Source: a virus
Lineage: Duplodnaviria; Heunggongvirae; Uroviricota; Caudoviricetes
IMG/VR virus record: IMGVR_UViG_3300047493_000037
Span: 94,713-158,712 of that record
Direction: 5' to 3' (one strand)
DNA: 64,000 bases
The notes beneath the pieces are model-generated. The model made no database searches, had not been told where the DNA came from, and was given only the letters and a program-made list of their open reading frames with translations. The translations under genes and the position numbers were made by a program. Positions 1 to 64,000 of this stretch are shown piece by piece (positions within the stretch are counted from its first letter, which is position 1; each line of letters starts with the position of its first letter).

Positions 1-341
1 CTTGGATCAAGGACGAGCCTCTGCCTGTTAGGATCAATCTCTGCAACGCATGTTAGTAAGGTAGTGAATCCACTTCCGTCTGCTTTTAACTGTTTTATGT
101 ATCCAATGCCAAGCTCGTTTTCAAAGACATACATGTATTTGGTTGGCGTATCGGTTATGTGTGAAGTTCTTTCACTAACCCACTCTGTGTCGCCATACCC
201 CTTACGTTGCATAATCAAGATATCGCCAACATTGAACTTAAAATGTTCTTGATGTTTGATGAACTTAACGGTTTGATTATTCACTAAGTCATTGTTCTCA
301 GTGTTAGCGTCTTTTGCGGTTTTAACGTATTCTAACTTCAT
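1..341 (-). CDS. hypothetical protein, paralog family A (N-terminal 113 codons; gene runs off window start)
   Basis: Manual minus-strand translation from ATG at 339-341: MKLEYVKTAKDANTENNDLVNNQTVKFIKHQEHFKFNVGDILIMQRKGYGDTEWV...YMYVFENELGIGYIKQLKADGSGFTTLLTCVAEIDPNRQRLVLDP, collinear with ORFs 338..1093 and 2585..3343 (GD-IL, Y-Y-FENE-G-GY-K-LK-DGSG, RxVLDP motifs). ATGA overlap with stop of upstream gene at 338-341. Confidence 0.6.
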   Translation of the reverse strand, partial: MKLEYVKTAKDANTENNDLVNNQTVKFIKHQEHFKFNVGDILIMQRKGYGDTEWVSERTSHITDTPTKYMYVFENELGIGYIKQLKADGSGFTTLLTCVAEIDPNRQRLVLDP

Positions 342-1093
342 ACTCCGTCCTCTTTTAAGCTGTAAGGTTTCTTTGTCGAAATTGCATCCCAAGCAGCGAC
401 AAAGTTAGTTCTAGACCAATTTTCTTTTTGGCCAAGGTTAGACCAAGAAGGATCAAACACGCCATTTGCGTCATAGATGGTTTCCATCTCGAGTTTTTTA
501 TGATCTTTGCCGATAGATAGTATCTTAAATACTGTGTCGCCAACATCGTCTGGGCCATAACCAACATATATAGTGTCACCAATCTTTAGCGATTTCCACC
601 AGACAATGCAAGAAGCTTTATGGCTAGTATCAATGAGAAGTTGCTTATTTTTCTCTATTGCTTCATTTCTAAAGGTCGTGAGACGCTCCCTGTCTTTGTG
701 GTATTGATAATCACCTTCTCCAAGTAGTAAGTGCTCGGCATACCCTGGGTCAAGTACGAAGCGATGTTCTCCGGCGTCAAATCTTGCTATACAAATAGCA
801 GTAGCTCTAGTTGGACCTGAGCCATCGGGTTTTAACCTCTTAACGTACCCAACTCCCACTTCATTCTCAAAAATGTATACATACTGTACTGGGATGCCAA
901 TTTGGTCAGTTTCAGTTTCCCAGATAATCTTGCCGTTTTCATCTTCGTAAGACGACTTCTTAACTAAAATATCGCCAATCTTAAACTTAAGCTCATCTTG
1001 ATACTTTAAATAGCGAAGAATGGGAAGCTTTGAGCTTACCATGTCATCTTTTTCTTTTTTAATGTCTGCAGCTGATTTCTTTAAGTTCATCAT
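338..1093 (-). CDS. hypothetical protein, paralog family A
   Basis: 251-aa ORF; shares KFKIGDIL, YVYIFENEVGVGYVKRLKPDGSG and RFVLDPGYAEHLLL blocks with 2585..3343 and the partial gene 1..341. Confidence 0.7.
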   Translation of the reverse strand: MMNLKKSAADIKKEKDDMVSSKLPILRYLKYQDELKFKIGDILVKKSSYEDENGKIIWETETDQIGIPVQYVYIFENEVGVGYVKRLKPDGSGPTRATAICIARFDAGEHRFVLDPGYAEHLLLGEGDYQYHKDRERLTTFRNEAIEKNKQLLIDTSHKASCIVWWKSLKIGDTIYVGYGPDDVGDTVFKILSIGKDHKKLEMETIYDANGVFDPSWSNLGQKENWSRTNFVAAWDAISTKKPYSLKEDGV

Positions 1094-1326
1094 TCCATCC
1101 TAGCTGGACCCTTAGAAGGCTTTAACGGGCCGCATATGTCACAAACCATGGTCCACTTAACCAGGTTACCTTCTGTGTCTCTAATGTCTTGATAGCGCCA
1201 CTTATGCGGCGGGCAATTCTTGGCGATAGGTTCAATAACAAAGCTTGTCTGCTGTGTTTTAACTGCCTTTAAAAAGGTGTTCAGTAAAAGAAGTACAAAG
1301 ATCAACAAAAGTACGAATCCCATCAC
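1090..1326 (-). CDS. small membrane protein with Cys pairs (hydrophobic N-terminus, CPPH...CDIC)
   Basis: 78-aa ORF, N-terminal transmembrane segment MMGFVLLLIFVLLLL; start overlaps stop of next gene. Confidence 0.5.
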   Translation of the reverse strand: MMGFVLLLIFVLLLLNTFLKAVKTQQTSFVIEPIAKNCPPHKWRYQDIRDTEGNLVKWTMVCDICGPLKPSKGPARME

Positions 1327-1607
1327 TCACTCTCCTCAGAGGAACCTGTTAGACCAAGCTCTTCCCCATCACTGTAAATGGACAACCCGTCATCTTGCTC
1401 TTCAAGCTTGTCTACAAGCTCTCCAATAGAGACTACAAGATTTTTAACGAGTTGTTCAGGGAGCGGTTTGAAGCGCTTCACTTTAACCTTCTGAGTTACA
1501 AGTCCTCTAACGGGGCAAGTAAACGTAACGTCCTCTTCATATATTTCTTCTATGCGAGGATCTTTCTTTTGCTTGGCAGGTGCTTTTACTTTACTCTTCT
1601 TTTTCAT
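1323..1607 (-). CDS. hypothetical protein (basic N-terminus, acidic C-terminus)
   Basis: 94-aa ORF packed between neighbours with 4-nt overlaps. Confidence 0.5.
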   Translation of the reverse strand: MKKKSKVKAPAKQKKDPRIEEIYEEDVTFTCPVRGLVTQKVKVKRFKPLPEQLVKNLVVSIGELVDKLEEQDDGLSIYSDGEELGLTGSSEESE

Positions 1608-2134
1608 CGCCAGTCCGCATTCATCACTTGAGTGATAGCTTTTACATAGCTCTTTATAGGAGCTGGTAACTTAGTTTGATTACAGAATCTCTTCCATTCG
1701 TTATACGAACCGTGCACTATGATGGTTGTGTATGTGCTTATTGGGGTAAGCACTTGAGACACAAACCTATCGCAGCCGTCTTCTTGATACGCTTTGGGGT
1801 TGATGAGTAGAGCGTCGCTGGTAGCTTTAATATTGTCAGCGATGTCTTTGGAGAGATCGTGGGCCTTTGCAGCCACTTCTCCTAGATTAGGACAGTAAGA
1901 TTCCACCTCTGTCACAGGTACAGAGATTATTTTGAAGTCATGAGTTGATAAGTTAAGTTGCACAAACAGCGGACACTTCATCACAAGTGTGAGTGTAGAG
2001 ATTTCTCTCAGAAACTGAGAGTCATCTTTCTTAAAGAACTCCATTGCTACATCGTTTAACTTCTCAGATGTACATGAGCTCGCTATTTGGGCTACGTAGC
2101 CTTTATCCAGACAAGGAATCTTGTTCAGCAACAT
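1604..2134 (-). CDS. hypothetical protein
   Basis: ORF 1604..2272, but the N-terminal 46 codons overlap the 3' end of 2103..2570 in another frame; internal ATG at 2132-2134 preferred (alternative 2042-2044 or 2270-2272). Confidence 0.45.
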   Translation of the reverse strand: MLLNKIPCLDKGYVAQIASSCTSEKLNDVAMEFFKKDDSQFLREISTLTLVMKCPLFVQLNLSTHDFKIISVPVTEVESYCPNLGEVAAKAHDLSKDIADNIKATSDALLINPKAYQEDGCDRFVSQVLTPISTYTTIIVHGSYNEWKRFCNQTKLPAPIKSYVKAITQVMNADWR

Positions 2135-2558
2135 CTTCCGTCTTCTTTTCGTGTCTTGGGTCAGAACTTTCTTCTTCGGAGAGCAAACCAGCGCGGCAAG
2201 TAAATTCTTTTTGCTCATCGAACGCACCACCGAGCATAGCTTCAGTGATGATATCAGTGTGATGACACTCAATATAGTCGATGGTGTTCTCGTCCAGCAT
2301 CTCGACCTTCTTAAGCGGATCTTTGCCGCATAGGATCACCTTGGCATGATGCTGATGCGTGTTCCACATGTCGCCAACTTCCTGGACCATCTCAGTGAAG
2401 TCATATGGGCCATGAATCGTGCTGCACAAGAACTTTACACCGTCTGGCTTACCAGTTGCTACTGCAACCAAAAACTTACTCTCTTTGATGTGCGAGAGAT
2501 CCATCACCTCTGCTTCTGCGAGGAAATTGTCCTTCTTAACCGGCAAGTCTTTGTTCAT
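2103..2558 (-). CDS. hypothetical protein (His/Cys-rich)
   Basis: ORF 2103..2570; GGGAG Shine-Dalgarno sits inside codons 1-4, so start at second ATG (MNKDLPVKK) 2556-2558 is likely. Confidence 0.5.
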   Translation of the reverse strand: MNKDLPVKKDNFLAEAEVMDLSHIKESKFLVAVATGKPDGVKFLCSTIHGPYDFTEMVQEVGDMWNTHQHHAKVILCGKDPLKKVEMLDENTIDYIECHHTDIITEAMLGGAFDEQKEFTCRAGLLSEEESSDPRHEKKTEDVAEQDSLSG

Positions 2559-2584
2559 AATTGCTCCCATGGAGAAATATAGAT

Positions 2585-3343
2585 TCAGATATTAAGTTCT
2601 TTGTAGGAGCGAGGTCTGGTTTTATAGAGAGCTTTTCCCCAGAAGAAATCAGGCGGAATTTCCTTTTCTTTTGAGTTCTTGTCTCTTACAGTGAGAATAG
2701 TGATCGGTGCAGATTGCTTAAGTCTTGTGCAATCCTTCCACTTTCTGTTCTCGTTAAAGTCTTTAGCAAATATTGTTTTCTTGCCTTGAACTAGGTAAAA
2801 GCTAGTGTTTGAGGTCCAAAGCGTGTCCCCGACATTAACAGTTTGAAAGAATTGGTCTACTACCATCATTGTGCTGGTGTTAATCTTGTTCGCTTTGTTA
2901 TGTTGAGTTACGGCTTTAAAAATGTCTTGCTTAGATTTGTGTAGTTGAGCTGGATCGTACTTGTCTTCTAGCAAAATAGCATCTGCATAGTCTGGATCAA
3001 GGACAAACTCAAACCTTTGACCTGGGTCTCTAAATGTGTCGCTATCTAGCCCACCGATGCAGGAAAATAAGCGGCCAGTTGGTGTACCGTTTTTGTTAAC
3101 ACGCTTAACAAAAGGAATGCTATGCTCAGAGCTATAAACAACTTTGTACTTTATCGGAGCTCCATAAGAGTTCGTTTGAACTTTCATCTCAGCGGCTTGG
3201 TTTCCTACATACAGGATTAGAAAGTCACCCACTGAGATCTGCTTTGCTTTTTCCATGGCATCGAGACCGGCTTTAAATTTATCATTAAAGTCTTGCACGA
3301 CCTTTTGGTCGTCTGATGACATTTTTTCTACTTCGTCGCTCAT
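2585..3343 (-). CDS. hypothetical protein, paralog family A
   Basis: 252-aa ORF sharing QRFEFVLDPDYADAILLE and central blocks with 338..1093. Confidence 0.7.
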   Translation of the reverse strand: MSDEVEKMSSDDQKVVQDFNDKFKAGLDAMEKAKQISVGDFLILYVGNQAAEMKVQTNSYGAPIKYKVVYSSEHSIPFVKRVNKNGTPTGRLFSCIGGLDSDTFRDPGQRFEFVLDPDYADAILLEDKYDPAQLHKSKQDIFKAVTQHNKANKINTSTMMVVDQFFQTVNVGDTLWTSNTSFYLVQGKKTIFAKDFNENRKWKDCTRLKQSAPITILTVRDKNSKEKEIPPDFFWGKALYKTRPRSYKELNI

Positions 3344-4137
3344 AGTCCAAGTGCCTTCTTGATCTTTTCTTCATCACGTTCATAGCAATGCAAGCTGTGT
3401 ACCGTATGCGTGTAAGTGCCCTTAGTGAGATTAGGGTAATGTGGCTTCAACTCCTCTACCATCCTGTCGATGAGAGACATGAACCATGGCAAGTCATAAG
3501 TTAGTCCTAGCCACAAATCATTAGAGCGCATAACCACAGAGAGATTTAACTTGTCGTCCCTTATGAGAAAGTTGCCATGTGTTGTGCAGGTGAAATCTTT
3601 GTTACCAACCCAGAAGTGTTCAGGCAATGAGAATCGCATCAAGGCTTGACGAGTATCCTTGTCAGCGATAAGTGATTGCTTTGCCCATTCCCATGGAGTT
3701 CTATCTGCTGCCCCACGCCGCTTAACGTTGTTCCAGTAGGTGACATCGTCTGCGGCAATATCAAAAGCACTACCAACTTCAAAGTTGGGATTACCGTGAC
3801 TTCTGTTTTCCCAAATTAAGTAACCATAAGCAGAATTAACAGTTCCATCTGGGTTGGCAAGCTTTTCCCAGAACTTAGAAGCCTTTGCAAAGTCAGCTGC
3901 CTTATTCGTGCAGGAATTGTAAAGTTCGACTTCTTTGTCGGTGTAGTCAGCAATAACTTTATTGCGTTCTTCATCCTTAGTTAGGATCGACTCATTGGTT
4001 GGATTCTCTACGCGAAATGTGTAGTCAGTCTTCTCTCTAACCGGGAGTCCTCTGGGGGCAGAGCGATATTCATAGTTAAAGTAGACGTCGTGGAGAGTGC
4101 CGAGATATGCTTCGTGAATGTTATTGTAAGTCTTCAT
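3340..4137 (-). CDS. thymidylate synthase (ThyA) family enzyme, predicted pyrimidine (dCMP) hydroxymethylase/methyltransferase
   Basis: Aligns to ThyA core: catalytic Cys in FTCTTHGNF (vs PCHAFF), RSNDLWLGLTYDLPWF vs RSCDVFLGLPFNIASY. The Asn177-equivalent is Asp, the substitution known to switch TS from dUMP to dCMP. ORF-track Met is a TTG; ATG at 4135-4137 (MKTYNNIHE) preferred. Confidence 0.7.
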   Translation of the reverse strand: MKTYNNIHEAYLGTLHDVYFNYEYRSAPRGLPVREKTDYTFRVENPTNESILTKDEERNKVIADYTDKEVELYNSCTNKAADFAKASKFWEKLANPDGTVNSAYGYLIWENRSHGNPNFEVGSAFDIAADDVTYWNNVKRRGAADRTPWEWAKQSLIADKDTRQALMRFSLPEHFWVGNKDFTCTTHGNFLIRDDKLNLSVVMRSNDLWLGLTYDLPWFMSLIDRMVEELKPHYPNLTKGTYTHTVHSLHCYERDEEKIKKALGL

Positions 4138-4245
4138 ATTTTGTAACTTTAGAGATAGAAACCCAATCGTGTTGATAACACCACTTACGCCCAATTAGTA
4201 CGTCTACTCTGCATAGAAGTTTTAATAAGTTTAAGGTTTTAGTGT

Positions 4246-4299
4246 ATGGATATTTTATTCTTTGTCGGTTTCCCGCAAGATGTTCGTGAATGTTATAAG
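4246..4299. repeat. chimeric duplication of flanking gene ends (3' end of 4412..4876 gene fused to translation-initiation region of ThyA-family gene)
   Basis: ttattctttgtcggtttccc at 4254-4273 repeats 4416-4435 (stop region of upstream gene); ttcgtgaatgttat-aagtcttcat at 4275-4299 repeats 4108-4135 including GGAAGG SD + ATGAAGACTTATAAC (MKTYN). Confidence 0.6.
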
Positions 4300-4411
4300 T
4301 CTTCATTACGCCTTCCAAGGAGGGATTGTACAAAGAAATATAGTTTAAAGTGGCGCCATTTGTGGTTGCTATATTTGAGCTTGTCTTGCTTTACAATTAA
4401 ACTATAGACAC

Positions 4412-4876
4412 TTATTCTTTGTCGGTTTCCCATAGGGTTTCTTCTAGGTTAGAACTCCATACACCATAGCCATAACGTTTCTTTGTAAGACGCTTCATCA
4501 TCTGACCGATGCGATTAAAAAGATGCTGAAACACAAAAGTGCTCTCTTTAACAGAGCGCCCCTCTTTAGTGCGATAATCTGGGTTGTAGTTTTGAAGCGC
4601 CACGCACACTTCAGCTCTCAGGTGCTGACGAATGTCATTCACTGTTAATCCTGAGTTGCCTAAAGCAACATCGCCTCTGTTTTTACTAGTGCTTGCTTCA
4701 TTCCAGTTCTTAACTACACTATCACGAATGTACTTTTCAACCATTGGCTCGTACTTAAGAACGTCCTCGTTGGTAAGTATGCGCTTTGCTTTTACCGGTT
4801 TTTGCTCTTCAACCTTCTCAATAGATTCACTTAAATATGCGCCACCTTCTTCGTTCCATCTATCAAATATGCTCAT
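4412..4876 (-). CDS. hypothetical protein
   Basis: 154-aa ORF, lysine-rich, 14-nt overlap with upstream gene. Confidence 0.6.
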   Translation of the reverse strand: MSIFDRWNEEGGAYLSESIEKVEEQKPVKAKRILTNEDVLKYEPMVEKYIRDSVVKNWNEASTSKNRGDVALGNSGLTVNDIRQHLRAEVCVALQNYNPDYRTKEGRSVKESTFVFQHLFNRIGQMMKRLTKKRYGYGVWSSNLEETLWETDKE

Positions 4877-5339
4877 GCTTTTCCCTCATCAGCTCAAGTA
4901 TCGCATGCACATTCTTGACATGTGGATTGCTAGTGTCTCTGCAGTACTCGATGTTGTTGTTCTTAATGTATCTATACAGGGTGATAAGTCCATCTATCGA
5001 TGGGCTATTATACAAATTGCCATTCGCAAGCCATTTGTAAATTCTTGATTGTTTCGGGTTTTTTAGAGAAGAGCTGCAAACAGTAAACTCTCTAATCGTG
5101 GAGAGTATTTCTCTATGTGCGCCACGTATGTCTATGTTAGGCTTAATGCTTTTGTCTCTCACATCTAGCTGTTGATGGTGATAAGCCACAAGCAAATTCC
5201 AAGCAGGATCTGAATTTGCTTGTGGCTTATAAGCATCTTTAACTTCGAAGTGAACTTCTTTTCTATTAGAAGAAACAGTGACCTTAAACACGGGCTCACC
5301 GTTTTTAAAGTTTTTTGCTAGCTCATCCAGGATGCTCAC
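4863..5339 (-). CDS. hypothetical protein
   Basis: 158-aa ORF; ATGA overlap with 5336..6040. Confidence 0.6.
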   Translation of the reverse strand: MSILDELAKNFKNGEPVFKVTVSSNRKEVHFEVKDAYKPQANSDPAWNLLVAYHHQQLDVRDKSIKPNIDIRGAHREILSTIREFTVCSSSLKNPKQSRIYKWLANGNLYNSPSIDGLITLYRYIKNNNIEYCRDTSNPHVKNVHAILELMREKHEHI

Positions 5340-6040
5340 ACTTCCTCCTTAACGGAGTAGATCGGCATATTGTTGTGAGTCATCACCTTAAGTTTACATA
5401 GATTGGTAAAAGCGGCAAGGTTGCCGTCAATGGCATACTCCTTGATCCAGAAACTTACCTTGTTGGCTAAGTTCATGTCCCTAATGCGCCACTCGTTGGT
5501 GGCAAATATTTGGCGAAGTCTGGCGATAATTTGTTCGTTCTTTTTTCTAGTCGAACGATTCTTGATAGTTTCGCTACATCCACCTAATAAGTCTAAGATC
5601 TCATTGAGTCTCTCAACCGGCGCATCTCTAGAGATTCTACTAAGCATATCAATGCCTCTAGAGCCCATAAGAGGCTGTAAGTCTTCATCTGACAATGTCT
5701 TAACGGTTTTGACTAAGGCTAGTTGACCTGATAATGTATTGTTTTTTAGGTCTAATTCGATCGCTTCACTTCCTTCAAAGTGAAAGCATTTAGAGATTAT
5801 TCTCTCTTCTTCCCAAGAGACGGTACGACCGCCATCAACATTTTCAACTAAACGCCTAACCAAGCCAGTGAGAGAAAGATTCAACGAGTAATTGCCGCTC
5901 TGGCTAACAATCATGCTTGGTGTTATTTCTAGTCTATCGGGCAGTTGAGCAAGAACAGTATTCAAGTCAGAGTCAATGGTCTCAGTCATCTGAGTCATCC
6001 AGTCTAGTTGCTCTAACTTATCGTCGGAAAATACTCCCAT
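5336..6040 (-). CDS. hypothetical protein
   Basis: 234-aa ORF. Confidence 0.6.
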   Translation of the reverse strand: MGVFSDDKLEQLDWMTQMTETIDSDLNTVLAQLPDRLEITPSMIVSQSGNYSLNLSLTGLVRRLVENVDGGRTVSWEEERIISKCFHFEGSEAIELDLKNNTLSGQLALVKTVKTLSDEDLQPLMGSRGIDMLSRISRDAPVERLNEILDLLGGCSETIKNRSTRKKNEQIIARLRQIFATNEWRIRDMNLANKVSFWIKEYAIDGNLAAFTNLCKLKVMTHNNMPIYSVKEEV

Positions 6041-6046
6041 AATGCC

Positions 6047-6286
6047 TCAAATTTCCTTAGGACCTGGAACTTGCAACAATGTTCGCTCCAGCACTTCGTC
6101 CTCTGCCTGGCGCAGCATCTCCTTAGAAGTTTCTAAGGTTTTATGTGCAATGCTTCCAACTCGCCAGCTGGTTTTCTGCAAATCGTCTATCTCTGCTTTT
6201 AGGTTGACTATAAACTTTTCCAAGTCTTCAACCGTTAAGTACTTTAAACCCTGCACCTTCTGCTTCCTTAATAGAGAGGTCTCCAC
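6047..6286 (-). CDS. hypothetical coiled-coil protein
   Basis: 79-aa ORF; 59-nt overlap with 6228..6515 lowers confidence. Confidence 0.4.
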   Translation of the reverse strand: METSLLRKQKVQGLKYLTVEDLEKFIVNLKAEIDDLQKTSWRVGSIAHKTLETSKEMLRQAEDEVLERTLLQVPGPKEI

Positions 6287-6515
6287 GCTTCTCGTGTGAC
6301 CTTCTGGTTCTTACGTAAGAGATCTTTTCGAAGTAAACAAACTTTCCATCTGGAATAACAACCTTGTATACAGTACCTTGGTCATCTTGAAAGAAGCCAC
6401 CGATGCCAACTTCCTTTGACACTGCTTCGGTCGCTGCGTTCAACTCATCGAAGTATTTTTTAACTTCTTCTTTCTTACGTTCCAACTCTACAAATCGTCT
6501 CTGTGCTTCAGTCAT
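6228..6515 (-). CDS. hypothetical protein
   Basis: 95-aa ORF. Confidence 0.5.
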   Translation of the reverse strand: MTEAQRRFVELERKKEEVKKYFDELNAATEAVSKEVGIGGFFQDDQGTVYKVVIPDGKFVYFEKISYVRTRRSHEKRGDLSIKEAEGAGFKVLNG

Positions 6516-6850
6516 TTTGCCTCCGCTAGTGCAGTTTCAAAAACTTTGTCTAGCATCTCTCTGTCGGTTGCGTTTGATTGTTCTTTAAGTTGCCTAACAA
6601 TTTCTTTAATGGCATTTACCACTTCTTGAGAATTGGCATACGTAAGGTGATGAATTTGACCTATGCCACGACTAATAAAGTGAATAGCCATTCTGTGCTT
6701 AGTTTGCTTATCCACCGTAGGCGGGTTATCCCAAGTTCTTGGATCATGCCAGACAACATTGGATTTAGTAGTTACTGCATCTTCGCTTGTGTAGTAAAGG
6801 TTTGTAACCTTTTCACACTCTAGGTAATAGAATGGCAAGACTATGATCAT
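6512..6850 (-). CDS. hypothetical protein
   Basis: 112-aa ORF with 4-nt overlaps on both sides. Confidence 0.6.
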   Translation of the reverse strand: MIIVLPFYYLECEKVTNLYYTSEDAVTTKSNVVWHDPRTWDNPPTVDKQTKHRMAIHFISRGIGQIHHLTYANSQEVVNAIKEIVRQLKEQSNATDREMLDKVFETALAEAK

Positions 6851-7260
6851 TTTTCGCTCTCGTGAAAGTCAGTGAGAAACCTCTCAGCGAGCTCGTTGAG
6901 GAACTTATGATCTGGGATTTGCTCTCTGATCTGACCAACTACATCAGAGAAGAGTGCTTCAGCAGCAGCTTTACCCCTAAGAGTAATACTCACAGTGGCC
7001 GTTTCGCTGTTCCTAGAAGAATTACTGCTGCTGCTGTTAGCAGTAGGAGAAGGAATAAAATCGATTGTCAAGCTGTATATCCTGAAGTTCTCCAGTTGAT
7101 CCCTCTGGGAGCTAGTGAGCGGCATAATTTTGCCCTTGCTCTTCCTCAACTTAAGTTTTACTTCTTCATAGTAAGTGTCGCTGTCGCCTTCATTTAGGGA
7201 CATGTAGTTGATAGATTCGCAGAGCAAGTAGCATTTATCCGTTACAATTACCAGTGACAT
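6847..7260 (-). CDS. hypothetical protein (Ser-rich segment)
   Basis: 137-aa ORF. Confidence 0.55.
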   Translation of the reverse strand: MSLVIVTDKCYLLCESINYMSLNEGDSDTYYEEVKLKLRKSKGKIMPLTSSQRDQLENFRIYSLTIDFIPSPTANSSSSNSSRNSETATVSITLRGKAAAEALFSDVVGQIREQIPDHKFLNELAERFLTDFHESEK

Positions 7261-7571
7261 TAGCTGTTCCTTATTGCGTTCTCTAGAGTTGCAGACATGT
7301 TTTCCAACTCTAATTCTTTTATTTGGCCTAAGACTTCTTCTTGTATCTTTGTTGCGCGATCTAGGTCTTTTATGCCATATAGCTTAAAACTAGTATCTTT
7401 TCCGTCGATATCCCTGTAGAAGACCTTGACAGCGAAAGTTGTTTCCTCTGTCAATGTTTTTGGTTTCCAAAAGCCATTATCTTTTGAGGTCTTTGTAACC
7501 TCTTCTAGCATCTCGACCCTAAGGATCCGCGTGACATTAATTGCCGTAGTTGGTCCAATTTTTATCAACAT
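7260..7571 (-). CDS. hypothetical protein
   Basis: 103-aa ORF. Confidence 0.55.
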   Translation of the reverse strand: MLIKIGPTTAINVTRILRVEMLEEVTKTSKDNGFWKPKTLTEETTFAVKVFYRDIDGKDTSFKLYGIKDLDRATKIQEEVLGQIKELELENMSATLENAIRNS

Positions 7572-8113
7572 CAGTGCGTTGTCCCGTCATCCTTACCGCC
7601 TTTATACACAACGAATTTTCCAGCCTTTCGCGGCTGGTTTGGATCGGTCGGCGTAGTGGGAAGTTTTGTCCCGTGGTTTTCATTGAGCATCCCACTTGCC
7701 TGATTGACATAAGCGGATAGAGGTACTTCCTCTCTTGTTCCGCTCTCATTAATGATAGTGATCATTGGGTCAAAACCTTCTGCTAGCACAGTGCGAAGCA
7801 GCTGAAGCTTTTCCTCTTCCATGTCGTAGATTTCACCAGCTAAGCCGTTCTTGTACCTTGAGTGAAGACCATTCTGTGACGGTGCTTCCATCTGAGCCTT
7901 GAGAGCAAGTTGCTGTTGAGCAAGCTCAGAGGCTTTCTTAAGGCGATCAGCGATAGAGTTACGCTTCTCATCCAGCTCCTTCGCCTTATCTTTAAGTTGA
8001 GCGATCAGCGACTCTTTAGCTTTTTCAAGCTTTCTAGCCTGCAAGAACCCGTAGAACGTAAATAGAGAACCACCAAAAAGAACACCCAAAAAGAACGAGA
8101 TTACCACTTCCAT
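7571..8113 (-). CDS. membrane-anchored coiled-coil protein
   Basis: 180-aa ORF; N-terminal TM (VVISFFLGVLFGGSLFTFYGFL) then Ala/Lys/Glu-rich coiled coil. Confidence 0.6.
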   Translation of the reverse strand: MEVVISFFLGVLFGGSLFTFYGFLQARKLEKAKESLIAQLKDKAKELDEKRNSIADRLKKASELAQQQLALKAQMEAPSQNGLHSRYKNGLAGEIYDMEEEKLQLLRTVLAEGFDPMITIINESGTREEVPLSAYVNQASGMLNENHGTKLPTTPTDPNQPRKAGKFVVYKGGKDDGTTH

Positions 8114-8121
8114 CTTTACTC

Positions 8122-8619
8122 CTAATATCCTTTAAGGAACTTCTGGTGCTTGCTAAGAACAAGGCTTCTTTTAACTGGCCCAAGTTGGTCTATATACAAC
8201 TTGCCATTGAGGTGGTCCATCTCATGCTGCACTGCAAATGCGCGAAAACCAGTGAACGTCTCTTGCTTCTCGATGCCAAACCTGTCAAACCATTTTAGCT
8301 TCAGAGTAGAGTATCTCTTAGTTGTTGCTAGTGCTCCAGGTATAGAGAGACAAGCTTCGCCCTCAAAAGGGACGAGGTCGGATTGGCTTAAAATTTCTGG
8401 GTTGATGAACTCGTTAAATGAGGTCTCGTTTTTAAGGATGAACACCTTAACAGATACGCCAATCTGGTTTGCTGCGAGTCCAACGCCGTTGGATGCAACC
8501 ATAGTCTCGTTCATGGCTTCAAGCAAACCAACAATGAACGTGTGGTCTTCTAGGAAGTTAACGGGGTCGCATGGAGTGCGAAGCACTGAATCTGAGACTA
8601 ATCTCACTCTCTCAGGCAT
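8122..8619 (-). CDS. def: peptide deformylase
   Basis: All three PDF motifs: GVGLAANQIG, EGEACLSIPG, QHEMDHLNG; 165 aa; GAGGAA SD upstream. Confidence 0.9.
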   Translation of the reverse strand: MPERVRLVSDSVLRTPCDPVNFLEDHTFIVGLLEAMNETMVASNGVGLAANQIGVSVKVFILKNETSFNEFINPEILSQSDLVPFEGEACLSIPGALATTKRYSTLKLKWFDRFGIEKQETFTGFRAFAVQHEMDHLNGKLYIDQLGPVKRSLVLSKHQKFLKGY

Positions 8620-8753
8620 AATTCCTCATTCTGTAGGCTCCACAGCAGTTGAAAACTCCAACAAACAAGCTGAAGAAGCTGCCACTCACTAAGAATGCTA
8701 GTAGATTAAATATGGCAAAACCAACATTCAGCCAAAACAATAACTTTCCACTG

Positions 8754-9149
8754 TTATTCATGATTGTTACTCGTTTCAGATTTTGCAGACCTTTCGAACA
8801 GCTCTGTCATGATCGCGTCGATAGTGGTCTGAGCTCGCTTCTGCTTGCCTTCTTGAAAGAATTTTAAGATGGCGGAGAGTCTTTTTGAGGACATCTGGCA
8901 GATGTGCTTTCTGTATAGGTCATTAACTTCTGGCTTGATTTCTTCTCGCCAGTCAAACCTAATAAGCATAACGATGTCTTGAGTGCGCATCTTCTTTTCT
9001 TTTTGACTCAGTTTGTCCTTGTAGACATCGAGAAGTGCTTTCTTGTAGCAAGAATTAGTCCACAGGAGCTGCTGTGCTGCCCTAGGTATCTTTTTGCGTC
9101 TTCTCATGTTAGAGCTCGTCCAACTTGGCAATCTCTCCATCGCGAACAT
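8754..9149 (-). CDS. hypothetical protein
   Basis: 131-aa ORF. Confidence 0.5.
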   Translation of the reverse strand: MFAMERLPSWTSSNMRRRKKIPRAAQQLLWTNSCYKKALLDVYKDKLSQKEKKMRTQDIVMLIRFDWREEIKPEVNDLYRKHICQMSSKRLSAILKFFQEGKQKRAQTTIDAIMTELFERSAKSETSNNHE

Positions 9150-9519
9150 ACTTATCGTATAACCTGTAATAGATTAGTTGACGACGCTTTGCTTCAGCTT
9201 TTTCTGGGGTAGATAGAACCCAGCGGTCGACTTGGCCTTGGCGAGACACCTTGGAATAGACTACGTGATTAGTGTTTTCAATCAGAACTTCGTAGTCATC
9301 GCCAAACTCTGGGATGCCATGAGTGTCCACAACACTTAGATCCTCAGCGATGAGTCTTGCCCTGAGCTGATCTCGCTCTAGGAGAGCAGCTCTTTCTTTT
9401 ACTTCGCGCTTAGTCATTGCTTCTGCAAGAGAGGCTGCCTCGCGCTCGTATTTATCTCTTAGAGCTTGAGGTAAAGAGTCATTGTCTAGCTGATCTTCTA
9501 ACCAAGAGAGCCTGTTCAT
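9109..9519 (-). CDS. hypothetical protein
   Basis: 136-aa ORF, ATG at 9517-9519. Confidence 0.55.
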   Translation of the reverse strand: MNRLSWLEDQLDNDSLPQALRDKYEREAASLAEAMTKREVKERAALLERDQLRARLIAEDLSVVDTHGIPEFGDDYEVLIENTNHVVYSKVSRQGQVDRWVLSTPEKAEAKRRQLIYYRLYDKYVRDGEIAKLDEL

Positions 9520-9551
9520 GTGTATTTATATGATCGGGGAAATATTTGATG

Positions 9552-9815
9552 TTATCTAACTAATCTATAATGAGTCCAATTTACAACAATTGGTGTTCCA
9601 CTCTTGTCTTTTTTGAATGGATTATTTGTTCGTTCAATGGTAACAGTTATGTATTTTTCTTTCACAAGTTCTGTTACTGCATCTTTAACTTTATCGGGCA
9701 TTAAGTTACACTCTTTACAAATTTTTTCTATTGAAGGAATAGCATACCCGAAAGTCATCATTTGTGGAAATAGATAACCATATACAACAGAAGCTTTATG
9801 CGTTAATTGATTCAT
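9552..9815 (-). CDS. hypothetical protein
   Basis: 87-aa ORF; TGTATAAT -10 element 8 nt upstream (9826-9831 complement). Confidence 0.5.
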   Translation of the reverse strand: MNQLTHKASVVYGYLFPQMMTFGYAIPSIEKICKECNLMPDKVKDAVTELVKEKYITVTIERTNNPFKKDKSGTPIVVNWTHYRLVR

Positions 9816-9853
9816 ATAAGAATATTATACAATCATTATTTTAAAGAGATTTT

Positions 9854-9923
9854 GTGGCAGGAGATAAGTGAGTCGAACACTTTTTTCCGGTTTTGGAGGC
9901 CAGAATCCTTCCGAAGGATCTCC
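9854..9923 (-). tRNA. tRNA-Trp: tRNA, tentative Trp (anticodon CCA), reduced D-arm
   Basis: Acceptor GGGAGAU/AUCUCCU, T-arm AAGUG-UUCGACU-CACUU, encoded CCA; 70 nt; anticodon loop CUCCAAA tentative. Confidence 0.4.
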
Positions 9924-9928
9924 CACAT

Positions 9929-10003
9929 TTGGAGCACTCGCTGGGAATCGAACCCAGTCTTTTCGCTTTGCAGGCGAGACCTCATCCCAATCAGGCACGA
10001 GTG
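9929..10003 (-). tRNA. tRNA-Cys: tRNA-Cys (GCA)
   Basis: Acceptor GCACUCG/CGAGUGC, T-arm CUGGG-UUCGAUU-CCCAG, loop CUGCAAA, CCA encoded. Confidence 0.7.
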
Positions 10004-10008
10004 CAAAT

Positions 10009-10084
10009 TTGGTACCCAGTAAAGGAATCGAACCTTTATCAACTGATTCGTAGTCAGTTATCCTAATCCATTGAACGAACTGGG
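10009..10084 (-). tRNA. tRNA-Arg: tRNA-Arg (ACG)
   Basis: Acceptor GCCCAGU/ACUGGGU, anticodon stem ACUGA/UCAGU, loop CUACGAA, T-loop UUCGAUU. Confidence 0.7.
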
Positions 10085-10089
10085 CAAAC

Positions 10090-10164
10090 TTGGAGCGAGG
10101 TGTGGAATCGAACCACTCTTTCCGTTTTTGGCGGCAGTGCTGCCATTACACTAACCCAAGCAAC
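10090..10164 (-). tRNA. tRNA-like element (T-arm + CCA present, acceptor stem does not pair; possible pseudo-tRNA)
   Basis: GUGG-UUCGAUU-CCAC T-arm, 3' ACCUCGC-U-CCA, but no complementary 5' strand found. Confidence 0.3.
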
Positions 10165-10240
10165 TTGGTTGCTCTGAAAGGACTCGAACCTTCATATAAC
10201 GGCTTATGAAACCGCTGCCTAACCTCTCGGCACACAGAGC
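10165..10240 (-). tRNA. tRNA-Met: tRNA-Met (CAU)
   Basis: Acceptor UGCUCUG/CAGAGCA, T-arm GAAGG-UUCGAGU-CCUUU, loop UUCAUAA. Confidence 0.6.
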
Positions 10241-10249
10241 ATCTTAAAT

Positions 10250-10325
10250 TTTGGAGGTCCCACTCAGAATCGAACTGAATTCTCAGCCTTACAAAAGCCG
10301 TGCGTCACCATTTACGCTTTGAGAC
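10250..10325 (-). tRNA. tRNA-Thr: tRNA-Thr (UGU)
   Basis: Acceptor GGUCUCA/UGGGACC (one G.U), T-loop UUCGAUU, loop UUUGUAA. Confidence 0.55.
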
Positions 10326-10326
10326 C

Positions 10327-10400
10327 GTGGAGCAGATATCAAGAATCAAACTTGAGCCACTATGATACCAACATAGTATTCTATCACTAAACTATACCTG
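10327..10400 (-). tRNA. tRNA-Thr: tRNA-Thr (GGU)
   Basis: Acceptor GCAGGUA/UAUCUGC, anticodon stem CUAUG/CAUAG, loop UUGGUAU, T-loop UUUGAUU. Confidence 0.55.
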
Positions 10401-10406
10401 CAAACA

Positions 10407-10481
10407 TTGGAGCTCTGCGGTGGACTTGAACCACCTACTGCTGATTACGAAACAGCGATTATGCCAGGTTAACTAGCAGAG
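10407..10481 (-). tRNA. tRNA (anticodon tentatively CGU, Thr)
   Basis: Acceptor GCUCUGC/GCAGAGC, T-arm GGUGG-UUCAAGU-CCACC, CCA encoded. Confidence 0.5.
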
Positions 10482-10790
10482 CAAATTTTTTAACAAAACT
10501 TCTTGGTTGTCTTCGAAGAACCTCTTTGCGTCTTTAGGTGCTTCGCTTATAAGCTTATTTAACATCGACACCGCTTCGCTCTTCGCCTTGAATCTTCCAA
10601 CCAACTCGAAGTTCAAGAATACGCCAATGTCTCCGCTCTCGTTCCACTCTTCTCCACTTATGATGCAAGCATCAAATATTTCTAGTGTCCCGTAGACCTT
10701 ATAGTCTATAAAGGAGAAACTGTCCCTGAAGTCGTTGAGCACACCTATCCGATACCTAAAATTAAAAGCGCACGTTTTTAAAGTTCTCAA
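10473..10790 (-). CDS. hypothetical protein
   Basis: 105-aa ORF between tRNA array and LAGLIDADG gene; 3' end overlaps tRNA 10407..10481 by a few nt. Confidence 0.35.
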   Translation of the reverse strand: MRTLKTCAFNFRYRIGVLNDFRDSFSFIDYKVYGTLEIFDACIISGEEWNESGDIGVFLNFELVGRFKAKSEAVSMLNKLISEAPKDAKRFFEDNQEVLLKNLLC

Positions 10791-11260
10791 ATGTTGTCAT
10801 GTGTATATTTACCGTTTTTAATGTGACCGACTGTGCTTTTGTCTACATCAACTTCAGCTGCTATTTTTCTAAGACTTAATCCCGTGCTAATGAGCTCTTT
10901 AATCTTATCAAGTTTATGCTTGGTTAACTTTACTCGTTTAACTTTATATCCACTCATCGCCTTATCTATTTGTTCTTGCCTTCGTATGCCCATCAACGGT
11001 CTTAGTTTTGCCATTAAGTCATATGCAAGTTGCCCCGATAAGCGAATCGAGTATACGGTTTTATAATGCGGCAGGTCGCTCTTCCTGCGTTTTTGTTTGT
11101 GACATTTTACCTTTAGAAGCGTAGAAAGTTTTTCAATAATGTCTTTATCTGTTGACGCTCCATTGATAGCGCACATGTTTGGCATTGATGGACATCCATG
11201 AAGAAACGAACCTTCTCCTTCTAACCATCCAGCAAGCCAATACAAATCTTTGTCTTCCAT
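10787..11260 (-). CDS. LAGLIDADG homing endonuclease with C-terminal HTH
   Basis: YWLAGWLEGEGSF (LAGLIDADG motif) and C-terminal sigma-70 region-4-like HTH (LSLRKIAAEVDVDKSTVGHI); start taken at ATG 11258-11260 (MEDKDLY, AAGGT SD) rather than track start 11305. Confidence 0.75.
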   Translation of the reverse strand: MEDKDLYWLAGWLEGEGSFLHGCPSMPNMCAINGASTDKDIIEKLSTLLKVKCHKQKRRKSDLPHYKTVYSIRLSGQLAYDLMAKLRPLMGIRRQEQIDKAMSGYKVKRVKLTKHKLDKIKELISTGLSLRKIAAEVDVDKSTVGHIKNGKYTHDNI

Positions 11261-11275
11261 AAATACCTTATACTT

Positions 11276-11350
11276 TGGCGGAACCAGAGGGAGTCGAACC
11301 CTCACTTCACCTTAGACAGAGGTGTGTCATAGCCGCTAGACCATGGCTCC
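11276..11350 (-). tRNA. tRNA-Asp: tRNA-Asp (GUC)
   Basis: Acceptor GGAGCCA/UGGUUCC, T-arm GAGGG-UUCGACU-CCCUC, anticodon stem CACCU/AGGUG, loop CUGUCUA. Confidence 0.6.
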
Positions 11351-11356
11351 AAACTT

Positions 11357-11431
11357 GGGGTGTAAACTCGGTTACGATCCGAGACCTACTGCTTCACAGG
11401 CAGTCGTGCAAGCCACTACACAATAAACACC
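11357..11431 (-). tRNA. tRNA-His: tRNA-His (GUG) with extra 5' G(-1) and discriminator C
   Basis: Anticodon stem ACUGC/GCAGU, loop CUGUGAA; D-arm GUGU-AGUGGCUU-GCAC; 3' end ...ACAC-C-CCA. Confidence 0.55.
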
Positions 11432-11439
11432 ATCTAAAC

Positions 11440-11515
11440 TGGTCGGCAGTAGAGGGATCGAACCTCTGACCTTGATCTTGTAAGGATCCTGCTGCTTCCG
11501 CTGAGCTAACCGCCG
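11440..11515 (-). tRNA. tRNA-Val: tRNA-Val (UAC)
   Basis: Acceptor CGGCGGU/ACUGCCG, T-arm AGAGG-UUCGAUC-CCUCU, loop CUUACAA. Confidence 0.6.
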
Positions 11516-11520
11516 AAACT

Positions 11521-11596
11521 TGGTACGCGTAGAAGGAGTCGAACCTTCTTTTCTCGTGTATCAAACGAGTGTACTAAACCGGTGTACGATACGCGC
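11521..11596 (-). tRNA. tRNA-Ile: tRNA-Ile (GAU)
   Basis: Acceptor GCGCGUA/UACGCGU, anticodon stem CUCGU/ACGAG, loop UUGAUAC, T-arm GAAGG-UUCGACU-CCUUC. Confidence 0.65.
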
Positions 11597-11597
11597 A

Positions 11598-11709
11598 CAT
11601 TAAAAACACGGGAGGTGTCCTACCACTAGACGACAGCTGCTTGCGCAGCCGGCAGGATTCGAACCTGCGTTTCCACCCTCTCTGTCAAGACTCCGCGGAG
11701 TCTCTAACT
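11598..11709 (-). tRNA. aberrant tRNA-like element (canonical T-arm + acceptor-like hairpin with GCAA loop + D-arm-like segment in non-canonical order)
   Basis: GCAGG-UUCGAAU-CCUGC T-arm followed by CGGCUGC-GCAA-GCAGCUG hairpin and GUCU-AGUGGUA-GGAC; no canonical cloverleaf could be built. Confidence 0.25.
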
Positions 11710-11786
11710 TGGTCGGGATGGTGAGAATCGAACTCACTCGATGTTCTACCTCCAAAGTAGACGGCTCACCTTTAGCCCACATCCCG
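11710..11786 (-). tRNA. tRNA-Pro: tRNA-Pro (UGG)
   Basis: Acceptor CGGGAUG/CAUCCCG, anticodon stem UCUAC/GUAGA, loop UUUGGAG, T-loop UUCGAUU. Confidence 0.7.
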
Positions 11787-11798
11787 AAACTTAAACTT

Positions 11799-11875
11799 TG
11801 GTCCCCTCGGTCGGATTCGAACCGACAACCTTCGGCTTCTAAGACCGACACCTCTGCCAGTTGGGTTACGAGGGG
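11799..11875 (-). tRNA. tRNA-Leu: tRNA with Leu anticodon UAG but class-I (short variable arm) architecture
   Basis: Acceptor CCCCUCG/CGAGGGG, loop CUUAGAA, variable arm 5 nt, T-arm GUCGG-UUCGAAU-CCGAC; D-arm UAACCCAACUGGCAGAGGU shared with three other Leu-anticodon tRNAs. Confidence 0.5.
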
Positions 11876-11877
11876 AT

Positions 11878-11925
11878 CTTGAGAACATCATACTTCGCAC
11901 ATGCAATGCTTTCGCATGTTCTCAA
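11878..11925. repeat. 10-bp inverted repeat hairpin between tRNA genes (TTGAGAACAT...ATGTTCTCAA)
   Basis: Perfect 10-bp stem with 27-nt loop between tRNAs at 11875 and 11929. Confidence 0.5.
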
Positions 11926-11928
11926 ACT

Positions 11929-12002
11929 TGGAAGGGAATGAGTGAATCGAACACTCGTTGACAGGGTCAGAACCTGTTAGCTTACCACTAGCTGAATTCC
12001 CA
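11929..12002 (-). tRNA. tRNA-Gln: tRNA-Gln (CUG)
   Basis: D-arm AGCU-AGUGGUA-AGCU, anticodon stem ACAGG/CCUGU, loop UUCUGAC, T-arm GAGUG-UUCGAUU-CACUC; U1 start. Confidence 0.55.
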
Positions 12003-12012
12003 ACATAAACTT

Positions 12013-12086
12013 TGGAGCGAATAGAGAGAATCGAACTCTCGAAGCCTGCTTGGAAGGCAGGGGTTTTACCACTAAACTACATTCGC
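12013..12086 (-). tRNA. tRNA-Gly: tRNA-Gly (UCC)
   Basis: Acceptor GCGAAUG/UAUUCGC, anticodon stem CCUGC/GCAGG, loop CUUCCAA. Confidence 0.7.
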
Positions 12087-12088
12087 AC

Positions 12089-12162
12089 TGGCAGGGAAAC
12101 ATGGAATCGAACCAAGATTGGCCGGGTCAAAGCCGGCTGTCTTACCACTAGACGATTTCCCT
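12089..12162 (-). tRNA. tRNA-Gln: tRNA-Gln (UUG)
   Basis: Acceptor AGGGAAA/UUUCCCU, D-arm GUCU-AGUGGUA-AGAC, anticodon stem GCCGG/CCGGC, loop CUUUGAC. Confidence 0.65.
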
Positions 12163-12174
12163 ACTTTTAAAACA

Positions 12175-12248
12175 TGGAGCGCGAAGAGAGAATCGAACTC
12201 TCGACCGATGTCTGGCAGACATCTATTTTTCCATTAAACTACTCGCGC
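12175..12248 (-). tRNA. tRNA-Gly: tRNA-Gly (GCC)
   Basis: Acceptor GCGCGAG/UUCGCGC, anticodon stem GAUGU/ACAUC, loop CUGCCAG, T-arm GAGAG-UUCGAUU-CUCUC. Confidence 0.6.
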
Positions 12249-12256
12249 TCGAAAAC

Positions 12257-12799
12257 CTAGCCACTTTCCAATTCTGTCGTCCAATACTCTAACGACTTTA
12301 AATCAACATAAGGTTCCCATTCTTTTGGCAGCACCTTCATCTTAACGATCATCTGAACCGGCAACCACTTTGGCTCAATTGGCTTCTTGAGAAGCTTCAT
12401 CTTTGCCTGCTCAGGAGTTTTGTCCTCTTTTGAGCTGTTGCATGGTCTGCATGCAGTTACGATGTTAGTCCAGTTTGTCTGGCCGCCTTGAGCCCGGGGC
12501 AACACGTGGTCGAACGTTAGCTCTTTCACGGGTTTCCTCTCTCTGCAGTATTGGCAAGTCCACTCATCTCTCATGTAGATGTTGATCCTGCTAAACTGAA
12601 CCTTTCCCTTCCTCTTGAACTTCTTAAGTTGTCTAATTACGCTAGGTAATTTCCACTCCAGATAAGCTGATCTAATCAGCTGACTAGACTCTTCTACAAC
12701 TTCTGCATCGCCGGTGACGATTCTATGCATTGCGTCCTCCCAGCTAATCACTTTGAGAGGCTCATATGTGGAATCGAGTAATAGCACTGCCATATTCAT
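12257..12799 (-). CDS. HNH homing endonuclease
   Basis: TFDHVLPRAQGGQTNWTNIVTACRPCNSSKEDK (HNH: DH...N...C..CN..K); embedded between tRNA genes. Confidence 0.8.
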   Translation of the reverse strand: MNMAVLLLDSTYEPLKVISWEDAMHRIVTGDAEVVEESSQLIRSAYLEWKLPSVIRQLKKFKRKGKVQFSRINIYMRDEWTCQYCRERKPVKELTFDHVLPRAQGGQTNWTNIVTACRPCNSSKEDKTPEQAKMKLLKKPIEPKWLPVQMIVKMKVLPKEWEPYVDLKSLEYWTTELESG

Positions 12800-12898
12800 A
12801 TCCTCTCATTATACGTTGGTGCACCAGCAAGGTAACGATCCTTGTTCCACGGATTAAAAGTCCGCTGCTCATCCTGTTAAAGCTTTCAAGTGCAAATT

Positions 12899-12973
12899 TG
12901 GTAGGACTACGGAGAATCGAACTCCGGTCTACTGGTTAAGAGCCAGCAGCTTTACCACTAAGCTATAGTCCTA
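12899..12973 (-). tRNA. tRNA-Lys: tRNA-Lys (CUU)
   Basis: Acceptor AGGACUA/UAGUCCU, D-arm GCUU-AGUGGUA-AAGC, anticodon stem GCUGG/CCAGU, loop CUCUUAA. Confidence 0.7.
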
Positions 12974-12992
12974 TGTTATTCCTTCTAAAGTT

Positions 12993-13067
12993 TGGTGGAC
13001 AGCTGGGAAATCGAATCCCACCAACCGCAGTGCAAGTGCAGTTCGCCACCTTGGTACATGGCCGCCC
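12993..13067 (-). tRNA. tRNA, tentative Ala (UGC)
   Basis: Acceptor GGGCGGC/GCUGUCC with two G.U pairs, T-arm UGGGA-UUCGAUU-UCCCA, anticodon stem CUGCA/UGCGG, loop CUUGCAC; weak D-stem. Confidence 0.4.
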
Positions 13068-13245
13068 GAATTATTTAATTGTTACTTAGTTTCCGCTAGT
13101 GTATTTATTATTACGCCCAAAGCGGGAGGCGTTTGGTAAGTGGCTTAATGCCATCAGTACCTTGAACACATGGGAGTGCGGTGGCGCAATCGCGCTGCAT
13201 CCCTTTTAGACTTGAGTGTGTGTGTACAAACGTGTTCATAAAATG

Positions 13246-13280
13246 ATTATACCGTGTATTTCCATTAGATTCAGAAATTA
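13246..13280 (-). promoter_or_regulatory. sigma70-like promoter (GGTATAAT -10) upstream of tRNA array 1
   Basis: Minus-strand reading cacgGTATAATca at 13244-13256, same motif as upstream of arrays 2 and 3. Confidence 0.45.
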
Positions 13281-13460
13281 TTTTTTAGAGTGCTCTTTTT
13301 GCAAAACGAACAGCATTACCACCATAGCAATGGGCCATAGAAGTACGCCTAGAATTAGGCCCTTCATTAGGTCTATAAAACTAGCACCATCGTAAGTCTT
13401 AAATCTGGTGATAGCTAAAATAAGGTAGAAAATCCAACCAATTAGGAGATAAGCGCTCAT
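13278..13460 (-). CDS. small membrane protein (two predicted TM helices)
   Basis: 60-aa hydrophobic ORF. Confidence 0.45.
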   Translation of the reverse strand: MSAYLLIGWIFYLILAITRFKTYDGASFIDLMKGLILGVLLWPIAMVVMLFVLQKEHSKK

Positions 13461-13843
13461 TCGATTAACTTCTTTTCTAGCTCTAAAAAGAACTGTATTT
13501 CAGCGATAACTTCATGTCTAACTTCGCTATTATCGCACGGCATCCAATCAGTCCAATCTTTGTCTTCTATTGGATTATTGTATTTTGCATACACTGAGTG
13601 TTTAACGTAAAACTTCTCATTCTCAATCATCCATCTTGCATAAGATGGGCCGGTTATTAGCCAACTTTCAAGTACATATGTTCCATCGTCGTACACAATG
13701 ATGTCTTGATCAGCGCGAGTGTTAACTCTTCCCTTAAAGATGATTCGCTTATCGGTCATTGGGCTTTTTAGGGACAGGCAACTTGCGAGAGTAACGAACA
13801 ACGCCTTGGTACGAAAGAGTTCCTTGAGGGTTGTCATATACAA
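13457..13843 (-). CDS. hypothetical protein
   Basis: 128-aa ORF, ATGA overlap with 13278..13460. Confidence 0.55.
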   Translation of the reverse strand: MYMTTLKELFRTKALFVTLASCLSLKSPMTDKRIIFKGRVNTRADQDIIVYDDGTYVLESWLITGPSYARWMIENEKFYVKHSVYAKYNNPIEDKDWTDWMPCDNSEVRHEVIAEIQFFLELEKKLIE

Positions 13844-13912
13844 GTCGAGTGTCTTCGCCGTTAGCCTTCAAATAGTTGAGACAGAGTTGAAACATGAGCG
13901 TTACTAGATATT

Positions 13913-14332
13913 TCATTTGAGCAAGTTTCTTTCCATGTTGCGACTTAAGAGCTCCTCACGAATAATTTCTACGTAAGAGGTATCGAGGGTAATAAGCTTT
14001 AGGCGATAAGCCTTGATGAGTATTTTAAGGTCGCTCTCGGGAATTCGAATGGTGTCGCTTCTCTCAAACTTGTGTTTCTTATTTATGTCCCACTCATCGA
14101 TGACAGACATCGCCTGTTCACGAATTAATTTTGCACGCGCTTGTGAAACCTGATCCCATCCTTGTAGGGCGAAAGAGATTGGCCAAAAGAACACTACCAA
14201 CGCAAGAAGGAGGCCGTCACCTTTTTCATCTAAGTCAATATGCGTTTTGCTATCGTCTGGATCAATGACGATGATGCTATATATTACAGGCATCACGAAG
14301 GCGCTAATTAGGTAGTAAGTAAACCAACTCAT
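13913..14332 (-). CDS. membrane protein
   Basis: 139-aa ORF with two hydrophobic segments. Confidence 0.55.
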   Translation of the reverse strand: MSWFTYYLISAFVMPVIYSIIVIDPDDSKTHIDLDEKGDGLLLALVVFFWPISFALQGWDQVSQARAKLIREQAMSVIDEWDINKKHKFERSDTIRIPESDLKILIKAYRLKLITLDTSYVEIIREELLSRNMERNLLK

Positions 14333-14341
14333 TGTTGATTA

Positions 14342-14545
14342 TTAGAATCGGAAATTTGTGAAGTGCGATAAGTTAATATACCAGTCTTTTGCTTTAAGAC
14401 TATTACAATCTCTACATCTAGGATTTAACCTAGACTTACTGTTTTTATCGTTTGAGAAGTTAGATTCGTCTAGATCTTGTTTGCAAGAAGAACATGTCAT
14501 TCTTGCATTATACAGTGGTGTTTCCAGCGGGGTTCGAACCCGCAT
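14342..14545 (-). CDS. small Cys-rich (zinc-ribbon-like) protein
   Basis: 67 aa with CSSCKQ...CRDCN. Confidence 0.35.
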   Translation of the reverse strand: MRVRTPLETPLYNARMTCSSCKQDLDESNFSNDKNSKSRLNPRCRDCNSLKAKDWYINLSHFTNFRF

Positions 14546-14591
14546 TTATCGATTGAAAGTCGATTTTCCTAAGCCAATTAGAAGATGGAAA
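14516..14591 (-). tRNA. tRNA-Glu: tRNA-Glu (UUC)
   Basis: Acceptor GUUUCCA/UGGAAAC, anticodon stem AUCGA/UCGAU, loop CUUUCAA, T-arm GCGGG-UUCGAAC-CCCGC. Confidence 0.7.
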
Positions 14592-14593
14592 CG

Positions 14594-14669
14594 TGGAAGC
14601 GCCAATGGGAATCGAACCCATCTTTTCGCATTGAGAATGCGAGGTCCTTAACCAATAGACGATGGCGCC
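14594..14669 (-). tRNA. tRNA-Glu: tRNA-Glu (CUC)
   Basis: Acceptor GGCGCCA/UGGCGCU, anticodon stem UCGCA/UGCGA, loop UUCUCAA, T-arm AUGGG-UUCGAUU-CCCAU. Confidence 0.65.
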
Positions 14670-14781
14670 ATTTTAAGCTGTGATGGGAGATTTAGGTGTA
14701 CGAAGTGAAAACAACGCACACCAAGCGTTCTTGCTCAGATTCCATGAATTGGATTGTGATGTTTGCGTTGTTCATGTGATT

Positions 14782-14815
14782 ATTATACCACGTTTAATTC
14801 TAATGCATCTTCTAA
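14782..14815 (-). promoter_or_regulatory. extended -10 promoter (TGGTATAAT) upstream of tRNA array 2
   Basis: Minus-strand aacgTGGTATAATaa (plus attatacc at 14782-14789). Confidence 0.5.
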
Positions 14816-15028
14816 GGCGCCGTGAGTTCTTTTGTACAGTCTTTCAGCACCTTTTTCAGCTAGTCTTTCAGTGCGATACACTGCCGTGTAAGCCATTTTG
14901 CCTTCTAACTCGCCGTCTTTGTACTCAATGACGTACTTTATCTCCGGATCTCTGCCCATCCCTACTAGCCACATGTAGGTGATAGTAGTTATGCAATAAT
15001 AGTGGCGCCACATGTCATTCACGCCCAT
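14783..15028 (-). CDS. hypothetical protein
   Basis: 81-aa ORF. Confidence 0.4.
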   Translation of the reverse strand: MGVNDMWRHYYCITTITYMWLVGMGRDPEIKYVIEYKDGELEGKMAYTAVYRTERLAEKGAERLYKRTHGALEDALELNVV

Positions 15029-15492
15029 GAAGGTTTAGTGCCGTTCTTCCAAGTAGGAGCTCTCTTGTCTGCAAGCCACTTCTCTTTCATCGTAAGCTTG
15101 TATGCCTCAACAACCTCCATATCCTTATGAGGACTGCAGTTGGCAAACGGAGTTTGAGGTCCTTGAGGCATGAGCACTCTGCCGTCGAATAGAGTGCTAA
15201 AGTATTCGTGGCACTTGTGAATTTTGCCATATCTTAAAGTGTACTGCGCGAGCAAGGAATTAAGGTGAAGAAGTAGCCATACATAATTTCCACGAGAAGC
15301 TCTCACCCAGACAGAGCACGGATGATTTGCGTGAGTTGTCTTATAAGGTCCAGCTCCTCCGGAGAGGTTAATTGCTGTAGATAGCATCTGCGTTGACTCA
15401 AGGATCATCTTGATGACGCGCTTGTCGTCAAGATGATGAGCTGAGATTGCAGGGTCGACATCTGTTACAAATATATTCATCACCAATACCAT
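15019..15492 (-). CDS. denV: T4 endonuclease V-like pyrimidine-dimer DNA glycosylase
   Basis: N-terminus MNIFVTDVDPAISAHHLDDKRV vs T4 DenV [23 protein letters not shown] and C-terminal KRAPTWKNG vs QRPTWYKYYG; similar length. Confidence 0.5.
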   Translation of the reverse strand: MVLVMNIFVTDVDPAISAHHLDDKRVIKMILESTQMLSTAINLSGGAGPYKTTHANHPCSVWVRASRGNYVWLLLHLNSLLAQYTLRYGKIHKCHEYFSTLFDGRVLMPQGPQTPFANCSPHKDMEVVEAYKLTMKEKWLADKRAPTWKNGTKPSWA

Positions 15493-15728
15493 CCAGATAA
15501 TGTTTTCTTAGCAGATTGAAGACCAAGTTTTGCTAAGATAGTGAACACTAAACCTTGTCTCACTTCGGCCATACTAGGCGTATGATAGTACTCTTCCGCC
15601 CCATAAAGAAAGTCAAAGTACTCATCCCACTTCAGCGAATCTTCTTCGCTCGCTTGTTCTTTTATAGAATCAGAAGCACTTTTTGACCTATTGTATTTGC
15701 CTTTTAATTCTTTACTATTTAAACTCAT
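15480..15728 (-). CDS. hypothetical protein
   Basis: 82-aa ORF. Confidence 0.5.
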   Translation of the reverse strand: MSLNSKELKGKYNRSKSASDSIKEQASEEDSLKWDEYFDFLYGAEEYYHTPSMAEVRQGLVFTILAKLGLQSAKKTLSGWYW

Positions 15729-15824
15729 AATTTCATTCTACTAGGTTAAGAAAAATAAATCTAATTCCATCTTGTATTTTTGAACTTTTGTGTTAGAATC
15801 TAGTTATCACCCCAAGGAGGACTT
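15729..15824. promoter_or_regulatory. divergent intergenic region (minus gene 15480..15728 / plus gene 15825..16136)
   Basis: AT-rich 96 bp with TTGAAC and TAGAAT elements and AGGAGG SD before the plus-strand ATG. Confidence 0.35.
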
Positions 15825-16136
15825 ATGAGTCAGACCGTTAATAAGGGTGCCATATCAAAGCTTTGCATCAAGAACAAAGCTCCAGGCACTATTTCCACAG
15901 GCGCAAATACAGAAGTAACACTCGACGGCCAAAAGCTAGGCGGAGTTTCTTTTCTAAAGATGGAGTTTAAACCTAAGAACGTTGTCAAGATTACTATGGA
16001 GATGTATTGTGAAGTTGAAGTCGATGTCGACGTTCAACTAGAGCAAACATCTATCAACCCAGACGAAGAGATTAAGATAGGCGATGCTGTCTATGTCTTA
16101 GGTAAGTACGAAACAGTTGGTTTCCCTAAGAAGTAA
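15825..16136 (+). CDS. hypothetical protein (plus-strand)
   Basis: 103-aa ORF with perfect AAGGAGG SD 6 nt upstream of ATG. Confidence 0.6.
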   Translation: MSQTVNKGAISKLCIKNKAPGTISTGANTEVTLDGQKLGGVSFLKMEFKPKNVVKITMEMYCEVEVDVDVQLEQTSINPDEEIKIGDAVYVLGKYETVGFPKK

Positions 16137-16229
16137 TGGCGGAAGGTAGGGGAGTTGAACCCATGGGCGTTTTTTAGGCGCCGGCAGTTTAGCAAACTGC
16201 TGTGGAAAACCGACATCCACGTACCTTCC
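16137..16229 (-). tRNA. tRNA-Ser: tRNA-Ser (GCU), class II with long variable arm
   Basis: Acceptor GGAAGGU/ACCUUCC, D-stem GUGG/CCAC, anticodon stem GCAGU/ACUGC, loop UUGCUAA, long variable hairpin; 93 nt. Confidence 0.6.
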
Positions 16230-16230
16230 A

Positions 16231-16548
16231 TTAATCCTCAAACGTTAGACCAATTGCTTGCTCAAGTGTCTTATCGATCCAGTTTTGATAGGCTGCATCA
16301 AGTATCTTTTGCTTATCTTTGTTGGCAAAGAAACTTTGCGCCCCAATCAGCCGTTTCCTGACAGTTTCTAACTTACACACCTTATCGTTTTCTATAGCTA
16401 GTAAGCGAACTGTCACCATTTGGTCATGAAATATTGGTTCTTCAGGATCTAACCTTGCAGACATGTTGTCAAAGTTAAAATACCAACAGTCTACTAATAC
16501 TTCTGTTTGTTGAACAACGTTTTGTTTCTTCTTGCTAAATGGCCACAT
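16231..16548 (-). CDS. hypothetical protein
   Basis: 105-aa ORF fitting exactly between two tRNA genes. Confidence 0.5.
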   Translation of the reverse strand: MWPFSKKKQNVVQQTEVLVDCWYFNFDNMSARLDPEEPIFHDQMVTVRLLAIENDKVCKLETVRKRLIGAQSFFANKDKQKILDAAYQNWIDKTLEQAIGLTFED

Positions 16549-16553
16549 AAATT

Positions 16554-16624
16554 TGGTGTCCCCGACAGGAATCGAACCTGCCTATCAGCTTTAGGAAAAC
16601 CGAGACCTATCCTTAGGCGGGGAC
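16554..16624 (-). tRNA. tRNA (71 nt; anticodon arm not resolved)
   Basis: Perfect acceptor GUCCCCG/CGGGGAC, T-arm GCAGG-UUCGAUU-CCUGU, CCA encoded; middle region shares GGAUAGGU element with tRNA 16811..16881. Confidence 0.45.
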
Positions 16625-16625
16625 A

Positions 16626-16702
16626 TGGTGCTCGAGATGGGAGTCGAACCCACAACACCTAGGCTCTCGACCTAGTACCTCTTCCAGTTGGGTTACTCAA
16701 GC
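16626..16702 (-). tRNA. tRNA-Leu: tRNA with Leu anticodon GAG, class-I architecture
   Basis: Acceptor GCUUGAG/CUCGAGC, anticodon stem CUAGG/CCUAG, loop UCGAGAG (C33), D-arm UAACCCAACUGGAAGAGGU. Confidence 0.45.
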
Positions 16703-16810
16703 AAATTTTTTACTCTTGTACACCGGGTACGACATAAATACCCGCCATTCAAGTTTTTCGTCTATTACTTCTAGCTTTTTAAGCAAATTTAATAGATCTG
16801 TCATCATATC

Positions 16811-16881
16811 TGGTGGTCCCAGAAGGAGTCGAACCTTCTTCCCAAGCTTAGAAGGCTCGGTACCTATCCACAGGTGGGACC
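16811..16881 (-). tRNA. tRNA (71 nt; anticodon arm not resolved)
   Basis: Perfect acceptor GGUCCCA/UGGGACC, T-arm GAAGG-UUCGACU-CCUUC, CCA encoded. Confidence 0.45.
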
Positions 16882-16967
16882 AATATTTGCCCGACTAGGA
16901 GTTCAACTACCGCGCCGGGACTTCAGCGTCGCCAACGTCTTTTCAGGGCGTTCTTACGCTTTTATCT

Positions 16968-17044
16968 TGGTGCTCCGAGAGGGATTCGAACCCTCAACAT
17001 TTCGTTTTTGAGACGAACGACTCTTCCAGTTGGTCTACCGAAGC
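16968..17044 (-). tRNA. tRNA-Leu: tRNA with Leu anticodon CAA, class-I architecture
   Basis: Acceptor GCUUCGG/UCGGAGC, anticodon stem UUCGU/ACGAA, loop CUCAAAA, D-arm UAGACCAACUGGAAGAGUC, T-arm GAGGG-UUCGAAU-CCCUC. Confidence 0.5.
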
Positions 17045-17050
17045 AAATTT

Positions 17051-17126
17051 TGGTGCCCACCATCGGATTCGAACCGATACTGTACGCGTTTTAAGTGCGC
17101 TGACTCTGCCATTGGTCTACGCGGGC
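17051..17126 (-). tRNA. tRNA-Leu: tRNA with Leu anticodon UAA, class-I architecture
   Basis: Acceptor GCCCGCG/GGUGGGC (6/7), loop CUUAAAA, D-arm UAGACCAAUGGCAGAGUC, T-arm AUCGG-UUCGAAU-CCGAU. Confidence 0.5.
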
Positions 17127-17132
17127 AAATTT

Positions 17133-17209
17133 TGGTGGGGCCATTCCATTAGTCGGACTGCAGCGACCCCTAGTTGGACTAATCAACTCTCGACGATCTA
17201 TCGAGAATT
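17133..17209 (-). tRNA. degenerate tRNA-like element (CCA end and acceptor-like hairpin, no T-loop)
   Basis: Begins like neighbouring tRNAs (aaattttggtgggg) but folds only into GGGGUCG...UGGCCCC hairpin plus short stem-loops. Confidence 0.2.
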
Positions 17210-17300
17210 TGGTGGAGCGTGAAGGATTTGAACCATTCGTCTACCAACCCTACTTATTTTTCGACAGCGGTTTTACAGACCGTCGTAGGGAACACACTCC
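17210..17300 (-). tRNA. tRNA-Tyr: tRNA-Tyr (GUA), class II
   Basis: Acceptor GGAGUGU/ACGCUCC, anticodon stem CGGU/ACCG, loop CUGUAAA, long variable region, T-loop UUCAAAU; 91 nt. Confidence 0.5.
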
Positions 17301-17305
17301 AAATT

Positions 17306-17391
17306 TGGCGGAAGGTGGACGAATCGAACGCCGGACCTTTCGGTCCCCTCAGGGTTCAAACCTGATTGCCAACCATTTAGCGGCACCTTCC
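17306..17391 (-). tRNA. tRNA-Ser: tRNA-Ser (UGA), class II
   Basis: Acceptor GGAAGGU/ACCUUCC, anticodon stem UCAGG/CCUGA, loop UUUGAAC, variable hairpin GGACC-GAAA-GGUCC. Confidence 0.6.
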
Positions 17392-17597
17392 ATAAACTAA
17401 TTGAGACAAGCTATAGCCGCGATTCTGTCTTCGCCTCGCGGCGGAGAACATCATTCGTCTAGGAGAGTTGTCGCCAACTCCCTCAAGCTTGGTACCCGTA
17501 AGCACTACGAGCCGTAGTATAGCTTACCTATTTCCAATTGCTGCACGTAAAGATTGCTCGTTTCAACCCGCACTGAAGCGGTTACGTTCCTGTAGCT

Positions 17598-17999
17598 CTA
17601 ATTCTCAGGTCGCCCTGGGCAGTTGTTATCTGCTACGTTGCTCTCACAGTCGCGAACTTCCTCGACCCTTGGAAGGATCGCGATGTTCTCGCTCATCTCA
17701 AACTTATTAGACTTCTTACTATTTTCCTCTAATGTTAGAAGTTGTAAATTCCAAGGCACATGAAGTCCGCTAACATTTTCGCCATTCACTGGGACGATAT
17801 GGTCCACAGTTAGGTTTAACTCTTTAGCTGATTTATAAAGAGCCTTCATTTTATCTTTTTGCTCTTTTGTTAACCATTTTGGACTAGCCAAACGTCGTTT
17901 CGCCCTATATTCAGCAGTTAAAAAGTTCTTAATATGTTGATTTTCACTTCGCCATTTTCTTTGACGACCTTTTTCGTCAGTATCTGCTCTATATTGCAT
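17598..17999 (-). CDS. HNH homing endonuclease
   Basis: LTVDHIVPVNGENVSGLHVPWNLQLLTLEENSKK (HNH motif); between tRNA arrays. Confidence 0.7.
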   Translation of the reverse strand: MQYRADTDEKGRQRKWRSENQHIKNFLTAEYRAKRRLASPKWLTKEQKDKMKALYKSAKELNLTVDHIVPVNGENVSGLHVPWNLQLLTLEENSKKSNKFEMSENIAILPRVEEVRDCESNVADNNCPGRPEN

Positions 18000-18054
18000 A
18001 ATTCTTTTTTTATTAGACTTATAATAATTTGCACCCGCACCTCTTGTGCAAATT

Positions 18055-18131
18055 TGGTGCCGATTGTTGGTTCCGCCCCAACGATCTTCTCCTCTTCAGG
18101 GAGACGCTTCCACTAGGTTAGCTTAATCGGC
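18055..18131 (-). tRNA. tRNA-Phe: tRNA-Phe (GAA) with non-canonical T-loop (GGCGGAA)
   Basis: Perfect acceptor GCCGAUU/AAUCGGC, anticodon stem UCUCC/GGAGA, loop CUGAAGA; T-stem GUUGG/CCAAC, but the loop lacks the UUCRANY consensus. Confidence 0.45.
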
Positions 18132-18140
18132 ATGTAACTT

Positions 18141-18216
18141 TGGCTGGGAAGGCAGGGATCGAACCTGCGACGTCTTGATTAACAGTCAAGCGGACTACCA
18201 ACTGTCCTACTTCCCA
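18141..18216 (-). tRNA. tRNA-Asn: tRNA-Asn (GUU)
   Basis: Acceptor UGGGAAG/CUUCCCA, D-arm GGAC-AGUUGGUA-GUCC, anticodon stem CUUGA/UCAAG, loop CUGUUAA, T-arm GCAGG-UUCGAUC-CCUGC. Confidence 0.7.
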
Positions 18217-18412
18217 ACATTAAACTTTTTTGGCGATCCAGGATGCCTCGCGACACCCTGGATCATATAAACTTTGTCTTTTGATTTTCCCCGTGTAAGC
18301 GGACGGAGTAGCCTGCGTATTATAGTCTATTAAAACTATACAATGACACGCTGGAGCTCGAAGAGTTCCTTAAGAAGAGGTTATTTGTAATAACATGCGT
18401 TGTCATAAATTT

Positions 18413-18442
18413 ATTATACCACGTGTTTTTATTAAGTCTCAA
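18413..18442 (-). promoter_or_regulatory. sigma70-like promoter TTGAGA-18-TGGTATAAT upstream of tRNA array 3
   Basis: Minus-strand reading TTGAGActtaataaaaacacgTGGTATAAT; -10 = complement of 18413-18418, -35 = complement of 18437-18442. Confidence 0.6.
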
Positions 18443-18713
18443 TTATTTTTCTAAGTGCTAATTCAGCATCTAAAAGACGATATATTTCTTCTGACTTTTC
18501 CCAAGTATGCCATCGATCTAGTTCTACTTGGCGTGAATACTCTAATTTGTCATGTTGCAGTCGCCAATAGCTTCTATCGGTGTAAGTCCAATGAAGATAC
18601 TTATAGGTTCCGTCTATGTAGAAAACAGCCGTAAAAGATTTACCTTCCAAGCGTGGGTTTTGCTCTACATATGAAACCAATATCTCATCACTGAATTTGC
18701 TCATTGCCTTCAA
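18432..18713 (-). CDS. hypothetical protein, small paralog family B (copy 3)
   Basis: 93 aa; FYIDGTYKYLHWTY...W...KLEY...ELALRKIIE shared with the two upstream copies. Confidence 0.55.
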   Translation of the reverse strand: MKAMSKFSDEILVSYVEQNPRLEGKSFTAVFYIDGTYKYLHWTYTDRSYWRLQHDKLEYSRQVELDRWHTWEKSEEIYRLLDAELALRKIIET

Positions 18714-19011
18714 TCATGTCGTAAGTTGCTACTGCCAGCTCTAACTCTTCTGGTATACCAGAGGTTGTAAGTACTTCCTCTTCCCAGTCGTGCCAATGAG
18801 TGTGATGCTGTCCATTAACAGGATCACCATTTGCTTCTTGACTGCCAGCTATCCAGTAAAGCTTTTTGTCTGCAAGTCTCCAAAACCAATAAACGCCTTC
18901 TGCCCAGTTGTCGCCACGATAGGAACCATCTCTATAGAATCTTAGAGTTATAGGATTGTTGCGTGGATCTGTGTCAACAACTGTGTAAACTAGCAGGTCA
19001 TCTTTGTTCAT
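18688..19011 (-). CDS. hypothetical protein, small paralog family B (copy 2)
   Basis: 107 aa; RFYRDGSYRGDNW...YWFWRLADKKLYW motif. Confidence 0.55.
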   Translation of the reverse strand: MNKDDLLVYTVVDTDPRNNPITLRFYRDGSYRGDNWAEGVYWFWRLADKKLYWIAGSQEANGDPVNGQHHTHWHDWEEEVLTTSGIPEELELAVATYDMIEGNEQIQ

Positions 19012-19289
19012 TTTTCAAGTATGTTTCTAAGAGCCAGTAAGCCCGTGAGTTCTTCTGCCCAACATGGATTGTTGGTACCTGCCCAAGGTATAAAGGTTTT
19101 ATCATCAGTGTGCCTATAATATAGCCGACCGTCTATTACAGTCCAACTACTGCCAATTGCACTTCTTTCCATTAGATTTTTACTTCCATCTATGTGGACC
19201 CTGTCGTATGTTCCGTCTACGTAGAATGTGTAAACTCTATCTTTATCGGGCAAGGACTTAACAAGAAGAACTTCTTTATCTTCGCTCAT
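19008..19289 (-). CDS. hypothetical protein, small paralog family B (copy 1)
   Basis: 93 aa; FYVDGTYDRVHIDG...W.VIDGRLYY...LLALRNILE. Confidence 0.55.
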   Translation of the reverse strand: MSEDKEVLLVKSLPDKDRVYTFYVDGTYDRVHIDGSKNLMERSAIGSSWTVIDGRLYYRHTDDKTFIPWAGTNNPCWAEELTGLLALRNILEK

Positions 19290-19311
19290 CTATTGATATT
19301 TAGAATCGGAA

Positions 19312-20223
19312 TTACTTACCGGTTGCGTGCTTTGCGATTGAGTAACAGTACTTCGAGAAGTTAGTCTTCTGAAGCTTGTTATCGTTTAGAAACTGTGAGA
19401 GCCAGTCAGGATAGTTGCCACCGTGATGCTTGATCTCAACTATGATGTGCTCCTTGGGAGAATAGTTGTCGATCATAGACATGAGAGCGCTCTTCTCTTC
19501 ACTAGCCTTGCTAAGCTCAGCGCTGATCCCGCTAGGGATAACATCGAGAACCTTATACTGAACTCCCTCGTCAAATGTTACCCTAAGTCCTGCATCGTTA
19601 GCAGTGCCGTCTGTGTAAGCGCGACGAACATACTCAGTCTCGCAAGAGGGACGGAGGTGGAAGAGTTCTAAAGCTTGATTGATGTCAGCCACGCGTTTCA
19701 CCAAGTCTGGGAGAGCAACGTTGGGATTCATCTTGGCTAGTTGAATGGTTGGAGTAAGTGGAGCACCCTTCTTAAAGGTCTCCATCGTGTCCTTAGGAAC
19801 CTTGATGCGAAACTTGTCAGAGATGTCGCCGTGTTTTGCCTTGATCTCTAGGAAAGCGAAGTCGTTCTTCTGCAGCTTCCCGTTAGGTGCGTACTCTCTA
19901 GTCCTGAGTTTAAACCTGCTGTTTGCCTTGGACATATGATGTTGAACCATGTCAAGGTTAGAGGAATCAAAGTAGACGGACTTCATTAAGTTGAAGTTGG
20001 TGCCCTTATCTGGATAATCAGCCTTCATGTGCTTGCTAAGGAGTCTAACAAGCTCATCCTTAAAGGCCTTTGGGATCAAGTACTTATCTTCAAAACGTCT
20101 AAATAAAGAAGTATCAGAAGACTTCATCAAACCTTCTACGATGTACTTATCTGCGTAAGATTTTGCGAATGTCTCTGTCGTGATTGGTTCTGGTGTTGCC
20201 CACTGATTATTGTTCTTATGCAT
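19312..20223 (-). CDS. VTC/CYTH-like triphosphate tunnel metalloenzyme domain protein (polyphosphate-polymerase-like)
   Basis: 303 aa; RFEDKYLI start motif plus alternating charged strands (FKLRTREY, AFLEIKAK, LRVTFDEG, IIVEIKHH) typical of TTM/VTC domains; assignment tentative. Confidence 0.5.
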   Translation of the reverse strand: MHKNNNQWATPEPITTETFAKSYADKYIVEGLMKSSDTSLFRRFEDKYLIPKAFKDELVRLLSKHMKADYPDKGTNFNLMKSVYFDSSNLDMVQHHMSKANSRFKLRTREYAPNGKLQKNDFAFLEIKAKHGDISDKFRIKVPKDTMETFKKGAPLTPTIQLAKMNPNVALPDLVKRVADINQALELFHLRPSCETEYVRRAYTDGTANDAGLRVTFDEGVQYKVLDVIPSGISAELSKASEEKSALMSMIDNYSPKEHIIVEIKHHGGNYPDWLSQFLNDNKLQKTNFSKYCYSIAKHATGK

Positions 20224-20235
20224 CTTTCTATTATA

Positions 20236-20664
20236 TCATTCTTCAATATCTAGGTCAAATGCCATCTCCATGAGGCGACTCATGAGTGCATCTGAGTCAA
20301 GCATAAATTGCTGCCTAGTTGCGAGCTTGTCTTTTTCTTTGCTTTCGATGCGATCGTCTGGGTCGCTCCACGAAGTTCTCTTTTGATAAAAGCACCAAAT
20401 GTAAAGTGGATCGTGAAGCTGCGCATAAACGTTCTCAAAATGTTTAACAAGCTCGCGGCCGCGCATCTTGTGGTAACCTTTTACGCCTTGCTTTAACGCA
20501 GTCTCTAAGGCACTAACGATGCTGCATGTTGAGCAGATTTCTATGTCAACAAGTATAGCAGAAATATCCTTGTGAAGAGCTTTCTTTCTTAAGATGAGCT
20601 CTCTAGCTTTCTTCATGGCTTGCTTACGTTTTAAGTTTCTTTCTTTCATTGCCGCGTTATCCAC
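20236..20664 (-). CDS. hypothetical protein
   Basis: 142-aa ORF, basic N-terminus. Confidence 0.55.
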   Translation of the reverse strand: MDNAAMKERNLKRKQAMKKARELILRKKALHKDISAILVDIEICSTCSIVSALETALKQGVKGYHKMRGRELVKHFENVYAQLHDPLYIWCFYQKRTSWSDPDDRIESKEKDKLATRQQFMLDSDALMSRLMEMAFDLDIEE

Positions 20665-20815
20665 TCAGGTCTTCCTATGATGCCCCATTTAAGTCCATGT
20701 GCACTAACCCAACCTTTTTGGTTTAATGACTTTAGTTTGAACAACATGTCCAATAAGTACGTGGTTGATTTGAGTTTTATTGAGACCTTTTGTAGGTCTC
20801 GTTCATATTTACTCA

Positions 20816-21595
20816 TCATTTGCTCTGATAATACTTCTTGCCAGGATAAACCAGGCACGTCAGCGGACGATTACCCTTGCCGCAACCAGTATCGATGAAA
20901 GCTCTATCCTTAAATATGCGAGGGTTCTTGTAGTGCCCAGGTTGATGACCGCAAACCCTGAACTTGTCGATGCAAGGAATGGCTTTGTCCTCGTCGGTGA
21001 ATTGCCATAAAATCTCGTATTCCAACTTCTCTAGGAGATAGTGGAAGTTTGGGTTGTTTGCGCGTTCTTTATACTCTTCCTCGTAGTAATCTCCACCATT
21101 CATCATGACAGCAGTGTAGTCAAGAGGAGCGTGTGTTGCTAGGATCTCATTGGTCTCGTAGTAAGGTATCATGCGCGATGTGATCTCTTTGAAGCCCTTG
21201 CTCATTAGGGCTTGAGTGATCGTGTCCGGGTTGATGTCTGGCAAGTTCCACTTATCCTTGTAGTCGTTAAGCGTTACCTGCAAGTAGCTCATCCAGCCAT
21301 TGCCACCGCCCATGAGATAGTGCTGAAGCATCCAGTCGTGGTTGCCTCTAATAAAGAAGACTTGGTCTGGATATTTCTTAGCGAGATCAACTAACGCCTC
21401 TACAGTGAGAGCAGCTTGTGCACCGCGATCTACTAAGTCTCCGCAGAATACAATATGGTCTTCCGGAGTTATGAGAGGTAGAATCTGGTCGAGCACGTCC
21501 ATCAGCTTGTCAGCTTCATTATGAACATCGCCAAATAGATACACCTTGCCGAAGGGATGATAGAGAAGTCGATGACCGTATTGGATGTCACTCAT
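20816..21595 (-). CDS. calcineurin-like metallophosphoesterase (lambda Ser/Thr phosphatase / ApaH-like)
   Basis: GDVHNE...VFCGDLVDRG...FIRGNHD metallophosphatase motifs; 259 aa. Confidence 0.85.
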   Translation of the reverse strand: MSDIQYGHRLLYHPFGKVYLFGDVHNEADKLMDVLDQILPLITPEDHIVFCGDLVDRGAQAALTVEALVDLAKKYPDQVFFIRGNHDWMLQHYLMGGGNGWMSYLQVTLNDYKDKWNLPDINPDTITQALMSKGFKEITSRMIPYYETNEILATHAPLDYTAVMMNGGDYYEEEYKERANNPNFHYLLEKLEYEILWQFTDEDKAIPCIDKFRVCGHQPGHYKNPRIFKDRAFIDTGCGKGNRPLTCLVYPGKKYYQSK

Positions 21596-21730
21596 ATTTT
21601 AAGTCCCGCCATTCTCAAGAAGCTAGCTTTTTCTAGGTGCCACACGTTGCTAACAACGGGTAGATGAACATACTCTGTTACATGCAGTTTTCTAAGCAAC
21701 GTGATAAGGTTGCCGAACGCCTGACGCTTC

Positions 21731-22102
21731 TTACTCATGATCGTCAACTAAAGCTTGCTCAGCAATGATCTCTTTTGCAGATGGAACAATATCGCATATG
21801 ATGTTCTCTAGTGTGGAAGTTGTGTTAGTCATCTTGCAGTATATAGCGACTGCGTTATCGTACATCTTTCGTTCACTGCTAAAAAACCAAGGTTTGCGAC
21901 ACATTAAAGATGCTATTGTCCCAATAGAGACATAAGCGTACGTTGGCTCTAAAGATATGTATATATGCTTATCTGTTGCGTGACCTGGATAGTAAGATAC
22001 GTGACTAGACTTAATTGAGAAAAATTCTTTACTGGTTGCATATTCCCGCTCAAGAGAATGCATCAACAAGCTGAATTCCTTCACTGAAATCGTGTCTGTC
22101 AT
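21731..22102 (-). CDS. hypothetical protein
   Basis: 123-aa ORF. Confidence 0.5.
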   Translation of the reverse strand: MTDTISVKEFSLLMHSLEREYATSKEFFSIKSSHVSYYPGHATDKHIYISLEPTYAYVSIGTIASLMCRKPWFFSSERKMYDNAVAIYCKMTNTTSTLENIICDIVPSAKEIIAEQALVDDHE

Positions 22103-22416
22103 GATTGGATTATACGGTCAGGATTTAACGAGGTGTGGAGATCAGCGGTTGCTCTCTCCCTGAACGGCTCAAGCTCTAGGTCAACTTTGCTTAACAAGTC
22201 ACCGCCGTCCTCAAATAGGGCTGCGTGCTCGATTGCTTCGTGGTAATACTCTTCTGCGACCATGAACACTGCAACCTTGCGGTGAGCGTCCTTCTCTTCT
22301 ATGGCAAGATCGTAAGATGCGGCGGCTCGAGAAGCCCAAGTAATGGCTGTGTCTTTTTGAATCTCTAGGTAAGATTTATGTTTTAATTCTTCTTTAGCTT
22401 TTTGTAGGTTTAGCAT
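22099..22416 (-). CDS. hypothetical protein
   Basis: 105-aa ORF. Confidence 0.55.
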   Translation of the reverse strand: MLNLQKAKEELKHKSYLEIQKDTAITWASRAAASYDLAIEEKDAHRKVAVFMVAEEYYHEAIEHAALFEDGGDLLSKVDLELEPFRERATADLHTSLNPDRIIQS

Positions 22417-22419
22417 TTT

Positions 22420-22590
22420 TAGCCTCTTTTTGAAGTAAATCTCTCTTAATTTTAGCTTCTCGCATTTTGGCTATTGATTCTTCGGTATGTTTACGTCCCT
22501 TACCAGCGGCACTAATTTTTGCTTTTGCTTCATCGGAATGCTTTTTACCTACGTTAATAACGCTTAGTTTGACCTACATAAACCTTTCCA
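22420..22590 (-). pseudogene. homing endonuclease remnant (two NUMOD3 DNA-binding motifs, no start codon)
   Basis: Minus-strand frame after a TAG reads VKLSVINVGKKHSDEAKAKISAAGKGRKHTEESIAKMREAKIKRDLLQKEAKNAKPTKS* (tandem GKKHS-E-K-KIS / GR-HTEE-K-KM); ~55 codons without ATG/GTG/TTG. Confidence 0.45.
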
Positions 22591-22621
22591 TTGATATTAT
22601 TCGTTATTTTATAAATAAACA

Positions 22622-23176
22622 TTATTCTTTTGATTCTACGTCGTTATTATTTATCCAATTTGAAAGATCATTGGGGTGCATCTGGTCAAGCAGTGTCAAC
22701 AATTCTTGATCATTAGTTTCTTGAGCTTTAACCAAACACATTGTGTAAAATTGCTCATCCGTAAGATCTGTTTTCTTTAAGCGCTTGCGCCAATTGGCTA
22801 GCTTCTTCTCATCAACGTGATGACGACCTCTATTAAGCTTTTCTGGTACCATACGAGTATTGGAAGCTGCGTAACCTTTTCCATTGTTCTTACGATCTGG
22901 CGACAGTTTTTGTCCAGTCTTCTTTTCCGCTGATTGAGTCTGTTTGACGATAGATTCTCTACTGCCCAACCCCGAAGACTTCTTGTGTGCTGTTCCATTC
23001 TTGCCCTTTTGGCGGCGCAAGGCATCGTCTGCCTTTGTTTGCGCTCTTTGCCAGGATCCTGGCTTCTTCTTATCGCTAGATAACTTGTCTAAGTGATGTC
23101 TGCAGCGACCCGCAGGATTGCTAGAGTTTGCGCTGGCTCCACCACATCTAGGGCATTTTTTCTCAAGAGGTTCCAT
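22622..23176 (-). CDS. basic protein with N-terminal zinc ribbon (CPRCG...CRHH)
   Basis: 184-aa ORF, Lys/Arg-rich. Confidence 0.5.
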   Translation of the reverse strand: MEPLEKKCPRCGGASANSSNPAGRCRHHLDKLSSDKKKPGSWQRAQTKADDALRRQKGKNGTAHKKSSGLGSRESIVKQTQSAEKKTGQKLSPDRKNNGKGYAASNTRMVPEKLNRGRHHVDEKKLANWRKRLKKTDLTDEQFYTMCLVKAQETNDQELLTLLDQMHPNDLSNWINNNDVESKE

Positions 23177-23184
23177 GGCTTAGA

Positions 23185-23436
23185 TTATACCATGGCACGC
23201 TCTAATAAAATTGTTGCTGCTGCGTCTATGACTTCAGTAGACCAACCGCCGTCATCCTTAATATTAGGTCCAATAAGTACCATTCTTTCCAAGGCTTTAG
23301 TGCTAAGCTTGTGAAGGTTTTGACATATGTACGCTCGCCAAGGCTCACCCCACAAATGATCAGTGGGCTTAGTTCTTAACTTTGCGTCAAACTCTTCGTC
23401 AAATGCTTCTTTGGTCATTCCTTGCTCATTAGACAA
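23185..23436 (-). CDS. hypothetical protein
   Basis: 83-aa ORF. Confidence 0.45.
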   Translation of the reverse strand: MSNEQGMTKEAFDEEFDAKLRTKPTDHLWGEPWRAYICQNLHKLSTKALERMVLIGPNIKDDGGWSTEVIDAAATILLERAMV

Positions 23437-23678
23437 GCTTCAGCTAGTGCAGTTTCAAGATCTGCAACATAGCTAGAGAGCTCTTCAACCTTACTCTCAA
23501 GAGAGTAAACTTGGTTGTTCAATTCAGTGATCTCCTTGTCCTTGTCGTAGATTTTACTTTCCAAGTAGTTGCACTCGTCCTCGAGCTCAAGTATTCTATG
23601 CTCGTTCTTCTCTATCTCTTTTTCGCAGGCAATGACTTCGCCACGACAAGCAGTATGCGGATCAAGTATCTTAGACAT
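23415..23678 (-). CDS. coiled-coil protein
   Basis: 87 aa, heptad-like Glu/Leu repeats. Confidence 0.5.
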   Translation of the reverse strand: MSKILDPHTACRGEVIACEKEIEKNEHRILELEDECNYLESKIYDKDKEITELNNQVYSLESKVEELSSYVADLETALAEACLMSKE

Positions 23679-23680
23679 AG

Positions 23681-23980
23681 TTACTTCTTAGATTCTTCCT
23701 TGGACCTTCTTGCCAGCTCATCATGCAGCTTATCCAACCTAGATACAAGGTTCTGAATATGGTCATCGCAGTCACCACAGTCATTTTGATCCCTGAAGCT
23801 GTCAATCTGACCATGAACCCTCTCAAGCTCGTGGTTAAGAACCTGCATGATGGTAGGTGGAGGTGGCGGAACATACGGCTGAGGCGGAAGTGGAGGCGGA
23901 GGAGGAACGAACAAGGTTCCGGGTTGGCCAGTGATCCATTGCCAAAAAGTAAGCGGTTGACGTAGTGGGGTATCGCTCAT
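23681..23980 (-). CDS. proline-rich protein
   Basis: 99 aa with PPPPPLPPQPYVPPPPP. Confidence 0.5.
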   Translation of the reverse strand: MSDTPLRQPLTFWQWITGQPGTLFVPPPPPLPPQPYVPPPPPTIMQVLNHELERVHGQIDSFRDQNDCGDCDDHIQNLVSRLDKLHDELARRSKEESKK

Positions 23981-24507
23981 ACTATCTCCTTAGTCTTCTT
24001 AGCCCGAGGCTTCTTCTCTTTAGGTGGACGACCGGCAAAAGCATCCATCAGAGACTTATACATCTTAGGAGTACGAATCTCTGGCTTCACGAACGGAGGC
24101 ATAGCTACTTGCTCCCCACCAAGAAGAGCTTGCTCCATGAGTTCAACCCCAATGCGATCTAAGTCCTTAGACTCCACACGAAGTTGTCTACGCCACGGAA
24201 AAGTCACTTCTGCCCTGCAGTCCCAAGACTTGCCGTAGTGATAACCTTTCATAAGGAAGGTAAAGGGCACTGAAGTATTGGGGAAATACTCAGTGAGCTC
24301 CTTGCGGATCATGGTAGATGCAGCTTTTTCAACGCCGATCTCAGAGACTTGACGACCAAGCTCGTTGAAGAAGTTTAAGATCTCTGCAGTGGGTCTCTTA
24401 GTAACGTCTTGAAGCAGATACATCAAAAACGAATCAAAGCTGTAGCTAAGATTGATTTTTGGCTTCATGCCTCCGTTAAGTGCGTCATCTCCGCCGCTGT
24501 TACTCAT
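23977..24507 (-). CDS. hypothetical protein
   Basis: 176-aa ORF, lysine-rich C-terminus. Confidence 0.55.
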   Translation of the reverse strand: MSNSGGDDALNGGMKPKINLSYSFDSFLMYLLQDVTKRPTAEILNFFNELGRQVSEIGVEKAASTMIRKELTEYFPNTSVPFTFLMKGYHYGKSWDCRAEVTFPWRRQLRVESKDLDRIGVELMEQALLGGEQVAMPPFVKPEIRTPKMYKSLMDAFAGRPPKEKKPRAKKTKEIV

Positions 24508-24734
24508 TAAAAGTCCTCATCCTCTACGTCTTCATCAGAGCCATTGAGCTCAATCTCGTCTTCGAGACCAAGGTCGTCCGGGTCAGAGAGCTCATCAGTT
24601 TCAATCTCAAGGTCAAGAAACGTGTCGAGCTGATTCTTAAGCCATTCAACTTCGTTGTTCTGCAGCGAAGTGAGTGAGATACCAAGGCGATCTTGGACCT
24701 GATTAGCGATATTCTGTGCTTTCTTAAGAGACAT
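24507..24734 (-). CDS. acidic protein
   Basis: 75 aa, Asp/Glu-rich C-terminal half. Confidence 0.45.
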   Translation of the reverse strand: MSLKKAQNIANQVQDRLGISLTSLQNNEVEWLKNQLDTFLDLEIETDELSDPDDLGLEDEIELNGSDEDVEDEDF

Positions 24735-24736
24735 GT

Positions 24737-25174
24737 TTACTCCTTAAATTCTTCCCAGTCTACGGTTTCTACGTCTTTGCAAGGCATGCGCTTGCCGTTC
24801 AAGTCTAGATAAGATCTTTTGGTCCATACTGCAGCAGGAAGGTCGTCAATAATCCACTTTGGCTTAGCCATAACCATATCAACATGGTCAGCAAGTCCAA
24901 GCTTCTTAACAACTTCAGCTGCCCACTGTGGTCCACCCTGAGACCAAACAATGACAAATTGTCCACGAACCTTAAATTGCTTCAACAACTTGATATGCTC
25001 GTGGTGAGGAAGAAGGTTCTCTGAGAACCCAAAATTATCAAACTTGATAGTTTCGCTTTCACGACCGGCTGGTATGTTCCATACCACTAACGTATCGTCT
25101 ACATCAAAGCAGACCATATTCTCGTTATCTATTACTTTCAATGTTCTACTTCCATGCTGTGTTTCAAAAGCCAA
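24737..25174 (-). CDS. HAD-superfamily phosphatase
   Basis: VCFDVDDTLV (HAD motif I DxDxT) near N-terminus; 145 aa. Confidence 0.6.
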   Translation of the reverse strand: MAFETQHGSRTLKVIDNENMVCFDVDDTLVVWNIPAGRESETIKFDNFGFSENLLPHHEHIKLLKQFKVRGQFVIVWSQGGPQWAAEVVKKLGLADHVDMVMAKPKWIIDDLPAAVWTKRSYLDLNGKRMPCKDVETVDWEEFKE

Positions 25175-25431
25175 CTTACTTCCCTTTCTGATCTGTCAAA
25201 GCCGGAACCATTGCAAGCAGGGCAAATATTGGCACCGCAGACCATCCGCTCAAGATCCTCTTTTGAGGCAGTAAGTTGGCCGATTCCTTTACAGGTTAAA
25301 CAAATGCACTTATCAAGTGCATTAGCTACTCTGCTGTGTTTACTCCAGATTGCCATTATCTTACTAGCTTCCCGATGAGAGTGAGTGTAGTGACAATGAT
25401 AGCACCTGCTGCAAAGAGGGCAATCACCCAA
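25138..25431 (-). CDS. DnaJ-type zinc-finger (CxxCxGxG repeats) protein
   Basis: CPLCSRCYHC, CLTCKGIG, CPACNGSG motifs; 97 aa. Confidence 0.45.
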   Translation of the reverse strand: MGDCPLCSRCYHCHYTHSHREASKIMAIWSKHSRVANALDKCICLTCKGIGQLTASKEDLERMVCGANICPACNGSGFDRSEREVSWLLKHSMEVEH

Positions 25432-25453
25432 ACAAGCTCAGTGAAGAACTCTT

Positions 25454-26854
25454 TCATCTGCGCCCCTTGTTGGCTGCGGTATCCGGAATTTGAACTGTAT
25501 CCCCTAAACGTTTCAAAGGATGGTCTTTGGTCCCGCCTTTAGAGATGATGAACAACGTAGTTGGCCACTTCTCACCAGGCTTCATCCAAGACTCCACGGG
25601 AACATCGCCGTAGCATCCGTCGGTAATAACCACGCTGAGATCCGGCTTCTTTTTGAGGATTTCCGCCATCACTGGAGTGAGGTCAGTGCCTCCACTCTGG
25701 ATGTCCTCGCGCTTGATGCGCGTACCAACGCGGTACTCCTCATTCTTGTATAGAGCTGTGTGAAAGAAACCAAGTTTGCACTTGCGTGCACCAACCCTAA
25801 GGAACTGATCCACCACCTCGAGAAACTCGTTAGCTTCCTCGATGGAGATCGACCCAGAAGTATCGATGAAGTTCTGCAACTTAGGCAAATCGCCAACCTT
25901 AGTTCCTGGAGCTTTGTTGCCAAAGCGCTTACTCTTGCGAGTCCAGGTGTTCTTGCGATCGTGACCTGCAGCGTGCTTCTTCATAGCCAAGAGCAAGAGA
26001 GCTTTGTAGTTCAGCTCTGCACGGCGAGACTTGATATCCTCAAGAAGCTCCTTGACAGAGTCAGGCAAGCTCGAGTAGTCAAGGCGAGCCTTAACCATGG
26101 CGCGCTTGACAAGCTCCTCGGTGGCATCGAGCATCTCGCCTTCTTCAGCAGCTCCATCCCACATGTGCTCGTCGAGAGTCTGAGGCAAATCGCCTGTGTC
26201 AGCTCCACCACCGGCATTGCCTTCTCCATCGCCTTCACACTCGTCATCTTTGTCAGGGTCGTCAAAGCGCTGAAGCAACTTCTCGTAATAATATTCCATG
26301 GTTTTGTTCTTGTCCCAAGGAATCTGCTTCTGAGTCTTAACGTCGATGTCAAAATAGTCTTCGACAAAGATGCCGCGACCTGGACACATGTCATTCTCAC
26401 AAGGCTTGCGCTCCTCAGGCTTAGGGCACTGAGTGCAACCTTTTGGCAAGTTCTTGATGTACTGATTGATCGCCATGTCTGCTGCAACGTTCATCAGCAT
26501 GCGCTTGCGAGCGGAGATCTTGAGGAAGGGAACACGGAGTGGATGTTTGTGAGTAATGTGGCTCAACTCATGGAGTAAGACCGCTTTCTGCTCAAGAAGA
26601 TTGAGCTTCTTGCAGAAGAAATATGGGTTGATGATCATGTCCCAGCGCTTTGCATCAGTGTTAAACATGATGCCTGCAGTTGGGATGACGTGCCCATAGC
26701 TGATCGTGAGGCACTGAAGAACAGAACCAAGGAATGGGTGAGTCTTGGAACACTCGTAGATGGCCGAAGCCAACGCACGCGTCTTCAACTCAACCGAAAC
26801 TTGCTCGTGATCCAACAACTCTTTAGTAATCTTTGGACGAACGCGTGATGACAT
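25454..26854 (-). CDS. VWA-domain protein with N-terminal putative HExxH metallopeptidase domain (CobT-like / MoxR partner)
   Basis: LLHELSHITHKH (HExxH) N-terminal; C-terminal MIDAS DTSGSIS...T...D; 466 aa; lies next to MoxR ATPase gene. Confidence 0.75.
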   Translation of the reverse strand: MSSRVRPKITKELLDHEQVSVELKTRALASAIYECSKTHPFLGSVLQCLTISYGHVIPTAGIMFNTDAKRWDMIINPYFFCKKLNLLEQKAVLLHELSHITHKHPLRVPFLKISARKRMLMNVAADMAINQYIKNLPKGCTQCPKPEERKPCENDMCPGRGIFVEDYFDIDVKTQKQIPWDKNKTMEYYYEKLLQRFDDPDKDDECEGDGEGNAGGGADTGDLPQTLDEHMWDGAAEEGEMLDATEELVKRAMVKARLDYSSLPDSVKELLEDIKSRRAELNYKALLLLAMKKHAAGHDRKNTWTRKSKRFGNKAPGTKVGDLPKLQNFIDTSGSISIEEANEFLEVVDQFLRVGARKCKLGFFHTALYKNEEYRVGTRIKREDIQSGGTDLTPVMAEILKKKPDLSVVITDGCYGDVPVESWMKPGEKWPTTLFIISKGGTKDHPLKRLGDTVQIPDTAANKGRR

Positions 26855-27210
26855 TAATTATCTCCCTGGGCTTCTATAGTTTCGGAATCGATGTTAAATA
26901 ACGTAACTTCTACAAACCAAGTTTCTAGCTTGGCAATAAATTCGTCAATTTCTGGGCCTTGCATGCCGTGAAAGAAGTCGCCCCAATCGCCACGACTGTA
27001 TCTTACTTCTTTAAATTGCAGCCTTTTTATACCACAGTCTTCGTGTATTCGCCAGATGCGCTCTTTGCTTTGCAGTTGATCTTGCGACGAGCCATCAAAT
27101 GTGTACGTGCAGTCCTCATTAAATCGAATTGAGGTCCTCATGTTATCTTCAAGAATTATACTTCTCATGGAATATCCGTCGTTGTACCAAATTGAAAAGA
27201 GCCTAAGCAC
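26854..27210 (-). CDS. hypothetical protein
   Basis: 118-aa ORF (start may be internal ATG at 27166-27168). Confidence 0.45.
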   Translation of the reverse strand: MLRLFSIWYNDGYSMRSIILEDNMRTSIRFNEDCTYTFDGSSQDQLQSKERIWRIHEDCGIKRLQFKEVRYSRGDWGDFFHGMQGPEIDEFIAKLETWFVEVTLFNIDSETIEAQGDN

Positions 27211-27386
27211 TTCTCACAGGTTACATCTCTAAAGTTGTTAGAGCCGTCGTCACCCCGATCAGCGCACAGGTAGATGTTCTCGTCCCATCTCCTATAGAAG
27301 TGAACTGGCTTTACTTTCTCGCTGCTGAATAATCTAAGTAGTTTTTTGATCACAGAATAAAAAGACCGGGAGCAGTGGAGGAACAT
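27165..27386 (-). CDS. doubtful small ORF (5' end overlaps terminator hairpin)
   Basis: 73-aa ORF whose first 8 codons span the 27363-27401 hairpin + T-tract. Confidence 0.2.
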   Translation of the reverse strand: MFLHCSRSFYSVIKKLLRLFSSEKVKPVHFYRRWDENIYLCADRGDDGSNNFRDVTCEKCLGSFQFGTTTDIP

Positions 27387-27401
27387 CCGCTCCCGGTCAA
27401 C
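27363..27401 (-). terminator. rho-independent terminator after MoxR ATPase gene
   Basis: Minus-strand GACCGGGAGC-ggatgttcctccact-GCTCCCGGTC (10-bp GC-rich stem) followed by TTTTTATT. Confidence 0.7.
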
Positions 27402-27407
27402 TTGGGC

Positions 27408-28547
27408 TTACTTACCAGCTTTCCCTGCGTCCACTGCCCTCGACAACTTCAGGTTTGCCTTGAGCACATCGATGAGCTCAGGATGGCGCTTGCAGAAGTC
27501 GTTGAAGAAGTCACTCATGCGACCTTTCGTCTGCTTGAAACCGCACTGCTTGATGAGGTTAACTGCGTAATCGGCGGGGATGATCTTGGCAACTTCTGCC
27601 ATCGTATCCTCGTCGATTTGGTCAGTCTTGCAGTCTTTCTTTGCTCCGCCGTACGCCTTCGTGATGCTCTCGACCGTAGCCGCAAGCATGTCGCCCTTGT
27701 ACGTATCAGGGTGAGAGTGTTCCTTCAGCTTAGCCAAAGCAGCACCCTTGTCTTTCAAGATCTCGGTTGCCGTGACTGGAGCTTGGTCATAGCAATACTT
27801 ATGGTACTCGTTACCGATGTCTTTGCCGAGGATCGCGCCAACCACGATGCGATGGAGTTGGCGATTCTTGCGAACACCAGCTTTTTCAGCAGCTTGGACT
27901 TTGGACCAGGTACGAGGCGAGATGTACTTGCCGCCCTGACCAAGTTCCTTGGTGGTTTTGTAGATCCAGATTGCGTCTCCGACGAAGCGCTGGACGCTTT
28001 CGTTCCAGTTGTTGTTGTCCATGAACTCCATGAACGTCAACGGATCATAGTCGATCTCGTACTCTTCGAAGCGATCCTTGAGAGCAGCGTCCATGGTGTT
28101 AACGTCATACTCAGACGAATCAGGGTTGATGCAACCAGCAATCAACCAGCCGGGAGGAAGAGTGTAGTTGTGGATCTTGCGATCGGTGAGAACCTGCATG
28201 AGGCAGTTCATGACGCCGGTCGTGCCACGATTTGGCTCTTCGAGAAGGATCAAGCCTTCGCCTTCGGTTGGCCAGAACTCAGGGAGACGATGGCAGGTAC
28301 GAACCACGCCATTTGCGTCTTTAGCAGTTTCTGGGAAGCCAATGAGATCGGGAGCTTCCATGTAGGCGATGCGAAGATCAACGAAGCCGAAGTTCGGATT
28401 GCGTTCTTTCTGCTTCTTAACCCACTGCTGACAGATTTGGCTCTTGCCAAGACCTGCTTCGCCAGTGAACAAAGGATTCATCACTTCGTCCGCCTTTCGT
28501 GCTGCAAGTGCGGTATCCATGATAGTCATGATATGGGACGGTTTCAT
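27408..28547 (-). CDS. MoxR-family AAA+ ATPase (CobS/CbbQ/NorQ-like)
   Basis: Walker A GEAGLGKS, Walker B LILLEEPNR; 379 aa. Confidence 0.85.
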   Translation of the reverse strand: MKPSHIMTIMDTALAARKADEVMNPLFTGEAGLGKSQICQQWVKKQKERNPNFGFVDLRIAYMEAPDLIGFPETAKDANGVVRTCHRLPEFWPTEGEGLILLEEPNRGTTGVMNCLMQVLTDRKIHNYTLPPGWLIAGCINPDSSEYDVNTMDAALKDRFEEYEIDYDPLTFMEFMDNNNWNESVQRFVGDAIWIYKTTKELGQGGKYISPRTWSKVQAAEKAGVRKNRQLHRIVVGAILGKDIGNEYHKYCYDQAPVTATEILKDKGAALAKLKEHSHPDTYKGDMLAATVESITKAYGGAKKDCKTDQIDEDTMAEVAKIIPADYAVNLIKQCGFKQTKGRMSDFFNDFCKRHPELIDVLKANLKLSRAVDAGKAGK

Positions 28548-28596
28548 TACATTTCCTCCAAGTTATGGTTCGATACAACTAACAATAGTTTCAGAA

Positions 28597-28920
28597 TTAA
28601 TGAACTTCACGCGAGGTGGGTTCACCAATTTCTGCCACAGTTTTGAACTTCTCGTAAAGCAGCGCAGAGAGCTGCGAACGAGCAAGGTAGGCTTCTGCGG
28701 TGACAAGGTCACCATCTTTCTCACAGTTTCGAGACATCTTGTCGAAGATCTCAACGGAGAAAGCTAAAATCTGAATAGCTGATAGGATCTCGTCGGTGCG
28801 AAGCTCCATCGAGAAACTACCTTCCTGGATAGGCGGCTTCGGATCAAAGGACGCAAGCTTGGCTACTGTAATCTCACTCTGAATCTTCTTCGTCTTCTTC
28901 GTTTTCTTCTTTGTTGGCAC
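28597..28920 (-). CDS. hypothetical protein
   Basis: 107 aa, basic N-terminus (KKKTKKTKK). Confidence 0.5.
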   Translation of the reverse strand: MPTKKKTKKTKKIQSEITVAKLASFDPKPPIQEGSFSMELRTDEILSAIQILAFSVEIFDKMSRNCEKDGDLVTAEAYLARSQLSALLYEKFKTVAEIGEPTSREVH

Positions 28921-29215
28921 TGATCACCTCATCTACATATTTTTTTCTCAACGCTTCAGGTAATGCTGACAAATCAATAGTTGGTGCGGCTTTCTTGGCC
29001 TTCTTAACTTTCGCTTCTCCGTGGTAGAGATCAGCTTCATCCATGGTGATAATGGTTGCTGCACCACCTCCACCGCTCACAGTTGACTTAACATAGTCAC
29101 TCTTACCGTGAGCGTTAGCAGGCACAACTGTGACCTTACCGCCTTTTGCTAGGAATTCTTCAATGGTTTGAGTCTTTAACAATGTATGTTCTCCAGACAA
29201 AGCGTCGCCAATCAT
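28874..29215 (-). CDS. hypothetical protein, small family C (EF-x-AKGGK N-motif, IDLSALPEAL C-motif)
   Basis: 113 aa; EEFLAKGGKVTVVP and TIDLSALPEALRKKY shared with 59520..59717; acidic tail. Confidence 0.5.
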   Translation of the reverse strand: MIGDALSGEHTLLKTQTIEEFLAKGGKVTVVPANAHGKSDYVKSTVSGGGGAATIITMDEADLYHGEAKVKKAKKAAPTIDLSALPEALRKKYVDEVISANKEENEEDEEDSE

Positions 29216-29351
29216 TGGTCAAATTTAATCTAAACAGCAATTTGAACAAGTTGTCTTGTCCCTGTCGTTTCAGAAATTGCAACTCTTCGGATGGAATTTT
29301 GACAATCTTTCCACCACGAGCTATGAACTCGTGAATTGATTCATTTCTCAC
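29160..29351 (-). CDS. family C N-motif fragment (possible frameshifted extra copy)
   Basis: Begins MRNESIHEFIARGGKIVKIP, then overlaps 28874..29215 out of frame. Confidence 0.3.
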   Translation of the reverse strand: MRNESIHEFIARGGKIVKIPSEELQFLKRQGQDNLFKLLFRLNLTNDWRRFVWRTYIVKDSNH

Positions 29352-29370
29352 AATGAAATATAGATTCGGA

Positions 29371-29841
29371 TTACTTGTCTAGAAGGTGGGTGTCGAGCGT
29401 GTCTGGAAAGACAGAGGAGAGCTTGTTAAGGTAGGTGAGATTTTCTTTGCGCTTATCTCTAGCTACAATTAGGTCCCTAAGCTTGAGGAACTTCCTGTAG
29501 TTGCCTCTCCACTTCTCAAAGGAGCGCTTGGAAACCATTATGCAATCTGGAACTTGTCCACTTAAACTAGTTAAGTCAGCTCTAGCGTTGAGAAATAGGT
29601 AACAGGTGAGTTCATTTAGGTTATGGTTAAAAGAGACCACGACGGCGTGGTTATTGTTGGGATCCTGCACTGTGGCAGAGGTGATATCGCCTAGTTGGAC
29701 CTTAGGTTGCCAAAATATGGTTGGACTCATGCTACTGTTGACTTTTCTAGTCTCATCGTAGTACTCAAACGACTCAGGACTACTGGCGAAGTGGTCGATG
29801 AGCTTTTGTATGGTGATTGCTACTAGAGCGTGCTTATCCAT
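29371..29841 (-). CDS. hypothetical protein
   Basis: 156-aa ORF. Confidence 0.55.
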   Translation of the reverse strand: MDKHALVAITIQKLIDHFASSPESFEYYDETRKVNSSMSPTIFWQPKVQLGDITSATVQDPNNNHAVVVSFNHNLNELTCYLFLNARADLTSLSGQVPDCIMVSKRSFEKWRGNYRKFLKLRDLIVARDKRKENLTYLNKLSSVFPDTLDTHLLDK

Positions 29842-29894
29842 GGCTTCCTAACAGGTATAATGAAGACGTACCCTAATATTGTACCTTAAGGAAC

Positions 29895-30722
29895 ATGATG
29901 GCTGAAAAGAGCGAATTAACAGATAGCCTAATTTATGGCATCGACTTAAAGGCCCGCCGTATCTACTTTGGTGCAGCTGGTGACGTCTCAGAGGACACAC
30001 CAGGGGACTTTACCCAAGCCTCTGTTGAGCTTGCTATCAGGTCAATGCACAAGATGGCCTTAGAAGCACCAGGGAAGCCTATAGAGATACATATGAATAG
30101 CTACGGCGGCGATCCATATGCCATGCTTAGATTGCATGATGAGATCCTGAGTTGCCCATGTCAGGTTAAGTTCTTTGGGGGTGGCGCTATCATGTCTGCT
30201 GCTACCTGGATTATGGTGGCATGCGATGAGCGATACCTATATCCTCATGCCACTGTTATGGTCCATGATGGCTCAGAGGGCTACGAAGGCAAGCACACAG
30301 ACGTTCAAATTAACGCAGCAGAGAACAGACGCTTGCAGGACTTGCTTTACGACATATATACTAGCAACACTAGGATGCCTAAAGAATTCTGGCAAGATGT
30401 ATGTCAGCGCGATTTATACTTAACTGCTGGCGAAGCAGTGTCACTTGGCATGGCTGATAAGGTAGTTGAACCTAGGAAACGCGGCAACCTAAGAAAGGCT
30501 AGGCAAGCTGCTCTCAAGAAGGCTCCAGATGTCGACATGCGTGCGCTCATCACTGATATATATACTAGGTTGAACAAGGTGAAAGTGCCAAAGCTCGAAC
30601 TTAATCCTATCGCCAAAGAACCGGTTGATCCTCAGCTGGTCGTTGACGATCGTCCACTAGAAAATGAAAAAGCTCCACAACCAGCGGTTGCAGAGCCTCT
30701 CAAGAATACTCCTAACACTTAA
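29895..30722 (+). CDS. ClpP-family (S14) serine protease-like protein with C-terminal extension
   Basis: IEIHMNSYGGDPYAML (cf. IYLYINSPGG), Ser in GGAIMSAAT, His in MVHDGSEGYEG, Asp in CQRD region; 275 aa, plus strand. Confidence 0.7.
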   Translation: MMAEKSELTDSLIYGIDLKARRIYFGAAGDVSEDTPGDFTQASVELAIRSMHKMALEAPGKPIEIHMNSYGGDPYAMLRLHDEILSCPCQVKFFGGGAIMSAATWIMVACDERYLYPHATVMVHDGSEGYEGKHTDVQINAAENRRLQDLLYDIYTSNTRMPKEFWQDVCQRDLYLTAGEAVSLGMADKVVEPRKRGNLRKARQAALKKAPDVDMRALITDIYTRLNKVKVPKLELNPIAKEPVDPQLVVDDRPLENEKAPQPAVAEPLKNTPNT

Positions 30723-31144
30723 TTGCAAGACCCGTCGTTGTCGTCTGTCTTATCGACGTCGATGGTGCTATACACTACGTCGTGAAAGCAAGTGTAGGCT
30801 TTTCCATCTTTGCATCTCCAAAAACTAGCACCACATGGATCATTTTGAGAGCACTTACAGATTGTGTTATGGAACACGTAGTTTGTAACCTTCTCAGGTT
30901 CGGGTGATGCTTCTGGCACTGGTGGATTCTCAACGGCTTGCTGCTCTTCATGAGCTTTCTGCATAGCCTGCTCAGCTTCCTGTTCTTTCTTTTCTTGAGC
31001 TTCTCGAGCCTCTTCCTTCTCGATTCGTTGCTGCCTTGCAACTCGAGCCTCTTGCTCTTTGTCAGTGCAACCACCAAAACCGCCCAAGGCACCAATCAGC
31101 CCAACAACAATAACGCTATTAAGGAGTAGGAGGCGTAGAGTCAT
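30719..31144 (-). CDS. secreted/membrane-anchored protein with coiled coil and Cys-rich C-terminus
   Basis: Start at ATG 31142-31144 (MTLRLLLL signal-like), Glu/Lys-rich middle, C-terminal Cys cluster. Confidence 0.5.
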   Translation of the reverse strand: MTLRLLLLNSVIVVGLIGALGGFGGCTDKEQEARVARQQRIEKEEAREAQEKKEQEAEQAMQKAHEEQQAVENPPVPEASPEPEKVTNYVFHNTICKCSQNDPCGASFWRCKDGKAYTCFHDVVYSTIDVDKTDDNDGSCN

Positions 31145-31366
31145 CTTTGTTATCCTTGCTGGGTGGAGTGGTGAGCAACTGACGAGCAACACCAAACAAA
31201 AGAAAAGCTCCGGCCAAGACGAAAACTGCTAGCGCGATATCGAGTAATGCAGGCATAGTATCTCCTTTTAAAATGTGCCCCTGTGGACTTTAACCACTCC
31301 GTCCGCGAGGCCCACAGACTTTTACCCGGACTAGAGGCGCGACCTCGGTTGGGATAAAAACTTCAC

Positions 31367-32568
31367 TTACTTAGAGTCACCATGAGAAAGCTTCTCATTG
31401 ATGCGCATCAGGCTTTCAAGACCAACGGCTTCGAACGGATCAGCAGTTTTGCCGCCCGCACTTCCGCCAGTGACCATCATGGTTGGCAGGGTAATGCTAG
31501 CGAGCTCGTGAGCGACGCCAATAGCAGTTTCCTTGGCAATGGTGGCCTTCTCAAGAGGAGTCAAGCCTGCAGCAACCTTGAGGCGATTGACGTCGGCCAG
31601 GGCTTTACCAGCCGTGACTTCCGCAATGGCATCCTGCTCAGCTTGCTTGCGCTTGAGCTGGGAGACCTCGAACTCCTTCTCAGCGATCGTCACTTCTTTG
31701 ATCTTCTGCACGTCTTGCTCAGCCTTCTCGATTGCGATCTTGGCATTGCCTTGCTCGCGAGCAGTGATGGCATCTTGCTTCGCTTTTTCAGCGTTAGCAC
31801 GAGCCACAACCTTCATCTGCTCAGCTTCCTTCTTCTTCTGAATGAGTGCTTCGATGGTAGGATCGAAGTCCAATTCCTTGATGGTGAAGGAGACAACTTC
31901 AATGCCGTACTGGGTCAAAGGAGAAGTCTTGCGAATGATAGGTTGACCCTTGTCATCGCGCTTCACAAACACTTCGTGATCAATGAGCTCATTGCCGTCA
32001 GCATCCTTGGACTTGATCTCACGAGCGGTGACATCGTAGATGCCGTTCTTGATCTGGTCTTCCACGAGTGACGTGAACTCTGAGCGTCGAGTCGAATAAG
32101 ACTCTTCAGCTTTCATGAGAGTGGCAGTTTGCATCATCGCTTCTGCGACAGTTTGGCGGATAAGGTCGTGTTTCAAGGCTTCGTAGGATTTGAAGTCTTG
32201 GTGAACCTTGAGCCGTTTGACTCCATCAACAGGGAGTCGATACTTGATAGCGCCGCTGATATCAGCAGTACCACCGTCGTTGAACCTAACGTGAATCGGA
32301 TCAGACTCAGCACCATCGCCACCGTCGAGCTTCGACTTGGAGAAGTAATGCATGTCAGAGATCTGATACGTAGTGACGTCTGCGAACAGACGAGCGTACG
32401 AACCAGGTTGGTCAATGACAGTCATGTTACCGGTCACTGCGGCTTGCTTGATCTGATAGAAGCCGGCGTTATTAGTGCCGACCAAGCTTCGGCCAACGCC
32501 GACGAGCAAGAAGAGACCTACCACACCTGCAACGAGGAGGGATAGGAGTTTCACTTTACGAAAATCCA
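31367..32568 (-). CDS. SPFH/band-7 (flotillin/YqiK)-like membrane protein
   Basis: N-terminal TM after ATG 32566-32568 (AAAGGAAA SD), globular domain then ~120-aa Ala/Glu/Lys coiled coil typical of flotillin-like proteins. Confidence 0.5.
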
Positions 32569-32701
32569 TATTGTTTCCTTTCGGGGAACTGGGATTAAGA
32601 CGTTGACTGACTGCTGCCATTTTTACACACCTCTAATACTAAAATGCCCACCACAGAATATATCTGTGATAGGCATCATTAGTTTCGGAATTTTATTTAG
32701 A

Positions 32702-33040
32702 TTACAGAGTCTCTTCCCAGTCAGGGCCATGCTTCTTGCGAAGCTTCAAGGCCTTGATGACGCGAGTGCGTGGATGTCTGCCGAGCTTGCGATTATAGAA
32801 GTTCTTCTTGTTATTTGCATCGTTGATGTCGACAATGTTACCGATGAAGCCAACAAGTGCCTCTTCTCGAGCAGGACTAGCAGGATTGCCGATCTCGTCA
32901 TAAGCTCCTGCCCAACCAACAGCGCAGTATTTCTGCTTGCCGTCCTTGCCAATATATGCGGCTTGACCACAAACCCACTCACTTGGCTTAGTGTTCTCGA
33001 AGAAGTTAATAAAATAGTTTAGAGTATATCCCTTGTGCAT
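32702..33040 (-). CDS. hypothetical protein
   Basis: 112-aa ORF. Confidence 0.5.
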   Translation of the reverse strand: MHKGYTLNYFINFFENTKPSEWVCGQAAYIGKDGKQKYCAVGWAGAYDEIGNPASPAREEALVGFIGNIVDINDANNKKNFYNRKLGRHPRTRVIKALKLRKKHGPDWEETL

Positions 33041-33263
33041 CTGGTTTTCCTTAATTTGTTTGTGTTCGAATTGAACTTGACGAGAGGATTATACGAAATG
33101 AATATTTTTAGGGTTTGGAATAGGTTGGCAACTGTTTCTCTTTATATTGAGTCATGATGCCAACCCCTATCTAACCCGTATCATAAGTAGAAACTCGCTA
33201 TCAAGATAGCTTTGGCAAGTCTCTATCCATGTTTATAAGTATATGCAGCCGCAAACATGGAAA

Positions 33264-33503
33264 CTATCCGGCTACATTGGTCAAGCTCATAAAGGATTTC
33301 TCCGTGAGCTTGATAAGTTTCTTGTATTTTCTTTTTGCTTGCTTTACAGCGTACTTGTAATCCCTGTAGTTGCCAACAGGTTCATTGTTGTGAATATTAA
33401 TCACATCATAGCTGAGATGAAACACAGAGCCAAGATCACCATCGTAGGTGTATGTTTCTTTCTGTCTTACTTCAAATAATGTTTTCCAAGCAACATCAGT
33501 CAT
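33264..33503 (-). CDS. hypothetical protein
   Basis: 79-aa ORF. Confidence 0.45.
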   Translation of the reverse strand: MTDVAWKTLFEVRQKETYTYDGDLGSVFHLSYDVINIHNNEPVGNYRDYKYAVKQAKRKYKKLIKLTEKSFMSLTNVAG

Positions 33504-33621
33504 ATTTGGTCCCGCTGATCGATTCGGACGATCTCGCTACGGATAGCTTCCATGTGGTACGAGCACCTTTCAGGCCTTAGTCGACGTATCTCCATACTCG
33601 TCTCGCACCGCGGGTAATAAA

Positions 33622-33698
33622 TTTGGTCCACCACCCAGGAATCGAACCTGGGTCAAAGGCTTATAAGACCCCTTGGAGCAACCAGCCCCGACCATGGT
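33622..33698 (-). tRNA. isolated tRNA, tentative anticodon UAU (Ile, AUA-reading)
   Basis: Acceptor CCACCAU/GUGGUGG, T-arm CCAGG-UUCGAUU-CCUGG, CCA encoded, loop CUUAUAA; TGTATAAT -10 immediately upstream (33708-33713 complement). Confidence 0.45.
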
Positions 33699-33700
33699 GG

Positions 33701-34045
33701 TTATTCCTTATTATACATCGACAAGGAAATGGGGATGAAATCTCCGTCGATATATGTGCACTTGTCTTTTACAGTGCAAATTTCTTTAGTTTCAGTGACA
33801 TAAGCGTAACCAGGCACCTTGGAGATTACGTCTCTCTTGGCAAACTCTATTGCTAGGTTCTCATCAGGCGCAAGAACAACGGCCCAACCGTGCTTCTTGG
33901 TGTTCTTGTTATGCCAGTGAAATCTTACCTTGAAGACCTTCATTAGATGAAAGTGACCACAAGGCAGTACGCAGCGAAGATGCCAGTGAGATACAGATAC
34001 CAGCGAGGATATATGTGAGGGTTCTTGTATGCTTGAAAACACCAA
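33701..34045 (-). CDS. hypothetical protein
   Basis: 114-aa ORF; real start may be internal (MKVFKV at 33941-33943). Confidence 0.4.
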   Translation of the reverse strand: MVFSSIQEPSHISSLVSVSHWHLRCVLPCGHFHLMKVFKVRFHWHNKNTKKHGWAVVLAPDENLAIEFAKRDVISKVPGYAYVTETKEICTVKDKCTYIDGDFIPISLSMYNKE

Positions 34046-34099
34046 TAACTGTTAACGCCAGCGAGTGCTAAGTCCATAAGCGAAAGAGCCAAATGCATA

Positions 34100-34555
34100 C
34101 TATTCTCCTGCTAGTTCTTGACGCACTTGCATCAGTGCCTTGCCAAGTAGGTTTTGCCCAGTTCCAACTCCACCCTTTTCGCCAGTGCCCCAGACTTTGT
34201 CATAAGGCGAATCTTCGTAGATGAGAGCATCTCCAGTGGATAGAAGGATCTCTTTAAGCTTGGGATTGTTGCCAAACTTGGCCGTGAGAGCATCAAGCAT
34301 GACATCATACTTAACATCGTCCCAGTCAGTGCGAAGCGTGATCACTCTGCCCATCCGCTTGGCATCAAGCGGAGTTGCTGCCTTGCGAATTCCTTCTTGC
34401 TCCTCTTCGTTTAGCGTCTTCTGAGCAGCAAAGTAGTGCTCTGTAGTCGGCCAAGACTTCCCGTCGATCTCAAAAGGACCAGCATAAAAGTTTGAGAAGC
34501 AACCGTATTGCTCCTTGTCATCTTCAGACCAGAAGAAAATCTTTTGTCTTGCCAT
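34100..34555 (-). CDS. NADAR (YbiA/DUF1768) domain protein
   Basis: Near-collinear with E. coli YbiA: FSNFY..PF..DGK.WPT.EHYF.AQK, AKRMGR, KF..NP.L...LL.TG...L.E....D..WG.G..G.G.N.LGK.LM.VR. Confidence 0.85.
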   Translation of the reverse strand: MARQKIFFWSEDDKEQYGCFSNFYAGPFEIDGKSWPTTEHYFAAQKTLNEEEQEGIRKAATPLDAKRMGRVITLRTDWDDVKYDVMLDALTAKFGNNPKLKEILLSTGDALIYEDSPYDKVWGTGEKGGVGTGQNLLGKALMQVRQELAGE

Positions 34556-35553
34556 TACATTCCCATCCCCATGCCCAAGGAACGCTTCTCTTCGAAGTTC
34601 TTCTTGTACTTCTTAGAGTGCTCAACAAGCTCAAGAACAACTTCTTTGTAAGACTTGTCGTGCAGAAGGCTGCGAACGGCGACTTCCTCAAGGTGTGCAA
34701 TGCTGAAGTCTTCAGTACCCTTCATGCCGATGCAGTCCTTCTCTTCTTGCGTGAGTTCACGCTTAGAGATGAAGTGAAGCAACTCGATCTTTTCTGCATG
34801 GGTTGGCGGAGCCAAAGCAAGCATCAGATCGAAGCGACCTGGACGATCAGCAAGAGATTCAAGAAGATTCTCGGGATGATTGGTTGTTGCGACGATGAAC
34901 GTAGGCAAACGGAAGGTGACGCCAACACCGTCAAGCAAATTGAGCAAACCAGAGTCAACAGCTGAGCGACCATGATCTCCGTCACGCTCTCCGCCTCCGA
35001 TATCTTCGATGATGAGGACAAGGCGAGTGCATTCCTTTGTGTACTCGCTCCGCGAGCTCAAGAAGCGACAGACAGAATCTGCTTCGACGTCCGAAGTTGG
35101 CCAGATAATAACTACGGTGCCCGCATCTTCAGCTACCGCGTCCCCGCAGAACTTCTCGATCGCAGACGTCTTACCCATTCCTGGGCGAGAGTAAAGCAGA
35201 ACACCGCGCTTCTTAGGACGACCAAGCTGCTCGTACACGTGAAGCTTGTTGAAGAAGGTACGAGCTTCCTTGATGATTTGCTTAGTGTTATCAACAGTCT
35301 CAAGCAGGCCGCGCTTCTTGAGCTCAACCTTGGTAGTGACCAAGCCTGAAGAGGTCTCAGTGAAGGTGTAGATGCCTGGCTTGATCTCGTACTTCTTATC
35401 TTCCTCGGAGCGCTCGTACTTCATCTGAACGATAGTTTCTTCGTTCTGGAAGCAGAGATCACTCTCTGGGAGCTCCAAGATCTGGTTCTCGACAAGATCT
35501 TTGAACTTAGTGATCTTCTTAATTCTAAACTTGCCTTCAGCAGTTTCTGCCAT
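34555..35553 (-). CDS. AAA+ ATPase (classic AAA clade)
   Basis: Walker A SRPGMGKTS, Walker B LVLIIEDIG, second region of homology FDLMLALAPP; 332 aa. Confidence 0.8.
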   Translation of the reverse strand: MAETAEGKFRIKKITKFKDLVENQILELPESDLCFQNEETIVQMKYERSEEDKKYEIKPGIYTFTETSSGLVTTKVELKKRGLLETVDNTKQIIKEARTFFNKLHVYEQLGRPKKRGVLLYSRPGMGKTSAIEKFCGDAVAEDAGTVVIIWPTSDVEADSVCRFLSSRSEYTKECTRLVLIIEDIGGGERDGDHGRSAVDSGLLNLLDGVGVTFRLPTFIVATTNHPENLLESLADRPGRFDLMLALAPPTHAEKIELLHFISKRELTQEEKDCIGMKGTEDFSIAHLEEVAVRSLLHDKSYKEVVLELVEHSKKYKKNFEEKRSLGMGMGM

Positions 35554-35554
35554 G

Positions 35555-35839
35555 TTATTCCCTTCCTCTTACGAGGACCTTGAGTTTGCTCATCTTGTCG
35601 GTCTTAGAATCGTTCACTAAACTTATCTTCTTAACAATGCTCACCGCTTGATGGCGTTTACCGTCAAAGGAAGAGATCGCTACATTGTCAGCATCAAACA
35701 TGGTAAAGCTATAGTATCTTTTAGAGACCTTTGTAGTAGCTTTAACGTTGTGTACCTCCAACCCCTCACATGGGTCAGATGGAGCCCAAAACCTATCGAA
35801 TGTTGGCCTTCTGCGCCTTTTTCTTCTCTTACCCGCCAC
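35555..35839 (-). CDS. hypothetical protein with Arg-rich N-terminus
   Basis: 94 aa, KRRKRRRRP N-terminus. Confidence 0.45.
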   Translation of the reverse strand: MAGKRRKRRRRPTFDRFWAPSDPCEGLEVHNVKATTKVSKRYYSFTMFDADNVAISSFDGKRHQAVSIVKKISLVNDSKTDKMSKLKVLVRGRE

Positions 35840-36083
35840 TTACAAAACCTCTGCAAATGTCTACAAAAAACTTATCAGAGACTCGGTGTTCCATCTTAGA
35901 GAGACCAATCACCTGAAACGGTATGTTTTTAACACCGACACAGCTAACAGCTGCCTCGCAAGAGAACTCCTCAGAGTAAGAAGATACGTAGAAGTTGCGA
36001 TTATTAATGCGTCGCCTCTTCATAACTTCATGCTCGTCGGTGGAGACTTTTCTAAAAGAAGGACGACCTGGGGTTCTCATCAC
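35829..36083 (-). CDS. hypothetical protein
   Basis: 84 aa; weak similarity to 35555..35839. Confidence 0.4.
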   Translation of the reverse strand: MMRTPGRPSFRKVSTDEHEVMKRRRINNRNFYVSSYSEEFSCEAAVSCVGVKNIPFQVIGLSKMEHRVSDKFFVDICRGFVSGG

Positions 36084-36292
36084 TCTCCAATATACTTAAA
36101 ACGTGGCAACCCACCATCTTCAGAGTCCTCCATGACTCTTGACGTGAAGTCCTTCAATAGACGCGTGTAATAAGTTCCATGCATCTCGTTCATGTAAACG
36201 ACCGTAGGTTGATTCGTTTCAGAATTAACCGCCGTGAATAGAACTCTATAGATGCCACCTTTATAGTGCTTGTATTTTCCTGGTTTTACCAT
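36080..36292 (-). CDS. DUF1653-family protein
   Basis: GKYKHYKGGIYRVLFTAVNSETNQPTVVY matches the DUF1653 signature (KHYKGG.Y...A.HSET.E..VVY). Confidence 0.65.
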   Translation of the reverse strand: MVKPGKYKHYKGGIYRVLFTAVNSETNQPTVVYMNEMHGTYYTRLLKDFTSRVMEDSEDGGLPRFKYIGE

Positions 36293-36400
36293 GGACTCCT
36301 AGTTTTCTTAGAAGAAACTTAACATTTCTTTCTGCTTGAAGTCCATGGACCCAGATATCCAACTCACTTGGCTCTGATTTGAACAAGTTTATTAACCAAT

Positions 36401-37867
36401 TCATCTCAAATTGCTGAGTAAGCGCTTACGAATATCGCCAAGACTGTCATCGCGAAGCAGCTTACCGTTTAGATAAACAGGCTGCAACAACCCACCCTTT
36501 TCTTCGGCAGGAGTAACTTGCTGACTCAGAGTGAGATCCTCGTTGACTCGCAGCAAACCCTTTGCAGACTTCTTGACGCCAGAGTCTGTTTTAGGAGCCT
36601 TGAACATGTCGACTGGAGTACCGTTGATAACACCGTACGTTGCTTTAAGAGCCATGCCAAACGTGTCACGGGTGTTATACTGATACGTATACGAGCCGAT
36701 GCCCAAAACAACGTTGGTAGAAGCAAAGCCTTTAGCCTTGAGACCAGCAATGATTTGTTCAGCGCGTTCCAGGGTGATAGAGTCTCCATAGATCAAGCCA
36801 ACGTGCGGATCAAGGCGTTTGTATCCAGTAGACGTAGTCGTTCCACCGAAGATGTCCCAGAGCGTCTCGATGCTACCCTTATACTGAGGTGAACCAGCAG
36901 GTGCGTCAGGATCGCCGCAGATGATCTTTACAGGATCACCGGAGTCAGGACGGAAGACCAGCTTACCTGGGCGAGCCATAATAACTGGCTTCAACTCGGT
37001 TGCCTTATTAGTGATAGTGTCCCAGTAGTCCCACGTGTCAGAGACAACAGAGAGCACTGCAGAGAGCGGATAAACGTCCTTGAGAAGGCGTAGGAAGGTT
37101 TCCACTTCAGTTTCTTGACCACCCATGCACATGACGGAGTGCTCTGTGGCAGGCACGGAGCCACCGATGAGTTCCTTCTCACAGTCGGCATTGTAATAAT
37201 CTTCAAGATAGTCGATCGAAGGGATCGTATCAGTGCCAGTGAAGCTCAAGAGGTGAGCAGCACCAGAGCGAGCCGCGCTCTCAGGCCCATCCATGCCGCG
37301 GAAGGAGAAGTCGTGACCTTGCCACTGGACGAATCCTTCAACCAGCTCAGGATCAGTTTCTTTGGCTGCTGCCGTGAGAACCTTACGATACTCAAACGCG
37401 ATCGTAGCGTTAGTGGATTGCTTCCAAGTGTAAGAAGACAAGACAGTCTCAAGGAAGTTAGGAACCCAGAAGAAGTCTGGGAGAGTGTTGGTGATCGTGA
37501 ACACAGGAACGCCGATCGGAACCAAAGTGCCCTCTGGAAGCGCTTTCACTTCGATGGGAAGGTAACCAAGGTCGTGAAGAGCCGCGATGTGATCGTAGGT
37601 GACCGCACCTGGTCCGAGATAGTTGTCGATGCGGCGCTTGTAGCGGAGAAGAACCTTATCCCTTGGTTGGCTGAAGAAGCTGTCTTGCCAAACTTGATGA
37701 AGCTCTTTCAAGCCGCCTTGCAAACCAAACAACACAGTTGATGTATAGCGTGAATCGCGAGCGCTGCGAAAGGTTGCATTAGTGTAAACCTTCTGCGAAC
37801 CCTTTGGGTATTGACTGCGATGATCGACCTTGTATCCATCTTTCAAATTAACTGCATTCAACTTCAT
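36401..37867 (-). CDS. nicotinamide phosphoribosyltransferase (NAMPT/NadV) family protein
   Basis: 488 aa; N-terminal DGYKVDHRSQYP (cf. TDSYKVTHYKQY) and overall NAMPT-like length and organisation; ATGA overlap with upstream PRS-family gene. Confidence 0.8.
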   Translation of the reverse strand: MKLNAVNLKDGYKVDHRSQYPKGSQKVYTNATFRSARDSRYTSTVLFGLQGGLKELHQVWQDSFFSQPRDKVLLRYKRRIDNYLGPGAVTYDHIAALHDLGYLPIEVKALPEGTLVPIGVPVFTITNTLPDFFWVPNFLETVLSSYTWKQSTNATIAFEYRKVLTAAAKETDPELVEGFVQWQGHDFSFRGMDGPESAARSGAAHLLSFTGTDTIPSIDYLEDYYNADCEKELIGGSVPATEHSVMCMGGQETEVETFLRLLKDVYPLSAVLSVVSDTWDYWDTITNKATELKPVIMARPGKLVFRPDSGDPVKIICGDPDAPAGSPQYKGSIETLWDIFGGTTTSTGYKRLDPHVGLIYGDSITLERAEQIIAGLKAKGFASTNVVLGIGSYTYQYNTRDTFGMALKATYGVINGTPVDMFKAPKTDSGVKKSAKGLLRVNEDLTLSQQVTPAEEKGGLLQPVYLNGKLLRDDSLGDIRKRLLSNLR

Positions 37868-38655
37868 ACCTTGTATCCATCCTTATTTCTAGTTAAACTA
37901 TTAGTAGTATACACAGTGTCAATTCCGTTAGCCAATAGAAGCTCTTGACCTTTACTGAACAGTCCGTGGGTCACACAGAGATCAACCTTAATATTGTGGT
38001 CTTGGCTTCTCAAGAGCTTTGCCACGCTTAGGAACGTAGCTCCTCCGTCACATAAGTCATCAACGATGAGAAACCTTTTACCAGGTTTTCCTTCATCCTT
38101 AAAGACAACCTTGTGCCCAGTGATCTCACCGGTGAGTTGGTTTCGAGTCTTATCGCAGACGATGTGAGAGTATTGATTGAGGTCTTCGTTGTAGCGATCT
38201 TGCGCTCCAACATCCGGGAAGACGATGTAATCAGGCTCAGAAGCCTTGATAACATATTCCTGGAACTCAGTAGGATAGATATTGACAAAGTTCTTGATAA
38301 GACTTCCAGCCTTAAGAGGGTTATGAACGTCGTTGGAAGAAACCTTATAGAAGTTCATCGAGTTAATAAGGTCCGCTATGACTTCAAAATTAAACGTTGA
38401 GGAGTTAGAGACCTCCTTGTCTTGACGAGCGTAAGGCATGTACGGGACATGCAAGCTCACCGCAGCAAGCGGTCCAAGGAGTTTCCTTAGCGAGAGTAGG
38501 TCAAGCACTTCACGCTCGCTCTCAAACCGCCAGTCAATGTCGACACTGCTACTTAGTAGGATGTCCTCTGGAAGCTTCCACACCTGAGAAGTACCATCGG
38601 GAAAGATGGTAGGCTTAAGGACGTAAGAACTATTTGCGGTTGCAACTGTGATCAT
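37864..38655 (-). CDS. ribose-phosphate pyrophosphokinase (PRS) family protein
   Basis: PYMPYARQDK (cf. Prs PYFGYARQDR) and type-I PRT motif FLIVDDLCDGGATF; 263 aa. Confidence 0.75.
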   Translation of the reverse strand: MITVATANSSYVLKPTIFPDGTSQVWKLPEDILLSSSVDIDWRFESEREVLDLLSLRKLLGPLAAVSLHVPYMPYARQDKEVSNSSTFNFEVIADLINSMNFYKVSSNDVHNPLKAGSLIKNFVNIYPTEFQEYVIKASEPDYIVFPDVGAQDRYNEDLNQYSHIVCDKTRNQLTGEITGHKVVFKDEGKPGKRFLIVDDLCDGGATFLSVAKLLRSQDHNIKVDLCVTHGLFSKGQELLLANGIDTVYTTNSLTRNKDGYKV

Positions 38656-38815
38656 CTTTTTCCTCTTCTACTTGAACGCGGTTTAAATCTTTGTTGCACG
38701 TAGGGTCATCGTTTCGGAATGAGCCATCATCGCGGTAGCAATGAGAGCCCAAGCGAAGATTGACAGTGGTGCAACTAGCTAGTGACAGGAGTAACAGGAT
38801 CGGCAGGAGTTTCAT
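38630..38815 (-). CDS. small putative lipoprotein
   Basis: MKLLPILLLLSLASC signal + lipobox-like Cys; 61 aa. Confidence 0.4.
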   Translation of the reverse strand: MKLLPILLLLSLASCTTVNLRLGSHCYRDDGSFRNDDPTCNKDLNRVQVEEEKDDHSCNRK

Positions 38816-39248
38816 CTTTGACTTCCTCTAATACAGAGACACGATACGTAATCTTATGTGGTACGGTTTCGACGATTTCTAAGTGGGCAACTCTACCCGT
38901 CCAGGCAACAGTAGGATCTTGCGGGTCGTCAACGATCTTTTCTATGCTGTTAGGATCAAGGTTGAAAAGAAACGCCTTGTAAGCTTCAACAGAGGTAGTG
39001 ACGTATGGTTCGCTAACAGTGATAGGTTTTGGTATATTGTATAGCAAAAAAACCTTGTCAACAAACTGATCTACTGAGCCATAAAATTTAGTGTGGACTT
39101 CTCTACCATCATCAAAGATGACTAATGCTGTAGTGATGCCTACCTCAAACTCTTTATCTATGTACACGATATTAGCTGCAGTGGTAGCTTTCATTACCAC
39201 TCTCTCTTGAGTAGACTTGTTAGACCAGAATCCACTAAAGAAGCTCAT
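38775..39248 (-). CDS. hypothetical protein
   Basis: 157-aa ORF. Confidence 0.55.
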   Translation of the reverse strand: MSFFSGFWSNKSTQERVVMKATTAANIVYIDKEFEVGITTALVIFDDGREVHTKFYGSVDQFVDKVFLLYNIPKPITVSEPYVTTSVEAYKAFLFNLDPNSIEKIVDDPQDPTVAWTGRVAHLEIVETVPHKITYRVSVLEEVKDETPADPVTPVTS

Positions 39249-39703
39249 TTAATGTAGACCCTCACTTCAACCGGACCAGATTCTTCTTCAATAATCTGAG
39301 CAATGATATCCCAGTTACCACCAGCGAGTCCAGCTCCTATTTTAGGCATAGCAAAGCCGTTGGGCCAAGATTTAACTAAGTTTTTAATAACAGCCCTAAT
39401 AGCTGGATAAGAAACATAAGGGCCTTCGTCGGGCTTTCCATATCTCTGTTGGGTAGCGCAATTTGCAATGATGATCCCAGAGCCGTCTCCCACACCAACC
39501 AACTGTGTTTCCCCGAGTTTCCAACCTCGCGTGTTATACCTATGTAGATAAGCTTCCCGTGCCGCGGGAAAATTTCCCGCCACGCTCTTAGCAAATCCGG
39601 ATCCAAATCCGCCGCTACAATTACATCCGTGGGCAATAAGCTTTTCATCTGTTAAGAAGATGTCTCCCTGCTTATAAACGATCACAAATCTAAGTCTTCC
39701 CAC
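39245..39703 (-). CDS. macro domain (ADP-ribose binding/processing) protein
   Basis: GDIFLTDEKLIAHGCNCSGGFGSGFAKSVAG and IGAGLAGGNWDII match macro-domain Gly-rich motifs; 152 aa. Confidence 0.65.
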   Translation of the reverse strand: MGRLRFVIVYKQGDIFLTDEKLIAHGCNCSGGFGSGFAKSVAGNFPAAREAYLHRYNTRGWKLGETQLVGVGDGSGIIIANCATQQRYGKPDEGPYVSYPAIRAVIKNLVKSWPNGFAMPKIGAGLAGGNWDIIAQIIEEESGPVEVRVYIK

Positions 39704-40032
39704 TCAATACCAATGTGGGCTTTTTGCACAGAGTTAATATATAAGCCATGAGACTTGCGATAACGTGTGCGCACCTTATTAATAAACTGATTTAAGCCCT
39801 TCTCAGTGAAGAAGTCATAATCTAAGTCGCGCTCACCAAAGCCGCTGCCAGAACTAGTTTCTTCGCCTGAATTTCGCTTAGCGAGCTCATCTAGTTTCAT
39901 ATCTAAGCCACTGTCGAAACCGTCATAAGACAAATAGAGCTTGAACGGCGCATGCTTATCGCCATCTCTGTCTACAAAGTATTTCTTCTTAAACTTAAGA
40001 TGATTCTTGGTCTTCTTTGTTTTCTTCTTCAT
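39682..40032 (-). CDS. hypothetical protein
   Basis: 116-aa ORF. Confidence 0.5.
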   Translation of the reverse strand: MKKKTKKTKNHLKFKKKYFVDRDGDKHAPFKLYLSYDGFDSGLDMKLDELAKRNSGEETSSGSGFGERDLDYDFFTEKGLNQFINKVRTRYRKSHGLYINSVQKAHIGIEWEDLDL

Positions 40033-40292
40033 TCTAGCTCCTCACATGTTGCATCAGTGTGATCGCTTGCCCACCAGCGATAATCCTTAAGAAACTCTTT
40101 GTCTGCTTTAGACTTCGGGTAATAAGGCATAGCCCAACCAACAGAGAACCGTCCCTGCCATTGTTGTGCTACATCTGCTACAAGTTTAGCGTGAGCTTCG
40201 CTAAAAGCTTTTACCTTGAAGACTTCATCGTCATCGCGGTTGGTAGCATTGTTCATGTAAACAAAGTATGTCTTAAGTTTTGCCTTCTTCAT
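40029..40292 (-). CDS. hypothetical protein
   Basis: 87-aa ORF. Confidence 0.5.
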   Translation of the reverse strand: MKKAKLKTYFVYMNNATNRDDDEVFKVKAFSEAHAKLVADVAQQWQGRFSVGWAMPYYPKSKADKEFLKDYRWWASDHTDATCEELE

Positions 40293-40590
40293 GATTACCC
40301 CTTAATACACCGATTGAATTTTCATTAACCTTGTGTGGCATACCATCTTTTTCGCGATTTGGTTCGCCAAACCAATACGTATCCTGACCAGCGCCGCTGC
40401 CAAACATCCGCTTAAAGAGCTTATACTCTGGCAATTCGATCAAGCCCTCGTGGCCTTCGACGCCTGCTGCCAATTGTATATAGCGGCAGCAACCAGACGC
40501 ATGATATGTTTTCCGCTTAGAAGTCCAAGTGAGTTCTCTCTCTAAGAACTTAATAGCTTTCTTATAGATGCCAACTCTAAGTTTGTTCAT
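40273..40590 (-). CDS. hypothetical protein
   Basis: 105-aa ORF. Confidence 0.5.
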   Translation of the reverse strand: MNKLRVGIYKKAIKFLERELTWTSKRKTYHASGCCRYIQLAAGVEGHEGLIELPEYKLFKRMFGSGAGQDTYWFGEPNREKDGMPHKVNENSIGVLRGNHEEGKT

Positions 40591-41000
40591 GCTTCACCTA
40601 ACAAAACTTTGAGCCACTTCTCTTTGTCCTTGACCTTGTCGTCCTTGAGGTTCTCAACGGCTTCAAGCTTATTAAGAACAGTTTGCGTGCGAGCGTAGTC
40701 TTCCTTAGACTTAAGCATCACATAGCAGAAGCTTTGGCTTTTGCCTTCATAACCAGTATAAGCGAGACCACTCAAGCCAACATGGGCAGTTTCTCTGTCT
40801 TCGTCAGTGAGATCAAGAATCTTTTCGACAGGGTCCAAGGTGTGCCCATAAGTTCCAACCTTGAACATGTACTCAGCATACTTCACCTTGGAAGCTGCGC
40901 GCTTATCAGTCTCATCAAGAGCTTTGAGCTCGGCGGCGAGGGCGGAATACTTCTTTTGAGTTTCGTTCATCTCAGTGCGGATTTCGACTCTGCGACTCAT
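40587..41000 (-). CDS. hypothetical protein
   Basis: 137-aa ORF. Confidence 0.55.
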   Translation of the reverse strand: MSRRVEIRTEMNETQKKYSALAAELKALDETDKRAASKVKYAEYMFKVGTYGHTLDPVEKILDLTDEDRETAHVGLSGLAYTGYEGKSQSFCYVMLKSKEDYARTQTVLNKLEAVENLKDDKVKDKEKWLKVLLGEA

Positions 41001-41281
41001 TTTTTAACCCTCTCTTTGCGAAGTCTATTCTTTTGGACTTTAAGTTTAGAAACATATAGTCCTCTAGTTTGTCCGAGGTGTTTGATAGCAGCCTCAATAG
41101 TTCCATGTGCCTTCTGATATTTAACTAATGACCTTATCTCTTCAGAGACATATTCAATCTCATTTTTAATGAAGTCTGTAGAGTTGGCTTTTTCAGCAAC
41201 GTCGTGAGCTACTCGAGCATTAAAGGCCAGTTCTTCTTCTGGAGTCATTACTCTACTCATACTTCGTATCTTCCGTTTCAC
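40997..41281 (-). CDS. hypothetical protein
   Basis: 94-aa ORF. Confidence 0.5.
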   Translation of the reverse strand: MKRKIRSMSRVMTPEEELAFNARVAHDVAEKANSTDFIKNEIEYVSEEIRSLVKYQKAHGTIEAAIKHLGQTRGLYVSKLKVQKNRLRKERVKK

Positions 41282-41633
41282 TCACAATGAGCTCAGAGGC
41301 CGCTTCAGGAGTCTCGCCAAGCAAGATGTAGTCAATCTGCCTATCATCGTGCCAGTCCTTAAACTCTTTCTGAATACTCCCTTGGATGTAGGTGAGCTTA
41401 CCCATCTTAGAGGTCATATACAGGTTCACTGTCTTTGGGCACTTGCAAGTCTTGTGGGTGGGAATGCCGCTGCTGTTCACGCACTCTTTGTCTAGGATCG
41501 CTCTAATCTTGCCGAAAGAGGACTCAGAAGCGGACGTGGCTCGAACCCATTCCGGACTCCACCAATATGGGACTCCACGCTTGCTCACGTGGTCAGGTTC
41601 GCGGAGTGGACGATCAATCTTTTGTTTTGCCAC
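41253..41633 (-). CDS. hypothetical Cys-containing protein
   Basis: ORF 41253..41711 trimmed to GTG at 41631-41633 so as not to overlap the lipoprotein gene. Confidence 0.4.
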   Translation of the reverse strand: MAKQKIDRPLREPDHVSKRGVPYWWSPEWVRATSASESSFGKIRAILDKECVNSSGIPTHKTCKCPKTVNLYMTSKMGKLTYIQGSIQKEFKDWHDDRQIDYILLGETPEAASELIVSETEDTKYE

Positions 41634-41634
41634 G

Positions 41635-41847
41635 TTATTTACTCTTATATTGCAAGCAATAATCACCAGAGATATTCTCGGGTTGATTAATGTGATAACA
41701 AAGTTTATCACCGTTAGCTGCCGCCTTGATTGCCAAGGTGTGAAGTCCTTCTATATCTAGACTGGAAAATGGTTTCACTAATGCGGTTGGCTTTTTACTG
41801 CATCCAACTAACAAAAGAACCAACAACGCAAATGTCAATTTCTTCAT
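41635..41847 (-). CDS. lipoprotein
   Basis: MKKLTFALLVLLLVGCS signal peptide + lipobox; 70 aa. Confidence 0.55.
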   Translation of the reverse strand: MKKLTFALLVLLLVGCSKKPTALVKPFSSLDIEGLHTLAIKAAANGDKLCYHINQPENISGDYCLQYKSK

Positions 41848-42555
41848 ATGTAAATATATGATCAGAATTATAGGAGTTTACCGAGCAGATGGAATAAGCT
41901 GTAGTAGGTCTGGTGGTTTCCTACGAATATGCCACCGCAACGTTTTATGATGATGTCATCTGCTCTATCAAGAATTGCATTTTTGGTATTAAACAACACG
42001 CGTGTTTATATAATCAGAATAAGCGGCCACGAAGCAGTGTCAAGGTATTAATCTTGTAACCCTAAGTTTGGATAACAATAAGACCACATAGTACGTAGAA
42101 ACTTCTTTATTATAGGTATCTAACTCATCGAACAATAAAGCAAACGATTTTATGACACGATCTGGCTTACGATAGCTCTTCATGAGCACATCTCGCAACC
42201 GATGTCGCAGAAGCCGCACTCTGCACAGCCATAGCCGACCGGCCACTCATACATATAAAGACAAGGATCAACACTGAGACGCCTGAGGAGAAGTATCAGT
42301 CTAGTTTTCGCTTGGTGATCTGTTTGAAAGCGCATCACAGACGATCCGCATTAATGAAGATAACGCGGCCACGCTGTCTCCTACTGATTATAGTGAGATG
42401 CATCATTAGACGGGTAAGATCCGATATTGAGATATAGTGCCGATGCGTAAAACGCATAGAGAATTTGGTTGCAAGGCCAGTAGTCGAAACTGGTACACCT
42501 TCATGCTTATGAGGCATGCGAGCCGCCGTTGCTCGATCCTTGCGATCTAAATTAT

Positions 42556-42600
42556 ACCATTAAAAACAATTAACTTAAAATTATCGGTGCCAAGGACAAC
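42556..42600 (-). promoter_or_regulatory. extended -10 promoter (TGGTATAAT) firing leftward into the ORF-poor region
   Basis: Minus-strand ttaaTGGTATAATttag (plus attatacca at 42555-42563). Confidence 0.4.
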
Positions 42601-42723
42601 CTTGGTTTAGAGGAATTCGACTCCGCATGCTGCCTCAAATTAGCAGCCACCGTGCGCGCAACTTATTTCTTGCTTGCGAGAAGCAGTACAATGACAATTA
42701 ATAGAAATATAACCATGTGTATA

Positions 42724-43092
42724 TTATACAAACGTTTTCACATACGCTTTCAAATCATCTGGCAAGATGCTCTCATCAATAAGGCTCAATGCTTTCGGTG
42801 CCTTAGATGTAGACACAGCCGGTCCAACTCCGTAAATTTGATCGCCGTTAAGTTCCTTAGCCTTCTTAAGGTGATTCATCACCATAGAACGAGCATAAGC
42901 AAACACTTCTCCGCTGTTAGTGCGGTCTTTGCTGTACTCTATAGTCCCGGTGTAGATACCTAGGCCGATTTCGTGCTTAAGACTTTCTAGCTGTACGTTT
43001 GTCAGCATCACTAGTGCTATCTCTTTGTTTAGCTTCAATGACGGTAACATTCTCTGTACTGCTTCGATCACTGCTTGCTTCTGGCCTATCAT
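42724..43092 (-). CDS. hypothetical protein
   Basis: 122-aa ORF with AAGGTAGGA SD; 5' end overlaps next ORF. Confidence 0.45.
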   Translation of the reverse strand: MIGQKQAVIEAVQRMLPSLKLNKEIALVMLTNVQLESLKHEIGLGIYTGTIEYSKDRTNSGEVFAYARSMVMNHLKKAKELNGDQIYGVGPAVSTSKAPKALSLIDESILPDDLKAYVKTFV

Positions 43093-43330
43093 TAGTTCCT
43101 ACCTTTTGGGCTAACTCTGCCAACTTAGAATGCTTAATCTCGTAACAGGATAGCATGGCGGACCTATGCTTGCTTCTGATCCACTCTCCACCCAATGGGC
43201 GAAACCAAACGCTTCCCACGTTAAGGTATTGACCGCTGCCTCCAGGTGGAACTCCTGCGTCAGCGTGCGTTACCTCAATCTCAAAACCGTCTTCAGTCTT
43301 CACTGTTATGCCAGTCATATATAGAACCAA
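42977..43330 (-). CDS. hypothetical protein
   Basis: 117-aa ORF; 3' end overlaps 42724..43092 by 116 nt. Confidence 0.4.
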   Translation of the reverse strand: MVLYMTGITVKTEDGFEIEVTHADAGVPPGGSGQYLNVGSVWFRPLGGEWIRSKHRSAMLSCYEIKHSKLAELAQKVGTNDRPEASSDRSSTENVTVIEAKQRDSTSDADKRTARKS

Positions 43331-43441
43331 CTTAACCTTTTACGTTTTGCACTCGATATGATGCCAAGCTTATGGATTACTTGTATCAAGTTATACTTGT
43401 ACCAGTCAAGCTTAGAAATTCCATTATCGATGAAGACTTGC

Positions 43442-43738
43442 TTAGTAACCAAAAGAGAATTCTCTCTGAACTCTATCCGTTACGACCATGATCTTGATGC
43501 GCTCCAACGGCAGTACAATCCATTCAAATTCTAGGAGTTGGAGCTTCTTTGCCTTGGAGAGTGCAACCAATCTTGTGTGCAGCATCTTAGGAACCTCCGC
43601 CGTAGACCTAATAGCCCTTGCTTCTTCGCGAGTCATGAGGTCTTCCTTTATGAGAAAGTCCATCACCTCGTCGTAGATAGAACACAGCTCATCTAGGCGA
43701 GCAAGACATTCAATCTCTGTGCTAGTTTTGCTACTCAT
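43442..43738 (-). CDS. hypothetical protein
   Basis: 98-aa ORF. Confidence 0.5.
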   Translation of the reverse strand: MSSKTSTEIECLARLDELCSIYDEVMDFLIKEDLMTREEARAIRSTAEVPKMLHTRLVALSKAKKLQLLEFEWIVLPLERIKIMVVTDRVQREFSFGY

Positions 43739-43894
43739 CTTGCTGCTCTCTTATTCATCAGTCGACTAATCGACCACCATATTAACCCATAGAATGCAAA
43801 TACACCAAGCATAGTGGGCTTAAGATATATGCAGTAGGCTAATGCACACACAAGATTAACAGAGAGAATACTTAGAAACGTGATTGCAAATACA

Positions 43895-44083
43895 TCAAGT
43901 GCTTTGTTCATCATCCATCTTTATACAAACAGACGTCCAACTTGAGGCCCACGCTTTGGCTTTTGTCATTGCCTCTTCTTGGTTAGCGCACCTGTTGAAT
44001 GAGGTTAATGAAAAGCCTTTACTCGAAACTAGCTCGTACTCTCCATGTCCCACATCCTTAAGGATGAACTCGTGGTCGTACAT
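43895..44083 (-). CDS. hypothetical protein
   Basis: 62-aa ORF ending 1 nt before exonuclease gene. Confidence 0.4.
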   Translation of the reverse strand: MYDHEFILKDVGHGEYELVSSKGFSLTSFNRCANQEEAMTKAKAWASSWTSVCIKMDDEQST

Positions 44084-44664
44084 TAAAGTAAACTCTCAAG
44101 TTTCTTAACTACAGCAATACCAGCATAGTTATCGCCGCGGGCCGTATGCCAATCAGCGTCGATGTTAAAGAACTTAGCAAGACCAGAGAGACTCTCTGGC
44201 GCCATCGGGTCAAGTTTACCCTTACGTTTCAGCAAGGTTACAATAGTGGTGATATCATAGTGACGGTAGGATACAAACTCGTTCCAGGTCTTAGAGCCAA
44301 GAAGGTTGTCATTCACCCACTTAACATCGCCACCGATGTTCTTGCCCACGGGCATTAGCTTGATCTTGCCGTTAGAGCTATACTTCCACAAGAAGCTGCG
44401 AAGCTCTTGTCCCGCAGCGCTAGGATGTAGCGCAACCTTGTTGTGCTCGATGAGATCGATCTTGTTAATCTCCAGCGCAGACGCAGTGACCTTATAAATA
44501 GTGCTTCCCGTCTCGTCTACGTCTTTTGGCTTTAGCTTCAAGTCAAGTTCGTCGATGACACTAAAATCCTTATCGCACACGGCAAAGTGAGCTGATAGTA
44601 GAGAGATCTCGGTGCCGATGCCGCCAGATTCACAGTCAAAGGGTAGATATAATGCTTCGCTCAT
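44083..44664 (-). CDS. DEDDh 3'-5' exonuclease (DnaQ/RNase T-like, DexA-like)
   Basis: LPFDCESGG (Exo I D-x-E) and HTARGDN (Exo III H...D); 193 aa. Confidence 0.75.
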   Translation of the reverse strand: MSEALYLPFDCESGGIGTEISLLSAHFAVCDKDFSVIDELDLKLKPKDVDETGSTIYKVTASALEINKIDLIEHNKVALHPSAAGQELRSFLWKYSSNGKIKLMPVGKNIGGDVKWVNDNLLGSKTWNEFVSYRHYDITTIVTLLKRKGKLDPMAPESLSGLAKFFNIDADWHTARGDNYAGIAVVKKLESLL

Positions 44665-44882
44665 TTAATGTTTGCTCTTTTCTTTCCGGTTGCTCTCTCG
44701 AATAATTCTGTTAACGCTGCAGTTTTATACTCTTCCACATAATATCCAGTGGAGAGTGCGATAGTGTCTAGTTGATACTTAGTGAGATATGTGCATATAA
44801 GTGTATACTCTGCTGCACTTGACGCACGCTGGCTAACAAGCTTGCGCGCCCGCAAAATATTCCAAACATCTTTCTCACTCAT
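44661..44882 (-). CDS. hypothetical protein
   Basis: 73-aa ORF. Confidence 0.45.
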   Translation of the reverse strand: MSEKDVWNILRARKLVSQRASSAAEYTLICTYLTKYQLDTIALSTGYYVEEYKTAALTELFERATGKKRANIK

Positions 44883-45048
44883 TTTTGGGCAAAATCACAT
44901 CAAGAGCAACATCGAGCACGAGCATAACAAGCATTGCAGAAACACTACCAATAAATGCCCCAAATAGGGTTGCATGCAGAACGCCCAAATTGATAACAAA
45001 GCCAGCAAGCGCGCCAACAGAACAACCAAGCATGGATAAATGCTTCAT
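44875..45048 (-). CDS. small membrane protein
   Basis: Start at ATG 45046-45048 (MKHLSMLG...) giving ATGA overlap with ligase stop; two hydrophobic helices. Confidence 0.45.
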   Translation of the reverse strand: MKHLSMLGCSVGALAGFVINLGVLHATLFGAFIGSVSAMLVMLVLDVALDVILPKNE

Positions 45049-46184
45049 ACGAACCTCTCTCCCACTGGGAAAATCGGGCAACCATAAACACTGATATACT
45101 GATACTTGACCACAAGTTCCTTACCCTTCCAAAGTTTAGGATTCTTAAGGAATTCTTTGAGTCTTTCTTGTGGTCCGCGCATCTTAACCTTAAAGGTACA
45201 CTCATTGCACAAGCAATCCTTGTGTGGAGCAGTTGGGATTAGACACCTAAAGATGCCGCACTTAGCGTATGTTCCCTTGCCTTCAAAGCAATCCACGATG
45301 GGATAGTTGTCATCTTGGAACTCTTTGATCTTCTGCAAGTTGTAGCTGCGCTTGCTCTCATATAAGCCGTCAGCGTTACGAGCCATCCCGCCTTCATAAC
45401 CCAAAGCCAAGAACTGGTCGAACACTTCCATCATCTCATCCTCATCCTTGATGAGAATGGTTTGCACTAACTTCAGGTGCTTGAGGTTTCCGTGCTTCTT
45501 TTCGTATGTGTGCAACTCTGTTCCAAGTCGCTCGATTCGAGCCCCAAATCCGCTTTCCATTCTTTTATCATAGACGTGGTATTCGACATCGGCATGGTCT
45601 GGGAGAGGCACTTCTTGTCTAATGAGGTGAGTAATATGCTCAAAACCATCCTTGTAGGCATGGTTATACAACTCTCCGTCAATCTCGTGATAGCCTTTAG
45701 GATAAACATCTTGAAGCTCCTTCACAATGTGAGGCATGCTGGTGATAGGTTTTCTAGTTCTGCTCCAAAGAGTGGCAACACCGTTGTCAACAATGGCAAG
45801 ACACCTATGTCCGTTGAGCTTAGGTTGCTCATAGGCTGGAAACACAATCTTGTGCCCATGGTCAGCATACTTATGAGCAAGCATGCAGTCATAACCGCCA
45901 TCGATATCTTTCTCGCCGGCTTCAGCTCTGTTTACATCCTCAACGTAGCCGCTCTTGATCTTGCCTTCCCAGCGAGAAGTGGCCTCAGCTAAAGCTTGCT
46001 CGGCAGGAGTAGTCTCGTTGGATTTACCAATGTTCTTGCCAACCTTAATGGTTTCAACCTTGCGCTGGATCTTTCCACCTTGCTGCCCATGGTTAACAAC
46101 GATGTCATTCTTGTCGACTCCGATAGTCCACGTTTGGATCTTACCGGTAGATGCTTTTTTGAACAATGTGGGCAATGTAATCAC
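45045..46184 (-). CDS. ATP-dependent DNA ligase (T7-like size)
   Basis: Motif I KLNGHR (Asn in place of the usual Asp), motif III HEIDGELY, motif IV EGGMARN.DG, motif V LYESKRSYNLQKIKEF; 379 aa. Confidence 0.8.
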   Translation of the reverse strand: MITLPTLFKKASTGKIQTWTIGVDKNDIVVNHGQQGGKIQRKVETIKVGKNIGKSNETTPAEQALAEATSRWEGKIKSGYVEDVNRAEAGEKDIDGGYDCMLAHKYADHGHKIVFPAYEQPKLNGHRCLAIVDNGVATLWSRTRKPITSMPHIVKELQDVYPKGYHEIDGELYNHAYKDGFEHITHLIRQEVPLPDHADVEYHVYDKRMESGFGARIERLGTELHTYEKKHGNLKHLKLVQTILIKDEDEMMEVFDQFLALGYEGGMARNADGLYESKRSYNLQKIKEFQDDNYPIVDCFEGKGTYAKCGIFRCLIPTAPHKDCLCNECTFKVKMRGPQERLKEFLKNPKLWKGKELVVKYQYISVYGCPIFPVGERFV

Positions 46185-46227
46185 CTTGTGCCTCCAAATA
46201 TATCACATAGCATAATTAGGTACAGTT

Positions 46228-46665
46228 TCATAAAAACTTCTCCGCTAAGTATGCTAACGTTATTGCATGCAAGAGCTGATCAAAGCCAATAGTGGCGTAG
46301 AACCAATGATCTTCCCAGAATTGCCACTCTCCACCGTCACTCATTAGTGAATGATGTGGCTTACCCTGCATCAAACTTTTCCACTTATTGCCAAAACCAT
46401 CATAAAGTCTTTGACCTACGAACCACTTATATCCGCGCCAAATATTCCAGTCAATAACGCCATGGATCAAGGCATTGGCCGTAGCAAATTGCCAGTTAGT
46501 AAATAGTGCAAATATTGTCCACTGAATTGCTAGATGACCTGCGAGCCAAGAGAGATGAGAAGATTTCTTCTTTCCCATCTCCCTCGGCTGTAGTAAAAAG
46601 TCTGCAGTAAAATGCAAAGCTAGTAGCTTTGCAAACAGCTGGCATGCTTCGGAAGAGATTATCAT
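46228..46665 (-). CDS. membrane protein (Trp-rich, DUF3307-like)
   Basis: 145-aa ORF with several hydrophobic segments. Confidence 0.5.
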   Translation of the reverse strand: MIISSEACQLFAKLLALHFTADFLLQPREMGKKKSSHLSWLAGHLAIQWTIFALFTNWQFATANALIHGVIDWNIWRGYKWFVGQRLYDGFGNKWKSLMQGKPHHSLMSDGGEWQFWEDHWFYATIGFDQLLHAITLAYLAEKFL

Positions 46666-46685
46666 GATTTATTATACGATCGGGA

Positions 46686-47357
46686 TTACAGCTTGACCGA
46701 TTTCTTGAGTGCTTCCACGTTCGCGAGGATAGCACGTCCTTGTTCGGTCTGCTCGAGGATCTTCTTGGTGAGCTCGGCGCGAACCGTAGCTCCACGCTTG
46801 CTCAAGCGTGCAACTTCATCGTTGAGGGCAGAGTATCTCTGACCGACATCTTTGTAGGAAGCAACGAGCGTTGCTGCGATTTTCTCTTTTTCCGCCTTGA
46901 CGGACTTTGAGAAGTCACCGTGGATGCTGAGCGTGTTATTGTCATACTGTTGTCTCCAGACGCGCAAGCGAGCGCTGCTTTCAAAATACTGAATAACCCC
47001 TTCTTCGTCATTGCGGTTCCGGGAGCGAGGATCGGCGCGCAACTCAATGTACGCATCCACAGTGACTGTTGCCTTGGGAAACTTGGCCTTGAAAGCCTTG
47101 GTGAGCGCGGAATACTCAGACAAGACGGCCTTCTTAAGTTCTTCGCCGCAAGAAGTCTTGAAGTCCTTGATTTGCTTGCCGATAGCTTCGTTCTCTTCCC
47201 TGGTGGTTTGGAGCAAGACATCAAGCTGAGCGCGACGCTCCTCAATGACCATGTCGACGAGGTCACTCTTGGACAATTTCATGTCCACCTGAGAGAGCAC
47301 TTCCGTGCTGAGAGCCATGCTGGGTACGGTAACGACTTCCTTAATTTCCTTTTTCAT
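46686..47357 (-). CDS. hypothetical coiled-coil protein
   Basis: Start at ATG 47355-47357 preceded by GGAGGAAA SD; track start 47492 adds a hydrophobic extension with no RBS. Confidence 0.6.
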   Translation of the reverse strand: MKKEIKEVVTVPSMALSTEVLSQVDMKLSKSDLVDMVIEERRAQLDVLLQTTREENEAIGKQIKDFKTSCGEELKKAVLSEYSALTKAFKAKFPKATVTVDAYIELRADPRSRNRNDEEGVIQYFESSARLRVWRQQYDNNTLSIHGDFSKSVKAEKEKIAATLVASYKDVGQRYSALNDEVARLSKRGATVRAELTKKILEQTEQGRAILANVEALKKSVKL

Positions 47358-47394
47358 TCGATTTCCTCCACAGTTAAATCGAATCAGAACAGAG

Positions 47395-48132
47395 TTAATC
47401 GCCGATACCAAAGCTAGAAAGAATGCCAAGTGTTGGGGTATAAGCGCTTCCGCCGCCATCAGTAGCATAATAGACTTGAACATTAAGTCCAACTACTTCA
47501 CCTTCTTTGTCAAACACTGGCCCACCGCTCATACCAGGTTGAAGAACACCATTGAGACACTTGATGAGGAAGGCATCGTTGGACTTGGGAAATAGGTTTT
47601 CGCAGTGAATAAAATGAGAACCCTGAGGATAGCCGCAGGCGAACACTACAGGCTCAATCTTAAGCTGCGTGGAGACTAGAATTGCGCCAGGAATAACGGA
47701 GAAATTACCATGAATCAAACCCCAATCCATGCGCGTGTTTACGCCGACTAGCTGTCCTTTGATGACAGCGCTACCGTCGTCGTTTACAACTCCCAGCTCT
47801 TGATCCTTCATCTTGCCTTCTTCATCAACTAGGCAATGTGCTGCAGTGAGAACATAGTTATTACCAATGACAACCCCAGTACAGACGAAGTCTCCACGGG
47901 CGTACAACCTAACAATTGATCTAGTTGGATCTACTTTAGAGCTTGGTGCTAGCTTTGGAAGGTTTTTGAACACTTGATGGCTTGAAACGGCGGCGGGAGG
48001 GAGAAGCATGCTAGTGAGAAACACTAGTCCAATTGCCATGTATGCTAAAGTGAAGACCAGCATTACTCCTTTTATGCAAGAACCTGTAAACTTAGCGAGA
48101 CCCTTAGCGAAGGAGATGAGTTGTGATAGCAT
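47395..48132 (-). CDS. trypsin-like (S1) serine protease with N-terminal signal anchor
   Basis: His motif LTAAHC, Ser motif GMSGGPV, N-terminal TM; 245 aa. Confidence 0.8.
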   Translation of the reverse strand: MLSQLISFAKGLAKFTGSCIKGVMLVFTLAYMAIGLVFLTSMLLPPAAVSSHQVFKNLPKLAPSSKVDPTRSIVRLYARGDFVCTGVVIGNNYVLTAAHCLVDEEGKMKDQELGVVNDDGSAVIKGQLVGVNTRMDWGLIHGNFSVIPGAILVSTQLKIEPVVFACGYPQGSHFIHCENLFPKSNDAFLIKCLNGVLQPGMSGGPVFDKEGEVVGLNVQVYYATDGGGSAYTPTLGILSSFGIGD

Positions 48133-48186
48133 GATGGCCTTTCAAATTAGATTGCTAATCTAATTTTACCTCGCAACGAGTAAGTA

Positions 48187-48996
48187 TCACCTGCTGAGCG
48201 CTTCTCTCACAAGCTTTCCAGTAGCAACTGCAGTAGCTTGTGAAGTGCCAGTCATGCGTCCAAACTTTCCGCCAGGCAGAGTTGAGAGAACTTCCGTACC
48301 AATTTCCCAGCGCTTAATATAGCTACCATAGTTAGAACTAGGCGCACGCTTAACTTCATCGATGTTGTCTTGTAAGTTACCAACAACCACAATCCTGTCG
48401 TCGTAGCAAGCAGGGAAGTAGTCGCATTTACTCGGAGCTGGTTCATCTGGGATTACACTTAATGGTCCAGGAAGCGCGTGATAGTTTGGTGCCTTGCTTG
48501 CACCGTCTAACGCATTCTTGTCACCAAGATCCGTGTGCTCATTGCCTGCGGCAACTACCACCTTAATACCTTTATTCAAGGCATCAACAATGAGACTATA
48601 CTCGTCTGAAGACCAACCAGGTCCACCACCAGAAATGTTGATGAAGTCAACCTTGATGTTAATAGCGTACTGAATCGCCTCAAGCAATGCACGCTTGTTC
48701 TGATAGCCAGTGTGGTACTCAGAGAAGTACTTGATGGCGACCAGACAATAATCACCAAAGCCAGCATTAGAACTCACTAACCCAGCAATGTGAGTGCCAT
48801 GCCCATTAGTGTCTTCGGTTGGACTCAAGAGAGTGCGGCCGCGATAGGCGAAAGACTTATGACCCATCTTGCAAAGATTGGGCAATGTCTTATCGACACC
48901 GGTATCAATGATAGCGATGGTGATAGTTTTGCTGTATGCCAACGCGGGCATCACGAACATCGAGGCTAAAACAGCGAGTTTAAGTGCTTTCACCAT
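48187..48996 (-). CDS. subtilisin-like (S8) serine protease, secreted
   Basis: Asp IAIIDTGVD, His NGHGTHIAGL, Ser GTSQATAVATG; signal peptide MVKALKLAVLASMFVMPALA; start ATG 48994-48996 with GGAGGA SD. Confidence 0.85.
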   Translation of the reverse strand: MVKALKLAVLASMFVMPALAYSKTITIAIIDTGVDKTLPNLCKMGHKSFAYRGRTLLSPTEDTNGHGTHIAGLVSSNAGFGDYCLVAIKYFSEYHTGYQNKRALLEAIQYAINIKVDFINISGGGPGWSSDEYSLIVDALNKGIKVVVAAGNEHTDLGDKNALDGASKAPNYHALPGPLSVIPDEPAPSKCDYFPACYDDRIVVVGNLQDNIDEVKRAPSSNYGSYIKRWEIGTEVLSTLPGGKFGRMTGTSQATAVATGKLVREALSR

Positions 48997-49189
48997 GAGA
49001 TCCTCCAATGATCTTTAAGATCATTGAGTATATCTCGTTTCGGTATTCATCGCCAGGTTCAACAGAGGCACAGACGCTCTTGATATCACCGTCAGTGTAG
49101 CCTTTAGCGCGCATAGATTCAAACAGCTCGTAAGCTTCATTGTGAATTCTATTCTTACTTCTGATCCTGTCGTCTTCGTACATTCCCAT
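48980..49189 (-). CDS. hypothetical protein
   Basis: 69-aa ORF. Confidence 0.4.
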   Translation of the reverse strand: MGMYEDDRIRSKNRIHNEAYELFESMRAKGYTDGDIKSVCASVEPGDEYRNEIYSMILKIIGGSHGEST

Positions 49190-49198
49190 TGCAGGGTT

Positions 49199-49483
49199 CT
49201 ACTTTCTCTTGTTGGACTTCACTGGTGCAAAGTCTCCAGCCAACAAAGCAGCAACCTCACCCTTCGTGTAGGTTTGATAGTTGTAATCTGCTGGTGGTCT
49301 TTCAGGTTCAACGTACGGAGAAGTAGATGCTTCAACTAGAGCGTTGACTTCATCTTGGTCGATAAGATAACTAAGTACCATTCGATACTTAGACCTAGGT
49401 TGTTCTTCGTACTCTTCTTGCTCGAATTCGGGTTCGTACTGACGTACGGGTTCCCTAGTCTTCTGTTTATTTTTTTTGGCCAA
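49199..49483 (-). CDS. hypothetical protein
   Basis: 94-aa ORF. Confidence 0.5.
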   Translation of the reverse strand: MAKKNKQKTREPVRQYEPEFEQEEYEEQPRSKYRMVLSYLIDQDEVNALVEASTSPYVEPERPPADYNYQTYTKGEVAALLAGDFAPVKSNKRK

Positions 49484-49535
49484 GAAGTCTCCCTTTAGGA
49501 CATTGTATCACTCCGAAGAGTGAGCGAACCTAAGG

Positions 49536-49898
49536 TTAAGTCTTCGTGGTCGCAACTGCTTCCGTGCCCAGGGTTTGCTCAAGAGCTTCATCGAAACCCA
49601 TATCGTAAGTGACATTACGGCACTCTTCCACGATTTCCTTGAACATTTCGTCCTGGAACGCTTCGTGCTCAGTGTAACCGATCGCCTTGCAGACCTGCAA
49701 CTTAACTTCGTTCTGGTTCTCCCAAGTAGGTTCCTTAGAGAACTTCTCGAAAGCTGCCTTCAATGCTGGAGGCATAGGAACTTCGAAGTGAGTCCAGAAG
49801 TCAGCCGCACCGCTGCAATCTTCAGGCGTGATCGACACCGTTTTCGAAACTTCCTGCAGCGCGTTGTTCTCAGACTCTTTAACTTCATTATTAGCCAT
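49536..49898 (-). CDS. hypothetical acidic protein
   Basis: 120-aa ORF. Confidence 0.55.
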   Translation of the reverse strand: MANNEVKESENNALQEVSKTVSITPEDCSGAADFWTHFEVPMPPALKAAFEKFSKEPTWENQNEVKLQVCKAIGYTEHEAFQDEMFKEIVEECRNVTYDMGFDEALEQTLGTEAVATTKT

Positions 49899-50000
49899 AT
49901 TAATTCTCCTCGATGATGTGCTAGTTTCAGATTTTTACCCTCTGTATTTTCCACCAGTTAGCTCGCAGTGATCAACTTAGGTACATGATAATATAGGAGA

Positions 50001-51038
50001 ATGACAAAAGTTGACGAGTTAATTAAGAAGTTTCAAGAGTTTAAAGAAGAGCTTAACAAGAACGGCGTCAATATGTCTTGCACGTCAATGCCTAACGCAA
50101 CCACGGGAACTTCTGGTGGTGAAGGCGGAATGTATCGCTCTGAAGTAGATAAGGCAGAAGCTACTAAAGACGCAAAAGTTATCTCAACCAATAAACTTAT
50201 CAAGCCAAGCCAAGTAGAAGATCAGGGCGCATCTAACTTCAAGATTAAGTCTCCTAAAGGAACAAAGATTTCTGGTGGTTCTCGTCACCCAATGACTCAA
50301 GATGTTCCACAGCTAAGACAAAGTGAAGTAGACAAATGTGGCGAAGATATGATGGCCATGTCTGAAGACGTAATTAAGTTTGAGAAGAACGGCCAATGGA
50401 GTTTGAACAAGAGCGCATTCAAAACACTTCAAGGCAAGATCGAGCGTGAAGGCCATAGCAAGGAATCTGCGGGTGCAATTACTGCTTCAATAGGCAGGAA
50501 AGAACTTGGTCAGAAAGAGATGACTGCAAGATCTAAGGCTGGCATGAACAAGGTTGACCCAGATGAGAATGTCAATATCGCCCATCCTCAAGGCAAGGCT
50601 AAGATGGCTAACGGCGTTAACAAAGGCGAAGACGGTATCGACAACGCAAGAGAAGGTACGAGCCAGCGCATTGCTAATCCCCCTGTTAAGGATGTCGGAG
50701 ATGCTCGTGGCAAGATTCACATGGTTAAAGATGAAGGCATAAATGAGAAAGCTGCCTCTTCTAAGCCACACAATAAAGGCAAGTTTAAGGTGATGGACGA
50801 AGTCACTGAAAAAGAATCTAAGAAAGAAAAAGTCACTGGACTACCTTATAGTGGTGATGACAAGAAGATGCATAAGGCGGATGGCACCAACCATGAAGCA
50901 ACAATGAATGCAACAGCTCCAAAAGACCCTAAGGGTCAAGTTCACGTCGTGCAGCACAAAGGCACTGGACCTCAAGGTAACAATGCTAAAGGCAATGACG
51001 AGAACAAAGCTCCTGGCCGCGGAACGCTAAGCGTTTAA
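50001..51038 (+). CDS. Lys/Gly-rich low-complexity (likely disordered) protein
   Basis: 345-aa plus-strand ORF with TAGGAGA SD 5 nt upstream. Confidence 0.65.
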   Translation: MTKVDELIKKFQEFKEELNKNGVNMSCTSMPNATTGTSGGEGGMYRSEVDKAEATKDAKVISTNKLIKPSQVEDQGASNFKIKSPKGTKISGGSRHPMTQDVPQLRQSEVDKCGEDMMAMSEDVIKFEKNGQWSLNKSAFKTLQGKIEREGHSKESAGAITASIGRKELGQKEMTARSKAGMNKVDPDENVNIAHPQGKAKMANGVNKGEDGIDNAREGTSQRIANPPVKDVGDARGKIHMVKDEGINEKAASSKPHNKGKFKVMDEVTEKESKKEKVTGLPYSGDDKKMHKADGTNHEATMNATAPKDPKGQVHVVQHKGTGPQGNNAKGNDENKAPGRGTLSV

Positions 51039-51691
51039 CTCCAATTTAAGGCAGCAGCCACATCAGGAAGTCTACCCTTGAGTAGGTTTCTGCACTCTAT
51101 CGCTATGTCAGCGTGTTCCTTCTGTGTTCCATTACCGGAACGCAACTCAATATAATGAATCCAAGAGCGCACCGACCCGCTCATATAAATAATAGTAGCT
51201 GTATTTAGCGGAAGTAGAAACCTAGCTTGCTCCTTTGCTACACCCTTTGCCAACGCGTCTTCATAAAGCTTATACTGACGCTCCCATGTTTCTTTCTGCG
51301 TGTGCTCAAACCAATTCTTGGTTGTCTCGTCCATGTCATCTATTGAGTTTTGTCTGTTCTTACTATCTTGTCTACGAGCAGGATAAGGAATGTACTCTGA
51401 GGATGCAGCATACCTCTGGCTAAACTCTTGAAACGTGAAAGAGCGATGGCGAAGTATCTGGGCAGCAATGGCACGAGAAGTTTTAATCTCCATCGTAGCG
51501 AACGAGTGCTCGAAGATGCTCCAGTGTTCGTGCGTGATACAATACTTAATAAGCTTACTTCCTGTCTCAAAGCTCATCTGATTATTCGGATTACTCACCC
51601 GTGCGACGTACGAGATTATATCTTGCGCGCTCTTCCCCACAAGATCTTCTACACCTTCCGTTATCGCAACTAATTTTACGCTTTGATCCAT
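51035..51691 (-). CDS. thyX: flavin-dependent thymidylate synthase
   Basis: ThyX motif RHRSFTFQEFS (RHR-x7-S); start at ATG 51689-51691 with AGAGGGA SD (219 aa); track start 51910 would overlap nrdJ. Confidence 0.85.
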   Translation of the reverse strand: MDQSVKLVAITEGVEDLVGKSAQDIISYVARVSNPNNQMSFETGSKLIKYCITHEHWSIFEHSFATMEIKTSRAIAAQILRHRSFTFQEFSQRYAASSEYIPYPARRQDSKNRQNSIDDMDETTKNWFEHTQKETWERQYKLYEDALAKGVAKEQARFLLPLNTATIIYMSGSVRSWIHYIELRSGNGTQKEHADIAIECRNLLKGRLPDVAAALNWS

Positions 51692-51721
51692 TTTTATCCC
51701 TCTGTTAATGCGTTCAACTGG

Positions 51722-51760
51722 TAAAATAATTATACTTACCGCATGATAAATAATCATACA
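51722..51760 (-). promoter_or_regulatory. putative thyX promoter in divergent thyX/nrdJ intergenic region
   Basis: Minus-strand aaGTATAATtattt about 30 nt upstream of thyX ATG. Confidence 0.3.
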
Positions 51761-53407
51761 AATACTCTCAGGAGAGACAACTTGGAAAACGACTTCGACG
51801 TATTCTCGAGCAAGTTCGCATATGACATATATATGCAAAAATACAGCATGAATGGCACTGAGAGATGGGCAGACACTTGTCAAAGAGTTGTCAGCGCTGT
51901 ATGTGGTCAATTAATTGATACCAAGTCTAAGAACAAGATTCTTAAGTACATGGTTGAGAGAAAGTTTATTCCTGGTGGCAGATACTTATATTCTGCTGGC
52001 AGAAGCTTTCACCAGGTCAACAATTGCTTCCTGTTCAGAGCAGAGGATAGCAGAGAAGGTTGGGCAGATCTCATGTTTAGCATCACCTCTGGTCTCCTTA
52101 CAGGCGGAGGAATTGGAGTGGACTACACCAACATTAGGTATAAGGGCGCGCCTATTAAGCGCACTGGCGGAGTTTGCACTGGTCCGACTAGCTTGATGCA
52201 TATGGTCAATGAGAGTGGCCGACATATTATGCAAGGCGGACAACGTCGCTCTGCAATCTGGGCTGGACTTACTTGGTCGCATAAAGACATTCCAGAGTTC
52301 ATGACTGTAAAGAACTACAATGATGACCTTAGGGAACTCAAGAGAAAAGACCCTATGTTCCCACTCCCAATGGAGTTCACCAACATCTCTGTTATATACG
52401 ACACAGAGTTCTTTATAGCAGTTGAAGACGAGAGTCACCCTAGGCATGCTGAATCTAAGGCTATCTGGTTACAAAACTGTAGACAAGCCTTTTCCACTGC
52501 CGAGCCAGGCATGTCGTTCAACTTTAGAAGAGACAGCGAGTCCCTAAGAAATGCCTGCACTGAAGTTGTTAGCGAGGACGATAGTGACAAGTGTAATCTT
52601 GGCACAGTATGGATGAACAGGTGTATAGACAAGAAGGAATTTGCGGACGTGTGTAAGTTTGCAGTGTTGTTCCTACTGTGCGGCAGCATCTACAGCGATC
52701 TCCCTACTAATAAGATTCAACAGGTTGGCAAGATGAACAACCGTATTGGCCTAGGGTTAGGCGGCATTCATGAGTGGCTAATGACCAGAGAATACGGCTA
52801 TGAGTGTGTCCCAGAGCTTCATAAGTGGCTTGCTACGTATGAGCGCGAGAGCGATTCGGCTGCATTCATTGGAGCTAAGCAACTTGGAGTTGCAGTGCCT
52901 AAGGGCGTAAGAGCTATTGCGCCCAATGGAACTATTGGAATCATAGCTGAGACTACTACAGGAATTGAGTCCCTCTTCTGTAAGGCATATAAGCGTAGCT
53001 ACTTGAAAGACGGTAAGTGGGTCTATCAGTATGTGGTAGACGGTGCAGTTAAGAGACTACTTGGCCTTGGTATTAAGATTGAAGACATACAAGACTCTTA
53101 CGACATCTCATTCAAGGATAGAGTGAAGTTCCAAGCTGACGTGCAGCAATATGTAGACATGGCTATCTCTTCTACCTGCAACCTACCTATGTGGGGTTCA
53201 GAGAAGAATAGTGAGGACACGCTGGAAGAGAATGCAGCTATCCTACTTAAGTATGCCAGAAGACTTAGAGGTTTCACTGCTTACCCTGACGGATGCAGAG
53301 ATGGACAACCTCTCGTTAGGGTAGACTTGCAAGAGGCTCTCTCGAACGAAGGTGTACTATTTGAAGACAAACAGGTAGAATGTACCAATGGTGTCTGCGG
53401 AATCTAA
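51743..53407 (+). CDS. nrdJ: class II (adenosylcobalamin-dependent) ribonucleotide reductase
   Basis: GGGIGVDYTNIRYKGAPIKRTGGVCTGPTSLMHMVNESGRHIMQGGQRRSAIWAGLTWSHKDIPEFMTVK matches the NrdJ active-site block (GGG.G.s.s.lRpkG....G....SGPvSFM......s..vkQGG.RRgA). Start may instead be TTG near 51782 with AGGAGAG SD. Confidence 0.75.
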   Translation: MINNHTNTLRRDNLENDFDVFSSKFAYDIYMQKYSMNGTERWADTCQRVVSAVCGQLIDTKSKNKILKYMVERKFIPGGRYLYSAGRSFHQVNNCFLFRAEDSREGWADLMFSITSGLLTGGGIGVDYTNIRYKGAPIKRTGGVCTGPTSLMHMVNESGRHIMQGGQRRSAIWAGLTWSHKDIPEFMTVKNYNDDLRELKRKDPMFPLPMEFTNISVIYDTEFFIAVEDESHPRHAESKAIWLQNCRQAFSTAEPGMSFNFRRDSESLRNACTEVVSEDDSDKCNLGTVWMNRCIDKKEFADVCKFAVLFLLCGSIYSDLPTNKIQQVGKMNNRIGLGLGGIHEWLMTREYGYECVPELHKWLATYERESDSAAFIGAKQLGVAVPKGVRAIAPNGTIGIIAETTTGIESLFCKAYKRSYLKDGKWVYQYVVDGAVKRLLGLGIKIEDIQDSYDISFKDRVKFQADVQQYVDMAISSTCNLPMWGSEKNSEDTLEENAAILLKYARRLRGFTAYPDGCRDGQPLVRVDLQEALSNEGVLFEDKQVECTNGVCGI

Positions 53408-53726
53408 TATCATTACAGTGACAGAGAAGGCATTAGCAAGGCTAGCTTCCATAAGAGAGGAAGGTAAAGCTTTGCGCATTGCCGTTGTTGGTGGTGGCTG
53501 CAGCGGGATGAGCTATAAGCTCTCTTGGGTCACTTTAGGTGAAACAACCTTGGCAGATAAGAGCGAAATTCATGGCGAAATCTCAGTGGTTATAGATCCA
53601 AAGAGTGCCTTGTTTCTGAGGGGAATTACTTTAGATTACAGTGATGGATTGAATGGACAAGGATTTGAGTTCAATAATCCTAATGCGAAGCGTTCATGTG
53701 GCTGTGGCTCAAGTTTCTCTACGTAA
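53388..53726 (+). CDS. IscA/HesB-family iron-sulfur cluster assembly protein
   Basis: Collinear with E. coli IscA: GGGCSGMSY, FEFNNPNAKRSCGCGSSF C-terminal Cys motif; overlaps nrdJ 3' end by 20 nt. Confidence 0.8.
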   Translation: MVSAESNIITVTEKALARLASIREEGKALRIAVVGGGCSGMSYKLSWVTLGETTLADKSEIHGEISVVIDPKSALFLRGITLDYSDGLNGQGFEFNNPNAKRSCGCGSSFST

Positions 53727-53948
53727 TAAGTTTTTACACCCCGGACAGTTATCAGTTGAAACTACATTGTTGATATGATAAGAATGATAATGTTTAGCAA
53801 AACCTAGCGTAAACACATCTAAGTAAGTTAAAAAATAAATCATCGTACTAGTCATTGTTGCATCTTTAAAAGCAGGAACCATGCTAGTTTTAGTACAAGC
53901 ACACTTTCTAAGTTTGCACTTCCATGCTGCCCACTGAGATTGTTTCAC
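53709..53948 (-). CDS. hypothetical Cys-containing protein
   Basis: 79-aa ORF convergent with iscA-like gene. Confidence 0.35.
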   Translation of the reverse strand: MKQSQWAAWKCKLRKCACTKTSMVPAFKDATMTSTMIYFLTYLDVFTLGFAKHYHSYHINNVVSTDNCPGCKNLLRRET

Positions 53949-54220
53949 TTATTGTTCCTTAGCATGTATGCATCAACTGCATCTTTTGCTTCTTTTAAAC
54001 CTATCCCATAAGATAAACCACTACGCCACGGTGGTCTAGGCGCTGGCCATTGTTTAGGCCTATTTCTCGCTATCTCATCATGATCAACAACAAAATTACG
54101 AAAGCCCAAGGCGCCTAAAAGCTTAGTAAGACTACGGAAGGATTTGATCAACTCTATCCTTCTCTTTGCTGCTTCCATTTCCGTTTCGCGCTGCTTTTGC
54201 AAGCTCATCGCAGCGTTCAT
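53945..54220 (-). CDS. hypothetical basic protein
   Basis: Track ORF 53945..54265 trimmed to ATG 54218-54220 (GGAGAG SD) to reduce overlap with the RNase H gene. Confidence 0.4.
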   Translation of the reverse strand: MNAAMSLQKQRETEMEAAKRRIELIKSFRSLTKLLGALGFRNFVVDHDEIARNRPKQWPAPRPPWRSGLSYGIGLKEAKDAVDAYMLRNNK

Positions 54221-54587
54221 TATTGGGCTCTCCGGCGTGACCTTTTTCCCAACGGGCTTTGGCATTGAGAGACCTAAATACCTTTCTAAGTCTTAGCACG
54301 TAAGGTAGCAGGTGCATCTTCTTTACGTTATATTCGCCAGTGGCAAACCTAAGAACAAGTTGACTATCTGAAATTATAGTGACGTCCTCACATTGAGGAT
54401 AAGTGGCTGCAGTGTATTCTAGTCCTTCAATGGCTGCTAATAATTCACAAGTGTTATTGGTTGCTTTTTGCTCTGAACCACTAGCTTCGTGAACCTTAAC
54501 TCCATCAACGACTACAACAAACGCCCAACCACCAACTCCACCGGTCTTACCGTTACTTGAACCGTCACTATACACTTGAATTATCAT
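54132..54587 (-). CDS. rnhA: ribonuclease HI
   Basis: VYSDGSS, TNNTCELLAAIEGLE, IISDSQLV, NERCDELAKAA reproduce the RNase HI catalytic D/E/D/D blocks. Confidence 0.8.
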   Translation of the reverse strand: MIIQVYSDGSSNGKTGGVGGWAFVVVVDGVKVHEASGSEQKATNNTCELLAAIEGLEYTAATYPQCEDVTIISDSQLVLRFATGEYNVKKMHLLPYVLRLRKVFRSLNAKARWEKGHAGEPNNERCDELAKAARNGNGSSKEKDRVDQILP

Positions 54588-54740
54588 ATTATTAGTATAT
54601 CCAAGTTTTAGCGGACATATCGCTGACAGTTGGATCTTTCATTAAAGCAACCCACTTATCTATGCTTTCTCTGGTCCACGTAACTCCACGGTACTGTTTC
54701 CTTCTAATAAGGAAAGCCACTAGAACTTGAATATTAAACA

Positions 54741-54950
54741 TTACTTGTTGTTCTGCAAGTATTCGTTCGCCTGCTTAGTGCAGTAATCGAGCATCTTAGC
54801 TTCATCTGGAACTAAGCCAACACTCTGAAGCATCATGCGAGCGGTTTCCCTGCAACCTTCAATATAAGCATTCTTTTCGGCTTCACGTGAACCTTTACAG
54901 CCAGAAAGCACACCAACCATCAACAAAGCGATAAGACAATTTTTAAGCAT
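54741..54950 (-). CDS. lipoprotein
   Basis: MLKNCLIALLMVGVLSGC signal + lipobox; 69 aa; GGTATAAT -10 upstream at 54972-54977 (complement). Confidence 0.5.
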   Translation of the reverse strand: MLKNCLIALLMVGVLSGCKGSREAEKNAYIEGCRETARMMLQSVGLVPDEAKMLDYCTKQANEYLQNNK

Positions 54951-54959
54951 ATTATTTCC

Positions 54960-54998
54960 TTTTCTAACAAGATTATACCTATCATTCCTTGGTATAAT
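54960..54998 (+). promoter_or_regulatory. back-to-back extended -10 promoters (minus: AGGTATAAT at 54971-54979; plus: TGGTATAAT at 54990-54998)
   Basis: Two copies of the GGTATAAT motif in opposite orientation between divergent genes; the plus copy ends 6 nt before ATG 55005 (leaderless-like). Confidence 0.45.
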
Positions 54999-55004
54999 GT
55001 CACT

Positions 55005-55271
55005 ATGCCACTAGTAGCCGCTGAAATGAAAGCAAAATTCCAAAGTAGAATTCACGATGGCTTGAAAAGAACCTTCGGTAATGATACCGACTCTCAAGCT
55101 GATGCTCAATGGGCAAAGATGGCAGATGCCATCAGCGATATCGCAATGGATATCGTCACCGAACTAACAACTAACGCTATGGTTGTTCCAGGTCAACAAA
55201 TTGTTGGCGTTGGCGGCGGAATTCCAGGACCTGTAAGTGGAACCACTGTCACTCCTGGTCAAATACTTTAA
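55005..55271 (+). CDS. hypothetical Gly-rich protein
   Basis: 88-aa plus-strand ORF. Confidence 0.45.
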   Translation: MPLVAAEMKAKFQSRIHDGLKRTFGNDTDSQADAQWAKMADAISDIAMDIVTELTTNAMVVPGQQIVGVGGGIPGPVSGTTVTPGQIL

Positions 55272-55552
55272 GTCTTCTTCCACACTAAGTCTCTAGTAGT
55301 CATCACTGTGAGTCTTGCAGGTCTATTCTCAGAATCTGCAAACACCTCTAACGTATACTCATGAGTTGTATCTGTCTTCACGTCGTCGTAACTTGACGGC
55401 GTTGATACACCGCTGCCGCGAAGAACAAGACACTCGCCTAACACACCATTTTCGATATTTTCTTCTCGAACGCTAATGTCTAACTCTGTCTGAGGACTGA
55501 GTCCTCTAAGTTGACCTAGCGACTTCTCAAGTTGAGCATACTTAATCTTCAT
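55268..55552 (-). CDS. hypothetical protein
   Basis: ORF 55268..55633 trimmed to ATG at 55550-55552 (MKIKYAQLEKS). Confidence 0.45.
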   Translation of the reverse strand: MKIKYAQLEKSLGQLRGLSPQTELDISVREENIENGVLGECLVLRGSGVSTPSSYDDVKTDTTHEYTLEVFADSENRPARLTVMTTRDLVWKKT

Positions 55553-55925
55553 AAGGAACATCCAGAATTTGGCGTACAAACCACTCATCCGCACTCGAAT
55601 AGCCCTTTTCAAAGCGAGTATTGATAGACTCAACCGCGTTTAAAGCTTGATATACTCCGAGCATATAGTATCTATTGGATCTGCTGAATAACTCAAACCT
55701 AGGTTTCAAGGTCTTAGAAGCCTCTCTGGCAATCTTAAGAAGCTCTTCTCTCATCTTCATTGTGTCGCCTCTGTTCTGCTTCTCTGAGCAGACAGCGAGG
55801 CACCTACTCATCGCTCTAACATAGGCAAATCTATTCTTCTCGTTGCTGATATGGCACGCTGTATAAGCGCAAGTAGAATTGATGAGAATTCTAGCAAGAT
55901 CAGCTACTTCCTTCTTTAGGTTCAT
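55542..55925 (-). CDS. hypothetical protein
   Basis: 127-aa ORF. Confidence 0.5.
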   Translation of the reverse strand: MNLKKEVADLARILINSTCAYTACHISNEKNRFAYVRAMSRCLAVCSEKQNRGDTMKMREELLKIAREASKTLKPRFELFSRSNRYYMLGVYQALNAVESINTRFEKGYSSADEWFVRQILDVPYED

Positions 55926-56097
55926 AGCTCACCCTGTGAGATAATAGGTGACATGACTATATGCAACTCATGCCATCTAGGATGCTTGGAACCGCACCCT
56001 GAGTTGTATTTTTGGTGTAAGTGTAACATATGCGCCTATAGTTGCCTCAATCCAGATTTATCCAAAGAGAACCAAGCTAACGCTGACAAGCACCCAC

Positions 56098-56355
56098 TCA
56101 TGCGTCTTCCTGACGTTGCCGCTCTGGCACTAATCGAGGAACAGCAGCTGGATCTATATGTGAGATCATTACCAAGTCCTTCCACTTCTTCACGTAAGGG
56201 ATGTGACCAGCAGGAACTTCAAGCTCAAACAATCGACCCTCAGCGCTTTGAAGAGTGACGTACGTATCTCCAGTGCCTAAAAAGGGCGAGTACATATTAT
56301 CCATAACCCGTACTCGCATATCTCGCTGCTCATCATTGACGTAATAAATCTTCAT
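56098..56355 (-). CDS. hypothetical protein
   Basis: 85-aa minus ORF; competes with Cys-rich plus ORF 55953..56258 that has an AGGTGA SD. Confidence 0.4.
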   Translation of the reverse strand: MKIYYVNDEQRDMRVRVMDNMYSPFLGTGDTYVTLQSAEGRLFELEVPAGHIPYVKKWKDLVMISHIDPAAVPRLVPERQRQEDA

Positions 56356-57062
56356 ATACCTATCCCGTAAGAGGCACCAACTATGCTAGTTGGAACTCCT
56401 CTGTCTTGCATTGGAAACGAACCAGAAAGCGACAAACCGATGTGACCTAAAAGGGTCTTGCTAAAGCTAGTCGTGAATGCTTGCTGATTAGCAGAGAAAC
56501 TTGCATTCACTAAAAATGAAGACACAGCGAGAGACGCATTTCTGCCCTCCACGCTTCCACCCACTATCACCTTAGTACCTGATGCTATATCAAATGGAAC
56601 ACTTGCTCCCTTGTAGATGCTGTACGCGCCGCCAACTAGCACTGCAGGCACCTTAGTAACGTCTTCTATCTTAAGAACCGTGGGATTGTCTTTCAGCTTA
56701 CCAAGAACAGCGTTCCTCTGTGTAGTCATCTGATAAGACTTAATCTCTGAGAACACATTAGAGCTAAAGCTTGTCATCGCGTTAATGTAAGCAATTTGAT
56801 CGTTGATTCCCATAATGCCGTAGTTGGAACGCATCTCATAGTAGCGATTAGCATCAGCATACTGCTGACTAAGTTGCAACTGCCTATTCTTATCAAGGAT
56901 AACAATATCACTGCCAGGAGAAGAGTACTTGGTATCTAGCAAATAGGATTCATTTGCTTGGATGCCAGCAAACTCAGCTGCATTCGCATTGGAGGCGGAG
57001 AGCATTAGAATAAGTTTAGCCAGTCTTCGCACGCTTTTTCCTAGGTTTCTTAGGCTTCTCAT
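56352..57062 (-). CDS. secreted protein (signal peptide, Ser/Gly/Ala-rich, beta-rich)
   Basis: 236 aa, N-terminal signal LILMLSASNANAAEF. Confidence 0.55.
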   Translation of the reverse strand: MRSLRNLGKSVRRLAKLILMLSASNANAAEFAGIQANESYLLDTKYSSPGSDIVILDKNRQLQLSQQYADANRYYEMRSNYGIMGINDQIAYINAMTSFSSNVFSEIKSYQMTTQRNAVLGKLKDNPTVLKIEDVTKVPAVLVGGAYSIYKGASVPFDIASGTKVIVGGSVEGRNASLAVSSFLVNASFSANQQAFTTSFSKTLLGHIGLSLSGSFPMQDRGVPTSIVGASYGIGI

Positions 57063-57567
57063 AGTTAAAAATCTTAATGCCCTTTGGGGACATGCACCTT
57101 GGCATCTTAATCTTTGGTAGCATAGGTTCTAGCTTATGATCAGCACCAAAGAACCTATTCTCCATGCGATTAATGATGTTGTTATTAAGCTCTTTACCTT
57201 CCAAGAAGATGTGAGCCTTCCTTGACTTAGAGGGCTTCACCAATAGAGGTGATGCCTTGGCATAATAACTCTCAGACCACGCACCCATACTCTCATTTAG
57301 CTTACAGATGCTAAGCTTAAAGAATATAGGTGAACCAGGATAGAAACCTCGCATCAACCATATCCTAAGCTTTTTCCCAGTGTAATTATAGTTAGGTGGA
57401 CAAGCGAGCATGGCTTGAATCTGTGCAGCAAAGAACCCCGCAAACTCCTCAAGATCAATGCCGAGCACGGTTGCCTGTATCAGCAACTCTGACATTATTT
57501 TAAGTCTATAAGGCTGCGCATCTGCTTCTTCAGGCGATTCCAAGCTTCTCGAATCCTGTGTTGTCAC
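57016..57567 (-). CDS. hypothetical protein
   Basis: 183-aa ORF. Confidence 0.5.
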   Translation of the reverse strand: MTTQDSRSLESPEEADAQPYRLKIMSELLIQATVLGIDLEEFAGFFAAQIQAMLACPPNYNYTGKKLRIWLMRGFYPGSPIFFKLSICKLNESMGAWSESYYAKASPLLVKPSKSRKAHIFLEGKELNNNIINRMENRFFGADHKLEPMLPKIKMPRCMSPKGIKIFNYEKPKKPRKKRAKTG

Positions 57568-57784
57568 TTTGTGTGAATGCTCCGTTAGTTACGCTGAAAA
57601 CTGCATGAGCAGTTCCACGAGAGGCCATATCGATGAGAGCGTAGTCGATCTCTTCATCTGGTACACCAAGACCTTCAAGGTGATCTGCAGCAGACTCAAT
57701 CGTGTTAAAAACTTCCGGCTCTTTGCTAAGACGAGAAGTAACCACCCAGCAAATCTTTGAAACCTTGAACAAGTTGGTATCCAT
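57530..57784 (-). CDS. hypothetical protein
   Basis: 84-aa ORF. Confidence 0.45.
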   Translation of the reverse strand: MDTNLFKVSKICWVVTSRLSKEPEVFNTIESAADHLEGLGVPDEEIDYALIDMASRGTAHAVFSVTNGAFTQSDNTGFEKLGIA

Positions 57785-58022
57785 CTATTCCTCTTTTGTT
57801 AGAAGGTCAATGCGCTTGTCGATTAAACTCTGTATCTCCATCTTGGATTGCTTATCTGTCTGAATCTCTTTGAGCTTTTTAAGAGCTTCAAGCTCTCTAT
57901 CCTCTTTAATTTTCTTTCTTAACTCTTCAACAACTGGGCTTCCGCCATCTCGAACGCTCATAATATCTCCTGTTGTGATAACGTATTGATATTATACAAT
58001 TTTTCAAAAATGGATGTTTTAT

Positions 58023-58268
58023 CTAGGTAGTTGGTTTGATCTCGTCACGTTCTTGGTCTTCGTTCCAGTAGTCATGATCCCAATCAAGGGGATTGCACTC
58101 GCAGTTATCGTGACCAACCATGCCGCAGTCACCGCAACTAGCCCAATCAGCTTCATAGCTGTCTACAAATTCGTCAAAGGCAGCTGCAGCACTTAAAAGT
58201 TTCAACGTATACATAAAATCAAGAAGAGAATAGACAGACTCATAATGCTCTGGACTAGTAATCTTCAT
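58023..58268 (-). CDS. Cys/Asp-rich small protein
   Basis: 81 aa, CGDCGMVGHDNCECNP. Confidence 0.45.
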   Translation of the reverse strand: MKITSPEHYESVYSLLDFMYTLKLLSAAAAFDEFVDSYEADWASCGDCGMVGHDNCECNPLDWDHDYWNEDQERDEIKPTT

Positions 58269-58564
58269 GAGTTACTTTCTTTTTGCGCTTATAATCTTTT
58301 TTAGTCTTATGGCGCTGCCTAGGAGGAGCAACTGGAATACGCCTTTTAACGACTTTTTTCTTTTTCTTGGGTTTCATAACCTATCTTTCAGACGGTTTAA
58401 AGCCTGACATTTTCTTTACTTCTTTGTCAACCTCTTCGACGATGTCTTCAACCTCTTCCTCTAAGCGACATAGGGCGCAAACGCCACCCCTACACTCTTC
58501 GTATTCACCGCAAACATCACAGTCTTGGCGCATATATCTTTCTGTTGTTAGATAGGATCAGGGG

Positions 58565-58831
58565 TTAAGTTGAATCTTTCTTTTTACGAGTCTTGCGCCT
58601 TGGCTTATCGATGACAGGTGGACCCATAACTAGTTTAGTTTTTCCATGGTGTCCGTGGATTTCTTCAACATCTCCGATGTTCTTATAGTGGTTGATTGAG
58701 GAGTGGAAAGTGCACCACTCCAGAATGCAAGTACCAGAAGGCAGCACAACACCACGAGCAACCACACCAGTGCCGCTGATTCCCGTCTCGTCCTCAAGTC
58801 TAACCAGATGAAACTCTTTAATGAGGTCCAT
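58565..58831 (-). CDS. hypothetical protein with basic C-terminus
   Basis: 88-aa ORF (alternative frame 58630..58887 judged less likely). Confidence 0.4.
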   Translation of the reverse strand: MDLIKEFHLVRLEDETGISGTGVVARGVVLPSGTCILEWCTFHSSINHYKNIGDVEEIHGHHGKTKLVMGPPVIDKPRRKTRKKKDST

Positions 58832-59244
58832 AACGATGTCATCTCCAGGGTTCCGCCACTATATTCGGTGACTGACAGAGTCCACATTGCTTGGATTCTG
58901 ATTTGCGAACAACCAATCGTATTCTACAATCTGAACAAACAGTAAGCGTGCTAAGAATTTCACCTCTAAGAGAAATCTTCTTTTTCTTGGTTTTCTTTTT
59001 CATTATTGCGCTCCTTAACGAAGGTGAAAATTCTAATACCCCAGGCGAACTCATAGTCGACGCAAATACCAAGTCTGAATAGCAGACTTAGTAATCGATT
59101 AGTCGACACATATCTATCAGAGTCACTCATGCATTGACCGCTTAACAAAGTTTCCAGCTTCTTTCATGTTTATCTTCAGCGTAATAACTTCCTTAGAAAG
59201 TTTAACCCACAGGGTTACAGTGCTAACTAAAAAATAAGTTGCTC

Positions 59245-59445
59245 TTAATTTAAGGATATACTGACACGATATTCTGCCTCAGCTAAGTTTGTCTTAGCGT
59301 TTATTACAGCAGTTTGGGCACTTGACAGTCTATATGCTAGATCGTCTCTAAGTTTGCTATGTCGTTCTTTATCTTTTTCTTTGCTCATCCACTCTCCAAG
59401 CGTACTCGTCAAGATCTTCTGGGTTTGCGGGCGGAAAACTTGCAA
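59245..59445 (-). CDS. hypothetical protein
   Basis: 66-aa ORF. Confidence 0.4.
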   Translation of the reverse strand: MQVFRPQTQKILTSTLGEWMSKEKDKERHSKLRDDLAYRLSSAQTAVINAKTNLAEAEYRVSISLN

Positions 59446-59519
59446 TATCTAAGAGAGCTACAAGTGCAAATAAACAAAAAGTTGCAAGTCCACCCTGTTG
59501 CACTCTAGAGAGCTTTGAC

Positions 59520-59717
59520 TTATCGAACCCCATACTTGATCTTCAGAGCTTCCGGAAGTGCGCTGTAATCAATCTCTTTGACCACTTCCACTTCCTTCTC
59601 GTAGCCCATCTGCTTGGGTGTAAGGCGCTTATGCGCTTTGGTTGCAACCTTAGCGATTTTTCCGCCACGCGCCATGAATTCAGCAACACTCTCAGTCTTA
59701 ATGGTATTCTTTTGCAT
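59520..59717 (-). CDS. hypothetical protein, small family C (EFMARGGK N-motif, IDYSALPEAL C-motif)
   Basis: Start at ATG 59715-59717 (MQKNTIKTESVAEFMARGGKIAKV) with AAGGAG SD; C-terminal EIDYSALPEALKIKYG matches 28874..29215. Confidence 0.55.
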   Translation of the reverse strand: MQKNTIKTESVAEFMARGGKIAKVATKAHKRLTPKQMGYEKEVEVVKEIDYSALPEALKIKYGVR

Positions 59718-59727
59718 AATGATCTCC

Positions 59728-60021
59728 TTAGATATTATTAGGATCGGATTCTTGGTCAAGCACAGAGTCCACGGCGTCCATGAATTCGAGCTCTTGCTGC
59801 CATTCACTAACAATATTTGATATTTTTATCATGTCATCAACCTCATCAAAGAATTTGCGCCAACCATCATAGTTATTAGGTTGATATAGTAATCCGCCCG
59901 CAGTCATCCTCCAGCGCCACTTTTCTGGGATGCTATTTCTAATGTAAGTACCATCTTCAAAGAATGTAAACACTATTTCACAACTATAAAATTGACTACC
60001 AACAATCTTTAGCTCTCTCAT
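59728..60021 (-). CDS. hypothetical Trp-rich protein
   Basis: 97-aa ORF. Confidence 0.5.
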   Translation of the reverse strand: MRELKIVGSQFYSCEIVFTFFEDGTYIRNSIPEKWRWRMTAGGLLYQPNNYDGWRKFFDEVDDMIKISNIVSEWQQELEFMDAVDSVLDQESDPNNI

Positions 60022-60482
60022 TCGTATCTCGTTTTAACCTTGCTAAGAGCCTCTTTAGCCATCTTTTCAATAGCATCGAGAGTGGTAGACTCATACTGCA
60101 CCACTCTAGGGTCTGACTGCTTCTTAGCTGGCCAATATAACCAACCAAGGGTGAGTTTTTTAAGCGCTTGTTGCAGGATAGCAATGTTCTCTTCCAGCTT
60201 GGTTGTGTATCGCTTAGTCTCATCTGGTGCTCCATAACCAGATACGACATCGATGTGAGCATGCAGCTTAACAGTTTCAAGAAACGCCTCTGGGATATTC
60301 CCATTAGCCATCAAACTCTGAATATCTTGAAGCTTCCTCTTGATTAGAAGCGAAGGCTCGAGACGTCGCTCCAAAGAGTGAGCATAATCTCGACATTGAG
60401 TATCTGCTTGAATCCAAACCTTAGTTGCGGTATTGCGTTCATCGAGTTGCTTTTGCCACTCTTTGCACTTCTCACAGCTCAT
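60018..60482 (-). CDS. hypothetical protein
   Basis: 154-aa ORF. Confidence 0.55.
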   Translation of the reverse strand: MSCEKCKEWQKQLDERNTATKVWIQADTQCRDYAHSLERRLEPSLLIKRKLQDIQSLMANGNIPEAFLETVKLHAHIDVVSGYGAPDETKRYTTKLEENIAILQQALKKLTLGWLYWPAKKQSDPRVVQYESTTLDAIEKMAKEALSKVKTRYE

Positions 60483-60691
60483 GAATCCCTCTTTTCAAAG
60501 ACTTCATCTACTGCTCGTTCAGCTTTATAGCGGAACCTAGAATAGGCAAGACGCTCGTCATATTCTTTTGTTTGCTGTTCACCAGCAACGTTAACACAAA
60601 CAGTGCAACTCACATTCACTGTTCCTTCCCATCTTGGGAGAGAACAAGCAGAACACGTATTGCTGCTTAACTCATCTATTAATGTTGACAC
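60479..60691 (-). CDS. Cys-rich small protein
   Basis: 70 aa, CSACS...CTVCVN. Confidence 0.45.
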   Translation of the reverse strand: MSTLIDELSSNTCSACSLPRWEGTVNVSCTVCVNVAGEQQTKEYDERLAYSRFRYKAERAVDEVFEKRDS

Positions 60692-60801
60692 AGAGATTCC
60701 TCTGGTGTTTATATAAGATCGGGATAGGGTGGCTCCGGCGTAGCAGTGTCAGTCACTATGCCGGGTGAGGCATAGTGACCAACTTTATTGTTTAGAGTTG
60801 C

Positions 60802-61479
60802 TTAGTGATAGAAGCCAGCAGAACTCATCAGCGCGCCATCTTCGTTGAGGATGAGCGCTTCGTTGCCGGCACCTTGCAAGTAGTCAAGTTCAAAGCTGTA
60901 GAAGCCATACTTGAGGTACTTGGACTTTGACACAGTTTGAGCTCCGTGCATGCCATCATTGTTGATGAGCAAGCCGCTAACATAGAGATTGGCACCATCG
61001 TCGCTGGTGAGATCAAACTCATGCCAGTTGTCATCAGAGACCACGAGATCCCCAGTGCACTTCACGATGTACCAAGTCTGGTATACGTTCTGCATGCCAG
61101 CCGGAAGGATATTCAGTCCTGCAGAGGTTGGTCCATTGGCTTGGTTGAATTGACCAGCGTAAGAGAAGCTTCCAACACCGGTGAGCACTGGAGCAGTTCC
61201 ACCGTTGGCTGCTGCGGTGATGCCCGTCGTGGTCGTAGGAACCGTGTAGACGTTGCAGTCAAGGCCAGGAACGAGAGCTTCTTGTCCGACATTGAGACGA
61301 TAGTTGTTCTCGGTGTCCACCATTACTTGGACAGCGCTTTCGGTTGGGGTGGGAGATGGAGTCGCCGCGGGTCCAGTTGCACCCGGAGCTCCTACAGGAC
61401 CTTGAGGTCCAAGATCACCCTGATTACAAGCCGCTACGCTAAACGCCATCAAGAACACGAGCATACCAAGATTCTTCAT
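60802..61479 (-). CDS. lipoprotein with collagen-like G-x-y tract and PA14-like beta domain
   Basis: Signal + lipobox MLVFLMAFSVAAC, GPQGPVGAPGATGPA repeats, C-terminal YGFYSFELDYLQGAGNEALILNEDG resembling PA14/GLEYA carbohydrate-binding domains. Confidence 0.55.
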   Translation of the reverse strand: MKNLGMLVFLMAFSVAACNQGDLGPQGPVGAPGATGPAATPSPTPTESAVQVMVDTENNYRLNVGQEALVPGLDCNVYTVPTTTTGITAAANGGTAPVLTGVGSFSYAGQFNQANGPTSAGLNILPAGMQNVYQTWYIVKCTGDLVVSDDNWHEFDLTSDDGANLYVSGLLINNDGMHGAQTVSKSKYLKYGFYSFELDYLQGAGNEALILNEDGALMSSAGFYH

Positions 61480-61495
61480 ACTTCTTCCTCCATTG

Positions 61496-61930
61496 TTATT
61501 CGAACAGCTTTCTTAACATCACATCTAAACCCGTTGAGTAGTAATAAAAAGGATTGTTGATCAGCGGGTTCATAATGTTCTCTGCGTCAGTGGTGTGATA
61601 CAGATTCAACACGCAATGACCAAACTCATGATAAGCAAGAATAAGTTGTAAGTCAGGACCAGCTTGGTTCCAAAACCCTGGATCGATAGTGACCGTTCCT
61701 CCACCATAGCCAACGGAGGAACACTCGCCAATCACCTCACCTAGGGTAGTTTGCTCTTCAAGCTTAGAAAACTGAACCGTTAATCCTTGGTTAGATTGAA
61801 GTTGATGGCCGTACGTACCTGAATCCTTAATGAATTGGTCGTAGATCGGCTGCAATGCGGGATCGATGTTATTCGGACCTTGTCCGCACCCGCAAAGCGT
61901 CATTGATAATGCAACAACCATCATTTTCAT
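61496..61930 (-). CDS. lipoprotein zinc metallopeptidase (HExxH)
   Basis: Start at ATG 61928-61930 (MKMMVVALSMTLCGCGQ signal/lipobox), LAYHEFGHCVL zinc-binding motif. Confidence 0.5.
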   Translation of the reverse strand: MKMMVVALSMTLCGCGQGPNNIDPALQPIYDQFIKDSGTYGHQLQSNQGLTVQFSKLEEQTTLGEVIGECSSVGYGGGTVTIDPGFWNQAGPDLQLILAYHEFGHCVLNLYHTTDAENIMNPLINNPFYYYSTGLDVMLRKLFE

Positions 61931-62093
61931 GATGAAATCTAGATTCAGATTTAAGTGATCGATTGATAAGTCTGCGGGTAATTTCGCCAAGCACAAAGCC
62001 AGATATAACAGCGTATAGAACGTAGTAGATAAGTAGCATAGTTTTTGGGGTGGACGTTTTTAAGCAGAACGTCCAAACTGTTATCCGAATGGA

Positions 62094-62588
62094 TTATGAG
62101 TTGACGAGGTGCTGCAACTCGGGAGGGAGAGCAGAGACATCGATCTGTTTGACAGGCTTGCGAGAGGCTTTCACTTCTGCAATGCGAGTGTCGATGAAGG
62201 ACTGAATCTCTGCCTTCTCAGCTGGATCAGTCTTCGTATCGAGCAAGAGTCGCATGGCGGTGAGTTGGGCATCTTTGGAGCCAACGCGGGTGCCAGGATT
62301 TTTAGCAATATACTGAACGCCACCATTCAAACGCTTGTCCTTGCGCAGCCAGTTGCTCGTGAGGCCAGAGCAGTAGGTGCGAAGATCAGCTTCGGACTCA
62401 AAGCTCTTATCAAGAGCGATGTTGCCACCGTTGAAACCTTCAACGAGGATGTTGGTGACTTGAGCGCGAAGTTCGCGATCGAGGTGCTCAGCATAGTTAC
62501 CACCTTCAGGCACAGTGATACCAGCTTCAGCGAGAACAGACGAGATAGCAGAGAATACTGCTTCTTTTTGGGACGTAGGCACACTCAT
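62094..62588 (-). CDS. hypothetical protein with family-C-like C-terminal motif (IDVSALPPELQHL)
   Basis: 164-aa ORF; C-terminus shares the ID-x-SALP-x-EL motif with 28874..29215 and 59520..59717. Confidence 0.55.
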   Translation of the reverse strand: MSVPTSQKEAVFSAISSVLAEAGITVPEGGNYAEHLDRELRAQVTNILVEGFNGGNIALDKSFESEADLRTYCSGLTSNWLRKDKRLNGGVQYIAKNPGTRVGSKDAQLTAMRLLLDTKTDPAEKAEIQSFIDTRIAEVKASRKPVKQIDVSALPPELQHLVNS

Positions 62589-62878
62589 AAAATTCCTTTC
62601 AAGGAAAGAGTTGTTTGTTATCGGACATCTACGAATTTTAATAGTTTCAGAAATTTTCTATGAAGAGATAAAAAGATTCCACAGCAATCTAGTTAAAGAT
62701 CTACGTATATTAGTATGCTCATCAACGCGAGCATTAACTTGAACTACCATAAAATACCACTCAGCTTTAGTTTTCATTAGCACATTAACTTATAAAGAAA
62801 ACGAAGAAGTCGAGATCGCAGGATATTGACATTTTTTTATGCCCAATAGCGTTAGCTAGCATTTCGTACCATTCATGC

Positions 62879-63214
62879 TTACTCTTCACCGACAATTTCC
62901 CTTAATGCATCATCTACTTCCGTGCTGAATATTCTCTCCATAATGCTTTTAGCTTCTTCGTATTCTGGCATTCCAAGTGTGTTGCTTAATTCATCTCTAT
63001 TAATTGAATAAAGCGCCTTGATATGAGCCCAACGCTGATACTGATCAACCCTAAGACGACGTTGCTCTTCCTTCTTGTGCTCCTCAGGATGATGCGGATT
63101 AAGTCTAAGTCGCATGTTATAAGCATTATCCATGCCTACTATGTAATCCATAGTAGTTTTAATATGTTGCCATTTGGCCTCTGTAGATTTAGTAGCAAAC
63201 TCTTCTTCAGTCAC
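62879..63214 (-). CDS. hypothetical protein
   Basis: 111-aa ORF. Confidence 0.5.
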   Translation of the reverse strand: MTEEEFATKSTEAKWQHIKTTMDYIVGMDNAYNMRLRLNPHHPEEHKKEEQRRLRVDQYQRWAHIKALYSINRDELSNTLGMPEYEEAKSIMERIFSTEVDDALREIVGEE

Positions 63215-63444
63215 AGTTTGTTCTTTCCGTATATGTTAAGCCATAACCTAATCATGTCATCTTGATACTGAGTCATGATGTACGCAGCGTTAACATCCAT
63301 GCCTATTGGACCAAAAATTTGCAACTTCTTTAGTAAGACCATCAAGTTAATGCAGACATCTTCCATGTCAATCCACTGCTCTTTATCTGTATACCCTTCG
63401 CTAGAAGTACGTAAGTTCATGGAGTCCAAATCTTTAGTTTCCAT
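63211..63444 (-). CDS. hypothetical protein
   Basis: 77-aa ORF, ATGA overlap. Confidence 0.45.
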   Translation of the reverse strand: METKDLDSMNLRTSSEGYTDKEQWIDMEDVCINLMVLLKKLQIFGPIGMDVNAAYIMTQYQDDMIRLWLNIYGKNKL

Positions 63445-63623
63445 AGAAACTCTTGAAGACGATATGTACGTCTATATCTTGTTAGTGCTTCTACCTCTGT
63501 AGACGCCCATCTTTTACTAAATCGACCACATTTTATGGAGTATTTAGTAAACCAGGGACTGTCAAATTCAGTGATAACATTTCTATGTGCAAGTCCTCTA
63601 GAGACTACCTTTGGTTTTTTCAT
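63417..63623 (-). CDS. hypothetical protein
   Basis: 68-aa ORF. Confidence 0.4.
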   Translation of the reverse strand: MKKPKVVSRGLAHRNVITEFDSPWFTKYSIKCGRFSKRWASTEVEALTRYRRTYRLQEFLWKLKIWTP

Positions 63624-63631
63624 TCGTACTT

Positions 63632-64000
63632 CTAAGAATTAATAATGTTGTCAAGAGTGTAAGCCGCAAGTTTCTCCCTGAACTCATCCGCAATCATGCT
63701 ATGATACTCATTCTGATTATCAAACCATCTTACAGATGGAACTGGAAGATCGTTCTCTACCCAAAACCTCATGATGACGCACCTGTAGGCAACAACTCTA
63801 GGTTTTGATCCTGGAGACATATAGGAGTTAATTTCTCTGACAACAAACATCTTGTTGCTGCTCATGTCAAACATGCTAATTATCCCATTGCTTTTACAAT
63901 AGAAGGTATAAGGAAAAGTGTGTCTTGCGCCATAGTCAGTGATGATTAAGGCAGCCTTATTTGGCTCAGAGATCCTTACAGATACAGCATCAAACTCATT
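63632..64000 (-). CDS. hypothetical protein (reading frame stays open to window end; start may lie beyond window)
   Basis: Minus frame open from 64000 through ATG 63872-63874 to stop at 63632. Confidence 0.45.
   Translation of the reverse strand, partial: NEFDAVSVRISEPNKAALIITDYGARHTFPYTFYCKSNGIISMFDMSSNKMFVVREINSYMSPGSKPRVVAYRCVIMRFWVENDLPVPSVRWFDNQNEYHSMIADEFREKLAAYTLDNIINS

What the first reader, a model, noticed from the sequence alone, without database searches (positions are those of the whole stretch)
18432..21595. Tandem triplication of a ~95-aa protein next to a VTC/CYTH-like triphosphate-tunnel protein and a calcineurin-like phosphoesterase
Three consecutive genes (19008..19289, 18688..19011, 18432..18713) share F-Y-x-DG-T/S-Y, W and KL-Y motifs and a C-terminal L-x-L-A-x-x-x-I-E helix. 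They lie immediately downstream of a 303-aa TTM (VTC/CYTH)-like enzyme gene, a 142-aa ORF and a lambda-phosphatase-like metallophosphoesterase. TTM enzymes make or break polyphosphate and nucleotide triphosphates, and metallophosphoesterases can cleave cyclic or oligonucleotide signals. Diversified tandem small-protein arrays in phages are often anti-defence or superinfection-exclusion factors. The combination is not a described system.
Basis: inference. Interest (0 to 1): 0.55.

Follow-up and report, generated by a model that had tools for sequence, protein, structure and literature searches.

The report
Phage-encoded stand-alone polyphosphate polymerase-like enzyme
A large uncultivated phage carries a soluble copy of the enzyme core that yeast uses to make polyphosphate, usually beside an ordinary phage phosphatase and, in some relatives, followed by tandem copies of a small orphan protein; the three are neighbours in a variable region, not a demonstrated system.

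Summary
All six ORFs exist on the minus strand. The 303-aa protein is a VTC-type triphosphate-tunnel enzyme. It scores Pfam PF09359 at E=4e-34. Its AlphaFold model matches the yeast Vtc4 polyphosphate polymerase best, and the Vtc4 tunnel residues are conserved. The 259-aa protein is a lambda-phosphatase/ApaH-like PPP metallophosphatase.

The three small genes are true paralogues of an orphan family of about 90-113 aa. These proteins are acidic, beta-rich and end in a C-terminal helix. The window holds five copies, not three.

The "system" reading is only partly supported. I compared 11 related metagenomic phage loci (VTC 56-82% identical).
- The phosphatase lies near VTC in 7 of 8 informative loci.
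- The 142-aa ORF is present in 5 loci.
- The small paralogues follow VTC in only 4 loci.
- The slot downstream of VTC holds other cassettes elsewhere, and one contig is a six-copy paralogue array.
- Similar phosphatases occur in 150 cultured phages, none of which gave a VTC match.
- Nothing links the locus to cyclic-oligonucleotide signalling.

The new point is a phage VTC domain that lacks the membrane partner (DUF4956) found beside every cellular homologue I examined. The best reading is cytoplasmic polyphosphate synthesis during infection. Its purpose is unknown.

The parts
19312..20223 (-). Stand-alone VTC-domain (Vtc4-type triphosphate tunnel) protein, 303 aa, pI 9.15. No SPX domain, no transmembrane segment. 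Putative cytoplasmic polyphosphate polymerase.
   Evidence: PF09359 E=4.1e-34. A family profile hits Vtc4 3g3q over the whole domain at E=6e-20, better than the non-catalytic Vtc2/Vtc3. AF2 pLDDT 84; the Foldseek top 13 are all VTC tunnels, E 9e-15 to 1e-11. Tunnel residues are invariant in 16 homologues. 62 homologues were found, mostly at 55-88% identity on phage-like contigs.
20816..21595 (-). PPP-family metallophosphatase (lambda NinI / ApaH / PrpE-like), 259 aa. Motifs GDVHN, GDLVDRG and GNHD are present.
   Evidence: PF00149 E=1.5e-16. phrog_246 E=4.8e-30. Sub-threshold PrpE/ApaH/PrpA matches. PDB best hits are RLPH2, PP1, PP2A and lambda PP. About 25% identical homologues in 150 cultured phages. 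Motifs read from the translation.
20236..20664 (-). 142-aa protein of unknown function between phosphatase and VTC. Basic N-terminal helix, conserved acidic C-terminal helix.
   Evidence: Homologues sit in the same position in L001, L002, L007 and L016. No Pfam, NCBIfam, PHROG, PADLOC or PDB match.
20646..20858 (-). Possible small ORF (70 aa as listed) in the gap between phosphatase and the 142-aa gene. Uncertain.
   Evidence: Listed. A weak homologue lies in the same gap of L016 (29% over 69 aa, E=3e-7). No family match.
19008..19289 (-). Small paralogue S1, 93 aa, pI 5.3.
   Evidence: Leave-out family profile E=1e-8. Its stop overlaps the start of S2.
18688..19011 (-). Small paralogue S2, 107 aa, pI 4.4.
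   Evidence: Leave-out family profile E=1.3e-16. BLASTP to S3 E=8e-7.
18432..18713 (-). Small paralogue S3, 93 aa from the TTG or 90 aa from the ATG at 18704, pI 5.9.
   Evidence: Leave-out family profile E=5.6e-20. AF2 model with pLDDT 88: five to six strands plus a C-terminal helix.
13457..13843 (-). Dispersed fourth member of the small family (128 aa as listed; the family core is residues 39-127 of the stop-to-stop ORF 13460-13867), inside the tRNA region.
   Evidence: Family profile E=2.4e-8. Sequence.
59728..60021 (-). Dispersed fifth member of the small family, 97 aa.
   Evidence: Family profile E=7.7e-8. Sequence.
22622..23176 (-). 184-aa strongly basic protein (pI 9.8) with an N-terminal CxxC motif. 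The most constant upstream neighbour of VTC in the clade.
   Evidence: Homologues at 58-82% identity upstream of VTC in L001, L002, L003, L006, L015, L017, L018 and L020. No family or cultured-phage match. pI.
20230..20258 (-). Sigma-70-like promoter consensus match (TTGACC-17-TATAAT, TG extended) just upstream of the VTC start.
   Evidence: 11 of 12 matches. A consensus match only, not evidence of function.
18413..18442 (-). Second sigma-70-like promoter match, right after S3 and ahead of tRNA-Asn (18141-18216).
   Evidence: A consensus match only.

Best explanation
The window comes from a roughly 177-kb uncultivated tailed phage. The flagged stretch lies in an accessory-gene region between a conserved DUF2201 block and the tRNA arrays.

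**VTC enzyme.** The core gene encodes a soluble, stand-alone Vtc4-type triphosphate-tunnel enzyme. It keeps the basic tunnel lining and the catalytic lysine and glutamate of the yeast polyphosphate polymerase. It has lost, or never had, both the SPX regulator and the membrane partner (DUF4956 in bacteria, Vtc1-type helices in yeast). The most likely activity is transfer of the gamma-phosphate of ATP onto phosphate, pyrophosphate or a growing chain, which would make polyphosphate in the cytoplasm of the infected cell. This is inferred from homology, not shown.

**Phosphatase.** The neighbouring metallophosphatase belongs to an ordinary NinI-like phage family with its active-site motifs intact. 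It is usually but not always adjacent to VTC.

**Small proteins.** They are an orphan, fast-diverging family of acidic beta-plus-helix proteins. They form tandem arrays of one to six copies in variable slots. One such slot is the position after VTC.

The three components are neighbours inherited through shared gene order. They are not a demonstrated functional unit.
For: **Phage origin**
- 26 tRNA genes.
- Dense same-strand small ORFs and HNH endonuclease hits.
- An IMG/VR relative of 176.5 kb.
- Three independent contigs of 176.5-180 kb.

**VTC identity**
- Pfam PF09359.
- A profile hit to Vtc4 at E=6e-20 over the full domain.
- An AF2 model with pLDDT 84 whose 13 best PDB matches are all VTC tunnels. 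Other TTMs are about nine orders of magnitude weaker.

**Residue conservation**
- R43, K47, R107, R109, E126, K128, K137, R139, Y198, R200, R214, E263, K265, S290 and K291 are invariant across 16 homologues down to 26% identity.
- By alignment: K47=K200, R107/R109=R264/R266, K128=K281, Y198/R200=Y359/R361, R214=R373, E263=E426, S290/K291=S457/K458.
- K458 is named the catalytic lysine in PMC4641920.
- The isolated Vtc4 enzyme makes polyphosphate from ATP and Mn2+ in vitro (PMC4641920).

**No membrane partner**
- No hydrophobic segment in the neighbouring proteins, except a borderline non-conserved one in the 142-aa ORF.
- All six cellular-type loci (L004, L010-L013, L019) have a 148-229-aa membrane protein immediately downstream of VTC. 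It matches DUF4956 at E=9e-15 in L019 and is sub-threshold in three others.

**Independence of the parts**.
Against: - No biochemical data exist for any prokaryotic or viral VTC-domain protein that I could find.
- One position differs from Vtc4. The invariant E45 aligns with Vtc4 T198, so it keeps one glutamate of the ExExK motif. Hydrolytic TTMs use that motif for a second metal (PMC4641920). A hydrolase activity therefore cannot be excluded.
- The phosphatase stays within three genes of VTC in 7 of 8 informative loci. This includes L003, where the order relative to the 184-aa gene differs. Some functional coupling is therefore possible.
- The paralogues follow VTC in four separate loci (window, L006, L007, L020). 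That is more often than a random position in a 177-kb genome would give.
- Two strong promoter-like sites bracket exactly VTC plus S1-S3.
Confidence: 0.55

Rival explanations
1. VTC and the PPP-family phosphatase, perhaps with the 142-aa protein, form a polyphosphate make-and-break pair. This would mirror yeast VTC plus the PPP-superfamily endopolyphosphatase Ppn2. Polyphosphate would be built early to capture phosphate and lower free Pi. It would later be hydrolysed to feed phage DNA synthesis.
For: The phosphatase is adjacent or within three genes of VTC in the window, L001, L002, L003, L015, L016 and L017. Ppn2 belongs to the PPP superfamily and acts only as an endopolyphosphatase (PMC7381174). 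Two cellular VTC-DUF4956 loci also sit beside phosphoesterases: ENPP-type in L011 and Metallophos/5'-nucleotidase in L014. The window is rich in nucleotide-supply genes such as RNR, two thymidylate synthases and NAMPT.
Against: All supporting loci belong to one phage lineage with generally conserved gene order, so adjacency may simply be inherited. L006 has VTC with no phosphatase in 6.5 kb upstream. The same phosphatase family is present in 150 cultured phages, none of which gave a VTC match. Its best sequence matches are protein phosphatases and Ap4A hydrolases. Similarity to Ppn2 itself was not tested.
Confidence: 0.22
2. The locus is an anti-defence module. The TTM and/or the phosphoesterase would destroy or sequester nucleotide immune signals, or deplete a nucleotide. 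The diversified small proteins would be inhibitors of host defence or superinfection-exclusion factors.
For: The small proteins are acidic (pI 4.3-5.9), orphan, tandemly amplified and fast-diverging (about 25-45% identity between copies, arrays of 1-6). This pattern is typical of phage counter-defence genes, which is an inference from general knowledge. The phosphatase has a weak hit to PADLOC candidate PDC-S10 (E=1.2e-5). A candidate NAD-reconstitution gene pair lies in the same window.
Against: The TTM is specifically Vtc4-like, not CYTH-cyclase-like. From my own knowledge, the known cyclic-nucleotide-degrading anti-defence enzymes use 2H or metallo-beta-lactamase folds, not the calcineurin fold found here. 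The small proteins gave no PADLOC, Pfam, PHROG, PDB or BFVD match. The components do not co-vary.
Confidence: 0.1
3. The VTC-domain protein is a hydrolase (tripolyphosphatase, NTP triphosphatase or polyphosphatase) rather than a polymerase. It would consume host polyphosphate or nucleotides.
For: Most characterised TTMs are hydrolases. Close structural similarity to Vtc4 did not predict polymerase activity for AtTTM3 (PMC4641920). The invariant E45 keeps one acidic residue of the ExExK motif.
Against: Only one residue of the acidic patch is present. R43 and K265 align with Vtc4 R196 and K428. By motif register, which is my inference, these are positions where hydrolytic TTMs carry glutamates. 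The catalytic-lysine equivalent K291 is invariant, whereas mutating the corresponding lysine of AtTTM3 had little effect on its tripolyphosphatase activity. Sequence and structure place the protein inside the VTC family, well apart from CYTH and ThTPase.
Confidence: 0.13

Closest known systems
Yeast Vtc4 catalytic tunnel domain (polyphosphate polymerase of the VTC complex; PDB 3G3Q/3G3R)
   Same: Same Pfam family (PF09359). Full-length profile alignment at E=6e-20. Best structural match (Foldseek E=9e-15, TM about 0.6). The tunnel residues are conserved, including the catalytic lysine, the RxR pair and the metal-binding glutamate.
   Different: Only about 19-21% identical. No SPX domain. No transmembrane domain and no Vtc1-type partner, so no coupled translocation. 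E45 stands where Vtc4 has T198. There is a clade-specific 38-residue N-terminal extension, modelled with low confidence. It is encoded by a phage.
Bacterial VTC-domain plus DUF4956 gene pairs (uncharacterised; here in Bacteriovoracaceae, Oligoflexia and Elusimicrobiaceae MAGs and in the record MT835527)
   Same: These are the closest cellular relatives, at 30-45% identity (25% for MT835527). They have the same domain length and the same invariant residues, including E45.
   Different: Every cellular locus examined has a membrane protein directly downstream. It is DUF4956 at E=9e-15 in L019 and sub-threshold in L011-L013. The phage locus has none. Phage loci instead carry variable small soluble or unrelated genes at that position.
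Lambda NinI / PPP-family bacterial phosphatases (PrpA/B, PrpE, ApaH; phrog_246)
   Same: Calcineurin-like fold family, the three N-terminal PPP signature motifs and the later His motifs. Widespread in large lytic phages.
   Different: About 25% identity to cultured-phage members. The first motif reads GDVHN rather than GDxHG. The substrate is unknown.
Yeast Ppn2 (PPP-superfamily endopolyphosphatase acting on VTC-made polyphosphate)
   Same: Same enzyme superfamily as the neighbouring phosphatase, and the same pairing logic of synthase plus metallophosphatase (PMC7381174).
   Different: Ppn2 is vacuolar and Zn-dependent. The resemblance is a lead, not a test.

Membership tests
VTC domain / Vtc4-type polyphosphate polymerase (TTM superfamily) | Sequence match to Pfam PF09359 above the gathering score | tested here: met
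   118.6 bits against a cut-off of 23, E=4.1e-34, covering residues 43-298.
VTC domain / Vtc4-type polyphosphate polymerase (TTM superfamily) | Closed beta-tunnel fold with a C-terminal plug helix, closest to Vtc4 among TTMs | tested here: met
   AF2 pLDDT 84, pTM 0.81. The Foldseek top 13 are Vtc4/Vtc2/Vtc3 at E 9e-15 to 1e-11. CYTH and ThTPase score 6e-6 or worse.
VTC domain / Vtc4-type polyphosphate polymerase (TTM superfamily) | Conserved basic tunnel lining and catalytic residues (Vtc4 K200, R264, R266, K281, Y359, R361, R373, E426, S457, K458) | tested here: met
   The equivalents K47, R107, R109, K128, Y198, R200, R214, E263, S290 and K291 are invariant in 16 homologues and align in register with Vtc4. 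The Vtc4 residue list comes from my knowledge of Hothorn et al. 2009. K458 as the catalytic lysine is stated in PMC4641920.
VTC domain / Vtc4-type polyphosphate polymerase (TTM superfamily) | Absence of the acidic patch (second metal site) that marks hydrolytic TTMs | tested here: inconclusive
   R43 and K265 are basic, as in Vtc4. The invariant E45 aligns with Vtc4 T198 and keeps one Glu of ExExK. The fourth patch position could not be mapped without the AtTTM3 sequence.
VTC complex (membrane-coupled synthesis and translocation) | Transmembrane domain or partner (Vtc1-type helices in eukaryotes, DUF4956 protein in bacteria) | tested here: not met
   No hydrophobic segment in VTC or in S1-S3. 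There is a borderline, non-conserved one in the 142-aa ORF. No DUF4956 hit in neighbours. The partner is present in all six cellular-type loci.
VTC complex (membrane-coupled synthesis and translocation) | SPX regulatory domain | tested here: not met
   The 303-aa protein has only the VTC domain. Some public sources label it an 'SPX domain protein', which appears to be a generic annotation label.
VTC domain / Vtc4-type polyphosphate polymerase (TTM superfamily) | ATP-dependent synthesis of polyphosphate | not testable with these tools
   Requires an enzyme assay.
PPP-family metallophosphatase (lambda NinI / ApaH / PrpE-like) | Pfam PF00149 match and signature motifs GDxHG, GDxVDRG, GNH[DE], plus downstream His ligands | tested here: met
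   PF00149 at 61.9 bits against a cut-off of 21.5. phrog_246 E=4.8e-30. GDVHN (22-26), GDLVDRG (52-58), GNHD (84-87), ATHAP and CGHQP were read from the translation. The first motif has N in place of G.
Known cyclic-oligonucleotide-degrading anti-defence enzymes (Acb1, Apyc1 and similar) | 2H-phosphoesterase or metallo-beta-lactamase fold; match to the known families | tested here: not met
   The phosphoesterase is calcineurin-like. There is no PADLOC or Pfam hit to such families for any gene of the locus. The fold assignments of Acb1 and Apyc1 come from my own knowledge.
PH-like fold (for the small paralogues) | Significant structural match to a beta-sandwich capped by a C-terminal helix | tested here: inconclusive
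Virion or structural protein families (for the small paralogues) | Match to any PHROG, Pfam or structural family of virion proteins | tested here: not met
   No significant PHROG, Pfam or NCBIfam hit; the only hit was phrog_22470 at E=0.075 for S1. No tblastn hit in 50,697 phage records.

The most novel reading that the evidence does not exclude
A lineage of large environmental phages reprograms host phosphate economy with its own polyphosphate cycle. A soluble Vtc4-like polymerase would build cytoplasmic polyphosphate, and the adjacent PPP phosphatase would mobilise it. Alternatively, polyphosphate would act as a polyanionic effector against host proteins. In either case the amplified small acidic proteins would be a new family of host-directed inhibitors. 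This would be the first functional prokaryote-world VTC polymerase and the first viral polyphosphate synthase.
Probability: 0.2. Interest if true: 0.7.

Novelty: new variant of a known kind. Interest (0 to 1): 0.45.

Why it matters
VTC-type polyphosphate polymerases are known only from eukaryotic work. Bacterial VTC-domain proteins are uncharacterised, and I found no report of a phage one. A soluble enzyme of about 300 aa with no partner, conserved in about 60 phage sequences, would be a convenient minimal system. It could test whether the VTC domain alone makes polyphosphate outside eukaryotes. It could also show what a virus gains from doing so, for example phosphate capture in phosphorus-poor habitats, control of host proteolysis or chaperoning, or interference with nucleic-acid enzymes. 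The small-protein family is a clean example of tandem amplification and divergence in a phage accessory slot, and a candidate pool for host-directed inhibitors. None of this has been shown. On present evidence the gene cluster is a neighbourhood, not a system.

Tried and rejected
1. **Near-identical phages.** Megablast of the locus against 50,697 phage records found nothing, so no annotated relative exists.
2. **VTC in cultured phages.** tblastn gave one hit, MT835527. It is a VTC+DUF4956 pair flanked by NrdD/NrdG and an ABC-F ATPase in an UNVERIFIED record. I did not count it as a phage VTC.
3. **Small paralogues.**
   - Pfam, NCBIfam, PHROG and PADLOC gave nothing.
   - The long repeat proteins hit by the first profile (P0066, P0069, P0073, P0074) match only a YNDGT-like repeat motif. 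I set them aside as spurious.
4. **142-aa ORF.** The word-based homologue search found only itself. A five-sequence profile found nothing in the PDB or Pfam.
5. **A hidden membrane partner.** I looked for a DUF4956 or Vtc1 analogue among the phage neighbours. None is conserved. TM proteins after VTC in L015, L018 and L020 are unrelated to each other.
6. **RNA triphosphatase, adenylate cyclase or ThTPase readings of the TTM.** Rejected on structure ranking.
7. **Other polyphosphate genes in the window (PPK2, PPX).** Ten further mid-size ORFs gave proteases, ThyX or nothing.
8. **Literature.** Searches for phage VTC, PF09359, DUF4956 and polyphosphate combined with anti-phage terms found nothing relevant.

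Full report
**1. What is in the sequence**

The flagged stretch lies in a run of minus-strand genes. In transcription order these are:
- a 184-aa basic protein (22622-23176);
- 105-aa, 123-aa and 51-aa ORFs;
- a 259-aa metallophosphoesterase (20816-21595);
- a possible 70-aa ORF;
- a 142-aa ORF (20236-20664);
- the 303-aa VTC protein (19312-20223);
- three small genes: S1 (19008-19289), S2 (18688-19011) and S3 (18432-18713);
- tRNA-Asn (18141-18216), an HNH endonuclease and more tRNAs.

The window carries 26 tRNA genes. It also encodes thymidylate synthases, ribonucleotide reductase, an ATP-dependent ligase, a NAMPT-like enzyme, a DUF2201 protein and several proteases. It has no close relative among 50,697 deposited phages. 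The VTC protein is found with 100% identity on a 176,837-bp contig. Close relatives lie on contigs of 176,504, 180,015 and 211,169 bp, one of which is an IMG/VR viral genome. This is therefore an uncultivated phage of about 177 kb.

**2. Checking the observation**

The ORFs are as described. Pairwise BLASTP between the three small proteins is weak (E = 8e-7, 4e-4, 0.025). A profile search of 1.84 billion representative proteins recovered a small, coherent family of proteins 89-113 aa long. Their shared core reads RFYxDGTYRCDHW ... W+I.DGKL.W ... W..W ... LEAELAL..II.

I rebuilt the profile from the nine non-window members only and searched all 724 six-frame ORFs of the window. It found exactly five ORFs:
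- S3 (5.6e-20), S2 (1.3e-16) and S1 (1e-8);
- two more copies at 13457-13843 (2.4e-8) and 59728-60021 (7.7e-8).

The paralogy is real, and the family has five members in this window, three of them tandem. The proteins are acidic (pI 4.3-5.9) and have no hydrophobic segment.

**3. The 303-aa protein**

- Pfam PF09359 (VTC) matches at E = 4.1e-34.
- A single-sequence search of PDB sequences found nothing. A profile of 16 homologues hit the yeast Vtc4 catalytic domain over its full length at E = 6e-20. The non-catalytic Vtc2 and Vtc3 scored lower.
- The AlphaFold model built on that alignment has pLDDT 84. Its 13 best Foldseek matches in the PDB are all VTC tunnel domains (E 9e-15 to 1e-11). CYTH "adenylate cyclases", an archaeal TTM and thiamine triphosphatase follow at 6e-6 or worse. 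The mimivirus capping triphosphatase scores 5e-3.

The residues invariant across homologues down to 26% identity align in register with the functional residues of Vtc4. The register uses the full-length chain 8i6v_E, where profile position 37 corresponds to residue 189.

| Phage protein | Yeast Vtc4 |
|---|---|
| K47 | K200 |
| R107 / R109 | R264 / R266 |
| K128 | K281 |
| Y198 / R200 | Y359 / R361 |
| R214 | R373 |
| E263 | E426 |
| S290 / K291 | S457 / K458 |

PMC4641920 names K458 the catalytic lysine. It reports that only Vtc4p, among four TTMs tested, made polyphosphate from ATP and Mn2+. It also reports that hydrolytic TTMs carry an acidic patch where Vtc4 has basic residues.

In the phage protein, R43 and K265 are basic like Vtc4 R196 and K428. 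The invariant E45, however, aligns with Vtc4 T198. One glutamate of the ancestral ExExK motif is therefore retained. I read the protein as a polymerase-type TTM, with the caveat that this one position leaves a hydrolytic activity open.

**4. What is unusual about it**

The closest cellular homologues (30-45% identity) are in Bacteriovoracaceae, Oligoflexia and Elusimicrobiaceae MAGs. A further cellular contig, L004, is 37% identical. In all of these, and in the only deposited "phage" record with a VTC match (MT835527, an UNVERIFIED scaffold with NrdD/NrdG and ABC-F neighbours), the VTC gene is immediately followed by a 148-229-aa membrane protein. That protein matches DUF4956 at E = 9e-15 in MT835527. 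The match is below threshold in three MAGs. This mirrors the eukaryotic arrangement, where synthesis is coupled to a membrane channel.

The phage protein has no such partner. It also has no SPX domain and no transmembrane segment. If it is active, it would release its product into the cytoplasm. I found no paper describing a phage or bacterial VTC-domain enzyme. Environmental studies do mention viral ppk genes.

**5. The phosphoesterase**

- PF00149 matches at E = 1.5e-16, and phrog_246 "NinI-like serine-threonine phosphatase" at E = 4.8e-30.
- There are sub-threshold matches to PrpE, ApaH and PrpA/B.
- The best PDB sequence matches are RLPH2, PP1, PP2A and lambda phosphatase.
- The PPP signature motifs are intact (GDVHN, GDLVDRG, GNHD, then ATHAP and CGHQP).
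- Homologues at about 25% identity occur in 150 cultured phages: Staphylococcus and Listeria myoviruses and Sinorhizobium phiM12-like phages. None of these appeared in the VTC search.

It is therefore an ordinary, widespread phage accessory phosphatase of unknown substrate.

**6. The small proteins**

**7. Do the parts belong together?**

I compared related loci whose VTC proteins are 56-82% identical to the window's.

| Locus | Gene order around VTC |
|---|---|
| L001 | phosphatase - 142-aa gene - VTC, then two unrelated small ORFs and tRNAs; no S |
| L002 | phosphatase - 174 aa - 142-aa gene - VTC - 81 aa - PTH2; no S |
| L003 | divergent phosphatase - 80 aa - 184-aa gene - 34 aa - VTC; no S |
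| L006 | 184 - 105 - 123 - VTC - 74 aa - S - S; no phosphatase and no 142-aa gene in 6.5 kb upstream |
| L007 (L008 and L009 carry the same arrangement) | 142-aa gene - VTC - S - S, plus another S 4 kb on |
| L015, L017 | phosphatase directly adjacent to VTC |
| L016 | phosphatase - small ORF - 142-aa gene - VTC - 77 - 83 |
| L018 | 184-aa gene - VTC - HSP20 on the opposite strand |
| L020 | 184-aa gene - VTC - 76-aa membrane protein - 123-like - S |
| L021 | a 1.8-kb contig made of six consecutive S paralogues |

The tally:
- The phosphatase lies near VTC in 7 of 8 informative loci.
- The 142-aa gene is present in 5 loci.
- S genes follow VTC in 4 of 11 loci.
- The 184-aa basic protein lies upstream in every locus with enough flank.

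The slot after VTC holds at least three other kinds of small gene. All these phages share overall gene order from DUF2201 onward, so adjacency by itself says little.

My verdict is that VTC is the constant element. The phosphatase is a frequent neighbour that may or may not cooperate with it. The S genes are a mobile, amplifying family that often lands in the variable slot behind VTC.

Two points argue for some linkage, and I record them as unexplained. First, two sigma-70-like sites with 11 of 12 matches bracket exactly VTC plus S1-S3. Second, S arrays recur at this slot in four loci.

**8. Mechanism I commit to**

- *Shown:* the fold, the family and the conservation of catalytic residues.
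- *Inferred:* the enzyme transfers the gamma-phosphate of ATP to a phosphate acceptor and builds polyphosphate in the infected cytoplasm.

The physiological role is open. The options, in my order of preference, are:
- phosphate capture and buffering for a genome-replication burst, which fits the many nucleotide-supply genes nearby and the possibility that the PPP phosphatase acts like yeast Ppn2 (PMC7381174);
- modulation of host proteins by polyphosphate;
- interference with host nucleic-acid enzymes.

The anti-defence and cyclic-nucleotide reading has no specific support.

**9. Novelty and score**

The enzyme belongs to a known family. The stand-alone, partner-less, phage-encoded form is a new variant, and the small family is an orphan. 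It is worth an enzyme assay, but it is not a demonstrated new system. Interest: 0.45.

Noticed in passing
window 36401-37867 (-) and 37864-38655 (-): A NAMPT/NAPRTase-like protein (PF04095, E=2e-37) lies next to, and overlaps by 4 nt, a phosphoribosyltransferase/PRPP-synthetase-like protein. From memory, this pairing resembles the phage NAD+ reconstitution pathway NARP1 (Adps + Namat) that counters NAD-depleting defence. I did not test it further.
   Followed up: partly
L021 1-1768 (logan SRR28123328_1430447): This short contig consists of six consecutive, overlapping genes that all belong to the small S family (85-104 aa; profile E from 2e-24 to 6e-5). It is the largest array seen.
   Followed up: partly
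window 22622-23176 (-): A 184-aa very basic protein (pI 9.8, 38 K+R) with an N-terminal CxxC motif. It is the most constant upstream neighbour of VTC in all related loci (58-82% identity). It matched no family and no cultured phage. A polyanion-binding partner for a polyphosphate maker is conceivable but untested.
   Followed up: partly
window 9930-18216: 24 of the 26 tRNA genes are clustered here in several arrays, interspersed with small ORFs and HNH endonucleases. One S-family copy (13457-13843) sits inside this region.
   Followed up: no
window 29895-30722 (+), 47395-48132 (-), 48187-49008 (-), 25454-26854 (-): An unusual number of protease-like genes for one phage window: ClpP, a trypsin-like peptidase, a subtilase and a DUF2201 metallopeptidase/VWA protein.
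   Followed up: no
window 3340-4194 (-) and 51035-51910 (-): Both a ThyA-like (PF00303) and a ThyX (PF02511) thymidylate synthase are encoded in the same window.
   Followed up: no
L001 5759-6151; L002 7322-7705: Relatives carry a PTH2-type peptidyl-tRNA hydrolase (PF01981, E=1e-31) close to the VTC gene. It is absent from this stretch of the window. Other relatives carry PagL, peptide deformylase, HSP20, IMPDH, NT5C and PfkB genes nearby. The region is therefore an accessory-gene hotspot.
   Followed up: no
L011 4054-5774; L014 7056-9077: Cellular VTC-DUF4956 pairs sit next to an ENPP-type phosphodiesterase and a CotH kinase (L011), and next to a Metallophos/5'-nucleotidase (L014). This hints at a phosphate-related context for the uncharacterised bacterial VTC modules.
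   Followed up: partly
window 51743-53407 (+): The ribonucleotide reductase large-subunit match is split into three stretches within a 554-aa ORF, and it lies on the opposite strand from most genes. It may be interrupted or truncated; I did not examine it.
   Followed up: no

Follow-up and report, generated by a model that had tools for sequence, protein, structure and literature searches.

Two recurrent short motifs on small proteins of an uncultured phage clade, one of them resembling the RNA polymerase-binding segment of SutA, as candidate docking tags

Small early proteins of bacteriophages, such as T7 Gp2, T4 AsiA and Xp10 P7, dock on the host RNA polymerase (RNAP) to redirect or stop transcription, and they do so as folded domains placed on the beta' jaw, sigma region 4 or the beta flap. 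[quoted passage not shown] The range of SutA comprises the Pseudomonadales/Oceanospirillales. Mutagenesis has established that its residues M71, F74, L75, V81 and I84 are needed to bind the RNAP beta protrusion, and that the interface also includes L67, K60 and R64 (PMC9300723). SutA that lacks its acidic N-terminal tail retains an effect on RNAP, which is to inhibit transcription (bioRxiv 10.1101/423384). A second system of relevance is that of phage T4, in which gp33 (a small, acidic, RNAP-binding protein), gp55 and the DNA polymerase gp43 share an interchangeable C-terminal peptide for the gp45 ring (PMC2988020).

Here, we analyse a window of 64,000 nucleotides, by which we mean the whole stretch of DNA under study, and which is part of the genome (~177 kb) of an uncultured, tRNA-rich phage. 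Two short motifs recur on small proteins encoded in it, hereafter the N-motif, with the consensus [ET]-[IV]-x-E-[FY]-[LMI]-A-[RK]-G-G-K-[IV]-x-x-[IV]-P, and the C-motif, [IV]D-x-S-A-L-P-x-x-L-[RK]-x-K-[YF]; the phage clade that carries both is uncultured, with genomes of ~125–180 kb. Neither megablast of 8 kb of the window against 50,697 phage records nor tblastn of the proteins A, D and P0183 described below for cultured relatives gave a match, and cultured phages matched distantly only, through the MoxR ATPase (~30%) and the SPO1-like capsid protein (32%). The sole host hint for the clade is one contig binned with a Cytophagales MAG. We propose that the two motifs are independent short linear motifs which serve this clade as portable docking tags, a reading whose chances we consider to be evenly balanced.

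An earlier note on this DNA had placed the motifs on four open reading frames (ORFs), all of which are present and lie on the minus strand, and had proposed a pattern search. In a regular-expression search of the six-frame translation, EF.A[RK]GGK occurs exactly three times in the window (29135-29158, 29307-29330 and 59658-59681), as does [ILV]D.SALP (28958-28978, 59553-59573 and 62124-62144), in both cases above the shuffle expectation. With the looser pattern D.S.LP..L, a fourth is detected at 42751-42777; it forms the C-terminus of an ORF of 122 aa (42724..43092) that the earlier note had missed. Over 200 dinucleotide-preserving shuffles, the expected counts are 0.0 (EF.A[RK]GGK), 0.015 ([ILV]D.SALP) and 0.2 (D.S.LP..L), the observed counts being reached in 0/200, and residue shuffles agree; a chance origin of the motifs is thereby ruled out. 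Hidden Markov models (HMMs) of both motifs, scanned across the window, match these ORFs only, the next C-motif match having an E-value of 0.28. A repeat at the DNA level is likewise ruled out by the low nucleotide identity among the C-motif copies (17–27 of 42 nt) and by the differing codons at three to six of the identical residues in each pair of copies (e.g., Ser as TCA vs AGC). The C-motif is conserved at the protein level.

Protein A (28874..29215, minus strand) is encoded by an ORF of 113 aa from ATG, or of 102 aa from the TTG at 29182, which is probably the true start; a GGAG Shine–Dalgarno (SD) sequence lies 8 nt upstream of this TTG, and the resulting N-terminus, MLKTQTIEEF, fits the family consensus MKKTETIAEF. 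Its layout comprises, in order, the N-motif (TIEEFLAKGGKVTVVPAN.., 29093..29167), a middle motif, TMDEADLYHGE (29015..29047; family consensus [ML][ST][LM]xEADL[YF][YH]GE), a Lys-rich stretch, the C-motif (IDLSALPEALRKKY, 28937..28978) and an acidic tail (28877..28909), all on the minus strand; the C-motif is spanned by the 20-mer peptide KKAAPTIDLSALPEALRKKY. Conservation in relatives, whose absence the earlier note had named as a refutation, is evident: A has 54 homologues of ~98 aa with the same architecture, in which both motifs are kept, and one of them (P0001) is identical to A. Within the A family, residues D81, L85, P86, L89, K92 and Y93 of the C-motif are invariant. In alignment A1 (26 sequences, namely 25 A-family proteins and protein B), L63 of the middle motif is invariant and A61, G66 and E67 are nearly so; this motif, for which a short helix (H58-64) is predicted, is also kept in distant IMG/VR members. 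The AlphaFold2 (AF2) model of A (pLDDT 65.6, pTM 0.19) contains three short helices, one at each motif, and the protein is predicted to be disordered apart from them. A scan for sigma-70 promoters and terminators around A gave matches at, and not above, the shuffle background.

Protein B (59520..59717, minus strand; 65 aa) is a short paralogue of A, which has the N-motif (59646..59696) and the C-motif (59532..59573) only, with a strong SD, AAGGAG, before its ATG. That A and B are true homologues, as the earlier note had claimed, is borne out, and both belong to families conserved in related phages; one B orthologue (L006 12577-12768) has both motifs, and another (L005 12484-12681) has the N-motif and a degenerate tail. 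A third N-motif copy lies in ORF C (29160..29351, minus strand; N-motif core 29307..29330), which carries this motif only, followed by a Trp/Arg/Phe-rich tail. It had been described as a frameshifted fragment; the motif is indeed there, but the ORF is intact, with 63 aa from a GTG that is not preceded by an SD, and a frameshifted A-like pseudogene is ruled out, as no A-like middle motif or C-motif is present in any frame. No counterpart of ORF C was found in the syntenic relatives checked (L001, L055, L057/L058); it appears to be specific to this genome, and its expression is uncertain.

Protein D (62094..62588, minus strand; 164 aa) is highly conserved and helical, and ends in the C-motif (IDVSALPPELQHLV, 62103..62144), in accordance with what had been noted earlier for its end. 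It has more than 440 homologues, the best 120 listed being 56–100% identical and showing no Pfam domain, and most D homologues of the aligned sample keep the C-motif tail. The AF2 model of D (pLDDT 84) had no match in the PDB at E < 1 by Foldseek and a single match in BFVD, an uncharacterised phage protein; the sequence profile of D also gave no match in the PDB. Protein E (42724..43092, minus strand; 122 aa) is short and paralogous to the N-terminal domain of D (29% identity to D), and likewise ends in the C-motif (IDESILPDDLKAYV, 42739..42780), matching the motif HMM at an E-value of 2e-5.

The C-motif is conserved across the clade, where its fuller form is a basic stretch followed by [IV]-D-x-[SN]-A-L-P-x-x-L-[RK]-x-K-[YF]. 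A profile of the tail, compared with 1.84 billion representatives, retrieved this phage clade and three eukaryotic repeat proteins only, and among its matches were two new kinds of carrier: P0182 (439 aa, with three tandem copies) together with P0183 (447 aa, with two tandem copies), and P0187 (150 aa). The motif thus ends at least five families, comprising A, B, D/E, a structural-module protein of 380–450 aa (hereafter F, the family of P0183) and the 150-aa family. The F gene shares its contigs with A and belongs to a conserved structural module, whose order is p608 / putative scaffold p241 / SPO1-like major capsid protein / Tmk / RNase H / p106 / F / p614 / p278 adaptor-like; the identity of F is 32–37%, vs 72–84% for the capsid protein. 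The tails of F consist of Pro/Ala-rich linkers with one to three copies of the C-motif; in carriers other than A generally, the motif is preceded by Lys-rich or Pro/Ala-rich linkers, and in some it is present as two or three tandem copies. One D paralogue ends in a different tail, and some F tails are degenerate, so the C-motif is dispensable in some members. No match was obtained for the F sequence profile in the PDB, or for the tail profile among PDB chain sequences, in a library that holds chains of 20 residues or more. As judged from these comparisons, the C-motif is a portable module on otherwise unrelated proteins, and has the signature of a docking peptide. The proposal of the earlier note, that the shared peptide points to a common docking partner or is a degron or targeting signal, is partly supported, the signature fitting each of these roles; searches of the PDB, of the scaffold and for clamps among the ORFs scanned did not yield a partner. 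Likenesses of the C-motif to the FtsZ C-terminal peptide and to the beta-clamp peptide (QLSLPL) were dropped, since no search supported them.

The closest working model, by analogy, is the T4 toolbelt. Like gp33, which is a small, acidic, largely unstructured RNAP-binder with its C-terminal peptide behind a flexible, divergent linker, A is small, acidic and, by prediction, largely unstructured; as in T4, one peptide recurs on unrelated proteins of the same phage, here A, B, D and E in the window, together with F on the A-bearing contigs of relatives, and with P0187. By this analogy, one peptide on unrelated proteins would imply one hub. There are also differences. Proteins A, B and D have no match to a gp33 or clamp family in Pfam, NCBIfam and PHROG scans, and neither the T4 nor the bacterial clamp-binding consensus resembles the C-motif. 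On RNAP, the contact proposed here is the beta protrusion, but that of T4 is the beta flap. Finally, the DNA polymerase carries the peptide in T4, whereas no polymerase-like carrier is found among the tail-profile matches; clamp, sigma and polymerase genes are absent from the 36 larger ORFs scanned, the window covering 64 of ~177 kb. On this reading, the C-motif would be a C-terminal docking peptide, private to the clade, that has been transferred to at least five unrelated families and directs all of them to a single partner or hub. We infer such a common partner. As a rough estimate of its nature, a ring or oligomeric DNA-bound factor such as a clamp, a virion or procapsid component, and RNAP or sigma itself are equally unlikely individually, a protease or chaperone is somewhat less likely than any of these, and a partner outside all of these classes is perhaps slightly less unlikely.

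A different role for the C-motif, which we regard as improbable, is that of a virion-targeting or cargo-loading signal, recognised in the procapsid interior or by the scaffold or portal, through which A, B, D, E and F would enter the capsid and leave it along with the DNA, bringing the RNAP-binders into the cell at infection; T4 Alt, which is delivered at infection, is the model for such a process. The conserved position of the F gene inside the head-neck-tail module is consistent with this role, as is the fast evolution of F, and a lattice could well be bound multivalently through its tandem copies, which follow Pro/Ala-rich linkers, while the confinement of the C-motif to the phage clade suggests a phage-encoded partner. 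However, the same module also contains Tmk and RNase H, which are non-structural, so that the position of F counts for little, and A, B, D and E sit outside it, among tRNAs in a long block of small genes. Comparison by hhalign of the tail profile (A4) with the C-termini of the putative scaffold p241 (A7) gave a probability of 0.8%, PDB sequences yielded no cargo or scaffold peptide of solved structure that resembles the tail, and D is far more conserved than is usual for internal or ejected proteins. We return to the docking-tag reading, and turn to the other of its two motifs.

The earlier note had missed the resemblance of the N-motif to the RNAP-binding segment of SutA. In Pfam, A matches the family PF20661 (SutA-RBD) with an E-value of 1.4e-5 and 24.8 bits, B with 0.019 and 14.7 bits, and ORF C with 0.012 and 15.3 bits, all of them below the gathering threshold of 29.3 bits; the three match the same positions of the family, of which only 14-33 of 35 are covered (20 of 35), this being the C-terminal half of the domain. 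The family is matched by 23 of the 26 sequences of A1 at E <= 0.1, with a best E-value of 9e-7, and the source database itself has the tag PF20661.3 on P0001 and three other members. When A1 was aligned by hhalign with 16 Pseudomonas SutA sequences (90.7%, E 1.3e-6, 26 columns), residues 17-41 of A fell on SutA 70-98. The NCBIfam equivalog NF041490 scored 12.2 bits on A (E 0.24; cut-off 145 bits), and a search of PDB sequences with the profile of full-length A missed the SutA chain. At the positions of SutA M71, F74, L75, V81 and I84, proteins A, B and ORF C have I/V, F, L/M/I, V/I and V/I, respectively. Five of the six hydrophobic contacts of SutA hence have phage equivalents; L67 has none, and neither do K60 and R64, as the start of the phage proteins falls near SutA residue 65.

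SutA of Pseudomonas aeruginosa (PDB 7XL3, 7XL4, 7F0R) and the phage proteins are alike in being small and intrinsically disordered (for A, by prediction), and in sharing the pattern M/I-x-E-F-L-x-R/K-G-G-K-V/I-x-x-I/V-(x)-P, followed by a Pro/Lys-rich stretch, which aligns with SutA 70-98; the A family, too, has a disordered acidic tail. Nevertheless, this acidic tract is C-terminal in A and absent from B and ORF C, whereas in SutA it is N-terminal and drives activation. The A family has nothing upstream of the N-motif, so both the wedge loop (54-57) and the acidic N-domain of SutA, which activation requires, are absent. Conversely, the phage proteins carry an extra EADLYYGE and the C-motif, neither of which is in SutA. 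They are phage-encoded, in hosts which possibly lie outside the Pseudomonadales/Oceanospirillales, and their effect may be anchoring or inhibition, like that of SutA-deltaN. The N-motif is also modular, since it heads unrelated phage proteins, which consist of the motif only (L024) or continue into a Cys-rich tail (L026) or a GCRCxxC tail (L027/L028). No description of phage SutA-like proteins was found in the literature searched.

It could be argued that this likeness to SutA is convergent or unrelated, with a target other than RNAP, and that recombination has spread the C-peptide as an inherited structural element whose carriers share no partner. All of the database matches lie below the curated threshold, some 20–26 residues align, the SutA chain escaped the full-length A profile, the host lineage is possibly outside the known SutA range, and no covariation of the carriers was detected, that of the A and F tails within genomes being not significant (8/24 permutations, n = 4 genomes). 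Yet three paralogous copies, as well as the 23 A1 sequences, independently single out one Pfam family among 24,736 and match it at identical positions, and each of the three copies in the window retains the five hydrophobic contacts. Each motif, moreover, keeps to the same end of the unrelated proteins that carry it, and for A the prediction is of disorder around both, which makes a folded structural element hard to sustain. We consider this explanation improbable, and hold to the docking-tag reading for both motifs.

The least probable of the explanations weighed, and a quite unlikely one, is that the C-motif is a degron or protease-adaptor tether for the timed destruction of early proteins by a phage ClpP together with a host or phage unfoldase: a ClpP-family protease gene (29895..30722) lies two genes from A in an order kept in relatives (ClpP / 156 aa / A / 99 aa / MoxR ATPase / DUF2201), one relative has a stand-alone ClpX-type zinc-finger protein two genes after its D paralogue (26.6 bits, cut-off 27), and the C-motif is C-terminal and exposed, but in the A family another 15–35 residues follow it, so that it does not form the very end of the protein, a degron is not typically repeated in tandem after a long linker in a protein of the structural module, the PDB chains that the tail profile left unmatched include SspB and other adaptors (chains of < 20 residues being absent from the library), the 70-aa Cys-rich protein of the window has no ClpX zinc-finger match, and the AAA protein at 34555..35553 matches the generic AAA family PF00004 only and no ClpX-specific family. 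A possible likeness of the C-motif to the SspB XB peptide had no support in the literature searched.

Under the docking-tag reading, the N-motif would be a truncated SutA-type RNAP-binding segment, made up of the last helix turns of SutA, the GG turn, the beta-strand that joins the sheet of the RNAP beta protrusion (beta1) and part of the C-terminal tail. If this is correct, the docking site of A and B, and of ORF C if it is expressed, would be the beta protrusion of the host RNAP. As they have neither the wedge loop nor the acidic N-tail, a SutA-like opening of the lobe is unlikely, and they may rather serve as adaptors or anchors, or inhibit as SutA-deltaN does in vitro. With both tags on one disordered chain, A and B may form a bridge between RNAP and the hub. 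In its most specific form the proposal is tentative, and rather doubtful as a whole: the clade would use a private two-tag code, in which a SutA-derived N-tag goes onto the beta protrusion and a clade-specific C-tag puts at least five proteins, from both the structural module and the early genes, on one multimeric hub, A and B being the minimal adaptors between transcription and this hub.

If true, this would represent a second toolbelt, evolutionarily independent of that formed by T4 gp45/gp33/gp55, and the first example of a phage that borrows the site to which SutA binds. The occurrence of the N-motif at the head of many proteins of large uncultured phages, joined to varied effector tails, would then make the beta protrusion a general viral docking site, addressed by a 20-residue tag. 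The C-motif, for its part, defines at least five families annotated without function, which probably meet at one partner, and this partner could give a context to the orphan D, with its large family of homologues, as well as to the structural-module protein F.

Two independent linear motifs best account for the likeness among several small proteins of the window, namely an N-terminal segment of the type EF.A[RK]GGK (N-motif) and a tail peptide of the type [ILV]D.SALP (C-motif). In the six-frame translation, EF.A[RK]GGK occurs three times, in protein A (28874..29215, minus strand, 113 aa), protein B (59520..59717, minus, 65 aa) and ORF C (29160..29351, minus, 63 aa, GTG start), and [ILV]D.SALP likewise three times, in A, B and protein D (62094..62588, minus, 164 aa). 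The looser expression D.S.LP..L adds a fourth copy of the C-motif, LIDESILPDDLKAYVKTFV, which directly precedes the stop codon of E, a 122-aa ORF (42724..43092) sharing 29 % identity with the N-terminal domain of D, with QK[EQ]AV and LNG among the aligned parts. The occurrences expected by chance from 200 dinucleotide-preserving shuffles are 0.0, 0.015 and 0.2, respectively, and the observed counts were matched in 0 of the 200; the motifs described in the earlier note are confirmed, and extended by the copy in E. Profile HMMs of the two motifs matched only ORFs A–E in the window, the next best match having E = 0.28. The four C-motif copies have just 17–27 of 42 nucleotides in common and encode the same residues through different codons, so the unit under selection is the peptide, not a DNA element. 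One further stretch, LDNDSLPQALRDKYE, near the N-terminus of 9112..9525 (minus), resembles the C-motif weakly and without significance (E 0.28–0.57 with the motif HMMs), at an internal and not a C-terminal position.

On sequence comparison, with Pfam matches below threshold, the N-motif can be identified as the binding half of the RNAP-binding domain of SutA, a bacterial RNAP-binding factor, an identity that the earlier note had missed. The corresponding profile (PF20661, SutA-RBD) is matched at the same positions, 14–33 of 35, by A (E 1.4e-5), B (0.019) and C (0.012), all under the gathering score, as well as by 23 of the 26 sequences in an alignment of 25 A-family proteins and B (best E 9e-7), and hhalign of the A family against 16 SutA sequences gave 90.7 % (E 1.3e-6), aligning residues 17–41 of A to 70–98 of SutA. 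In the SutA–RNAP cryo-EM structure, the beta protrusion is clasped by SutA helix 57–76 and strand 81–84, and alanine substitution of L67, M71, F74, L75, V81, I84, K60 or R64 impairs binding (PMC9300723); SutA without its N-tail is a transcription inhibitor in vitro (bioRxiv 10.1101/423384). The phage proteins carry hydrophobic residues at the equivalents of M71, F74, L75, V81 and I84, but unlike SutA they begin at about residue 65 and are without L67, K60, R64, the wedge loop and the acidic N-domain. The N-motif likewise stands at the start of unrelated proteins encoded by other viral contigs, including a 62-aa protein consisting of the motif only (L024, ~10001..10132), a Cys-rich, zinc-ribbon-like protein with several CxxC pairs (L026, ~1706..2191) and a GCRCxxC protein (L027, ~2855..3145, and L028), and it thus behaves as a portable N-terminal tag. 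Weak matches of the motif (B residues 9–25; A residues 17–33) were found to NCBIfam NF058628, 'PFL_1563 family small protein' (E 0.041), and phrog_23871 (E 0.17). Further small-protein families of bacteria and phages may carry it, and no paper on phage SutA-like proteins was found in the literature searched.

Conservation in related genomes is clear for A, whose 54 homologues (~98 aa) keep a fixed order of parts: MKKTET[IV]AEFLARGGKIT.VP at the N-terminus, a variable linker, [ML][ST][LM].EADL[YF]YGE, a Lys-rich stretch, TIDLSALPEALRKKYVDEVI and an acidic tail. The same architecture is found in distant members on IMG/VR contigs of 126–176 kb, in which the C-motif has drifted (e.g., IDLNALPPALRAKF, LNLDALPEELKKRL, INFAALPASLLKY). 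The start of A is probably TTG 29182, judged by the N-terminus typical of the family and by a GGAG located 8 nt before this codon; the product would have 102 aa. AlphaFold2 predicts A to be disordered (pLDDT 65.6, pTM 0.19), with three short helices that coincide with its three motifs. In relatives, the gene order is ClpP (opposite strand), a ~150-aa gene, A, an overlapping ~99-aa gene, MoxR ATPase and DUF2201. The gene following A in the window (28597..28920, minus, 107 aa) shares 47 nt with the 3' end of A, so that the acidic tail EENEEDEEDSE of A is the other-frame reading of its Lys-rich N-terminus, PTKKKTKKTKK; such an overlap is also present in L001 (6263-6562), L055 (2763-3053) and L057 (2814-3098). 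Orthologues of B adjoin D in relatives, and carry both motifs in L006 and the N-motif with a degenerate tail, EVDWNLIPEHII, in L005. An Acb5-family protein (PF26761) is encoded a few genes downstream of D and B in L004 (14643..14924), L005 (12870..13148) and L006 (13060..13332).

ORF C had been taken for a frameshifted fragment, a reading that is ruled out, as the ORF is intact and neither the middle motif of A nor the C-motif occurs in any downstream frame. All five hydrophobic positions of the N-motif are kept in ORF C; a Shine–Dalgarno sequence is absent upstream, no counterpart exists in the syntenic relatives checked, and in L055 just 20 nt separate the genes that flank its site. The ORF is thus a small gene specific to this lineage or else an insertion in decay.

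As a portable tail, the C-motif is found in at least five protein families. Homologues of D number more than 440; among the best 120 listed, which are 56–100 % identical, no Pfam domain was found, and most of the aligned sample ends in K..K.[IV]D[FVLY][SN]ALP.EL..K[YF]. Instead of the C-motif, a paralogue of D (L006 2225..2698, on the contig that carries D and ~7 kb upstream of it; P0123, P0137, P0156, P0158, P0166) carries another conserved tail, ELSAEQI-x-x-L-x-x-AGL-x-x-[LF], which may represent a second tail class. Searching 1.84 billion representatives with the tail profile (E <= 1e-3) gave 23 matches, comprising A members, D fragments, one B-like protein (P0188), three eukaryotic repeat proteins and two new carriers, namely the pair P0182 (439 aa, three tandem copies) and P0183 (447 aa, two copies; 30 % identical to P0182), and P0187 (150 aa). 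The P0183 family (F) shares its contigs with A, among them the closest long relative of 176,504 bp, and lies within a module of conserved order: p608, acidic p241, major capsid protein, Tmk, RNase H, p106, F, p614, p278 (an adaptor or tail-fibre PHROG) and p485. Its tails consist of Pro/Ala-rich linkers with one to three C-motif copies, such as VDVSALPPELAAKFG and ANLPPALRAKFGGK, and are degenerate in some genomes, such as IWSQIPDDLKAAI. In the same module, a segment of ~30 aa, [AG]GYGGAG.PT.L..GGV.Q.ESL, is shared by the protease-like p608, in its C-terminal region (L029 2446..4272, aa 535-574), and the major capsid protein, in its N-terminal region (L029 5539..6993, aa 25-63), as also in L033, L039, L040, L044, L050 and L052, and may be a common propeptide or processing site for a prohead protease.

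Since the C-motif combines a fixed terminal position, flexible flanks, tandem copies and restriction to one clade, its pattern is the one that marks a peptide docking on a partner specific to the clade, and most likely the peptide would dock its carriers onto one hub. The interpretation in the earlier note holds in part, in that the peptide proves modular and a shared partner is plausible; the searches for that partner gave none. The tail profile matched neither a PDB chain nor, with an hhalign probability of 0.8 %, the conserved C-terminal end of p241, the putative scaffold; the window ORFs scanned include no clamp, sigma or polymerase gene, and the tail-profile matches include no polymerase-like carrier. 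The predicted model of D is confident and helical, with no informative structural neighbour found; profiles of D and F found nothing among PDB sequences, and covariation of A and F tails within genomes was not significant (n=4 genomes). As a rival, the peptide could be a virion-targeting signal, a reading to be set beside both the structural module that holds F and the lack of a match to p241. It could also be a degron: two genes after a D paralogue, L004 encodes a stand-alone 67-aa protein matching the ClpX C4 zinc finger (11022..11225; PF06689, 26.6 bits vs cut-off 27), which is found in that one relative only, and the 70-aa Cys-rich protein of the window (60479..60691) does not match this finger. 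An unrelated function of the motifs is a further rival to docking.

The window is nearly all one minus-strand block of small genes, with 26 tRNA genes, every one in minus orientation (9930..18216, 33624..33700, 42466..42544), mostly clustered at 9.9–18.2 kb and covering many amino acids, among them tRNA-Ile(tat) and two tRNA-Met(cat). Besides ClpP, DNA ligase and class II RNR, it encodes, all on the minus strand, NAMPT with ribose-phosphate pyrophosphokinase (PRPP synthase; NAD salvage; 36401..38655), a VTC-domain protein (19312..20223), a MoxR-like ATPase with its DUF2201 VWA/metallopeptidase partner (25454..28547), an SPFH/Band-7 protein (31367..32620) and two thymidylate-synthase-family genes (3340..4194 and 51035..51910). 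One of this pair matches strongly (PHROG E 5e-71) and the other is divergent (Pfam E 2.6e-9); the latter could serve base modification as an enzyme of the dNMP hydroxymethylase type. A contig of 176,837 bp encodes a protein with 100 % identity to A, and among 50,697 deposited phage genomes there was neither a nucleotide match nor a match to protein A, D or F. The capsid protein of relatives has 32 % identity to those of SPO1-like Bacillus phages. A complete-looking contig of the same clade (LNEN01000305.1, 146,658 bp) was deposited within a Cytophagales bacterium MAG, a placement that could be the sole host hint (Bacteroidota) or a binning artefact.

If the C-motif docks its carriers onto a hub, then A and B, disordered chains with little beyond the two tags, would form a bridge between it and RNAP. 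For the shared tail, T4 offers the closest functional parallel, its gp33, gp55 and gp43 bearing C-terminal peptides for the gp45 clamp that are interchangeable (PMC2988020); this likeness is an analogy and not a membership, since there is no sequence relationship to the T4 system. The putative system of these phages would thus combine known kinds of parts, an RNAP anchor of the SutA type and a shared tail resembling that of a toolbelt.
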